Positions 1 through 64,000 of a stretch of 64,000 nucleotides of DNA are shown piece by piece. Location of the stretch: positions 4,464,001-4,528,000 of the forward strand of contig CM030332.1 in assembly GCA_017654855.1 (NCBI GenBank), read 5' to 3'. This stretch comes from Podospora anserina (lineage: Eukaryota). The first letter of the stretch is position 1. Each line of letters begins with the position of its first letter. Below the pieces are notes generated by a model, which saw nothing but the letters and a program-made list of their open reading frames with translations, did not search any database and had not been told where the DNA came from. The position numbers and the translations under genes were made by a program.

Positions 1-330
1 TTGAAGGTAACTTCTGACAATTGGTTCGGTGCAGCTAGACAGTGCACAACAAGATGTCTCAATGTAAACACAAGATACCGTGAATACAACTGTGGATTGC
101 ATACTGCGGAACTGTCTATCTACACCAGCCAGTTCCTCTGTATATATAGACCTGTTTATCACCATTATCACCAGTGATAATGTCGATTATTACTCGTCGT
201 TCACCGAAGGCTGGTGATAATTGTGATTATCACCCTTGGCGCTAGTGATAATCTGACTTCCCCACTTTTCCGTTCCTAGTGGTTAGACGGGTCGCGCCCC
301 GCGCTCCCCACTTATGTCAGGTCCGTGACA
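1..330 (-). repeat. Gypsy LTR, U3 type A (GATA-rich), truncated by the window edge; 5' LTR or solo LTR
   Basis: Has the family R/U5 core (ggttcggtgcagcta...gcggaactgtctatctacaccagccagttcctc, tatatatagacc) and ends ccgtgaca at 330. It matches the LTRs at 42704-43073 and 48674-49043. No PPT follows 330. Confidence 0.9.
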
Positions 331-462
331 TCTTACTAGGGTAAAAAAATATAATACCAAAAGAGTACGAGGTTAGCGGAAAGAAGTAAAGTTGATTAAT
401 TTTCGGAAACAACGAAAATATTTCCTTTCCGCTTTAGTTTGAGGTATAGATTTACGCCTAAT

Positions 463-900
463 TGTGACGAACCCCTATACAGAACCTTTAAAAGGGATAC
501 GGGTTAAAGGTAACTTCTAATAATTAGTTCGGTGCAGCTAAACAGTATATAATAAAATGTCTTAATATAAATATAAAATACCGTAAATATAATTATAAAT
601 TACATACTACGGAACTATCTATCTATATTAGCTAGTTCCTGTATATATATAAACTTCTTTTCCTAACTGTAATTCCTTTAATTAATATCCTAAGTATATT
701 AATTACTTACGTTTAGCCTAATTAATATCCTAATTATATTAATTATCCCAGCCTAGCCTATTTAATTTAATTAATATTTTAATCGTATTAATTACCGTCC
801 CTTACTATAATTAGCTTTCTTAAGTATTTTCCTAATTAGCCTTTACTCCCGTAATTCTATAACTAATCGTTATTCTCGTTTATATATTAGGGTTATAATA
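463..900 (-). repeat. 3' LTR (type B)
   Basis: tgtgacgaacccc...ggttataata (RIP form of ggttgtgaca); direct repeat of 7921-8358. Confidence 0.93.
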
Positions 901-1689
901 CGATACTCCTCCTTTTAAACTAACGTCCCGGTAGTCCTAATTTTTTTTATTTTTTTTAATAACAACTTCCTTCCTTAATAAATTTTCCCTTCTTATTATT
1001 ATCTTTTCGCAATATTTAATTATATTAAGAAACCTACGCCAAAAGGCCTTTCCAGTACCCTTCGTTACTAAAATCTTATTACTATTACTTTTATTTTTAA
1101 TAACAAAATACTTCCTTATTTGTTTTACGAAACCCTTAGAATTTTTAATTATTACACTTTCGAATACTTTTTTAGATATAACTACTATATTAGTTCTAAT
1201 CGTTTCGACTATAATATCCTGGATCTTACTTCCGCCCTAATAACTTTCCTTCGTTATTAAAAGGAAAAACTAAATATTAATAAGCGAAAAGCCCATACGA
1301 CTATACTATAAACTACTTCAAAGCTTTCGCGAATAGAGACTTAGCGTTATACTTTAGTCGCTAAATTCCGTTATATTACGGCCCGTAAAGAACGGTTAAT
1401 CGAGGATTTAAAACGGAAGGAAGTATAAATTACCTTTATTACTAATCTTCTTCTAACCTTTTCTCTTAATTGGGCCTCCGTAATACTAAACTAGCCCGAC
1501 CTAAACCTTCCGAACGACCTATCCTTTAACTTTCCGCTTAATTCCGACCTTTTCCTAAAGTCGGCCGTTAGTACTTCCCGGAGTTCCCTACCTCCAGCTA
1601 CCCCGGATTTTTCTAACGGTAATCCTTTTATTTTTTAAGGTAATTAATATTTATAATATTATTTACGCCTAGATTCCTTCGTACTTATT

Positions 1690-1759
1690 AACTTTATAGT
1701 ATAGTACGTAGTACGTTAATTACTACGTTAAAAGTATAAATTTAATTCCTATCGAGGTT
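1690..1759 (+). other. tRNA-like cassette, heavily RIP-mutated copy, antisense to pol
   Basis: Colinear 70-nt homologue of 43468-43537 and 61999-62068; ends cctatcgaggtt. Confidence 0.55.
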
Positions 1760-1799
1760 CTTTTATATTTATATTATAAATATTTTTCCATAACTTAAA

Positions 1800-4700
1800 T
1801 ATAGTTCTTTTTATTTATTTAGGTTTTAATCGGTTTAGGTATTACTAATAAAATTCTTTTTATTTATTTAAGTAATTAAGGTTTACTTTTAATTCCTATA
1901 AATTATTTATAACCGAATACTTTAATTAATTAACTAAATACTTTAATTAATTTTTATTAAACCATAAATTTAATATTTCTTTTATATTACACTTCTTTTT
2001 TTTGTCCTCTACTATTACTTATATATTAACTTTACTTACCGGTAATATAGATTCCAGAAGTAAGATATATAAGGTATATAACCTTAAACGTATTATACTA
2101 AGTAGCTTTAATTCGAATACCGTTTTTAAAATTTTCCTTTTAATCTTAAATAAGCTTACTTTCCTATAGTTTAGCTTTTTACTAGGTTTTTTAATACGTA
2201 AATTATATATAGAAAGGAATATTATATTTTTTTTTAAAGCGAAGTTCCTCGAGCTTTTTAATATTATAGTATTTCTATCTCCTTTTTCTTATAAACTTTA
2301 GTTTTTACTTAAGCTTACTATAAAATATATATAACTTATTTACTTTTACCCTAACTTTAACTACCTTTACGCTAAGTCCTTACCGTAGGTTTACTTTATA
2401 TTTAAAATTTACGAAAAACGGCGTAACTTTAATCGTTTTTATTAATAATATATTATATACTAATTATACCGTAAATAATAGTTTAACCTAATCGTTTTAT
2501 CGAAATTAATATAATTCTATAAATACTATTTTACGATTTAATTAAGCCGTTCCGTTTAACTATTTATTTAAAGGTAGTAGGCCGAAAATACTTTACTTAC
2601 TACCCCGAGCCTCGTTATTAACGCTCTTTAAAATTTTAATACAAATTTAATATCGCGGTCCGTAATAAATTCCTTCGGCTATATATATATTATTTTAATA
2701 TACCGTAGTACTATATCCGCTAATTACTTTACCGTTTAAGTCTCTTTATAAAGTAAAAAGTATACCTATTTAATAAGCCTATTAATTACCGTTAATATAT
2801 TATTATACTTAACGCCGGTTACTATATTTTTTAACTTTAGTAATTTAATAATAAAGTCTATTATAATTAAACTTTATAATCGTTCTACTACTAATAATAA
2901 CTTTAAAAATCCGTAAAGCTTATACTTTATAACCCTCGTTTTCTTATACGTATAGTATAACTAAATAACTTTTTTAACGTCGTTCTTAATCTTTAATTAA
3001 TTAAAATATTACTTAATCCTTTTTATAGTCTTTATAATACCTATATATCCTCCGAACTTCGACCTATAAATCTTTATTATTAGTACTATCCTGTCGCCTA
3101 GCTTTACGTACGCTCGATTCTTATACTATAATCTTTCTTAACTATTTTTTTAAATGCCCTATAGCTTTAACTTTTCTTATTAATATTATTTTATAATATC
3201 GTTACTTAACTTCCTTTAATACTTATTAGAAGTAACTTATTTATAATATACTACGTAATACTCTATTTATAGCTAAAGTAAATACTTAAAAGTACCTTTT
3301 AGCGTTTCCTTAAATAATAATAGTAACTCCCTAGGTACATCCTTATAGTAGTCGGCTCGCCGGCTAAATATATCTACCCTAGCGTTCTCCGAACCCTTTT
3401 TATAATTAATTTAGAAATTAAATTTCGAAAGAAACTCTAATTATTATATTTACTATACGTTAAAGACCTTCGTAATAGTAAAGTATTATAGGTTTTTATA
3501 ATCTATATAAACCTATATTTCGTAATTAGTATTATTAGAATATAGCTTTTATTCCTCGAACGCTTTAATAATAATAAATAGTTTTTTATCGTAGATTAAA
3601 TAGTTTTAATATATTCCTTTTAGTTTCTTCGAAAAGAAGGTTACTAGGTATATTTTCCCGTTATCGTCTCGCTATCCTAATTACTTACTAATCGTATAGT
3701 TTAATATATTAGCCTCGACCTCGAACGGTCGATTAGGGAAGGCTTAGTAATTTAAGTATTAAATCCTTTAAAATAGCCTCTTTTAGCTCCAAAAAGGCCT
3801 ACTCCTTTTCTTACCCCTACCGGAACTCTATATTTTTCTTAGTTAAATAGTTAAATAGTCGCGTAATTTCTACGTACCTACTAATAAATATCCGATAGAA
3901 ATTTATAAACCTTAAGAATTCCTTAACGTATATTTATAATTACGGCGTAAGCTAGTCTTTAATTACCGTAATTTTCCTAATTCTATACGAACCTTACCTA
4001 GCGATATTAAATATCCTGAATATATTATTTTTTATATATAAAACTCGGTTTTCTCTTTATTAATTAAAAGTCCGGCTCTATATAACGCGTCGAGTATCTT
4101 TTATATATATCGCTTATACTCCTCTAAAGTACGTAAGTAGATAAGAACGTCGTCGAGATAATATATTACTATTTTATTAAGGTATTTCCGGATCGTGTGG
4201 TTAACGAGAGATTAAAATATTAGGGGCGTATTGGTTAGCTTAAATAATATTATAAGATACTCGAAGTAATTATAGGGTATACGAAACGTTATTTTCTATT
4301 CGTTCCTTTCTTTAATCCGTATATAGGTGTACCCGATAAGTATATTTAAGTATATAAAGTATTACGTTTTAATTAATTAATTTTATAGCCTAAGTATTAA
4401 TAGTAACGGGTAATTATTTTTTTACTATTTTGTTATTTAATTAATAGTAATCTATATATAATCGTAAACTACTATTTTTTAATACGAAAAATACGGGATA
4501 TCCTGCTAGTGATATAGACTCCTTAATATATCCTTTCTTTAGATTTTCGTTTAAATATTTCCGTAACTCCTTACTTTACTTATCGTTAGTATAATAGACT
4601 TTAAATAGCCGTAGCTTAATTTCTTTTTTTAACTTAATTTCGTAGTACTACGGTCCTCGGTTTAGAAATCCCTCTAAATATTTAACCGTAAAGGCTAAGT

Positions 4701-7700
4701 ATCCTCGATATTCTACTAGTACCGCTTTTTTCTTACCTTTCTTTACGTTATTATAGTAAGTGTATTTATTAACCTCCGATATTTTTACTAACGTCGTTAA
4801 TTTTACTTTTTCGATTTTACTGCCTATATCGATAAAGTACACTATTATTTTTTAAGCTCCTTACAGTAGTACCGTGGAGGGTACTTATCCTGCACTTTAC
4901 TCTATACGTATACTTAATTTTTTATCGTTAACTAAATACTTTTAAGGTTCTTTTAATCGTAAGTAACTACTATCCCTCTAATCGATATTTAGGTTATAAT
5001 CTTTATACTATAATTACTTTAGGATTATATCCTTCGAGGGTTCTATATTTATAATATTAAATATAATTAAAGTTATTTTTCCTTTCACTATAATATCTAA
5101 AGGTAATTTTTTTAAAAAACCTTTTACGTTAAAAATAGTCCTTATATAACGATCTATTCCTTCTTTTTCTTTTATAGTATTTTAGTTTAGTATACGAACT
5201 ATAGCGAAATTAAATTCGTCTTTATACCTCCGTCTACTAATATTATTACCTAAATATCCCTCTAGTACGCTATAACCTAGAGGTATTTTTTTTTTTTACT
5301 TTTTCCCTATATAGTAATAACCTCGCTAACGAGTATCGGGTGGTTATCCTATACCTTCGCTTTACGCCGATACTTCCGGAAATACTATTTATAGTCCGTT
5401 AAAGGTTACCGGCCCCCGTAAAGGGCCGCGAGTCGTTTCCTAAGCGGTTATGTCATTTAAAAGTATTCTTTTACTCCGGGCTATTTAATAATATAAAGTC
5501 TTTTAACTATACCCGCCTAACTTCCTTCTATTTTCCGTCTCTTACTTTTTTAGTATTTTATTAAATATTCCTTTAATAGTACCTCTGTTATTTAATTAAT
5601 ACCCTAAGCTCGGCGGCCTAATATTATCGTTTAACTTTCTATTATAAATATAGTATATAGTTTAGGCTTAAGTACTACTATAGTACTATTCCTCGCCCCG
5701 AGATTTCGTTATTTAGTATATACCTTTCGTTTATATACCCGAGGTAGTACCCTACCTCTTTTAGCGTAAACTAAATTATTTAGAGTCCATTTCCCAATTA
5801 AGCTACTTTCCTGACTTTCTATAGTAGGTAGTCGTTTAATTCTTTATTAGTTTTTTCCCATTTTACTATTATTTTTTTAATTAGCTATAGCTTACCTTCC
5901 TTACTTACCTTACGTACCGGCCAGTAGCCGTATAGCGACTTACTTTAGTAATACTCTATATATCCGTATATAACATACTGGAACTAAAGTGCCCTCCGGT
6001 ACTCCGGGTACTTAGTGTGACGAACCCCTGTACAGAACCTCTGAAAGGGATACTGGTTGAAGGTAACTTCTGACAATTGGTTCGGTGCAGCTAAATAGTG
6101 CACAACAAGATGTCTCAATCACAACAGCTAAGATACCACGATTGTGACTTGTCATTGCATACTGCGGAACTGTCTATCTACACCAGCCAGTTCCTCCGTA
6201 TATATAGACCTTGGGACCGTGGACCGTTGACTTACAGACGGTCCTCGGTCCACTCCTGATTGGCCGATACTGGACCGTGGACCGTGAGCCCCGCCGCGGT
6301 CCCCGGTCCCCATCTTATTGGTCCGTTCCGTCCACTCGGACCGTGAGCCCCGCTCGATCGCTCGGTCCAGTCCTGATTGGTCCCTCGTGGCCCCACTGTC
6401 TTCCAGAACCGTGACACTTAGGGTAAAATTATATTATATCTCCTTTATAGGGTATATACCGTATAAGGGTAAGTATATTTCTTAATAACTTCGCGATCCC
6501 GATATTAACGACCTTCTTATCCTTTTAATATTTTTCCTAACTTTTATACTTAAGCCTTTTAGGCTATACTTATATAACGGCGATCCTATACCTACCGTAT
6601 TACTTCCCTAGCATCGTCCACCGGGTAGGTCCTTCCTATTACGTAGGATTATTATTTTTAATAACCTCCATAATAATTTCCGTAGTAACTCGTGCCACTT
6701 ACTTCTATAATACCTATATCTAAAGATCTCTTTCTTCGTACTTTGCCTTTAACCTTTCCACTACTTCCCGTAGCTCCTAAAACTCTACTTCCTTTTGTTT
6801 AGCGTATTAATAGGAGTCTTCCTCGAAGTTTACCGCTTCATTTTACTAATATCCGATAGTTACGACTTCCATAACCCTCGGTCCCTTCGATATAATAATT
6901 ATTATAATCTCCTTCTTTTACCCAAATTACTTAAGTGCCCTATAGTTTTTTTTAAAGTATTTTATTTTACTATAATTAAAATACTTACGGTTATCTTTAC
7001 CTTTATCCTAACCTTATAACCTTTATTATTAAATAGCGTCGATGTCTATAGGCCCTACGTAGGTAATCCTTAAAACGTAAGTCCCGTAAAGTCATTTCTT
7101 TTTCTTATCGTTAAGGCGATACAGTCTTTATATATATATATTTTTACGCTCTTTACGGCGTTAGTATTATCGATCGTTAATACGGACTACTATTATAATA
7201 TAGTCGTTAATAGTCTTCGGTCGCTCTATTCGATAAAGCTTATCTTTAATTTTTTCCTTAAGCCTATTATAAAACGATTATTAACCTTTCGTCGTTAATT
7301 ACGTTACGGAATACGTCTATCCTAAACGCTATAGCGTAGTCGGTAGTAAATCGAGTTTACTTAAAGTTAGTTAATCGCTCTTAAGTATACTTACCCTCGT
7401 TATATTCTTTAAATACCTCTTTAATCTTCTTTTTAAAGCCTTTATATAATTTAAAATACGTTTAAGTAATATCCTCCCTTTCGTTATATATATTATCGAA
7501 GTAGTCCTTTAAGATCGGCTCGAACTACGTAAGTATTATATCCTTGAGCCTAGATATAATATATATGGCTTTAGATTCCTCGTCCGGGAAACGAGAAGGG
7601 TAGTACTAAAAATAAGTTTTAAGTTAGATTAAGAATCCTCCTAGCTTTCCTTTTATACTTTTATAGCGGTCGGGTGCTTTAAGCTTAGTACGCTCTCCTT

Positions 7701-7863
7701 CCTTACGCAAGGTCCCGATTTCCTGGTAGAGTATAGCGTTTTCCTATATAAAAGTTTCGTGGGAAAGGCGTAACTTATCTTTAAGCTTTTAAATATAAGT
7801 AAGAAGCTGGTCGACGGTAGGTTAGGTAGATACCTTTACTTAGGTATTAATATTTTTAATTAT
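1800..7863 (-). pseudogene. gag-pol: gag-pol polyprotein pseudogene (gag, zinc knuckle, protease, RT, RNase H, integrase, chromodomain), with many RIP stops; ends approximate
   Basis: RT YLDD at 4149-4160 (revcomp tatctcgacgac). Integrase EFITDRD at about 2652-2672 and a TERLN-like motif at about 2540. Chromodomain-like segment at about 1870-2010. ORF 4648-4842 is a remnant of the PR-RT linker. Confidence 0.9.
6016..6416 (-). mobile_element. Solo LTR (type C, ggaccgtggaccg repeats), almost unmutated, nested in element 463-8358
   Basis: tgtgacgaacc...ccgtgaca, 401 bp, perfect TSD CTTAG (6011-6015, 6417-6421). Confidence 0.95.
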
Positions 7864-7920
7864 AGCGTTAATTTAATACTTTTAATTTATTTATAATAAA
7901 GTTAAAGTAAGTATATAACG

Positions 7921-8358
7921 TATAACGAACCCCTATATAAAACCTTTAAAAGGGATATGGGTTAAAGGTAATTTTTAATAATTAGTTCGGTATAGCTAAA
8001 TAGTATGTAATAAGATATTTTAATATAAATATAAGATACCGTAAATATAATTATAAATTATATACTACGGAACTATCTATCTATACTAGCTAGTTCCTCC
8101 GTATATATAAACTTTATTTCCCAGCTGTGATTCTTTTAATTAGTGTTTTAAGTATACTGATTACTTACGCTTAGCCTAATCAGTGTCCTGATTATACTAA
8201 TTATCCCGGCCTAGCCTGCTTAGTCTAATTAGTGCTCTGATCGCACTGATCACCGTCCCTCACTGCGATTAGCTCTCCTAAGTGTTTTCCCGATTAGCCC
8301 TTGCTCCCGTGGTTCCATAACCAATCGTTATTCTCGTCTATATAGCAAGGTTGTGACA
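7921..8358 (-). repeat. 5' LTR (type B)
   Basis: tataacgaacccc...ggttgtgaca, followed by TSD ctaat. Confidence 0.93.
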
Positions 8359-8625
8359 CTAATTTAATTATTTTATCTATTTAAGATTTTTAAAGTATAT
8401 AGTAATGTCGACAAATTTTTTCCTAGCTTTAAAGTTTTTATTAGTCTTTTCAAACTATATCTTTTGTTTAATAACCAATTTAAAGCCAAAATACGTTACA
8501 CTTATTAAGTTAATTTTTATTAAAGGTACGAAGCTAAAATATATTTTATTTATAAATATGTATTTAGTAAGCATTTATGTTAAAATACAGCTTTTATTTA
8601 TGGATTTTACAGTATATCTGAGCCC

Positions 8626-9040
8626 TGTATATTATAGGGCCTCAGAGGCAATACAATGGCTTGGATTAGCAGTGCTTAGAGATTCCGGTTGCCGGAACGG
8701 AACTCGGCCCCCTGAAGCAATCCGAAGTCCCGGAAAGCCGAACGCTAAGGCTAGTGCCCTGCAGCGGTTAAACGGTAGCCTAACGTAGCCTATAACGTGG
8801 CTTGTAACTTTATTTTAATTAGCGCACTTAGCGGGCGTTCGGGCCCGGGAACGGAGTCACCCTCGGGGAGCGAGTAGAAGACCGACGGCCTATAAGACCT
8901 CCGCCTCACACCTTATTCACTGTGATATTTCTTAGTTTGTAAAGTTTAATTAATATACTAGTTTAATACACTTATTAGTGCCTTACAAGCTTATATTACA
9001 GTAATTACCTTGTATATATTACAGGGCGCCGTCCCTGTAA
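8626..9040 (+). repeat. GC-rich LTR-like relic unrelated to the main family
   Basis: GC island of about 415 bp with a TATA-like cctataaga (about 8890) followed by an AT-rich tail. Inverted termini ttatagggc / ccctgtaa. No TSD found. Confidence 0.4.
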
Positions 9041-9700
9041 TCTACCTTCCTTCAGTGCCTCGGCAACTGTCGAATGCTGCAGTCAAAGTTTTCTTCGCTT
9101 TCAGTATACTGCGCCGATAGCTATTCGAGCTTATATTTTACAGGCTTCAATAGCACGTATTTCAACACTATACATTCAAAGGGTTCTAGTATTCTATCCT
9201 TTAATTAATAATTCTATAATGTTAAATAAATATAGGTTTATATTAATAAAATATTTAAGTTTATATAATCAAACATTTGATTTTTAATAACATTAAAAAT
9301 AAAAATTTCATTTAGTTCAATTATGATTATATTTGTTAATTCTATTAAAAGTATAATTAAATCTTTTAACGAAGTCTCTATAGGTAAAGACAGTTTTATA
9401 AGAGTTAAAGTAAGAAAAGTAACTATATTTTTCCGCTAACTTAATACTATCTTTATATTATATGTTTTCCTTTTACTTTAATCACAGATATAAACTCTAT
9501 ATTTAAATTAAATATTGCATTTTTGAAAGATATCAACTAAATAATAATGGCTATAAACTTTTTAAGAATTTTAAAGTCTTTATAAACTTCTTTGAACTAT
9601 CTCTTTTGTTTCACTATTTTTTTAAACTAGAATGAATTAAAATTATTAATCTATATCTTATTAGAAATAAAAAGTTAAAGTATAGTTTAACTATATATAT

Positions 9701-10048
9701 TGTCACAGTTTTGGAAGACAGTAGGGCCACAAAGAACTAATCAGGACTGGACCGGGCGATTGAGCGGGGCTTACGGTCCACGGTCCAGTATCGGCCAATC
9801 AGGAGTAGACCGAGGACCGTCTATAAGTTAACGGTCCACGGTCTTAAGGTCTATATATACGGAGGAACTAGCTAATAGAAATAGATAGTTCCGTAGTATA
9901 TAATATAAGTTATAATCGTTAGTATCTTAACTATTGTAATTAAGATAAGCCATTTATTATAGACTGTTTAGTTGTACCGAATTAGGATTGTTTAGAAGTG
10001 CCTTTAACCACTATCCCTTTTAGAGGTTCTGGATAAGGGTTCGTCACA
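9701..10048 (+). mobile_element. Solo LTR (type C, shorter U3)
   Basis: tgtcacag...ttcgtcaca with TSD TATAT on both sides. Confidence 0.93.
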
Positions 10049-11229
10049 TATATTTATTTAAGAATTATTTATAACGAGCCTTTTGAAAACTAAGGTAATA
10101 TAATTTTTAAAGTATATAAATTACTTAGGTTTTATGATAGAATGAAATAAATATAGCTTTTTATATAGTATAATATATAAGATGCTAAAATCCTAAGTTC
10201 GTAATAAATAATAACTGTTTTTAAAATATTTAATAAAAGTAGTCTCATAATAGTATTACATGTCTTGAATATTGATTTACCAATTTATTATATTAGTTAG
10301 GTTTTTATACAATAGAGAAATAGTTTTTTTCAAAAGAAATGACTGTTTTAAAAGCTTATAATATTACTAATTCAAGCTAGTTTACCCCCTTGTTATTCAT
10401 ATCTAATTTGCTGTTTTTAATAGTAAGCAAAGCTACTATTTCCGTATCTTGGTATGACGAACCCCTATCCAGAATCTCTAAAAGAGATACTAGTCGAAGG
10501 CGCTTCCAAATAAAGCTGGTTCAGTATAGCTAAACAGTATGAAATGAATAGCTTATTTTATTTTATATTAACTAAGGTACTAAGGAATATAACTTATAAT
10601 TAAATACCACGGAACTATTTATTAAAAACCTACCTAGTTCCTCCGTGTATATAGATTTGGGGACCGTAAATTATTAACTTCTAAAAGATCCTCCGTCCTC
10701 TCCTTATGAGCTTATTCCGAACCGGTGACTGGAAGCTCCGCTACGGTGTCACAGTTAAGGAGAAGCGGGAACGCTAGGACCAGTGGGACTGGAGTGGGCA
10801 GACAAGTGGGGCCTGTAGGGCAGGGAATAGCACGGGCCAGGGCATCTAGGTTTTCGGAGATAGATCCGTGGATCTATAGATTCAGAGCTAGATGCAAGGA
10901 TCTAAAGTTTGGAAGCTAGATCCAGGGAATCTAAAGAATAAAGGATAGATCCAGGTACGGAGGTATTAAAAGCCCTAGATCTATATATGCGGAGGAACTA
11001 ATTAGTATAAAGAAATAGTTCCGTAATATATAACTGAAACCATAATTATTAATATTTAAATTATTATAATTAAAATATACTATTTATTATATATTATTTA
11101 ATTATATTAAATTAAGATTATTTAAAAGTGCTTTTAAATAATATTCCTTTTAAAAGTTTTAAAAAGAGGTTTATTATATATTATATATTTACTGTAATCA
11201 TATTATGGACAAATTCAAAGCGTTTTTTC

Positions 11230-14200
11230 AATATTATAGCCGCACCTGAAAATATCTAAATAGAAAGCGTCCCCCTTAGCCTAAATAGCGAAGGACCTTT
11301 TATATAACGATTAGACTTAACTTTATACTTACAGAATAATTTATGAAAATATATTAAAAAACTTAAGAGCGAGGCTTAATAAATCCGGGATTAAACTATG
11401 ACTATAACGATCATACCTAAGTCGATACTTAAGTTCTCCGGTACTAAAGTATTTTAAAAGAAAAAAGTAAAGTTTGAAAGGATTTTAATTCAATTTAAAA
11501 ACTGGTTTTATTATTACTTTGAATAACTTATGAATAAAAAGTTAAAGGTAATTTTATGGCGATTAAATCTAAAATTTAAACTTTTATATAATTCGAATTT
11601 ATCTTTAACGATTATTATAAGGAGGAAGAAAGAAATTAAAAAACCATTATAGTTTAGTACTTTAAAAACTATTATATTTTTAAAATCAAATTTAAAAAAG
11701 TATTTAGGAAACACGATAAAGTAAAGTGTATGTAAGAAAAGCTTATAAACTTACGTTAAACGTACTTAATAGCAAATCATATAATTCTATTTAGAATTAA
11801 TAATCTATATAATAATATTAATAACAAAGGATTGATATAATCTTTTGATAATAACTTTAAGAAAAAAATGAAAAGCAAGTTATATAAAAGACTAAGGCTT
11901 AATATTATTATTAAATATATTATTACAGTTATACGGATCGACGATCAGTAATTTTAACGTTATAGGAGAAATGAAATAACAATGAAGGATATTATAGCAA
12001 TAACCGCTTTCATAATAAACGTAAATGATAATATTTTAACATTAGTTCGTCCGGTATTATATATATAGGACCAATAAAAGTTAACGTTATATAGTATTAA
12101 AGGCCAGAAAGCCGCGGTTAAAGTAAAGATAATTTTAAATATTTCAATTATAATCAAGTAGGGTATTTTAAAAGGATTATAAAGTATTTAAACGATTTAT
12201 TTAAAAAAGAAGAAACTTGAATCATTATTATGATAAAAGACCGAGGGTTATTAAGGTTATAGTGATTGGGTATTAAAAAAGCGAAGCTTTAAGCTTTAAA
12301 AAAATTATAACTAATATATTAAATCCACACAAAAGTTATATGAAATGTAGAAAATAATAAGAAGGATAAAAGTAGAGTATAAGGAAGGAGATTTTTAAAT
12401 ATAATAACTATAGGATTAGTTAATATCAATTATTAAGGAGATTATTACGAAAATTATTAAAAACAATAACCCTGTGTAATGAAAAAAATTTATTGAACTA
12501 ATGATACAAAAAGGATTATATAAATTGTATAAAATAATCCGTATAAAATAAATATTATAATTCTCAAAGTTTATATATAAAAAGTTAAGAGAAATATTAA
12601 AAAGATAAAAAGGTTATTAATATTAAAATGATGAATAATTAAAATAAATATCTTTAGTAATATACTATGTATTTTAGAAAGGAAATATAATATAATTTTA
12701 TTTTGAATATTTAAAATATCGAAAAATACTTTATTTTAAATATATTATATTTCTATGAATAATATATTAAATTAAAGTAAATTACTATATACTTATTAAC
12801 CGATACTGAAAGTGGGTAAGAAAAGTAAATCATAATTAGGTAGGAATATAATAGTTAAATAAGAAAGATTTTAAGAAAGCTTTATCGATTATTATTTTTA
12901 TAAAAATTTGGGATTTGATTAAATTAAAATGTAAATTTTAAATAATATAATTTATACTTAGATATATAAAATGATCTTTTAAAAATACAAAGGAAAGAGA
13001 TATAAAAGATAGGATACTTCCGTGAAAAAAATTAGTTTTTGTATAGTATTTAAGCCTAAACTATATATTATATTTATAAAACAAAAATAAACGATATTAT
13101 TAAATAAAGGAATTTAAAAAAGAATTAAATAGTAAAACTGTGATCAAATAGAAGTATTATAACATATGAGGAAAGTTAATGACGGGAAATAAAAGAAAAT
13201 TGAGCCAAAATAATCCCAAAAAATTATATATTTAAATAATTTAAAATAAGAAAATACTTTTAACGATATCATTATTTAAAAAACGACTCGCGGCCCTTCG
13301 CGGGGGCCGTAATCCTTAACGAACTATAAAAATTATTATCGAAAATATTAATATAAAGTAAAGGTATAGAATAATGACCCGATATTTATTAAGAAAATTA
13401 TTACAATATAAGAAAAGAGTAAACAAAATGAACGGTTTTGGATTATAATATATTATAAGGATATTTAAGCGGTAATATTAGTAAATAAAATTTTAAAACC
13501 GAACCTCATTTTATTATAGTTTGAATATTAGGTTAAGATACTATAAAAGAAAATAAAGGAATAATGATAAAATAAAGATTATTGCCGACGTACAAAATCT
13601 GGAGAGAATATTACCTTTGGATATTATGGTTAAAGGAAAAATAACTTTAATTATATTTAATATTATAAATATAAAACCTTCGAAAAAGATAATTCTAAAG
13701 TCATTATAGTATAAAAGCAATAGTTTAGATATTGATTAAAGGGGATAATAATTATTTACGATTAAAAGAACTTTCAAAGTATTTAATTAACGATAAAAGA
13801 TTAGGAATATATATATAGTAAAGAGAACACTCAATACCCTCTACGGTACTATTGTCAGAAACTTAAAAAGTAGTTATATACTTTATTAATATAAGCGGTA
13901 AGATTAAAGAAAAAGGTTTAATAATATTAATGAAAATATCGGAAATTGATAAATATATTTATTATAAACATATACAAAAAAGGAAACAAAATTAGTACCG
14001 GTAGAATATTGAGGATATTTAGCCTTTACGGTTCAGTATTTAGAGCTACTTTTAAAGCAAGGACCGTAAAATGACGAAAATATAAAACAGAAGCTGAATC
14101 ATGGTTATCAAGGTTTAATATATTAGTAATTAATAAAATAAGGAGTTACGGAAATATTTAATTAAGAATTTAAAGAAAGGATATATTAAAAAATTTTAAT

Positions 14201-16850
14201 CGTGAATAAAACATTCCATATTTTTTAGCCTGACAAAATTGTAATTTATAAGTGTACATAAATTATCATTAATTAAATAACGAAACGGTGAAAAATAATT
14301 ACCCGTTACTATTAATATTCGAGTTGCAGAAGTAATTAAATAAGGCGCGATACTTTATATATTTATATATAGATTAAAGAAGAGGATAAATAGAGAATAA
14401 CCTTTTATGTATCTTTGAACTATTTGAAATATCTCGTAATATTATTCGAATTACTTAATATATCTGTAACGTTATAATCTCTCGTTAATTATAAAATCCG
14501 GAAGTACCTCGATAAAATGATAATATATTATGTTAATAACTCCTGTATTTACTTATATATTTTAGAAAAATATAAGCGATATGTACGAAAGATATTCGAC
14601 GCGCTATACAAAGCTAGACTTTTAATTAATAAAGAAAAAAGCGAGTTTCATATATAAAACAGAACATATTCAGGATATTTAATATTATTCAACAAAGTTT
14701 AAATAAAACTTAGGGAAATTACGATAAATAAGGACTAAGCTACATTATAATTATAAATATACGTTAAAGAATTTTTAAGTTTTTAAATTTCTAATTAAAT
14801 ATATATCCGGAATTATGTATAAAAATAGCGTAATTAGTTAATCTTTTAATTAAGGAAGACATAGAGTTTCGGTAAAAATAAAAAAAGTAAGCCTTTTAAG
14901 AGTTAAAGGAAATTATTTCAAAAATCCGGTATTTAAAATATTAAACCTTAATCGACCGCTCAAAATCCAGGTTAATATATTAAATTATATAAGTAATATG
15001 TAATTAATTTAACAAAAGAATAATTGAAAATTATGTTTAATAACCTTTTTATTAAAAAAACTATTTACTATTATCAAAATATTTATAAAATAAAAGATAT
15101 ATTTTAATAGTATTAACTATAAAATGTAGAACTACACGGATTATAAAAAGCTATAATACTTTATTATTATAAAACATCTTAATATATATTAATTATGATA
15201 ATTAAAGTTTCTTTTAAAGTTTACTTTCTAAACTAATTATAAAAAGATTTCCAAAAACGTTAGAATAAACGTATTTAATTAACGAGTTAACCATTATAAA
15301 GATTCATTCAAGAAATTAGTAACATTATTTTAAAAACCCCTGAAAAGTATTTTTTAAATATTTACTTTAGCTATAAATAAAGTATTATATAAATACTATA
15401 AGTAAATTACATTTAATAAGTATTAAAGGAAGTTAAGTAACGATATTATGAAATAATATTAATAGGGAAAATTAAAGTTATCAAGTATGTAAAAAGATAG
15501 TTAAAGAAAACTATGGTATAAAAATCGAGTGTATATAAAGTTGAGGCATAGGACAATATTATTGATAAACATTTATCAATCGAAGTTCGGCGGATATATA
15601 AGTATTACAAAGACTATAGCAAATTTGAATAAAATTTTAATTAATTAAAGATTAAAAATAACATTAAAAAAAACTATTTAATGATATTATATATATAGAA
15701 GAACAAGGGTTATAAAGTATAAACTTGATGAATCTTTAAAGTTATTTTTAATTATAAAATAGCTGTAGAGTTCAATTACGATGAACTTTATTATTAAATT
15801 ACTAATGTTAAAGAATATCATAACTAGCGTTAAATATAATAGAATATTAATGAAAATCAATAAGTTTATTAAATAAACGTAATTTTTACTTTATAAAGAA
15901 ATTTAGTTGGCGGAGGAATTAGTGGATGTAATATTTCGGTATATTACAACAATATATGTAGTTAAAGGAGTTTATTACGGACCGCGATATTAAATATGTA
16001 TTAAAAATTTAAAAAGTATTGATAATAAAATTAGGGATAATAAACAAAGTATTTTCGGCCTATCACCCTTAAATAAATGATGAAACGGAACGGCTCATTT
16101 AAAATGTAAAATAATACTTACGGAGTTATATTTAATTTAAGTAGGACGATTAAATCAAATTATTTCCTATGGTTTATTTAGTATATTTGATATTATTAAT
16201 AAAAACGATTAAAGTTGTATTAACTTTTATAAATCTTATATACAAAGTAAATTCACGGTAAATACCTAATATAGAGGTATTTAGGGCTAGGGTTAAAGTC
16301 AATAAGTTATGTATACTTTATAGTAAACTTAAAAAAAACTGCAGTTTATAAAACAAAAAATACGGAAATATTGTAATACTAAAAGGCTCGAGGGACCTCG
16401 CCTTAAAGGAAAAATATAATTTTTGAAATATAATTTTTATATTAGAAAACTTAATAAGAAACTAAATTCTTAAAAAAATTATTTAATGTTAAAAGAAAGG
16501 TATTGAAAATAATACACGAATTAAAGCTACTTCATATAATATATTTAGAGTTATATACTTTTTGGATTTTATTTCTAAAACCTATATTACTGGTAAATAA
16601 ACTTAATATATAAAAGGTAGCGGAGGACGAAGAAGAAAAGTTTAATATAGAAAGGATATTAAATGTACGGTTTATTAAAGGTTATTTAAGATACTCATTT
16701 AGTTAATCAGGATATTCGGCTATACATAACTCGTAAAAACTAATAATAAATTTTAATTATTTAAATAAACTAAAGGAACTTTACCAATAATATTTAAACC
16801 GGCTAAAGCCAAGACAAATAAAAAGAAAGTATATTAAGATCGAAAAATAT
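11230..16850 (+). pseudogene. gag-pol: gag-pol pseudogene; ends approximate
   Basis: ggagtttattacggaccgcgat (EFITDRD) at about 15967, gaaacggaacggctc (ETERL) at about 16082, NNYPLLLI-like RT motif at about 14295, chromodomain EEKFNIERIL at about 16632. Confidence 0.88.
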
Positions 16851-16872
16851 TAATGGATCTGGATATACTTAA

Positions 16873-16942
16873 AACCTCGACGGGAATCGAACCTATACCT
16901 CCAATATAATATGTAACGTACTATAAAATACATTTTGAAGTG
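16873..16942 (-). other. tRNA-like cassette antisense to pol
   Basis: Revcomp ends ggaggtataggttcgattcccgtcgaggtt (B box/T-arm plus 3' acceptor strand). Confidence 0.6.
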
Positions 16943-19900
16943 AATAGGTACGAAGGAATTTAAATATAAATAGCGTTATATATTTTAATTAAATTAAAAG
17001 GTTAAAGACGTATTACTAATAGTACTTTAGGTAGTTATGAAGGAGGGACCGGCTATATTATGATTTAAAGATAGGTCGGAAAGTTAATTCAAACATAAGG
17101 AGTGATATAGAAAAAAAGGTCGGACGGATAGCAACGGAGGATTTTACTATAGGATAGTTCGAAAAAGGGCGGAATAAATAAATTTTTTTTAAAAAGATTT
17201 AACCTTTTCTAAGTTTTCTATATTATTAAAACTATACGAGACGGTATAAAATATTTTTTTTAAATTAGAATTTCTTTTACTTTTTCAAACGAGCGACTTT
17301 AACTATATGGGTAAATAATTCGCCCTCTATTCTTTCTATATTAAAATTTAAATCAGTTATAATAAACGACGATTTTATAAAGGTTAAAGGCGGACAAGCC
17401 GCCGTCCTATTAAACGGACTAATAAAAAGAGATATAAAAGGAGTAGCGAAAGAAATTGAAAAAAAAAGTTCGGAAAAAATGAACGGCGTTAATAATAAGT
17501 ATAAAAATTAACTATAGCGGTAGAATTATATGAAATAATATTAAGTAAAGTATTACGATAAATAGTTTTAGGATAGGTAACCTTTAAATATTTTAAAATC
17601 TAATTAAAAAATACAGTAAAATATAAAAAAATAAAATGAAAAAAAGCCCTTATTATATTATTAATAAAAATGAAGATTAAACCGTAGGGACTTTAGCTTG
17701 AAGAAAGAGTATTATATTACGGTTTAGAAAAAGCAGAGACGTTAAGACTAAAAAAATTAGAATAGGTAAATAGGCAAAGCCTATAAAGTAAAGAATAGTA
17801 CGAGTTAAGGGATTTAGGTTTTAGGAAATAAATCTATAGATTTATTTAAATTTAGAGCTAAAACTAAGGATCTAGAATTTAGAAACTAAATCCAGGGGTT
17901 CTAGGGATTGAAGGATAAATCTAGGTAAGGAGGTACTTAAAGCCCTAGGTCTTTTTATACGGAGGAACTAGCTAGTAGAAATAAATAGCTCTGTAGTATA
18001 AAATTTAAGTTATAATTGTTAGTATTTAAACTATTGTAATTGAGGTAAGCTATTTATTATATACTATTTAGCTGTACCGAACCAGTATTGTTTAGAAGTG
18101 CATTTAACTAGTATACCTTTCAGAGGTTCTGGATAGGGCTTCGTCACACATGGTTCCCGGACTCAATTTGATTACTCCGTCCTGGACCGTAGACCGTAAG
18201 CCCCGTTAAAGTCTCCAGTTTCGATATTTTTAACATAAGTTTTTCCGCTTTTACCGTAACGATACTTAAACGTGTATAAAAATATTACTATACAACTAAA
18301 GAATTCTTTTTTACCTCGTGTATTCTTTACCGTGATTACTCCGTTATATTTATATTCATTATTTTTCTCCTCAATTTCCTTTATTATAATCTTCGGCTTT
18401 TCCTTATATTCTCAATATATACGTTATAAAATTCTATATAACAGCTCTAATATTAATTTCGCGTGTAAATATATATTTTTCTTCCTTCCTATATTATAAC
18501 AAACAGTCCGGTAATAACCCTGGCGATAAGCAATATAATAAATTAAAATATAAAAAGTAAAAGCTTAAAAACTTAGTTTATTTTTTATTTTATTTTTTGA
18601 GTAAATTAAACGCGCCGTTCTCTTTGTTCCCGTGAAACACGATTATTCGTACATAATATTCAGGAGGAAGATATATACATAGCGTAATCCACTACCACCG
18701 CCCTAATTATATACATATTTAAGGCTTCTTTACAGCTTACCGCCATTCGGAACGTTATTCCGTAGGATCCTTTTACTTTAGATCTTTTTTAGGCTTTAAT
18801 ATCATACTCATCTTTTTCTAAACCCACTATAGCCGGGCTCTTTTTCATAACCGATCGGAGTACCGCCGTCAAACTTTTGTGATTTTTTACAATAATTAAA
18901 AGATATAAGAAATTGGTGTAAATTATTCATAGCCGGATAATTTAATCAATTGTTTAAATATTTTAATTACCTTCGTTAATTTATAAATCTAATACTTTTT
19001 TAATATCCTTAGTACTTTTAAGTATTAACTTTATTTATTAGCAATAAGGGTTTTAAAAATAAAATATAAAAGGTGTGTAACCTTAAACGTATCCTATTAA
19101 GTAACTTAAATTCCTATATCGTTTCCAATATTGTCTTTTAACTTTAAACGGTCCTACCCTTTCAAAGTCCAGTTTTTTACTTAGGTTTTTAGTACGAAAA
19201 TAATATATAGAAAAAAAATTATTTTCTTTTTTCAAATAAGGGTTTTTAGGCCTATTAAAATTATGATCCTTATAAACCCTTGCTCTTATGAACTTTAAAC
19301 TTTCCTTAAAGTTACCGTAAAATATATATTCTTTATTTATCCTAACTGTTACCCTAAGTACTCTATACTAAGTCCTTAAAGTAGGTTTAATTTATATATA
19401 TAATTTGCAAAAACCAGTATAATCTTAATTATCTTTGTTGAGAATATATTATATATTAAGTATACCGTATGCAATATTTTAATTTCGTTATTTTATTCGA
19501 AATTAATATATTTTCGGAATTACTACTTTATAACTCAGATTAACCGTTTTGTCTGCCCATTTATTTAAAAGTAATAAACTAATAATATTTCACTTTTTAC
19601 ACCAAGCCTCTTTATTAACGTTTTTGAAAACTGTAAATATGAATTTGATATTATAGCTTATAATAAATTCTTTCGGCTATATATATAATAACGTAATATT
19701 CCGTAGTACTATATTTGATAGTTATTGTACCGTTTAAATCTTTTAACAAAGAAAATATTTATTTAATAAACCTATAGATTACTATGACTATATTAGTATA
19801 TATAATATTAGTGATGATATTTTTAAACTTCAGTAATTCAATAATCATCGGCTATCAATAATGGTTTTAAAAATCTACAATGTTTATAATTTATAGTTTA

Positions 19901-22900
19901 AGTCTTTTATACGTATTATATGACTAAATAACTTTTTTAATTGTTTTTTTATCTTCGGCTAATTAAAATACTACTTGATTTTCTTTATATTTTTAAAAAT
20001 ATTTATATATCCTCCAAACTGTAACTAGTAAATTTGCTTTAATAATATCATCCTAGTACCTAGCTTTATATAAGTCCAGTTTATATACTGTAATCGTCCC
20101 CGATTATTTTTTAAATACCCCACGGCTTTAGCTTTTCCTATTAATACTATTCGGTAGTATTACTTTTAATTTTCCCTTAATATCTCCTAGAAGTAATTTA
20201 CTCGCGATATATAACGTAATATTTTATTAAAGGTTAAAATAAATCTTTAAAGATGCCTTCTGGTCTTTTTTTAAGTAATTATGATAATTTCAAAAAATTA
20301 TTTTTGTAGTAATTTGCTTACTAATTAAACGTATTTAGCTTAACTTTTTCGATTTTTTCTAATAAATAATTTGAAATAGAAATAATAATATTTTTATATA
20401 TTTAGTTTACTATACGTTAAGAATCTTCATCATAGTAAAATACTGTATATTGTTATAATCCGTATACATATATACTTCGTAATTAATATTACTAGAATAT
20501 AGTCTTTATCTTTCGAACACTTTAATGATAAGGAGTAGTTTTTTATTATAAATTAAATAAGTTTAACGAACCCTCTTTAACTTTTTCGAAAAAGATTACT
20601 AGGTATCATTTTCCGTCTATATTTCGCTGATAGAATTATCTTCCGATCGTATAATTTCATACATTTACTTTATTGTTAAATAGCTGATTAAGGTTTAATA
20701 ATTTAAATACCGGATCTTTTAAAATAACCTCTTATAAATCCCAGAATGTTTTCTTTTTTTACACGTAGTAAACTCTACATTCTTTTAATCAAGTAATGAA
20801 ATAAACATACAGTATTTATGACTTCCCGATAAATATCTGATAGAAATTAATAAATCGTAAATCACTTTTTAAATATATTTATAATTACCGCGTAACTTAA
20901 TTTTTTAATAGCCGTCACTTTTTTACACTCTATATCAATTCGATTTAAACTTATATACTTTAAATATATGTTCTCTTAAATATAAAATTTATTCTTTTCT
21001 TTCTTTATTCAAAATCTGATTCCGTATAATACGTGTAATATTTCTTATACCGAATATTTATATTTCTATAAAATATATAAAAAACTGAAATATGATACAA
21101 ATAGCATAGTACTGTCTTATTAAAGTACTTCTGAATGAAATAATTTATAAAAATAAATAAAATGTTACCGGTATATACTACTAAGCCTAGATATTGTGAC
21201 GCGTTACTCGAAATAACTATAAAATATAGAAAATACTTTAATTTATTAGTTTGCTTTTTGAGTCTATATATAAGCGTACCCGTTTAATATATTTTAATAT
21301 ATAAATTTATTACCCCGGTTGATTAACTCTATCATTTAAAAACTAATAAAAGTAAATAATTATATTTTACGGTTTCGTTATTTACTTAGTAATAATCTAT
21401 AATTTGTCGTGACCTACCGTTTTTTTTCGGTACGAAGAAAAAAGATGTTCTATTAATAATTTAAAATTGTTAATCTACCCTTTCTTTAAATTCTTATTTA
21501 AATATTTCCGTAACCTTTTATTTACTTATCGCCAGTAAAATAAACCTTACGTAACCGTAATTTAACTCTTTTGTTAAGTTTACTTTTCTCAACCTACGGT
21601 CCTTACTTTAATAATCCGTCTAATTATAAACGTAAAAGTTAAATACCCGCAGTATTTCACCAGTACCGCTTTTTGCTATATTTTTTTATAATATTATAGC
21701 AAATATATTTATTAATCGTGAATATTTCTATTAGCATTATAAAGTTTATTTTCTTGATTGTACTATTTATATCGATACAATATAACATAACTCCCTAGAA
21801 TCCTAATAGTAATATTAAAGAAAGTATTTATTTTATATTTTACTCTATATATACGTTTTATTTTTATCGTTAATTCAATAATAGTAAAAGTATTTAATTA
21901 TAGAAAATTATAGTTCCTTTAATTAAATCTGGAGTTATAATCTTTATATTATAACTATTTCGAAATTAGAATCTTTTAGAGGTTTTATATATATTATGTT
22001 AAACAGAGTTAAACTTATTCTTTTAGACGGTAATATTTAAAGGTAACGTTTGTTTCTAAACTTTTGAAATCCAAAAATAGGTTTTTATAATCAATCTTTT
22101 TTTCAAATATTTTTTGTTAATATATAAACTATGGTAAAAATAAATTGGTTTCTATACTATTATTTATTCATATTACCGTTTAATATACTATAGCCTAAAG
22201 GTGTTTATTTTTCTTATTCCATTCCTACATAGTGAAGGTTTTATTAATTAATGTAGAATCGTTGTTTTATACTTTTACGTTACGTGTATACTTTCGATGG
22301 TATTATTTATAAACCTTAAAGATTACCGGTCCTCGTAAAAACCTATAAAACCTTTTTGCGTTGTTAACTTTTAACAGCGTACTTTTATTTCGAATTAACC
22401 TATAATATAAACTGGATTAGGTATTACCGTTAAATCTTTTTACTTTCCGTTTTTTTAAAGTTTATTAAATCTTTTTCCGACTATACTTCCGTTTCTTTCC
22501 TATAATCTTAGCTTCAGTTTCGGCTAGTATATTATAATACCGTTTAGCCTTTACTTATAAGTAAAATATAGAATTAATAGTTTTATAATATATTAAATTA
22601 TATCTAGTTATTCTAATTATACTATATTTTAAACTTTTTATATATTGTAGAAACTATCTTACGCATATAAATAGAACTTATATAATTTCAAAATTACCTT
22701 TTTATTTCACTAAACTTAATACCTATTATAAAAAATAATCGTTTATCTTTTTTTATTAATACTATTTTATTATTATTTTAGAAACTAGCTTAAACTTTCC
22801 GTCCTTACTTACTTACCGTACCCGCTAATAATTCTAATATACTTTATTTTAATAATACTTTACATATTAATATATCATATATTAATAGTAAAATACTTTT

Positions 22901-23096
22901 AGAAACTTTTATTATTAAGAGCAAAGATATATTCTATTTTCTTTATATAATATATTTTATATATCTATATCAAAATTCTTAAAGAGATTCATGCCAGATT
23001 ATTATTTTAATAACCTTTTTTATTTTCTAAAAACCCCTTTAGCTTAATATAAACATTTTTATTCTGTAGGTCCGCTATAATACTAGTCTTTCAAAT

Positions 23097-23190
23097 TAAT
23101 AAAACTTTTCCGTTCACGTGTTTTAATATATAGGACTTCAGGGTAATAAAACTTTTCCGTTCACGTGTTTTAATATATAGGACTTCAGGG
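23097..23190. repeat. Perfect 47-bp tandem duplication
   Basis: taataaaacttttccgttcacgtgttttaatatataggacttcaggg x2. Confidence 0.95.
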
Positions 23191-23499
23191 TAATACAAAG
23201 TTAAGGTACTTCGTAATTAGTATAGCGGTGTAAAGTAATTATTTTTGTAGTCTCCGCAATTATATATTTACCCTTTGATCTTTTATTTTAAATTATTATA
23301 ATTTATTTTTAATTTTATAACTAATATTATTTCTATTATCTAATTTAGTAAGCGTTTTTATCGAAACTTATTATTTTTTCTTTTTCGTAACTAATAATTA
23401 TAATTTTTATAACCCTCGCGCCTTTCGATATAATTTTAACGGCGACTTTTCCTCTTTACTTTAGTTACCTAAATACCCAGTAAACCTTTCTTAAAGTAT

Positions 23500-23778
23500 T
23501 GTAACGAACCCCTATCCAGAACCTCTAAAAGGGATATTGGTTAAAGCGAGTTCTAAATAATCCTAGTTCGGTATAGCTAAATAGAATATAATAAGTAACT
23601 TATTTTAATTATAATAGTTTAAATATTAATGATTATAACTTAAATTATATACTATGGAACTATCTATTTACACCAGTTAGTTCCTCCGTATATATAAACC
23701 TCTACTTCCTATATACCTCCGTACCTAGCTTACCGCGGCTTATTAATAAACAGTAATAATCGTTTCTAACTTATTACA
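23500..23778 (-). repeat. LTR (type E, short or truncated U3) without a matching TSD
   Basis: Family core plus cctccgtacctagcttaccgcggct, which matches the U3 of 49473-49858. Flanks are agtat / cttac. Confidence 0.85.
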
Positions 23779-24430
23779 CTTACTAGGTAAACTTAATAAT
23801 CCGGTTTACCTTTATTAAGTAGTAAACGCTCTATTACCCTGTAGCCTTGCTATTATATTTTCTATATTTAATTACTATAACCTACTATAATTCTTACCCG
23901 TTTTCGCTATATAATTAATCTATAATATAATACCCCTCCTTAATTTTTATCTCGAAAATTTACTATCGTTACCCCTATACCTTAACGCTATTACCTTTCT
24001 TATTTTATATATATGTATAATCTATAGGTAAATCAGATTATAATAATCTATATATACGGTAAGCTAGTAGCTAAGTTTAATCTATTTTGTAAAGCTATAA
24101 ATATTATTTTTATAACACGTAATTAAATTATGATTCCCCAAACCGAACTTTAATCTATTTACCCGTTATAGTATATAAGGTTCTTGGGAGTTATATAGTA
24201 GAAGTAAAGTAAAAGCTTTACTATAGAGTATTAAGTTAGTAGTTAGTAAATAAAGTTACTTTAAATATAGCAAATTATTTATTTTAACTCGATTACTTAG
24301 CGCTATAAGGTATTATAGCCGTACCCCTAATAGTAAGCTATAGGTACTAGATATTAAGTTTTCCACTGTAGCGAGTACTATAGGTACGTATATATATATA
24401 AGGCCTTTAGGCTTCTATAGAGTATTACTT
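23779..24430 (-). mobile_element. Possible gag 5' fragment and divergent LTR relic
   Basis: Weak similarity to the gag start of the other copies. LTR-like start tatgattcccc at about 24129 and a TATA run at about 24390. Confidence 0.3.
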
Positions 24431-27400
24431 TTAAGAAAAAAAGTATATAAGCTAATATATATTTAGGAACTTTCTAAATATTTTTAAATTTAATACAGCC
24501 TGGTTAAATAAAATCAATTTATATTAAAACTTTCATATAGTATAAATTATTATGTAAAGTTAATTATTAGTAATTATTAGATTTTACTAAATTAATTTTT
24601 TTATATAATTAAAAAATATTTTACTTCTTTTATTAGTTTAATAGTAAACTATATTATTATATTAATATAAATTATTTAAATTTTCTAAAAGTAATAGTAT
24701 AAATTTCTTTTTTTAAATATAATTATTAATCTATTATAAAGTATATAAATTAATAAAGGTAATATTATAATTATAAAGAAAATAAAAATGTAAGAACTTC
24801 TGAAAAGCTATTAAGAGAGAAAGGTCATTAAAAATATAATATTAGAAAATTAGTCTACTTAATTAGTTAAGCTAATAACAAAACCTTTTACAGTAAATCC
24901 TATTCTTTTTTAACTTTAATTAACTATTTCTATCTAAATCTAATAGTAATTTTCAAAATCATATTAACCTCCTTACTTTGATCTTTATTTTCCAAATCCC
25001 CTTTCTAAAATTATTATTATTTAAATAATAATTTCAACTATTTTTAAAAATATAAATATTTTTCTTAAAGAATTTATTATTATTATAAATACTACTATTT
25101 AGTTTATTATTTTACTCTAATATAGTGGGCAACGCTACTAATGAAGTGTTATATTATACGTCCTTAAAGTTACTTATAATTCTTTTTTAATTTTATACCT
25201 GAATTATTAACTCTACTAACTATAGAACCATTTTTATTTAATTAAGTATTTAGTAATAAACTTTCTTTAACTTTTTTATTTATAGTTTTTTCAACTTTTA
25301 AATTATATTTCTCTTATCTAGTATTTACTATTTAAATTAATTAAAGAATCTTATAATTTTATTTAAAGGACTTTACTAATATTAATAATAATCATATAAT
25401 TAATCGACCTAAACAGATTAATTAGATTAGTAATAATTTTTAATAATATCTTAATTTTCTATAGTTTAGAATAGTTCTAAATAAAGCTATTTTTTATTAA
25501 ATATACTTATAACGTAATTAATATATTAAGTAACTAATACTTATAATATAATTTAAAAATAGTTTTTTTTTTAAAGTTATTTTAATCTTCTCTTTTTATC
25601 TAGTACTTAAACAATATACTACATTCAAGTTATAACAAATATTAATAGTAAATATATTAATAGTTTAGGCCCATAATGGAAAAAGACTATAGGAGAACCT
25701 GGGTATATAAAAGCCCTATACTAAATAAAAAAGCTAAGCGTCGAGACGGGAAGCTTATAAAGCTCCGAGCGAAGTAGAACTTTTTTTATAAATATTTTTG
25801 GAAAGGGCACCGAAAAATCTACGCAAAAATATAAAAAAACTACTTAATTAATTCTAGAAAAATTACATAATTCAATATAATAAATATTAAAAAGATATAA
25901 ATAAGAAAATTTCCTTTCTTTTACATTTAACTCTAAAAATAGGAAATTGGTCTCTATAATATAATCTTTTACTCTATAACTTTATTTATCATTGATAATA
26001 TAAAAATAATAATAAAAATAAAAATAGTTTTACAATGTTTAATTTTACTTTATAGGTTAAATTAATATTTTTAAGCTAAAATTAAATTTCAAAGATTGAA
26101 TTATTAATAACTTTGATTTCGGCTATAATTATTAATAATAAAATTGGATTTTAATTTTTTAAGTTAAAGTATAAGCACTTTAGAGAGTAGTTTAACTAAG
26201 TATAAAAAAGGTACTTAGGTAGAAGGAGTAATAACGAAAAATTATTAGGATATTATAAAAATATTTATTGAAAACTTTATTAATTTATTATTGAAGATTA
26301 TAGAAAATATTTAAAACCTAATATATAAATATATTTATAATTATAACAGACCTTATTTTACGGAGGGGTTTTTAACCTATAGGGACTAAGTTACATCGGT
26401 CCCTATAAATTTATTCTTACTAGTTATATAGTCCTTACTTAATAATTTTATTCTTTAATTTTTCTTTTAAATTACTTCATTATTTTAAACTACTGTACTA
26501 TATTAATAAGAAAACTAATATAAAAAGTATTAAAGATTTTCCATTATAAATTAAATTTAAACGTTAAGTTTCTATTTTAAAAACCTTTACTACTACATTT
26601 TAATTATATATCCTTAAATAATTGCTTAGTTTTCCTCGAATTAAATATATAGTGTTATTTAACATTGAGGATTTTGTTTTAATAAATTTGTTTCTTAATA
26701 ATATAATATCTACACTAATATATAATTACTATTACTACTTCAAAAATTAAATATAATAAATTATTTTAAAAGAAATACCTAGGGATTAACGTAAAAAGAT
26801 GGAATAGTAAATTTGGTTATTATTAGAAAATAAATATTAATTTAAGAATAAAAGGCTAGAATAGCTTTAAATAATATTAATATAAATTGCTAAGAGAGCT
26901 ATATGAAGACCGAATCAATAAAATAAACTATTTAGTTAATATTAAAGGAAGATAAACTTCATATAATATTGTTTTTTATATAATAAATCTTAGTATATTC
27001 GATTCTATAGATATTATATAAAATGTTATATTGCTTTTTTTTAGACTCTCAAAAGGAAATTTCTATTTAAAAAGATTGTCCTAAAAAGCCTTACTATAAA
27101 GTAAAGTTTTCCAGAGTTATTAATATATGTATATATTAATTGCATAAATCTGACTATATACGTTTGATACTTTAATTTACACTTTGATTTAATAATAAAC
27201 TCTTAATTTTATTTTTAATAATTATAATCCAAACTATATCTTTTAATTATTTAAAGAATTTCAAATTCTTTTTATTTCAAGTAAATTTTAATTGAATCTC
27301 TAAATAAAATAATATATTATAAGATAAAATATCAAGATATTAAGATTAACAGTAATAAAAGTTTTTTAATTAATATTAATTTTTTATCTATATTAGTATA

Positions 27401-30400
27401 TTAATATAGCTTTTTACCACTTGTTATATAATTTACTATATTTTATTTACTTTAATAAACTAAATATAGGTTTTTAATATCTTCTTATAGATGCTAAAAA
27501 TACTATTTTCATTTAGCATTTTATAAGCCCTCTATCCGTAGGTTTAGTTTTGTATTTTAGTAGTAAATAGACCTATTATCTAACTCTTATATATTTAATA
27601 TCTAACCTTTCCTAAAATTTCTCATCTTTATTTTAATATTATAAAAATCAAATAGTCTATACAATTCTTAAGTTATATTATTTTAATTCTTTAAGAAATC
27701 AGTTAATAACAATCACTAAATAAGTGTTAACGATTAAAAACCATTTTAATATTTACTTTCAACAAAGTTTAAAGTTATAGTTTTACTATTTTTTAACCTT
27801 AGGCTATTTAAAAAATTCTATAAATTAAAAGTGTAAAGAGATTAATATTGGTATATAATTTATAAATCTCTAAAGAATGAAATATATATAATAAGTATAA
27901 AATTTATATTTTTGCTTGACGTAAAAGGAAAAGATATATAATATATATGGATGGTATAAAGTTAAATAAAAATATTAAATTCAAGAAGAGCTATTTAACA
28001 ATATACGGCCCCTTATAGTAATTTCTTTTATAAGTAATAGTATATAACATGAATTATATAGAGCTTTATATTTATGTATTTATTTTATAAATAATTTTAG
28101 ATATTTAATATATAAATGAACCTTTTAATGTTTTTTTCTATTACTTGATTATTAAATCCAAAATTTTTTATGGTAAGAACTTTATAATTGAAATTGTAAC
28201 CGGCATTCTTATTATTAAACCTTTATTTTATTTAGTTATTTAAATCATTTTTCGGTTTTTTTACTTGAGATTTTATATCGTAATTTTACCACTACGTATA
28301 GAAATGTTTAAGAATTTATAAGTAGTAGTAAATGAAGATAAAAATCTTAAAAAGAGGTATTTGTAGAAAGTGCTAAAAAAAAGAATGGTTTAGGTAATTA
28401 ATAAATTTAGTAAAGGAAAAGCCGGTAATTAATAGAAATAAATTTATTTAAGTCAATTAGTAAAAAGAATAATTAGAAATCGTTAATGTAGTTACTAAGA
28501 ACGTAGGTATTACTACTAACTATATATAAGACTTGAAAAACTTTTAATATAATATTGAAATATAAAGTTGGTAGAAAGAAATGTAGCTCATGAATTATTA
28601 AAAATAATCGATATATTCTTTTAAAAAGAGAAAACCCTTTTTATATTAATAGTATTTTTTTAATTTTATCATATATTTTAATCCCGGTATCTATAAATAA
28701 AAAATCTATTATAAGGTTTTTAACATAATTATAATATTACCTTTAATTCCCTGTATATTAAAAGTATACTTTTAAATATAATTATTATATCTACCCCTAC
28801 TTCCCTCTCGTTAAAAAAAAACTTAGATTACCCCTCCTAATATTTTTTAATAAAGACCTTTTTAAAAGCGACCTAAATAAAATGAAACCTTTTGCCGGTT
28901 TTTCCTTCGCCTTTAGGTTTTACTATATTACTTTAATCACTAATTTTATTCTTTAAATATAGACTTTTAATTACACGATATATATAAATATAAAAGTATA
29001 GAGGATAAAAATCCGTTAGTCTTATATTTATTTATTTACTACTATATTCTATACCTATTTGTTTATATTACGTAAGTTTGTGCTTCAATATTTTTTTGGT
29101 ATTTAAAAGTCTGTAACTTTGATATTTTTTTATTTATAATTCTAAATACGTTAAAATTCATCTTTTATATTTCTTTCGCTATTACTGGTTTTTATTTTTC
29201 TATGTTATTCCTATATGTACTATGTTTTAAACTATAAGCTTTTTAACCTTATAAATCTATTTTCTTTTGAATAGTATATTAGTTTTACTTATTATTGAAA
29301 TTACTTGGAAAAAATTATATATTAATTACTTAAAATATTTTATTTTATAATATATAAACTTTTTTTAAAAAAGAAAGGAGGTGCCTAACGTAGAAAAAGA
29401 AAATAGTGGCCCTACCTACTAATAAAACAACAAAGTTAATACTAGTAACGAAGAGTTAAAATGACCCCGAACGGTGGCATTATAAGCGTTTAAATAAGCT
29501 ATGGAAAAAAACTATCTTTTAATTTATTTTATTATTATTATTTTTGGTTATAAACAGTATAATCTCTTTATAAATACTTTGTTTAATAATACTAAATTAA
29601 TTAAAATAATTTTTAAGTTTATATTAAATGATTCTTTTAGTATAATTATAGTATTCCCGTTATAATTTTGGCCTTTACTAATATATTTTTGTAACGCTTT
29701 TGATTTCTAAATTTCGTTACTATTATTATTATTAATTATAAATCTTTAATTATTAGCTTTATTGTTATTGCCTTTATGGTTATAGTTATAATATTATATT
29801 TTTTTTAAATATATAGAGCTATACTTTAAAACATTTATTAGATTATATTTTTATTATTTTGAATTATAAGGTTAATTCTTTTACTTTAACTTTGCTTAAT
29901 AAATATAGAAAATATGTAACTTCTTTATAAATCTATTTTATTGCTGACTCCGTTTTATAAAACTCTTGCAATAATAATATTACTAAATTCCTTTCTGTCC
30001 TGGTATCTAATCCGTTTTAAACCGCAATACTTTATTACTAATTCCCTTATTTAATTCCGATTCTTTTACCTTAACTTCTTATTATTATTTTATCTTTATA
30101 TTACTCTATTATTAAAGTTTAAAATAATATTTAACTTTTATATATTATCCTTTAAATACCTACTTATTATTACCTTTTTAATTAATCCGATAACTCTAAA
30201 AGCACTAACCCTATAACAAAAACTGTATTTAAACACCTAGTTCTGAAAACCTATTTTTTCTCTATCTTTATTTATGTTTTAATATTAGTAAAAGAATAAA
30301 CCTATATTATTATTTAAAATATTTCTTATGAATTTAATAATTGATTTATAAAATAGTTAATTATATTATATTACCCTTAACCAAATAATAAATCTTAAAT

Positions 30401-30646
30401 AAATTATTATTATTAATTAGATTATTAACTTACTAACTATATTACTATCCCGGTCCTTTAAAAAAAGTGGGTAATTATCCAGTACTTTTTATTCCTTTAT
30501 TTCGAATAGTTATAATACAATTAGTTTCTTAAATCAAAAACGCTATTAATTAATTAAATTCTTAAAGGTTAATAGGAAAGTACTTTATATCTTATTACCA
30601 AAAGGGACAGAACCGTTTCTAGAAAATTTAGAAAGCGTATTTACAA
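24430..30646. other. Decayed AT-rich non-repetitive DNA of unknown origin
   Basis: No ORF of 60 aa or more in the track, no visible similarity to the window's TEs, TpA-rich. Confidence 0.5.
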
Positions 30647-30648
30647 TA

Positions 30649-32508
30649 ACGTGCATGATAAGCGAGCGCCGCAGATAAGCGAGCGCCGCACTTTTCGACG
30701 CGACCTAACCCTCCACCTTTAATATTCCATTTTTGAACCAAAAACCATGTCTTCTACCTCTAACGAAGCTAGAGTAATTCTGGCCGCTAAAACTATAAAA
30801 AACAATAAAAACCTAAATAAACGAACCGCAATAAAGATCTGTAAAGTTAACGATAGAACTATTCGCTATCGATTTGCCGGTATACTTGCACGACGCGATA
30901 CTCTAACCAATTCGCGCAAACTTACGAATCTAAAAGAAAAAATGATTATTTAATATATAATTAAGCTATCTATACGCGCATTTTATCCCCGGTTTTCGTA
31001 TATAAAAGATATAGCTAATCGATTACTACGCGAACGCGACGCGCCTCCTATTAGCGTACGATAGGCTTATAACTTCGTTAAACGTTAGTTAGAACTTCGG
31101 ACGCGTTTTACGCGTAAATATAATTACTAAAGAGCTAAATATAAGGATTTAAAGGTTATTAGTAAATAATTTACTTTTATACGGAATATTAAAGTTAAAT
31201 ACGGTATTATAAATAACGATATTTATAATTTTAATAAAACTAGGTTTATAATAAGTATTATCGTTACTATTATCGTCGTTATAATTTCTAATAGCCGTAA
31301 TAAGGCTAAGAAGGTCCAGCTTAATAATCGTAAGTGGGCTACGGTTATTTAAGGCGTAAATACTTTAGGTTAAACTATTTTACTATTTATTATCTTAATT
31401 AAATAATATTATTTTATTAATTAGTATTAAAAGTATAACTTTCCGGCCACCTAACGTATTATAATAACCGATAATAATTAAACTACTAATAAGAAAGATA
31501 TAGATTAGATTCGGTACTTCGATTTCCATACGGTATCTCGTACAAAAGGTAAATATCGGCTATTAATCCTTAACGGCCACGAAAGTTACTACTCTAAAAA
31601 ATTCGAGACCTATTATTAAAAGTATAATATTATTATACTATATATACTTTCGTATTCTTTCTATATACTCTAGCTATTAAATATTAATTATTTTATATTA
31701 TTAAAGAGGGCGTATAGCCGCTAAATTAAGTAATTAATACGGATAAATATTATACATATTAGTAAATTAAAATTTCTTTATATATTTAGAGAAACGTTTT
31801 TTACTTCGATTATAGAAAAAAATATTTAAAAAGGTTTTACTAAAGCTAGCTTTATATTATATAATTTAGAAAGGGTAATATTTAAGCTAGATATACGTAT
31901 TCGGACCCTAATACCCCTAGCCTCAAGCCCAATTACGGTATTACCTTAGGTCTCTTAAACGCTATACAACCCTCGAGAGGTCACCTCACAGTTAACGCGT
32001 ATTAAAACTCGAATTTCTAACTATTAAGATAGCTCTCTAACCTTAATACTAGCCGCTATAGACCAATTTACTAAGGGAGTAATGGGTATAATACATAAGG
32101 TAGCTCTTCTCCGTGCAGAGGTCTCTTCGCTACGTAAGGCCAATAAGGAGCTTAGTAAGAGACAGAGAGCCAAAAAACACGTATGCGGCTTAGAGGGTCA
32201 CTTACTATACAAGAGGCACAGGATCTACTAGATCAAAAGGCTGTGGGTGAGCAGGTAGCCCAGGAAATACGACAAAGTGGTAGTGGTGCAGGGGGGTCTC
32301 GTACGAAGATTCGGTGCTGTGGCGTGTGCGGTAAGCCTGGCCATAATGCACGTATATGCTAGAAGGCTGCAGAATCATCTGATTCATCTATTTCTAGTTC
32401 AGTTATCGTTGTTTCCTAGTGTTGTGGTTGTGTAATTGAGGATGGCTGTGGTAGGGTGGTAGAAAGTGCGGCGCTCGCTTGTCTGCGGCGCTCGCTTATC
32501 ATGCACGT
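30649..32508 (+). mobile_element. Tc1/mariner superfamily pogo/Fot1-type DNA transposon, RIP-mutated, 1860 bp
   Basis: TIRs of about 46 bp (acgtgcatgataagcgagcgccgcagataagcgagcgccgcacttt) with an internal 17-bp direct repeat; TA TSD on both sides. Confidence 0.95.
30747..32419 (+). pseudogene. DDE transposase pseudogene (HTH, DDE_1, C-terminal CxxC-GH-C knuckle)
   Basis: N-terminus MSSTSNEARVILAA. YNF(D)ETGF-like relic at about 31224, LLIL(D)GHE(SH) at about 31560, CCGVCGKPGHNAR at about 32315. Multiple stops. Confidence 0.92.
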
Positions 32509-32510
32509 TA

Positions 32511-35500
32511 TTCTGTTTTTAAAATACATTGTATATTAAAAGCTTTAAATTAAGAAATAATTAAAGTTATTAATAACTATTATTTATCGGCTCACTATCT
32601 TTAAAATAAGGTAAAACTAACAGTAAATAATAAAGAGACGAACTAATAACCCTAATCCTAACTATTAAAAATATTTATTATTAATAGGTATTTATAAAAC
32701 TTTAAAATAATTTAGGATATATTTTATAATCTCATACATATTGGTCAAAATATATATAAAAATAAAATTAAAATCACAAACATTTTTAAATTATTTCTAA
32801 ATTTATATTAAATAGAATTTAATAAATAGTTTCAAATACTATGGAACTACTAAACGTTAAGAGCTTCTTTTAATATAACCTTAATTTTAATATATATAAT
32901 AACTATAATTAATTATATAAATAAATATAAGTTTCACAAATCATAGGGGGTTTACGTTTATTATCTTTACTAAAATTTTAAAGTTTAACATTACAATAAT
33001 AATTTCAACATTAGAGCCAGAATACTAAATAGCCTCCATAATATAAATTATTTTGTGGACTAGGAACACTGTTAATATCCATTTTACATATTAAAGAAAT
33101 AATATATAAAGCCTAGATTTCCAATATATTACTATTTCTTTTAAAAGAATTCAATTAGAATAAATATTTCAGTCCTACAAGTTAATAAATCTTGATATAG
33201 TTATTAGTAAAAACCTCTAATCTAAATCTACTAAATATTTATATTAAAATAAAATATTTATTATGAATTATATATAAAAAGACTTTTTAAAGGAATAATT
33301 TAAATATATATAGAGTTTTAAAACAAAATTTATAGAAATACCAAAAAGAGCAGTATTTAGTCAAATTTTATAATATTATACTAGAAATAGTATAATTTAT
33401 TTTAGGTTTAACCAAAACTTACTAAATTAACTAAAAAAGTCCTTTGATTAAATATAGTAACTAAAGCCAATTTTATTACTTGTATAAAAGGACTTATAAA
33501 CTTTTAAAAATCAATAGTAAAAGCCTATTAAAATTCTAAAGTAATAACATAAGCGTTAAATGCTATTATAAAAGCTTTTGAATCCTGTTTATTTAAAAAC
33601 CTAATAGCCTATATTAAATCTTTTTATAATTTATAAATATTGAATAGAATAAGATATCTTTATGATAGATTGTTGAAGTATAATAAAATAACCTATTATT
33701 ACTATTAATCTATAGAATATTTAACAATTTATTAAGAGCATTATCTTTTAAAGCCTCTTTAAAAAATACCTTTTATATTAAAATTTCAAATAAAATATAA
33801 CTTTATTTTAAATATTATTATTAATAATTATTCATCTTGAATTTCTTTTTAGAGATTTAAAAGAATTGATAGTGCGTAATAAACAAAGTGAAAATGAATG
33901 ATGAAAAAGGTTTTCAAATAGGGATTTTACGGATGTTATCAATATGAAATTTAAAAATTTACATTATTTTGTCCGTATTAAAACTTTTATCTTTCATCTT
34001 CATAATCATATTTAAATCTAAGGAAGTTAAATAAGTATAATAAGATAATAATTATTAGTTTTACTTTTATTTTATCGGGAATAAACTTTTGTATATATAT
34101 AAATTTAGACGTTAAGATTTTAAAAGTAAAAAGGTTCAGTTACTATAATATCTATGAAAGTGAAATTTGGTTGTTAAAACCTTTAACAAGTATTATATTT
34201 CAACAGTTTTGAATAGTATAATTAACAATATTAATAGTATAAAAAATAATTATATAACTTTAGAAAATAGTGAAAAAGTTAAAGATTGAAATAATCAGTT
34301 AAAAGTAGTTTGAAATCATTGAGACAAAGAATTTATTCGGTTAATTTCAATTAAAGATTTTAACTTTAATAAATGAAATCTAATATTTATATTTATAAAA
34401 TTGACCTTCAAAAAGTGTTTTTATCTTAATTATAGTAAGGAAATTTAATATATTAGTAAAGATTATTTCGGCCTTTAAATAAAAGATAAAAGAAATATAG
34501 TAATAATATTATTTTCGGCTTTACAAAATTGGAAATAATAATAAAAGATATTCAATTGATTATATTAAAACTATTAAAGTTTTTCCTTCGAAAGATAACT
34601 TTAAAAATAATAATATCCGCATTTAATTTATTCAAAATAAAAAAGGAAACTTCAATGTAATGATTAAAATGCTTTCTAAATCTTGTGGTAATACTATAGT
34701 TTTTATCATTAAATCTTAAAATTTATCTTTTTATAAATTTAATATATTTATAATGAAAGAAGACAGAGAGATATATATATTCGAAGTTCATATATAAAAA
34801 TATTATTACAACGAATCTTGATTTCCTTTAAAACAAAAACGGTTTTAGATTTATTATTTTTGGTATTTTTTGAAACTTTTTAAAAGTTTTGTACAACTTA
34901 AATTCGGAAATATTATAAAAATTAAAAATATATTAGTAGAACAATTGAAGTTTAAAGTAAATCTTTAAGTTCAAAAAAACTAATTTTTCCAAAAGACTTT
35001 AAAAGATAATAGGGTTCTAAATGTTATTTATAAAACTTTGAAGTTATATAGTATAACCAACCTTACATTAAAAATGCTGATTAATAATATATAATAAATT
35101 AAATTTAAGCACTGTTTCTAGGGTAATTGATAGAAATTAGAGATCTTTTATTGGAGTTAATATAAAATTAGTTCCTTATTGTATTATGTTTAGTAGTTTG
35201 TTCTAGGTTGTCTTTTATAAAAAATAGTTTTATTGATATTTGTATAAAATTAATAAGTGTGATTTTTCTAGTATAAAAACAAATTATAGATACTGTACTA
35301 AAAAATAAAGCTTCTTATGAATTTCAATCAGTATAATAAAAAGAAAATTGAAGTTTTAATAATAAATTTAATAAAGGTTAAGTTTGTTAATAATATTTAG
35401 AAGAACGGAAATGTATTATATAACTTTACAAAAGTCCTACTACTATGAAAATTAATTTTAATATTCAAACATTTTACAGAAAAGTTCTTTTCGGTTTTAA

Positions 35501-38500
35501 GACTTTACAGTTTAATAAAAGTAATACTAAAAGAGTTTCATCGTTTCAACAAAAAACTATATAATTAAGATAGAAGAATTACAGGGTTTATTAGGAATAC
35601 CTTTTAAAAAAAGTCCATGTAAAATAACCCAAATTACACTTATGTAGATAAATGAAGGCCCTGGAGCATTTCTATTGTAGTAGGAAACTACCCTTCAATC
35701 AGTATAAATAATAATTAACTCCGTTTATATCCTAAGTCTAAGTATTTATAGTTTTTACCTTTACTATTAACTTTAATAATATAATACATTTTATAAGTTA
35801 TATTATAGAAGTTTAATAATATTTAAAAATAATTTTAAAGTATTGTTTAACTTTAAATAATAAGTAATAGGTTAAATTGAAGCGTATTTAGATGATAGTA
35901 ATTTAAAAATCTTTTAGGATCAATAGTTTATTTTAGAATATTAGTTTAGGTTTATTCATAAATGTTATCAGTTTTGAAGCCTTCATTTATATAACAAGGT
36001 TTTATCTATAAGTTTTTAAAAGTTATATATTTTCAGTTTACTAGTAATAAGAAACAGTTATTTATAAAACCTTTATATTTGAAATACAAGAAACTAGAAA
36101 CTGTATAGCTGTGGGAAATATTAAAAGTTATAAATTAATATAGTTTAAAAAGGTACTAAGAGTTAGACCGATAGTGGAAAAGGTTGATTTAGAAAGAAAA
36201 GCAGTTAGAATAACCGGAATAATAATATTTAAATAGGGTATAGTATTAGATTTATTTATTAAAGTATTAATAGTTTATTTCATGCTAATATTATCAGTAT
36301 TATTTTATTTTAAAAAGATAAATATTAAATTCATCTTTTAGAGGAACTAATAAGTATTTTCATTACACCTGGATTTAGTAGAAGTACAAAATATATTTAA
36401 AAGTAATATAATTTAGAAATTTTAAAAAAAGTCTTAAACTCAGTAGATAGGGACATTATATATATTTCTATTTTTATAGCAAAAATAAAAGTCTAGAGCG
36501 ATGGAATAACATAAAAATATTACAATTTTACTTTTTAAGTCTTCAATAATATATTTTTATACATACTATAAAATCATTCAATTTATAAAAAAGAATCATT
36601 ACAAAGATATATAGAATATATACTTTAAAATACTATAATAATAGAGCTTAAAGTAGAGGCTGCGTAATCTTTAAATCTTCTAGTTACTTCTTTAAATTCT
36701 TTAAATCTTTGAAACTGAGTATTTATCAATCATATTAAATTATATGAAATTTGTAAGGTCCTTGAATATAGTATTACTATTTTGCTGTTATAGGGTATTG
36801 ACGTTTGCATATAATATTATTATTTTTTGATCATGAAATATAGACTCTAATAACTTGCTTTCCAGGCCATTAGATTAGTATCTTAGTTCTTTTAATCCCT
36901 AAAACCCAATAGGTATTTTAATCAAATGTATACGGTCGGTTAATCTAACCGATAAGTCTATAAAAGATAACAGTAAGCTATATATAACCTAATACTTAAT
37001 ATTAGGCTTCACGAGATTACTGACGTTATACAAACTACGGGTTATAGAAAGCTAAATACTATAGTAATAGTAGGGTACTATTTTTCGATTTTAAAATTTG
37101 GTTTTACTAAAATGAATACCCCTATAATCTATATTTAATTCGTTTTACTATATAGGCTAGTAAATATGCTGGATAAAAGAGTAAAAAACGTTAAAGATAG
37201 CTATAAAATTTCATACTTTTCTAGTTTTAGTAACCTATAAATGATTAAATTTTTCAGTGGTTATTTCTAAGGTGGATAATTCAAATCCCCCCAAAGAATT
37301 CTAATAGTAATTACAAGTTCTTTTCATAATAATATTAATAAATATAATAAGTTTATAAACCTTGATACTATTAAAGAAAATAAAACCTCGGTCAAGAGTA
37401 CAAAGATATATTTATTGAGATTTGTAAATTTATTCTAGAAGAGAAAAAGTATTATAATATCAAATCTTATTTGAATCTTGAAAATTAATGAAAAATACTT
37501 AGTGAAATTATTAATAAAGGGAAATGAAATAATAATCACAGAGATTATTAAAATATGAGAATGTATTCCCGCGGTTACCTTGGTAATGTCCGCACATCAC
37601 TTCCTATAGGGGTTGAGGTTATATATAGGTGTCGACTATGATAACATTAAATAATTTTTAAAAAGAAAACACTAAAGTATAAGACAATAGAAGGAACTGA
37701 TAGGCTTACCTTTATCTACAGAAACCTAATTAATTAAGTTTCCATAACTACGTGGTTTCTTTGTAAAGGTTACAATGAACCATTATAAAATGATGAAATG
37801 TTTTTGTATTAATTTTTCTCAATATTTTTACTATTTTTAATAAATAATGAACCATACCTTCTCCGACTAATTTTATGCTTTTTGAATTCTATATATGTTT
37901 CACTCGTCGTAGATAAAAATATAAATGTTACATTGAATTCAACTATTTAATTTATTTGAGATTTTAAAACTATAAGATAAAATTAATAAATATTTTAATA
38001 ACCGTAAAATCAATATGAATGTTTTCAAATGATATTCTTTCGTTATGCATTTATTTAAATGATACTGAAATTGTTAATCTAATTCTTTTTAGTATTAACA
38101 TGTTAAAGTATACTTAATTCTAAATACATATTCAGGAACGATTTGTAGTTATCCTTTGAAAAACAAACGTAATATAATGTTTGATGTGGTATATTATTTG
38201 ATATATGGAAACTCAATTTTATAATAAGTAGCAAGCTTTTTCGATATTTAATGGGAAACAATGATTCACTGAGATAATGTGGTTTTAGAAGTAACATGGG
38301 AATTTATTATATAAAGTAGCTTTTTAGATAATAGAAATTTTCTTTTTATGTATAGCTTTTTTAAGCGACTATAATACTATTATATAAGGTTATTTTAACT
38401 TTTGGTTATTAGCATTCATTTTACGATTTTTTTTACGTTATGCCCCGTGCCTTTTTCTTTTTTTTAGATATATTTATTACAAAACTTAAAGAATATACGA

Positions 38501-41500
38501 TCCAAGATATTCAAAATGAGAAAGAACTATAGGAAACTTTAGGTATATAAAATACAATACTTTAGTACTGGCTCGAGCTATTATATTCAAAAAAAGAATT
38601 AAGTTTAGAAGTGGAGAACTTATTAATCCCTAGGTAAGGGTAGTTTGTTTGGTGCCTTTTCAAATGTAACTTATTGGCTAGATTACCCTTCTCTAATAGA
38701 TTAGTGATGTAAATTTAAAAAACCTGTAGAAGCGTACTAAGGAATTTATTCCCGCTGTATTAATAATATATAAAATTTAGGAAAATTCCTAATTGATATC
38801 CAAAGGATAAAAAGCTTATTAAAATAAATGGTGAAAATTATTGTTTAACTGGTTTTTATTGTTTTATATTTCAAATCTTAATTATAACAATAATACGTTA
38901 ATGCTTATATTTTTGCCTTTTTTTAATAATAATATCCAGATATGATTAAGAAAATAAAACTAGTAAACACAGTTAGATATATTCATCTTAATAGTATTTA
39001 GGATTACTTTACAAGAAATTCTAAATTTTTTCAAGAACAATTCGGCTAAAAAGAGGTTTTCTAATAACTATACATTAGATAATAATTAATAAGAACAAGG
39101 TTATGTTTTTTATTATGAGGTTAAAATACGAGAAGTTTATAGAGTGGTTTAATTAGGTATTAAAGGGCTCCGGGTAAAAAGTGGTAGTAGAGAAAAATAT
39201 TAGAATGATATGAGAATAGTCGGTAGAAATATTATTAATTTATTATTAATCGTTGCCGAGGAGACTTAGAAAGTCAATGTAAGTAGTGTTCAAGAGTTTA
39301 TATAGTCCAAAGATTATATCACGTTGACTTGTAAAAGGTTAATTATTCATAATTACTACATGAATATTTGTAATGAAAATTAATGTTCATTTTTGGCTTT
39401 TAAAAGAACTTGCAGGAAGAACTTGAATAGATATTAGTTTTAAGCTAGTAATTAAATAAAAAGATAATTTTCAAACTTTATAAATATTTCCAAATTATTC
39501 AAAAGGTTTGGTACTATTATTATGTTAAAAATTCTCTTTTTAGAAACTTTGTCAACTAGTTTTTTATAGGTAAATTGCTTTCTTATAAAAGTTAGAGTAA
39601 AAAAAATTTAAAGTCAAAGGAATAATCATATATTGAATTTTTCCCTCAAAGCTCTGCCTGTTTATAACACTTCATTCATTAAATCTTTTCTTTTCTTCTT
39701 AACCTTTTAATACTCTAATAATATACTTGTCCTTTTTTATGAATCAAAAGTAAAATATTTACATTTAATTTAGTTATTTTACCTATTTAAAATATTGAAA
39801 ATATATAATTATATCAGCAAACCTTTTAATAACTTTAAAATTGTCATAGACGAAGTTAAATTACATTTTTAATTTAATATTACTTTAAATATAAAATATA
39901 GTAATATTATTACTTCTAATCTTATTAAAAATTAAATCATTTCTAGTAGTTGGGGTTTGGAAAGCTAGAATTTTGGGTAGAATGGTTTTTAGATTATATA
40001 GATTATTTTGTTTTTAAAATAGTGAAATATTTGAAATGTTAGAATTTACCTTCATAATGAGGGTATACCGTTCATGATGTTGAGTAGACGAATGTTATAT
40101 TAATTAGTTTTCGATATAATAAAAAAGTATATTTTCCTCGTAGTGTTCTTTGAAGGGTTTTATTATTATAATTCGGGATTATTTTTGTTTTCTATTATTA
40201 GTATTTATTTCATCATTTGAATAGTCGATAAGGCTACTGTTTTTCTTTTTTAAAATAAGCTTCACATTTGTTTTTGTAAAGAAAAACCCTATTTAGTATT
40301 ATTGAATGAGTTGAAATTTTAAGTAAATAAATACTATAATTAAAACCAAGATTTTATTTTTACTTACAATGAAAGTAAAGTATATAATATCAAGATAATA
40401 TATAACCAATGAGAAAGGATACAATTCCTTGATTGTTAAAAATATTGAAATCTTTAAACAGTTAATATATGGGTACTTTATAAACCTAATCTTCTTGACT
40501 TTAACTCATTTTTCTCATACTAAAAATAAACTATTAATACTTTTGTTTAATTGAAGTTTTAATCTGTTTACTATTAGGGCAATAAAAAATAAGCGGTTAC
40601 TTTTTACTTCCGACAGAGAATATATTTTAACTTTATGCATGATAATACAATAATTTAGCCCTATAAGTGTATTAACTAATAACCATTTAAAATATAAAGA
40701 ATTTTAGTTATTAAATTATTAGTGATACCGGAATATTTTAGATTAATTAGATAGTGGATATTCTACTTTATTTATATAGTATACAGCATATAATACGGGA
40801 GCTAAAAAAGGAAAAGTAATCCATTTATAGATTTTAGTATTACTTACCATGTAATAAACCCGCGATCAAGCAATTCTTAATGAAGGAAGTAATTAACATT
40901 TAATGGAAGAAAATAGTCGGAGAAATATGTAAAAAGTTGAATCATATTATTGTAAATACGGAACTGTAGTGTTATATAGTATTACCATTTCATATATTAT
41001 ACAATGTTAATGTTAGGTAATAATGTTAGGTATTAATGTTAGGTATTAATGTTAGGTATTAATGTTAGGTATTAATGTTAGGTAGTAATGTTAGGTATTA
41101 ATGTTAGGTATTAATGTTAGATATTAATGCTATGCATCGATTATTTTTGGACATTTTATAGTATATACACCAATAATTATGTTTATATCTTTTATAGTGC
41201 TCTTTTATACTACAAATCATAAATAACCTACATAATTTTACAATTGCATCAATTTAGTTTTTAAAAGGCCGGATGCTAATACAATTCAAAATAATGATTT
41301 CAGTATCTTTCAATTTCAAGTTCAAAATTAAATACAGAAAGAAATGTAAAACAGTTCTTAAATTCTTAAAATTATGAAAAGGTTTATTCGTATCATTACA
41401 TAATTTAAAAACTTTGAATAAATAGCATATTAAAATCAAGTATTAGTTATGTATTTCCAATACAAAAAAAACAAATTATATAACGATACAAAGGTAGTAG

Positions 41501-42122
41501 GAGAAAATATACTTGGTTAATTAATCAACGCAGTACAAATATTTTTCAAAGAATCTGTATATGAATATTTTATAAGCCTAATCTTTTTACTTTAAACTTT
41601 ATAAACAGCTTGTGATTTGTAAGGACCTAATTAATTAGATCTTTATATGCGAAGATGAAATGGTCAAAGAAGTATTTAGTACAATAATACTAGAGAAAGC
41701 TTTTATGATAAAATAGCAATAATTTAAAGATAAAAAGAGAAAGAAAAAGAAAGAATGAAAAGAAAAAAGCATTATGCGAAACTCAAGGTATATAAAATTA
41801 GTATTTTAGGCGTGGCTTTGTTTTTTCTACTTGAAAAAAAACTAAGTTTAAGCACAGGAGGTTTATGAAGCCCCGAGTAAGCGTGCCATTTTTGGTAGCT
41901 TTAAGCTGGTTCTAAATAATTCATTTTGATTTTATTAGGCATTAGGAAAAGTATAATAAGTTACCTAGTTGATATTGTAAAAAATAACAAAAACATTAGA
42001 AGAAAATTTGACAAAGAAATGAAAATTAATATTATAGTTAATAATTTAATTAAAAACGCTAAGTATTAGTTTTATAGTATCAACGTTTATAATTCTTTTT
42101 GCATGATTAATTATAAAATAAT
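32511..42122. pseudogene. Decayed non-repetitive DNA with probable spliced-gene relics; products not identifiable
   Basis: Short intron-like segments at 38634-38681 (+, GTAAGG...TAG) and 40802-40847 (-, GTAAGT...TTTTTTAG). No long ORF. Confidence 0.35.
41009..41131. repeat. Minisatellite, 13-bp unit aatgttaggtatt, about 9 copies
   Basis: Read directly; three units carry single substitutions. Confidence 0.95.
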
Positions 42123-43467
42123 TGTCACGGTTTTGGAAGACAGTGGAGACGTAAGGAATCAATCAGAGCTGGACCGAGCAATAGAGCGGGACTCGCGGTC
42201 CATGTGGACGGACCGGACCAATAAAATTGGTACCGGGGACCGCGGCGGGGCTCACGGTCCACGGTCTAGTATCGGCTAATACAGAAAGAACCGAGGACCG
42301 TCTGGGAGTCAACGGTCCACGGTCCCTAGGTATATATATACGGAAGAACTAACTAGTATAAATAAATAGTTCCGTAGTATATAATTATAAATTATAATCG
42401 TTAATATTGAAACTATTATAATTAAAATAAACTATTTATTATATATTATTTGACTATACCGAATTAGAATTACTTAAAAGTACCTTTAACTAATATCCCT
42501 TTTACAGGTTCTAGATAAGGGTTGGTTATATATTATATATTTATTTTAATTTTATTATAAATAAGTTAAGAGCGTCTTTTTACTATTATAGCCTGACCTA
42601 ATAGAATTTAAATAGGAAGCGTTTTACTTAGCTTAAATAACCAAGGAGCTTTTACAATAATTATTGAACTTAAATTACTTCGCTTCTATAACTTATCGTA
42701 TATTATAACGAACCCCTGTACAGAACCTCTGAAAAGGATACTAGTTAAAGGTTACTTCTGACAATTAGTTCGGTACGGCTAAATAACGTATAACAAGATG
42801 TCTCAATGTAAACACAAGATACCGTGAATACAAGCTGTAATTACATACTGCGGAACTATCTATCTACACTAGCCAGTTCCTCCGTATATATAGACCTGTT
42901 TATTACTATTATTACGAGTGATAATGTCGATTATCACTCGTCGTTCACCGAAGGCTAGTAATAATCGTAATTATTACCCTTAGCGCTAGTAATAATTTAA
43001 CTTCCTTACTTTTTTATTTTAGTAGTTAGACGGATCGCGCCCCGCGCTCCCTACTTATATCAGGTCCGTGACATAATGCCCCTCCTCCAGGTTAACGTCC
43101 CGTTAGCCTAGTTTTGTCGACTGCATACGCTCTTCTCGTCTCCCTTCTCTTCTTCGTAGGTCTTCCTTCTTATCCTTTAATGGCCTAGCTGACGCTATGT
43201 TTATAGTAAAACCTCTATCGTCGTCTGCATAGTACCGTACTAAACTCGCTCAGAATATTACTAAAAACGGCTTCCTCAGCTCCTTCCGACTTTTCTTTCC
43301 TGGATCCTTCCTTAGGCTTCAACTAGCCTTCTGACCTTCCTTTGGATCTTAGTACGGCCGGTCCTTCTTTCCTAACTCCGCAAGGTACCGCCAATAGCGC
43401 GCTTTCTACTTCCTAGGGTGGTTGAGACGTATAGCACTACTTGCATCTGGGTTTCCTTATACCTTTT

Positions 43468-43537
43468 AACTTCGTAGTATAGTGTGTAGTACGCCGGCTA
43501 CTATATCGAAAGTATAGGTTCGATTCCCATCGAGTTT
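43468..43537 (+). other. tRNA-like cassette (copy 1 in this element)
   Basis: aacttcgtagtatagtgtgtagtacgccggctactatatcgaaagtataggttcgattcccatcgagttt. Confidence 0.62.
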
Positions 43538-43673
43538 CTTTTAAATTTAGAAAAGCCCGACAGGTTTTTCTAAGTTTAGATATTATTTTGCTCGCTAGTA
43601 ATACTTTTTCGACCTTTCTTACGATAGTAGAGGCGTATAGTGTTAGTTGGGCCTAGATTCCCTCATATCTATT

Positions 43674-43743
43674 AATTTCGTAGTGTAGTGCGTAATATAT
43701 CGATTACTATATTAAAAGCGTAGGTTCGATTCCTGTTAAGGTT
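43674..43743 (+). other. tRNA-like cassette (copy 2 in this element)
   Basis: aatttcgtagtgtagtgcgtaatatatcgattactatattaaaagcgtaggttcgattcctgttaaggtt. Confidence 0.6.
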
Positions 43744-46700
43744 CTTCGGTATTTAAGTTTATAAGTACTACCTGTAATCCTAAGTACTAATCTTTTATTT
43801 ATTTAGGTTTTGGTCGGTTTAGGTATTACCGGTAGAATACTTTTTATTTATTTAGGTAATTAAGATTTACCTTTAGCTCCTATAAATTATGTATAGCCGG
43901 ATATTTTAATTAATTAATTAAATACTTTAATTAACTTTTATTAAACTATAAATTTAATATTTTTTTTATATTATACTTTTCTTTTTCGTTCTCCGCCACT
44001 ACCTATATACTAGCCTTACTTACTAGTAATACGGGTTTTAAAAATAATATATAAAAGTGTATGACTTTAAATGTATTGTATTAAGTAGCTTTAATTCGAA
44101 TACTATCTCCGAGATTTTCCTTTTAACCTTAAATAGGCCCATTCTCCTGTAGTCTAGCTTTTTACTAAGTTTTTTAGTACGTGAATTACGTATAAAAAGG
44201 AATGCTATATTTCCTCCCTTAAAACGAGGTCTTTTAAGCCTTTTAGTATTACAGTATTTTTATATTCTTTCGTTTATAAACTTTAGTTCTTAGTTAAGTT
44301 TACTGTAAAGTATATATAGCTTATTTACTTTAACCCTAACCTTCGGTACTTTAACGCTAGGTCCCTATTATAGGTCTACTTTATATCTAAAGTTTACGAA
44401 GAACGGTATAGCTTTAATTATTTTTATTAGTAATATATTATATATTAATTATACTATAAGTAATAGTTTAATTTAATTGTCTTGCTCGAAATTAATATAA
44501 TTCCGTAAGTATTATTCTACGATTTAATTAAACCGTTCCGTTTGACCGTTTATTTAAGGGTAGTAAGCCGAAAATACTTTATTTACTACCCTGAGCTTCG
44601 TTATTAATACTCTTTAAAACTTTAATATAAATTTAATATTACGGTCCGTAATAAGTTTTTTCGGTAATATATATATTAATATGATATACCGTAATATTAT
44701 ATTTATTAAATACTTTACCGATTAGGTCTTTTTATAAGGTAAGAAATATATTTATTTAGTAAGCCTATCGACTACCGTTAATATACTATCGTATTTAACG
44801 CCGGTTATTTTATTTCTTAACTTTAGTAATTTAGTATTAAAGTTTATTATAATTAAATTCTATAGTCGTTTTACTATTAGTAATAGCTTTAGAAATCCGT
44901 AAAGCTTATACCTCGTAATCCTTATTCTTTTATACGTATAGTATAACTAAATAACTTCCTTAAAGTTATCCTTAATTCTAGGCTAGTTAAAAGTGCTACT
45001 TAATCTTTTCTATAGTCTTCGCAATACCTATATATCCTCCGAATTTCGATCCGTAAATTTTTATTATTAATATTATCCTATTACTTAGTTTTACGTACGC
45101 TCGATTTTTATACTATAGTTTTCCTTAACTATCTTTTTAAATACCTTATAGCTCCAATTTTTCTTATTAATATTATTCCGTAATATCGTTACTTAACCTT
45201 CCTTAATACTTATTTAAAGTAACTTCTTTACGATATACTATATAATATTTTATTTACGGTTAAAGTAAATACTTAAAAATACCTTCTACCGTTTTTTTAA
45301 ATGATAATAATAATATTTTAGGTATATCTTTATAGTAATCGGCTCGCCGGCTAAATATATTTATTTTAGTATTCTCCGATCGCTTTTTATAATTAATTTA
45401 AAAATTAAATTCCGAAAGAAACTTTAACTATTATATTTACCGTATATTAAGGACTTTCGTAATAGTAAAATATTATAGGTTTTTATAATCCGTGTAGACC
45501 TGTACTTTATAATTAATATTATGAAAGTATAGCCTTTACTCTTCGAACACTTCGATAATAGTAAGTAGCTCTTTATTATAGATTAAGTAGTTTTAACGTA
45601 CCCCTTTTAACTTTTTCGAAAAGAAGGCTACTGGATATAGCTTTCCGTTATTATTTTGCTATCCTAATTATTTACCGATCGTATAGTTTAATATATTTAC
45701 TTCGATTTCGAATAGTCGACTAAGGTCTAGTAATTTAAGTACCGGATCCTTTAAAATAGTTTCTTTTAGTTTCTAGAAGGCCTACTCCTCTTCCTACCCC
45801 CACCGGAATTCCGCATTTTTTTTAATTAAGTAGTTAAATAATCGCGCGATTCTTACGTACTTACGAATAAATATCCGATAGAAATTCGTAAACCTTATGA
45901 ATTTCCTAATATATATTAATAATTATAGCGTAAGCTAGTCCTTAACTACCGTAATTTTTTTAAGTTCTATACAAACCTTACTTAGCAATAGTAAATATCC
46001 TAAATATATTATTTTTTATATATAAAACTCGCTTTTCTCTTTATTAATTAAAAGTCCGGTTCAGTATAACGCGTCGAATATCTTTTATATATATCGCTTA
46101 TATTCCTCTAAAGTACGTAAATAAATAAGAATATTATCGAGATAGTATATTATTATTTTATCGAAGTACTTCCGGATCGTATAGTTAACGAATAATTAAA
46201 ACGTTACGGGTATATTAAGTAGCCTAAATAGTATTACGAAATACTTAAAGTAGCTATAGGGTATACGAAACGCTATCTTTTATTTATTCCTTTCTTTAAT
46301 CCGTATATAGGTGTACCCGATAGGTATATTTAAAATAATTTTAATTATATTCGATATTATAAATATAGGACCCTCGAAAGATATAATTCTAAAGTAACTA
46401 TAGTATAAAGATTATAACTTAGATATCGATTAGAGGGACGGTAGCTACCTATAACTAAGAGAGCCTTAAAAGTATCTAGCTAACGATAGGAGATTAAGCG
46501 TATGTATAGAGCAAAGTGTGGGACAAGCACCCTCTACGGTACTACCGTAAGGAGCCTAAAAAGTAATAGTATACTTTATCGATATAGGCGGTAAGATTAA
46601 AGAAGTAGGGTTAATAATATTGGTGGAGATATCGGAGGTTAATAAATATATTTATTATAATAATATAAAAAAAGACGAGAAAAAGGTAGTACCGATAGAA

Positions 46701-49472
46701 TATCGAAGATACTTAGCTTTTACGGTTAAATATTTAGAAGTACTTTTAGAGCGAGGACCGTAGGACTATAAAATTAAGTTAAAAGAAAAAGCTAAGTTAT
46801 AATTATTTAAAGTTTATTATATTAACGATAAATAAAGTAAAAAGCTATAGAAGTATTTAAACGAAAACCTAAAGAAAGGATATATTAGGGAGTCTATATT
46901 ACTAATAGGATACTTTATATTCTTCGCACCGAAAAAGAATAGTAATTTATAACTATATATAGATTATTATTAATTAAGTAACGAGACGGTAAAAAACAGT
47001 TACCCGTTACTATTAATATTTAAGTTACGAAGTTAATTAGTTAGGGCGCGATAATTTATACACTTTTTTTCGACTATAATATCCAAAAGTAATATTTCTC
47101 TATAGACCTTTTCTATTAAAAATAGTCTTTATATAATAATCTAATTTTTTTTCCTATAGTATCCTAACTTAGTATATAAACTATAACGAAATTAAATTCG
47201 TCTTTATATTTCTATTTACTAATACTATTATTTAAATATTCTTTTAGTATATTATAATTTAGAAATATTTATTTTTCTTGCCTCTTCCTTATATAATAGT
47301 AACCTCGTTAATAAGTACCGGATCGTTATCCTATACTTTCGTTTTATACCGATATTTCCGAAAATACCGTTTGTAATTTATTAAAGGTTACCGGCTCCCG
47401 CAAAGGGCTATAAATCGTTTCCTAAATGGTTATATCGTTTAGAGGCGTTTTCTTATTCGGGGTTATTTAGTAATATAAAGTTTTTTAATTATATCCGCTT
47501 AATTTCCTCCTATTTTTTATCTCTTACGTATTTAATATTCTTTTATATATATATTTAATAGCAGTTCTTCTCCTTAATTATTTATCTTATTACTTTACTT
47601 TACTAGTATCCGATAGTTACGACCTCTATAACTCTTAGTCTCTTCGATATAGTAGTTACTACGATCTCCTTTTTCCATCCGAATCGCTTAGGTACCTTAT
47701 AATCCTTTTTAAAGTATCTTACCTTACTATAATTAAAATACTTAAAGTTATTTTTGCCTTAACCTTATAGTTTTTATTACTAAATAGTATTAACCTCTAT
47801 GGGTCCTACGTAAGTAGTCCCCGAAACGTAAGTCCCGTACGGCCGTCTCTTCCTCTTATCGTTAAGGTAGTAGGGTCCTTATACGCGTATGCCCTTACGC
47901 TCCTTGCGGCGTTAGTATTATCGATCGTTAATATAGATTACTATTACGATATACTCGTCGATAGTCTCCGGTCGCTCTATTCGATATAGCTTATCCTTAA
48001 TTTTTTCTTTAAGCCCGTTATAGAATAACTATATTAACCCTTCGTCGTTAATTATACTACGGAATATATTTATCCTAAATACTATAGTATAGTTAATAGT
48101 AAATCGAGTTTACTTAAAGTTAGTTAGTCGCTCTTAGGTACGCCTACCCTCGTTATATTCTCTAAACACCTTTTTAATTTTTTTTAAAAACCTTTATACG
48201 ACTTAAAATACTTTTTAATAATATCCTCCCTCTCGTTATACGTATTATCGAAGTAGTCTCCTTAAGATCGGCTCGAATTATATAAGTATTATATTTTTAA
48301 GCTTAGATATAATATATATAATTTTAGATTCCTCGTCCGGGAAACGAGAAGGGTAATACCGAAAGTAAGCCTTAAGTTAGATTAGGAATCCTCTTAGCTC
48401 TCCTTTTATACCTCTATAGCGATCGGGTGCCTCGAGCTTAGTACGCTCTTCTTCCCTACGTAAGATACCGATCTCCTGGTAGAGTATAGCGTTCTTTTAC
48501 GTAAGGGTATTATAGGAAAGGCGTAATTTATCCTTAAGCTTTTAGATACGAGCGAGAAGCTGGTCGATAGTAGGTTAAGTAGATACTTTTACTTAAGTAT
48601 TAATATTTCCGGCTATAGCGTTAATTTAATACCTTTAATTTATTTATAATAGAGTTAAAGTAAGTATATAACGTATAACGAACCTCTATATAGAACCTCT
48701 AAAAGGGATACTGGTTAAAGGTTACTTCTAATAATTAGTTCGGTACAGCTAAATAGCGTATAATATATTATTTTAATATAAATATAAAATACTATAAATA
48801 TAAATTGTGATTATATACTGCGGAACTATCTATCTACACTAGCTTGTTCCTCCGTATATATAGACCTATTTATTACTATTATTACGAATAATAATGTCGA
48901 TTATCACTCGTCGTTCACCGAAGGCTAGTAATAATCGTGATTATTACCCTTGGCGCTAGTGATAATCTGACTGCCCCACTTTTCCGTTCCAGTGGTTGGA
49001 CGGGTCGCGCCCCGCGCTCCCCATTTATGTCAGGTCCGTGACATATATTAAGAAGCTCGAGGGTAAGGTTTAATAGATTAAAGACTAAGTTATCCTTATT
49101 GTGATTGAACTTAAATTAATACTTAAATATCTAATACCGGAATATTACAAAGAAAAAGAAAATAAAACTCAAAGGGGTTTTTATCTAACTTAAAACCTAT
49201 TTTCGTTACTATTTAAATTAATTTACTACTAAAAAGTCAAAAGTAATTTTCGTAATTACCAAACTTAAACATAAAGCTTTCGCGTAGTTTGAACCTATCA
49301 TTAATAACTATTACTAAAAAAAAGACGACCAAGAAGAAATTACGGTTTAATACTTTAAAAACTATTGCGTTTTCGAAATTAAGCTTAAGGAAGTATTTAG
49401 GGAGTACGATAAAGTAAAGCGCATGTAAAAAAGACTTGTAAATCTACGTTAACGTATTTATTAGCGGATTAC

Positions 49473-49858
49473 TGTCACAGACCAACCATATAGCAAGACC
49501 GAGTGAAAACTGCAGCAAGCCGTGGTAGCCAATCAAGGGAAATGTAACGGCGGGGCTGCAGGGTGATGAGGCGCTCACCTCTTGGCAAGGGTGAGCCGGA
49601 TCACTACCGCTCACCAGTGAGCCGCGTTGAGCCAGGTACGGAGGTACCTGAGGATCAAGGTCTATATATACGGAGGAACTGGCTGGCGTAAATAGACAGT
49701 TCCGCAGTATGCAATACAAGTCACACTCGTTGGTATCTAGACTATTGTGATCGAGACAAGCTATTGTTGTACACTGTTTAGCTGTACCGAACCAGGATTG
49801 TTGAGAAGTGCCTTTAACCAGTATCCCTTTCAGAGGTTCTGGATAGGGGTTCATCACA
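49473..49858 (+). mobile_element. Solo LTR (type E), unmutated, with non-matching flanks
   Basis: tgtcacagacc...ggggttcatcaca; flanks attac / aggga. Confidence 0.92.
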
Positions 49859-52800
49859 AGGGACCGAGGATTATAAAAGTTATAGTCATTGGGTGTTCAG
49901 AAGGCGAAGCGATAAGCTTCGAGGAAAACTTTAATTAACTCGCCGAATAAAAGAAAGAAAAGTTCTTGGAATTACAGAAAGTAATGGAAAAGGTAAAAAT
50001 AAAGTATAATGAAGGGAATTCTTAAATACGGACGTTATAGGATTAACTAATCTAAATTACTCCAGAAACTACTACGGAAATTATCAAAGATATCGACCCT
50101 ACATAGTAAAAAGGACCTATCCGGTAAGCGATATGAAAAAATTAATATTACTAATATAAAACTATAATTATATAATAAATACCCTGATTATAGAAGTTCG
50201 TATTTAACATGTAAATTCATTTTTAAAAGGATAAAAAGGTTCTTAGTATTAAAACCGCGAAAAGGATAGATGAAATATCTTTACCTATAGAGAATATACC
50301 TTTAAAGAAAATGTAGTATAACTGTATTTTAAATATCCGGTATATCGAAACTTATTTTACGCTTAATATATTATACATAAATATATAACATACTATTAAA
50401 GTAAGTTACTATACAGTTATTAACTAGTATATAAAGTAGGTAAAAAAAGTAAATTATGATGAATTAAAAGGGACGATATTTACATAAGAAAAAGCTTAAA
50501 ATAAACTAAACAACTACTTTTATAAAGAGTTTAAGATCCAGCAATACCAAAAGATAACCTTTACGTAAGATAGTTTATACTTAAATATATAAATTTTACT
50601 TTAAATTTATAAATTAGGGAAATATAAATAACGGTATAATTTAATAGAGAAAAGTAGTATTAGTGTAGTACTTAATCTCTAAATATACGTTATATTTCTA
50701 GAAAAAATTTAAGCGAGATTACTAATGAATAATAGACCTTAAAATAACGGTTAAATAGCGGAAATATAATTGGAGGTAGGCCCGATGAAATATTAAAGAC
50801 GGAAAACAAAAAGAGGGTTAACGGTAGAAATTAAAAATATTTGCGTTAGTAAATAATTTAAAGGAGGACAACGCTTTTAAACGATATAAACGGTTAAAAA
50901 ATAATTCGCGGCTCTTTATAAAGGCTGGTAACCTTTAACGCACTACAAAAGGTACGGTCGGAAGTATCCGCGTAAAGTAAAAATATAAAATAACAGCCCG
51001 ATAGTCGTTAATAAAGTTACTATTACTTAAAAATGAGATAGAAAAGATAAATATTTTTAAATTATAATATATTCCCAAAAATGTTTACGTAATAAAACAA
51101 GTAAATACAAATATAAAGATAAACCTATTTTTATGTACAATGTATATATATAAAGTTAGGATATTGTAAAAGAACAAGAAGAAATAAATCGTTATAGAAA
51201 AGCTATTTTGAGTATAAAAAGTCCATAGAGAAATGCTATTTTTAAATATTATAATCGAAGAGAAAATAATATTAATTCTATTGTGTATTATGAATTTAGG
51301 ACCGTCGAAAAATTGAATTTTAAAGTAATTATAATATAAAAATTGTAATTTAATTATCGATTTAAGAAATAGTAACTACTTACGATTAAAAGAACCTTAA
51401 AAATACTTAGGTAACGATAGGAAATTAAAAGTACGTATAAAATAAAGTATAGGATAGGTACCTTCTATAGTACTACCGTAAGAAGCTTAAAAAGTAGAAA
51501 TACACTTTATTAATGTAAGCGGTAAGATTAAAAAAGAAAAGTTAATAAAGTTAGCATTTACGGCTAAATATTTGGTAGGACTTTTAAAGCAAAGACTATA
51601 AAATTACAAAATTAAATGAAAAGAAAGAACTAAATTACAGTTATTAAAAACTTACTCTACAAACGATAAATAAAATAAAGAATTACGGAAGTATTTAAAT
51701 GGAATTTTGAAGAAGAATATATCTTAAAGAGTTTATATTATTGGTAGTATACCCCGTATTCGTTGTACCGAAAAGAAATAGTAATTTACAACATATATAC
51801 AGATTATTACTAGTTAAATAATAAAACGGTAAAAAATAATTACCCGTTACCGTTAATATTTAAAGTCCGGAGTTAATTAATAGGGCGCTATATTTAATAG
51901 CTTTAAATATATTTATCGAGTAAACCTATATGGATTAAGGAAAGTAATGAATGAAAAATTGCGTTTCGTATACTTTATAATTCTTTTAAATATCTCGTGA
52001 TATTATTCGTATTAAATAATACGTCCGTAACGTTTTAATCTGTTGTTAAATATATAATCTAGAGGTATTTCGATAAAATAATAATTCATTATTTTAATAA
52101 CAGTTTAATTTACTTACGTATTTAAACAAGAAAATGTAGGCGATATATACGAAAACAATTTATCGCGGGATATAGAACCGGATTTTTAATTAATTAAGAA
52201 AAAAGTAAAGTCTATAAATAAAAGATAGTATATTCAAAGATATTTAATATCATTAAGTAACGTTCGGATAGAATTTTGGAAGATTACGGTAATTAAGGAC
52301 TAGCTTATACTATAGTTATAAATATATATTAAAGAATCTTTAAGATTTACCAATTTTTATTAGATATTTATGCGAAAGTATATTAAAATTACGCGACTAT
52401 TTCACTATTTAATTAAGAAAAAGATGAAGTTTCGGTAAGCATAAAAAAGCCAGGTTTTTTAGAAGCTATGGGAAATTATTTTAAAACACCTAGTATTTAA
52501 ATTATTAAACTCTAATTAATTATTTAATGTGGAAGTTAATATATTAAATTATATAATCGGTAAAAAATTAAATCGGCGAAACGATAACGGAAAACTATAT
52601 TTAATAACCTTCTTTTCGAAAAGATTGAAGAGGGTATGCTAAAAATTATTTAACTTATAATAAAGAACTATTTACTATTATCGAAACGTTCGAAAAGTTG
52701 AGGCTATACTTTAATAGTATGAGTTACGAAATAGAAGTTTATATTGATTTTAAAAACTAATAATACTTTATCATGATAAGGGTCCTTAACATATAGTAAA

Positions 52801-54484
52801 TATAATAGTTAGATTTTCTTTTACAGTTCAATTTCTAAATTAATTATAAGAAAGTTTCAGAGAGCGCTAAAGTAAATATATCAAACCGGCGAACTAATTA
52901 TTGTTAAAATATACTTAAAGAGTTGCTATTATTTTCCCCAAAAACGGTAAACAGTACTTCGAAGTATTTACTTTAGCCGTAAATAAAATACTACATAGTA
53001 TTTCGTAAATAAATTACTTTTAATAAATATTAAATGAAATTAAATAATAATATTAACGAGTAATATTAATATGAAGAAGTAAAATCAAAAAGTGCTAAAA
53101 TAATAAGTAAAGAAGATTGTAGTATAAAAATAGAGCGTACCTAAAGTTCAATAATGAAACGGTATTAGTAATTTAGACTTATAGGTCGAAGTTTGGAAGA
53201 TATATGAGTATTATAAAGATTATAGAAAAGATTAAATAGTACTTAACTTAATAAAAATTAAGGTCGATTTTCAAAAAACTATTGAATTATATTATACGTA
53301 CGAAAAAATAAAAATTACGAAGTATTACCCTTAGAGATTTTTAAAGTTACTACTAATAGTAGAACGACTATAGAGTTTTACTATAACAAACTTTATTCTT
53401 AAAGTACTAAAGTTAACATTATAGTAATTAACGTCAAGTATATTAATATATTAACGATAATCAATAGGTTGATTAAATAAATATTTTCTCTATCTTATAA
53501 AGAGATCTAATCGGTAAAGTAATTACCAGATATACTATTACGGTATATTATGATAATATAGATATACCCCAAAAAGCTTATTACGGACCGTAATAGCAAA
53601 TTCGTATCGACGGTTTAAAGAGCGTTAATAATATGGTTAGAGGTACTAAGTAAAGCGGCTTCGGTTTACTATCCTTAGATAAATTATTAAATAGAGCGAC
53701 ATAATTAAATTATAGTATAATACTAACGGAAATATATTAATTTCAAGTTAAATAATAGGTTAAACTATTATTTGAGGTATATTTAATATATAATTCCTTA
53801 CTAATAAAAACGATTAAAGTTACGACGTTTTTCAGAAACTTTAAATATAAGGTAAACCTACGGTAAACACCCGATATAAAAGTAACTAGGGTTAAGGTTG
53901 AAGTAAATAAATTATATATACTTTACGGTAAATCTTAGAAAGAACTAGAGTTCATAAAGGAAAGGATACGGAAATATTATAATCCTAAAAAGCTTGAAGG
54001 ACCTTACTTTAAAAGAAGGAATATAATCTTGCTCTCTATACGTAATATATATATAATAAAACCTAGTAAGAAGCTAGACTATAAGACAATAAGCCTATTT
54101 AAAGTTCAAAAAAAGCTTAAAATAATATATGAGTTAAAAGTATTTTATATAACATATTTATAAATATAAATTTTTATATTTTATATTTAAAACATATGTT
54201 ACCGGTAAGTAAGGCTAATACTTAGGAAGTAGCGGAAAGAAAAGAAGAAAAGTACGATAGAGAAGAAATATTAGACTTATAGTTTAATATAGATTAATTA
54301 AAATATTTAATTAATTAGTTAGGTTATCCGGCTATAGCTAATTCGTAGGAATTAGCAGTATATCTAAAATTCTTTACTAAGTTAGAAGAATTCCACCACT
54401 AATACTTAAATAAATTAAAAACTAGTATAAGTAAAATAAATACGTTAAAACCATAAAAAATATTCGAAAATCTTAATATAATAG

Positions 54485-54554
54485 AACTTCGACAGGAATC
54501 GAACCCGTACCTTCGACGTAATAGTTAATGCATTATGTATTATATATCAAAGTT
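54485..54554 (-). other. tRNA-like cassette antisense to pol
   Basis: Revcomp aactttg...tattacgtcgaaggtacgggttcgattcctgtcgaagtt. Confidence 0.6.
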
Positions 54555-55683
54555 AATAAGTACAAAGAAATCTATATATAATTAACGTTACGCGCTTTAA
54601 TTATTTTAAAGGTTAAAAGCGTATTACCGGCGGTACCTTACGTAGTTAGGAAGGAAAGACCGACTATATTAGGGTCCAAAAAAGGTCGGAGGGCTAGTCG
54701 AGTCTTAGGGAGGGATCAAAAGTATTGGGAGATTATAAAGCGATATTTTAGGCGGTTTCCAACTACGTAAACTTAATTAATAAAAATACGAGCGGTATAA
54801 TAAATATAGACTATATTACCCGGGTATTCTTCTCTTAAATATTCCGTATAAATTATCGCTCCTCCTAGGTACGGAGGAAGCGATATATTTATTTACGCGG
54901 AGAGATTAAATAATTAAATGTAAAAATGAAATTGTAAACTTTTACTCCTTCCGTTTAAACTTATTTTACTTTTTTATTACTTAGGTTACTATAGAATAAT
55001 TAATTACGATACGGGAAATAAAAAAAAGATATATTTACGAATAAAGTTTACGTTACATCCGTTATATAAAATTTTACGGTATACGTATTTAGAATACCAA
55101 AAAAAACCGGAAATTATAATATGAAGAATTCCGGAGGTAAAATAAGTAAAGTAAAGCATTATAGTAAAACTATAATAGAAGATTCATACAATAAGAGATT
55201 AAAACTATTTAGTTTTATAATAACGGTTCTACATATAGATAAATATAATAGAAAATAAATAAAGGAAAGATATAAAGGAAAAATTTATAATATTATTAAT
55301 AACAAAAAACTAAACCGTAAGGACTTTAGTTTTACAAAAATATTATTCTACGATTTTTATAAATAATAAAAACGTAAGGAACCAATTAAAGTTAGACTAG
55401 GCAGTAAAGTAGAGCTTACGGTCTAAGTAAACGGAATAGACTAATAAAATTAGGACCGCGGACCGCGGCAGAGCTTACGGTCTATAGTCTAGTATCGACT
55501 AATAAAAAAAAGGACCGAGGACTATCTACAAATTAACGGTCCACGGTTCTTAAATTTATATATATAAGGGAACTAGTTAATATAAATAAATAGTTTTATA
55601 ATATATAATTATAAAATATAATCGTTAATTTTCAGACAATTATAATTAAGATAAGCTATTTATTATATACTGTTTAGCTATAC

Positions 55684-56114
55684 TGTCACAGTTCGGAAGA
55701 AGCGGGGTCGCCAGGACTAGTGAGAACGAGCGACGGATAAATGGGGCATGTGGAGCAGGGAATAATACGGGCCAGGGGATCTATGAATTGGAAGATAGAT
55801 CCATGGATCTAGAGGTTCAGAGCTAGATCCGGGGATCTAGAGTTTGGAAGCTAGATCCAAAGGGATCTAGGAAATAATAAATAGATCCAGGTACGGAGGT
55901 ACTTGGAGGCCTAGGTCTATATATACGGAGGAACTGGCTGGTGTAGATAGACAGTTCCGCAGTATGCAATACAAGTCACAATCGTTGGTATCTTAGTTAT
56001 TGTGTTCGAGACAAGCTATTTGTTATACACTGTTTAGCTGTACCGAACCAGGATCATTCAGAAGTGCCTTTAACCAGTATCCCTTTCAGAGGTTCTGGAT
56101 AGGGGTTCGTCACA
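55684..56114 (+). mobile_element. Solo LTR (type D), nearly unmutated, with non-matching flanks
   Basis: tgtcacagttcgg...ggggttcgtcaca; flanks tatac / cttta. Confidence 0.92.
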
Positions 56115-58106
56115 CTTTATAAAATATATACTATATAAATATAATTAATTTTTTTATCATTTTCGCGATTTTAATATTAATAATTTTTTTACCTTGTTAA
56201 TATTTTTCGTAACCTTTATATACGAACTTTATAAACTATCATACTTTTTATACAATAATAATTTTATATTCACAATATTACCTCTCTAATACTATTTACT
56301 GGGTAGGTCCTCTTTATTAAATAGGATTATTATCTTTAATAACCTCCGTAATAATTTCCGTAATAATTCCCGTAATAATTTCCGTAATAATTTCCGTAAT
56401 AATTTCCGTAATAATTCTATACTAATCGATCCTATCATATTTATATTTAAATATCACTTACTTCGTACTCCGTCTTTAACTTTTCTATTATTTTCAATAA
56501 TTCCTAAAACTTTACAGTTTTTAATTCAATATATTATTTGAAATGTTCCTCGAAACTTATTACTTTACTTTACTAATATTTAATAACTATAAATTTTATA
56601 ATCCTCGGTCCTTTCGATATAGTAATTAATATAATTTTTTTTAAATCGTTGAAATATCCTGGAATCCTTTTTAAAGTCTTTTACCTTACTATAATTAAAA
56701 TAGCTAAAGTTATTTCTACCCTAGTTCCGCTCTTATGGCCTTTATTACTAAATAATATTAACGTCTATCGGTTCTAAATATATACTATTAAAATAATTAA
56801 TTTTAAAGTATTTATATTTCTCTTTATCGTTAAAATAAGTATCATTAAAATATCCCTTATTATTATTATCATAGTAACCCCGATGATTTTTATTTTTTTC
56901 CGTACAATACTAGAATTACCGATCGGCGATCTCTATAACTATAATAATATATTTATCGATAATATTAAGTTTCCATTTTTTATATAACTTGTTTTTCATT
57001 TTTTTCTTAAAGCTATTATAAAAAAGTTATGTTAACCACTTATTATTAATAGTGTTACGTAAGTTATCGATTTTAAATAGAGCTATATAATTAACCACTA
57101 AACCTATTTAACGTAAGTTTCTAAGCCTCTCTAACGCACGGTTTACTTTATTATATTCCCTAATTATTTCCTTAAGTTTAACTTTAAAGATATTATTACT
57201 TTCGAAATATTTTATAATAATCTTTTTGTAATCCTCCAGCTTTACTTCGTAATAACTATCGAGGATGGGCTCGAATTACGCGAGAGCCCTATCTTTAAGT
57301 TTAATAGTCGCGAAAATTACTTCGATTTTTCGTTAACGAACTAATTTTAAATATTGACGAAAATAGGTTTTAAACTAAATTAAGAACCCTTTAAACTCTA
57401 TCTTTCCTCCTCCATAATACTCCGGTACCGGGAACTTAGGTACTACCCTAATTATAACCGAAATAATAACAATTTACTTCCGTTATTATTAAACCTAGTT
57501 CTTAAATTCTTTAATACGTTTAATTATCTATTTTACGGTAATTAAGATAGGTTTAGTGCTAATAGAAAGTCCTTTGCTACTTAGGTTTAGCGGGACGCTT
57601 TTTATTTAAACGTTTTTATGTCCGGCTATAATAATACAAAATATTTTTAATTTATTTATAATAGAGTTAAAGTAAATATATAACGTATAACGAATCTGTG
57701 ATTAGAAATTCTAAAACGAATATTAGTTAAAGGTATTTCCAAATAATCCTAGTTCGATATAACTAGATGGTATCTATTACACAGTTTATTTTAATTATAA
57801 TAATTAAAATATTAATAATTTTAATTTATAATATATATTACGGAACTATTTATCTAGACTAACTAGTTTCTCCGTATATATAGACCTAGGGCTCTGAGTA
57901 CCTCTATACCTAGATCTACCTTTTAATCCCTAGATCCCCTTCTAAACTCTAGATCCTCGGATTTAGCTCTGAATCCCTAGATCCACGGATTTATCTCCTA
58001 AATCCTAGATCCCCTGGCCCGTGCTATTCCCCGCCCCATAGCCCCCACTTATCCGTCGCTCCAGTCTTACTGGTCCTGGCGACCCCGCTTCTTCTGAACC
58101 GTGACA
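56115..58106 (-). mobile_element. 5' part of a Gypsy element: gag relic plus 5' LTR type D (57686-58106)
   Basis: LTR tataacgaatc...ccgtgaca, conserved leader aaagtaaatatataacg, and gag colinear with about 6500-7900. Confidence 0.85.
56345..56416. repeat. 12-bp tandem repeat tccgtaataatt x6
   Basis: Read directly; only about 2 units at the homologous site near 6667. Confidence 0.92.
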
Positions 58107-59694
58107 GAATCGCGTAATTATTTAACTCTTTAATTAAGAAAAACCTAGAATTCGGATAAAGGGAAAAAAAGAGTAGGGCTTGTAAAAGCTAAAGAAGTTA
58201 TTGTAAAGGGTTTAATATTTCAATTCATTAGACTTTAATCGACCGTTTAAATTTATAGTTAATATATTAAATTACATAATTAGTTAATAATTTAGTTGGC
58301 AAAATAATAACGGAAAGCTATAAATAATAACTTGCTTATCGAAAAAGCTAAAGGAAATACGTTAGAATTATTTAACTTATAATAAAACGTTATTTATTAT
58401 TATCGAAACGTTTAAAAATAAAGGCGATACTTCAATAATATTAAATAAGAAATATACATTTATACTGATTATAAAAATTTAGGATGCTTTATTACTATAA
58501 AGGTTCTTAGTATATTATGAACGTACTAATTAATGTTTCTTTTACAATTTAACTTTTAAATTAATTATAAAAACCGTTCGGAAAATATTAAGGTAAATAT
58601 GTTTAACGGGTAAACCGACTACTAACAAGATATACCTAAACAATTAATTTTATTACTTAAAGAAACGTTAAATGGTATTTTTGAATATTTATTTTAACCA
58701 TGAATAAATTATTACGTAGTATATCACAAATATATTACTTTTAGTCAATATCAAAAAAGTTAAACAATAATATTACGGAATAATACTAACAAAAAAATTA
58801 AAGCTATAAAGTACTGTAAAAGATAGTTAAAAAACCATAGTATAAGAAATAACTATATAAAGTCAGGTAATAGAATAATATTATTGATAGAAATTTAGGG
58901 ATCGAAGTTTGAAGATAATCATAAGTGTTATAGAATCTATAGAAAAAGTAAAACAGTATTTCCATTAATTAAGGATTAAGAACGATATTCCAAAAGTTAT
59001 TTGATTGTATTATTTGTAAAACGATTATAGGGTCTATTTATAATAGATTTTATTATTTAGTTGTGAAAGCCAAGAAATATAATAACCGGCGTTAAATATA
59101 ACAATATATTAACGGTAATTAATAGGTTTATTAAATAGGTATATTTTTAGCTTTATAAAGAGATTTAATCGGTAAAGATATTAGCGGATATAGTACTACG
59201 GTGTATTACTATTATATATATATAATTAAAGGATTCATTACGGACCGTAATACTAAGTTCGTATTAAAATTTTATAGAGCATCAATAACGAAGTTAAAAG
59301 TAGTAAAAGAAGTATTTTCGGCCAATTACTTTTAAATAAATAATGAAACGGAATAGCTTAATTAAATGTTACGAAATATTTACGAAATTATATAAATTTC
59401 GAGTAGGACGATGATTTAAATTAGAATTTATGGTATAATAATATATTATATCTTAGTAATAAAAATAATAAAGTTTACGCTATTCTTCGTGCACTTTAAA
59501 TATAAAAGAAACCTATAGTCAGGATCTAATATAGGGGTACGTGGGGCTAGGGTTTAAGTAGGTAAATTATTTATAATTTATAGCAAAGTTAAACAAAAAT
59601 TAAAGTTTGTAAGGGAAAGGATACGGAAATATTAAATATTAAAAAGCTTAAAGGACCTTACTTTAAAAGAGAAAATATAATATTCTTTTCTATA

Positions 59695-61554
59695 ACGTAT
59701 ATTATAAGCGAGCGACCAATATAAGCGAGCGACCACTTTTTCACAACCTTTATATCATTATCCTCAATTACTACACAACCATACTAAGAAGCAACCATAA
59801 TTACATCCGAAATAGCTGAATCAGACAATTCTATAGCCTCCTGGCAAGTGCGCGCATTATGGCCAGGCTTGCCGCACACACCACAGCACTGAACCTTCGT
59901 ACGAGCCCCCCCTGCACCACCGCTATCCGGCTGTATTTCTTCCACTGCCTCCCCACCCACGGCCTTCTGGTCCAGTAGATCCTGTGCATCTTGCACAGTA
60001 AGTGATCCTCCGAGCCGTATACGTGTTTTTTTAGCTCTCCGGCGCTTACTTAGTGCCTCATTGGCCTTGCGGAGCGAAGAGACCTCTGCCTGTAAGAGGG
60101 CTACTTGGTACATTACAGCTATCGTACCCTTAGTAAATTAATCTATAGCACCTAATATTAAAGTCGGGGAACTATTTTAATAGTTAATAATACGAGTCTT
60201 AATAAACGTAGAGTATAAGTTAGCTTCTCGGGGGTTTTATAGTATTTAAAATACCTAAGGGAGTGCTGTACCCGGCCTTAAGGATGGGGGTATTAGCGTA
60301 CGAAACTTTATATTTAACTTAGAAAGTACCCTCTCTGAATCGTATAGTATAAAGCTAGTATCTATAAAGCTACCCTATATATTTTTCTCCGTTATAGAGG
60401 TAAAAAAAGCCTCGCGGAAAGTATAAAGAAACTCGAGCTTACTTACGTAGTTAATATATATATGCATTAAGCCCTCGATCTGGCGGCCGTACGCCTGTTT
60501 TAGCGGCCTAAAGTAGCTAATATCGAGTGGCTGGAAGAGGTGAGAGGAGTGTAGAGGTATATAGAGCGTAATAATATTATTCTGTTAATAGTAACGTTTG
60601 AATTTAATTAAGTGGTAGCTTTCGTAGCTATCGAGGATTAATAACCGGTATTTGCCCTTCGTACGGGACGCTATATAATAGTTAAAGTACTTAATTTAAT
60701 CTAAGCTTACCGGATTAGTAATCTAATTATTATCGGTAATTATAATACGCTAAGTAAACAGTAAATTATACTCGGTATATTAATTAGTAAGGTAGTACTA
60801 TACGGTTAAAATAATAAAAGGTAGAATAGTTTAGCCGAAAGTATTAACTCCCTAAATTACCGTTACTTACTCGCGGTTACTAGGCTAGGCCAATTTTACT
60901 TTACTAAAGCCGTCTAAGGTTATAATTACTATACCTACAAAAATAATACCTATTATAAACCTAATCTCGTCGAAATTATAAATATTATTATTTATAATAC
61001 CGTACTTAGCCTTAGTATTCCGTACAAGCGTAAACTACTCGGTAATAACTTTCGGATCCTCGCACTTAGCCCTCTAGTAGTCGTATCTATACGTAAAACG
61101 CGTACGGAGCTATAACTAACGTTTAATAAAATTATATGTCTAGAGCTTACTAATAGGGGGCGCGTCGCATACGCATAGTAATTGGTTAACTATATTTTCC
61201 ACTACGTAACCTTAGTGGAAAAGCTCGCGTAAATAGCTTAATAATATAGTAAATAATAGCCTCCTTTTCGGATTAAGTAAGCTTCTTCGATCTGGGCGTA
61301 GTATCGCGTCGTGTAGGCCGGCCGGCGCGTCGGTTAGAGAGAGTTATAGGTGGTACGTTATAAAGCTTAGCTACAACTCGGAGGCTTAATTTTTCGTCCT
61401 TTTGGAGAGCCTCAAGGGCTAAGAGTATCCTGGCTTCCTTTAAAGTAGGAGGCATGTTGGGTTGTGGAAAAAATTGATGTTAGGTGTAAGGAGGACGCGT
61501 CGTGGTGGAGACTGTACGACTCGCTTATATGTACGACTCGCTTATAATATACGT
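59695..61554 (-). mobile_element. pogo/Fot1-type DNA transposon (second subfamily), 1860 bp
   Basis: TIRs begin acgtatattataagcgag at both ends; TA TSD; inserted in the integrase C-terminal region. Confidence 0.94.
59784..61455 (-). pseudogene. DDE transposase pseudogene
   Basis: Track ORFs give the N-terminus MPPTLKEARILLALEALQKD and a C-terminus with CCGVCGKPGHNARTC. YNFDEI at about 60965-60983 and HSSHLFQPLD(I) at about 60520-60553. Internal stops. Confidence 0.93.
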
Positions 61555-61998
61555 TATATATTTTCTATATTAAAAGATTTAATAAGAAATTAAACTATAA
61601 AAGAATTAAGTTTATTAAGGTTAGAAAAAAGATGATAGAAATAATATTCGTGTTCAAATTACTTAATACGATACGTTTATGGTTATATACTTTTTCGATT
61701 TTATTTTTTAACCCCATATTACCGGTAAATAAAGTTAGTAACTAGAAATAACGGAAAAGAATGAGGAAAAGTATGATATAAAAGAAATACTGGATTTACG
61801 ATTTAATAAAGAATAATTAATATATTGAATGAATTAAATAGGTTATGCGGCTTTAAATAATTCGTAGAAATTAACGGTAAATTTAAACTATCCGGATAAG
61901 AAAAAATTATTACCGCTTTTAAAAGCGATTAAGATTAAAATAAATAAAAAGATCGGCGCTTAATTTATAGGAAATATTTATAAATTTAAATACGAAAA

Positions 61999-62068
61999 AA
62001 TCGCGACGGGAATCGAACCTAGGTTTCCGACGTAATAGCCGGCGGACTCTATATAATATTACGAGGTT
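61999..62068 (-). other. tRNA-like cassette antisense to pol
   Basis: Revcomp aacctcgtaatattatatagagtccgccggctattacgtcggaaacctaggttcgattcccgtcgcgatt. Confidence 0.62.
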
Positions 62069-64000
62069 AAGAGATATTAAAGAATTTATATATTATTAAC
62101 ATTACGCGCTTTCATTATTTTAAAAAGTTAATAGCGTATTACTAACAGTACTTTAACCGGTTAAAAAGGCAGAACCGGCTATATTAGGAGATAAAGAAAG
62201 GTCGGAAGGTTAGTTAAGGTTTAAGGAAGAATTTAGGAAGGAAATTACTTTTTACGCTTAGTTTTTCTAACTCCTTTATATTATCGAAATTCCGGGAGAC
62301 GGTTCGCGATATTCGTTGTACCGAAACTTTCTTTAGCAACGACAACGACGAACTTTAATATAAAGTACTTTTATAATTTCCTCGGTTTATTTTAATTTAA
62401 TCTTAATATTATTATATTTAAAAAGAATTTAAAAAGTTAAAACCTTAAAAACATTATAACGAAACAGGGTTTAGGAAGCATATTACTAATAACGTAAATA
62501 ATCGGAAGCAAAAAGGACGTAAAAATTCATAGGGAATATATATAAAATAAAACGAAGGTATCGTATCAAATTCCGGAATATCTTTTTCTTAAAGCATATT
62601 TATTTACTTATATAATTGAATATTATAGATAATATGGAAAAGTAAAAGGGAATATTTAGAGGAAAAGAAAATAAGCGATAAGCAATTACTTTAGGATTTA
62701 AGTCGATAGAACTTCGGCTTACGAGAAGGGGTAACATATTATAGTTAAATTAATTAGTAGGATACACCGTGTACGTGATATAATACATATAGTTGATTAT
62801 TAATAAAACCAATTAAGACAGAGAATAGTTTTATTTATAGGATTATTATTAAAGGTTAATAATCTAGGAGATTAATAGATGTCTATATATAAAGAAACTT
62901 GGCTAGTATGGGTAAATAGTTCCGTTATATAGTTTATAAGTTATAATCGTTAGTATCTAAAGTATTATTATTAAAATAACCTATTATTGTACACTATTTA
63001 GCTGTACCGAACCAGGATTACCGAAAGGTACCTTTAACCAGTATTCCTTTTAGAGGTTCTGGATAGAGGTTCGTTATACTAACAGGGTTATTGCTAAAAT
63101 GTTATATTCTTAATCCTTAGGTTTTCGCTAGTTTTTTCTATTAATTAGTTGAATTACAAATATGTTTAAAACCCTGAAAAACTTATAAAGAGACCATTTT
63201 TGTATAAAAACCCTAATTAATTAACTTCTTAAAAGTCAAAAAGATTTTATATAAATGAATTACTAAATATAATGATCGTTTTCGATGTCGAGAAAGTATT
63301 AATAATAAATAAAGAGTCTAGAATTATTATTATTTCATTTTGCTTTGGTTGCACAACATAAATTCCTGTTTCATCTATAAAAAATGAACTCTATTTTGAA
63401 TTTATAGTATTACTTGAATTTCATGTATATAAATCTGTTTTAATAATAATAAATATTTGTTTTTAAAGAAATACCGGAGTAAAATATAAAGTATTGCAAT
63501 AGTAATTTGGTTTACTATTAATATAATAAAGTACATACTAATAACGAAGGGCTGAAGTAGCCCTAAATAATAAAATAATAAACCGTGAAAAAAACTGATT
63601 GATATGATAAATTATTAAATTAATATTAGACCTCTTTTATCATTCTCCATGAAGCTAAGTTTTAATATGTTAAATATTGTATTAAATCAAGGACTATATG
63701 TATTAAACTACAGAAATCAAATAACCTATATAATTAAGGGTTTTATTTCTTTGGCTTTCAAAAGATTAATTATTAATAGATTTTAACTAAAAATGTATAG
63801 TTAAAATATACTTCAACTTTATCTTTGAAAAAAAGTTTCATTTAATAATGAAATAGTACGTATGAATTAAAAAATAAGAGGACTTCAAAGTTATTAAACA
63901 ATTGATTAATATTATGATTCAATTCCTTGAGTTTAAAGAAATAGTTTAATTAAATATATATTTCGTATTTTGCATGAGAAAAGAAAGAAAACACATAGTA

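Follow-up and report, generated by a model that had tools for sequence, protein, structure and literature searches.

A Ty3/gypsy chromovirus family of Podospora anserina carries, between the end of pol and the 3' LTR, a short segment that very probably derives from a tRNA. The founder of the family would have acquired it a single time, inverted and some 60 nt beyond the chromodomain, and all descendants would have inherited it. The copies in the window analysed here (the whole 64-kb stretch) have all since been inactivated by C-to-T and G-to-A mutation of the RIP type. Even so, older differences between the copies are unevenly distributed, and to judge from the sequence the conserved half of the segment suggests that the element once used what it had captured. 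That a single captured tRNA was later turned to some use as a cis-acting nucleic-acid element is, in our view, probable. The best explanation as a whole, to which we assign a probability of about 0.3, joins three parts: capture of a tRNA, selection on its 3' half, and docking of a tRNA at the selected site.

The window is AT-rich (17-37% G+C) and amounts to a nest of LTR-element copies whose divergence consists chiefly of C/T and G/A transitions, as fungal RIP leaves behind. The carrier family is about 6 kb long and of the autonomous type, with RT, RNase H, integrase, chromodomain, LTRs and a polypurine tract (PPT). In copy 3, which occupies about 43.0-49.0 kb, pol reads RT, RNase H and integrase on the minus strand; by tblastn, the SH3-like end aligns at 44259-44086, and a 1-nt frameshift lies between it and the chromodomain in this copy and none is found there in copy 1. 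A phmmer search with the integrase-to-tail translation (X at stops) against 1.84 billion representative proteins returned 10,908 matches at E ≤1e-3, the best at 1.5e-55 with 35% identity. Two relatives, P0003 and P0158 (the latter taken from the 90% cluster of match P0004), carry the Pfam domains RVT_1, RT_RNaseH, Integrase_H2C2, rve, SH3_Tf2-1 and a C-terminal Chromo. Past the tRNA-like segment, the family shares some 100-190 nt, followed by 600-850 nt of purine-rich, copy-specific sequence and then the LTR; in copy 3 the copy-specific sequence ahead of the LTR is only about 200 nt.

The tRNA-like segment is 70 nt long and occurs as six collinear copies, three on each strand of the window (Table 1). 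A transition-collapsed scan of both strands found exactly six places at ≥85% in the window, and the flanks of about 100 nt on either side also align among the six, with transitions making up most of the differences. Transitions are indeed the sole differences between the copies at 43674 and 1690. Pol runs antisense to the segment in every case, and in copy 3 the tRNA-like 3' end (43743) lies about 60 nt beyond the last pol residue that can be aligned to relatives. The first-pass annotation had placed six collinear copies at one and the same position, antisense to pol, and had taken the segment to be internal and away from the PBS; coordinates and alignment agree with the former, and the location of all copies between pol and the 3' LTR agrees with the latter and places none of them in an LTR. 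The two copies of the third element belong to a tandem duplication that is private to that element and is skipped in other genomic copies. A seventh family member in the window (pol at 18919-21309, minus strand) is without the segment, some 240 nt having been deleted there, the end of the chromodomain included. The site is also covered by as many as 16-17 other contigs from this organism. Within the window no stand-alone copy of the segment was found, all six lying inside the same Gypsy context. The window thus shows none of the scattered, self-standing copies, each with its own head, body and tail, that a tRNA-derived SINE would be expected to leave.

Table 1. Positions in the 64-kb window of the tRNA-like copies and of the parts of their carrier elements
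Feature	Position	Strand	Basis or remark
tRNA-like copy 1	1690..1759	+	RF00005 24.2 bits; collinear
tRNA-like copy 2	16873..16942	-	alignment; T arm and acceptor (3' half) unmutated; without RF00005 row
tRNA-like copy 3a, distal unit of tandem duplication	43468..43537	+	RF00005 31.4 bits, cut-off 29, model positions 1-71
tRNA-like copy 3b, family's standard position	43674..43743	+	RF00005 18.8 bits (141-nt search)
tRNA-like copy 5	54485..54554	-	alignment; without RF00005 row
tRNA-like copy 6	61999..62068	-	alignment; without RF00005 row
Best-conserved 38 nt (copy 3b)	43706..43743	-	pol-sense complement of tRNA-like 3' half
206-nt tandem duplication, one tRNA-like copy per unit	43410..43755 (units 43410-43549, 43616-43755)	+	direct repeat family D5, 71% identity, spacing 206
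Moderately conserved flank 5' of tRNA-like segment	43281..43467	+	family homology stops at 43281; loose ends of other genomic copies there too
Chromodomain of pol, copy 3	43805..43990	-	tblastn with C-termini of relatives P0015, P0063
Integrase C-terminal SH3-like domain, copy 3	44038..44259	-	tblastn; Pfam SH3_Tf2-1, E 6.8e-6, below curated cut-off
3' LTR, copy 3	42704..43073	-	direct repeat, 86% identical to 5' LTR
5' LTR, copy 3	48674..49043	-	direct repeat (48674-49045), 86% identical to 3' LTR
Polypurine tract adjoining 3' LTR	43079..43088	-	sequence reading and alignment
Seventh family member, chromodomain end, spacer and tRNA-like segment deleted	18571..18920	-	sequence comparison

Evidence for descent from a tRNA comes from a covariance model, a gene finder and the pairing of the cloverleaf. 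All raw copies were heavily mutated when scored on Rfam RF00005. One of them, at 43468-43538, passes over the full 71-position model (E 0.013); hits at 1690-1760 and 43674-43744 stay below the cut-off, and the three minus-strand copies yield no row. ARAGORN at default settings finds no tRNA in the raw window. When given a transition-corrected consensus, in which C or G is written wherever any copy keeps it, the same program places a single tRNA call precisely over the core, with isotype '???', and none on 200 nt of consensus flank; of 1000 column-shuffled core consensuses, it called none. All 21 cloverleaf pairs form in the consensus and 15-19 of the 21 in raw copies. The derivation from a tRNA proposed in the first-pass annotation is thus upheld by a raw copy above the covariance-model threshold, by the call on the consensus and by the shuffles, and its anatomical details are borne out by Rfam, ARAGORN and the pairing counts: the acceptor stem has 7 bp, the T arm contains a perfect B box, the D stem is weak, the anticodon loop is 6 nt long and the isotype cannot be called.

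The anticodon arm departs from that of a working tRNA. The arm is abnormal in every copy, with either a 6-nt loop or a 4-bp stem and an 8-nt loop, and the Rfam alignment of the segment requires a deletion in the anticodon stem. With a loop of 6 nt, the segment at no time served this family as a decoding tRNA. The D stem of the consensus consists mostly of G-T wobble pairs. One more genomic copy, a fragment, suggested that two anticodon-loop positions were C and G before mutation.

A chance resemblance, with no tRNA in the ancestry of the segment, would account for the silence of ARAGORN on the raw copies at default settings, for the three of six copies lacking an RF00005 row, and for a folding energy that is unremarkable in both directions (z -1.07 in the tRNA sense, -0.95 in the pol sense). 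It fits poorly with a raw copy above Rfam's curated threshold, with 0/1000 shuffles, and with a perfect B box beside a 7-bp acceptor stem, and we regard it as very improbable. Compensatory change cannot serve as an arbiter here. None was seen in the stems of the six-copy alignment, where 13 transversion columns break pairs, and since RIP gives both C-to-T and G-to-A, doubles from G-C to A-T arise without selection, so that the test is unusable. A candidate for an older, partial tRNA-like copy upstream was discounted: its local alignment scored 30 where shuffles averaged 20.5 (p ~0.026), and the consensus used was GC-rich through over-correction.

Neither a source tRNA nor a relative with the same segment emerged from wider searches. 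An exact 21-mer covering the T arm and acceptor had no match in viral and metagenome contig collections, the latter of which gave more than 560 chromovirus loci, and a single match in 185,579 prokaryote genomes. That match, a Spirosomataceae tRNA-Arg(CCT), is identical to the corrected core at 50 of 76 aligned positions; as a source it was rejected and treated as coincidence. The relatives comprised the best 80 of 568 confirmed metagenome chromovirus loci, drawn from at least 577 candidates; 58 of the 80 have at least 300 nt after pol, and all are distant, with at best about 31% amino-acid identity to the mutated translation. ARAGORN at default settings found no tRNA in the 80 loci, and looser settings gave 18 scattered calls in 17 of them, none adjoining the pol end. 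Rfam at its gathering threshold had no match in 20 of the 80, and nhmmer with a profile of the block had none in the 80. By these comparisons of sequence, chromoviruses at large do not share the segment.

RIP does not make transversions. Transversions among the copies are therefore not products of the recent inactivation and record older divergence between lineages. The 72-column alignment of the core in six copies has 24 invariant, 35 transition and 13 transversion columns, the last at positions 1, 8, 9, 14, 15, 17, 20, 24, 30, 31, 47, 66 and 68. They crowd into the tRNA-like 5' part, with 10 in 31 columns as against 3 in 41 in the 3' part (Fisher p 0.011). The best-conserved stretch, read in the pol sense, is a site of 38 nt that complements the 3' strand of the anticodon stem, the variable region, the B-box-bearing T arm and the 3' strand of the acceptor. 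This site has no transversion column among four copies and two among five; windows of 38 nt across pol have 4.2 on average, and only 0.1% of 919 such windows are equally low, a comparison made on five to six copies, three of them close kin, with the 38-nt window picked post hoc. Transversion columns make up 37% of the spacer just before the site, an AT-rich stretch that may be partly misaligned, and 46-64% of the sequence beyond +61. On a coarser scale, 60-nt windows of the five-copy alignment hold 4-12 transversion columns in pol, 15-28 in the post-chromodomain spacer and 9-14 in the segment. Windows at 76 and 106 nt past the sense start of the segment hold 13 and 21, and from 136 nt onward there are 21-47 per well-aligned window, two gap-heavy end windows being lower.

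The 3' half was kept and the half with the A box and D arm drifted, a pattern which would mean that a linear site of 38 nt was maintained, as opposed to a cloverleaf, a promoter of A and B boxes or a peptide. The asymmetry also bears on the possibility that the segment was a neutral passenger, that is, a tRNA gene or the head of a tRNA-SINE that landed in the permissive region between pol and LTR of a master copy. On such an account, the antisense orientation would have been tolerated because a tRNA fold in the sense of the genomic RNA would invite cleavage by RNase P/Z. Much about the segment suits a passenger: it is absent from the best 80 of 568 related loci, its anticodon arm is defective, no compensatory change is seen in its stems, and this family has a long, copy-specific pol-to-LTR region, of a kind that collects extra sequence in plant Retand elements according to excerpts of PMC11963269. 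What a passenger does not readily explain is a 3' half that matches or beats pol in transversion conservation when the spacer and the 5' half do not. We consider simple passage unlikely.

Conservation at the level of protein would be another way to hold a sequence in place, with pol running through the segment as a basic C-terminal tail (the EPRRESNP frame). In the chromodomain frame, three copies have TAA directly behind the last pol residues that can be aligned, one has CAA and one ATA. Up to the far end of the segment the five copies share no stop in this frame, so that a corrected reading can stay open throughout, and the first stop to be found in 5/5 lies about 30 nt past it; transition correction, by construction, removes stops. 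Relatives end 10-35 residues past the chromodomain in basic, Arg-rich tails, which lends the idea some colour. Those tails, however, are unconserved, differing even inside one 90%-identity cluster, and the copy 6 tail, used as a query against proteins, gave five candidates, none at E ≤10. By a hand estimate, about one in six random frames of 77 codons would be open at that G+C. Indels of 1 nt in copy 2 and 5 nt in copy 6 lie ahead of the segment, and the supposedly coding spacer is the least conserved part. Sense-strand coding had been named at the outset as a possible full account of the conservation; transversions fall 6:2:5 across the codon positions, which does not resemble a codon pattern and shows no third-position excess, and in the corrected frame a pol tail may overlap the segment. 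We hold a coding explanation to be improbable.

The conserved half is also the half that contains the B box, GGTTCGANNCC, at about position 52, which is letter-perfect in five of the six copies and sits in a T loop free of transversion columns. The least mutated copies, such as that at 43674, show a motif resembling an A box, and positions 8-20, where it falls with the D loop, carry 6 of the 13 transversion columns. The run TTTT follows the 3' end in the more mutated copies; the copies at 43674 and 61999 retain a C or G that interrupts the run, and the founder would on that account have been without a clear terminator. An antisense Pol III promoter had been suggested in the initial reading of the sequence; a complete antisense Pol III gene is not supported by these observations, with 10 of the 13 transversion columns in the A-box/D-arm half and the T-run confined to the more mutated copies.

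A more modest role, akin to the insulator of the initial reading, would leave the B box to recruit TFIIIC, with or without Pol III, to each integrated copy. The segment would then mark a boundary in chromatin, serve as a positioning element or give rise to a short antisense RNA. The state of the B box, the location of the conserved half and the A-box-like motif are all in keeping with this prediction, and TRIMs with Pol III promoters derived from tRNA or 5S are known (PMC10886601, in part). Yet 27 of the conserved positions lie outside the 11-nt B box, and neither the drift of positions 8-20 nor a founder apparently lacking a clear T-run terminator is what transcription by Pol III would lead one to expect. 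The antisense orientation is common to all copies by virtue of their single origin, so it says nothing on a boundary role. Recruitment of TFIIIC is in our judgement unlikely. It and the neutral passenger are the close rivals to tRNA docking; coding and chance trail.

The extent and polarity of the 38-nt site point, by analogy, to an RNA-level docking site complementary to tRNA, and this is the concrete mechanism that we tentatively prefer. The sense RNA of the site begins at the complement of the last encoded base of the tRNA, which is the polarity of a PBS. While the family spread, selection would have held only the counterpart of the tRNA 3' half, leaving the A-box/D-arm half to drift. The 38-nt site may have annealed to a cellular tRNA or to tRNA-like sequence at the 5' end of the element itself, and such annealing would bring the ends of the RNA together, much as happens in Ty3 when the 3' portion of its bipartite PBS pairs with the primer tRNA. 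We know of no cellular tRNA with this 3' half.

Docking is to be kept apart from priming. The segment is not at the position of a primer-binding site, lying after pol rather than downstream of the 5' LTR, and the sequence adjoining the 5' LTR has no match to the tRNA-like 3' end. CCA (TGG in the sense strand) is not encoded: the bases preceding the site in five copies are AAA, GAA, TTA, ATA and AAA, which cannot be derived from TGG by transitions. Because the complement of CCA is absent, priming by the site alone is impossible, and the earlier idea of a self-supplied RNA, taken as a primer, is unsupported for the same reason and for the mismatch in the neighbourhood of the 5' LTR. Some features of the site sit awkwardly with docking as well: it lies 400-1300 nt before the LTR, the Ty3 segment being in U3; transversions in the stems break pairs; and there is no 5' PBS match to the same tRNA.

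Were the conserved half a tRNA-annealing or TFIIIC-binding site, it would constitute another co-option of the tRNA system by a retroelement, and it would place a cis-element in the stretch from pol to the 3' LTR, which has received little study. Relics of tRNAs like this one also inflate tRNA pseudogene counts in fungal genomes.

Several known systems invite comparison. Fungal chromoviruses of the Tf1/Tf2 type resemble the carrier in domain order, LTRs and PPT and differ in being without the tRNA-like segment, as assessed in the best 80 of 568 loci by ARAGORN and the block profile and in 20 by Rfam. Chromatin boundaries formed by tDNAs, by extra-TFIIIC sites with a B box only, or by SINE-derived insulators are found at host loci or in SINEs, and we know of no fixed internal tRNA-like boundary module in an autonomous LTR element. 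Extra-TFIIIC sites are like the segment in that the B box is conserved and the A box is not, and the segment might, as they do, bind TFIIIC with no tRNA being made. Open-access full text yielded no description of an internal antisense tRNA-like segment in an autonomous LTR element; the supplementary tables of Kojima 2024 (PMC10886601) may hold others.

The tRNA-like modules previously known, as far as the searched literature and the excerpted sources go, are confined to LTRs, those of the non-autonomous miniature elements Helenus and, in the case of 5S, Cassandra. According to excerpts of PMC10886601, Helenus/TRIMp3 and Cassandra are non-autonomous elements of 311-1263 bp with the tRNA-like part inside the LTRs and a proposed Pol III promoter of their own; the tRNA-like part of Helenus/TRIMp3 is usually non-functional as a tRNA, with an origin by SINE or tRNA insertion proposed, and fungal Helenus is reported there from Pucciniales and some Agaricomycetes. 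The carrier described here, in contrast, has pol and measures about 6 kb, and its segment is internal, antisense and normally single per element, with only the B-box half conserved. The LTRs of copy 3 hold no tRNA-like copy. Membership in Helenus/TRIMp3 or Cassandra, the nearest class, fails because location, autonomy and orientation all differ.

A further parallel is the bipartite PBS of Ty3, whose 5' and 3' segments are about 4800 nt apart and in which 3' RNA pairs with the T and D arms of the tRNA, according to PMC5371799. Both systems have 3' RNA that is complementary to internal parts of a tRNA, a tRNA-like 3' half in the present case, lies far from the 5' PBS and has the same polarity. 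Ty3 differs, in the same portions, in that its 3' segment is located in U3, is made up of short boxes and binds the same initiator Met tRNA as the 5' PBS, whereas the segment described here is 38-70 nt long, is 400-1300 nt from the LTR and is accompanied by a 5' PBS region that does not match. An independently evolved analogue of the Ty3 arrangement, with a second, 3'-located docking site fashioned from half a captured tRNA, is a doubtful proposition. On that reading, the 3' part of the genomic RNA would use the site to hold on to a cellular tRNA or to the tRNA-like U5 end of the element itself, and with a 5' PBS that matches no tRNA, the lineage may prime itself.

One member of the chromovirus family, the seventh, has lost about 240 nt covering the C-terminal end of the chromodomain, the spacer and the tRNA-like segment. 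Despite this deletion, the block that lies beyond the segment is retained.

A 21-nt stretch of the segment comprising the T arm and acceptor has a single exact match in the prokaryote genome collection, within a tRNA-Arg(CCT) gene (positions 4829-4901 of L081, a bacterial locus from a Spirosomataceae MAG). The likeness extends to the 5' strand of the acceptor, where 6 of 7 bases are common to the two, and over the full alignment the bacterial tRNA is identical to the transition-corrected consensus of the segment copies at 50/76 positions.

At the U5 end of the LTR, within its final 30 nt, are the motifs GAGGTTC and GG(G)GTTCG. Their complements occur on the sense RNA in the opening bases and in the T-loop portion of the conserved 38 nt (the pol-sense complement of the tRNA 3' half). 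By a rough estimate, these complementarities of 7-8 bp are about what would be expected by chance.

Positions in the window of the features described here
Feature	Position	Remark
Region of the deletion, seventh member	18571-18920	
U5-end motif sites	42704-42740, 48674-48710; also 18120-18150	
Inverted segment in copy 3	46332-47065	about 730 bp; opposite orientation to four other family members
Counterparts of the inverted segment	4348-5079, 13638-14359, 21322-22019, 51263-51899	four family members
Tandem array	40981-41162	13-nt unit
Head-to-head inverted pair	42328-42530 and 42704-42897	pieces of about 200 nt, LTR 3' part
117-residue open frame	59784-60137 (-)	
150-residue open frame	49444-49896 (-)	longest in window
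Leader past 5' LTR	48663-48673	first 11 nt
LTR site matching leader	about 48817-48827	5' LTR position 227

The window contains at least 15 occurrences of the 200-nt piece from the 3' part of the LTR, some in each orientation, and the upstream LTR parts to which they are joined differ between occurrences. In the tandem array, a repeat search listed ten stretches of 65 nt that share one register, with starts 13 nt apart.

The 117-residue open frame carries a Cys-His knuckle-like motif and shows slight RIP damage; a Pfam search with it returned no matches. Because it sits within the pol of the family copy ending at 61999, it is probably part of a younger nested element. The 150-residue frame lies in a G+C-richer stretch and overlaps an LTR-like piece.

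The 11-nt leader that follows the 5' LTR of copy 3 lacks a TGG start. When reverse-complemented, it matches a site within the LTR itself, at 9/11 positions exactly and at 10/11 with transitions allowed; a TATATA box lies 43 nt upstream of that site. This match is a weak lead towards self-priming of the Tf1 type, rather than priming by a tRNA.
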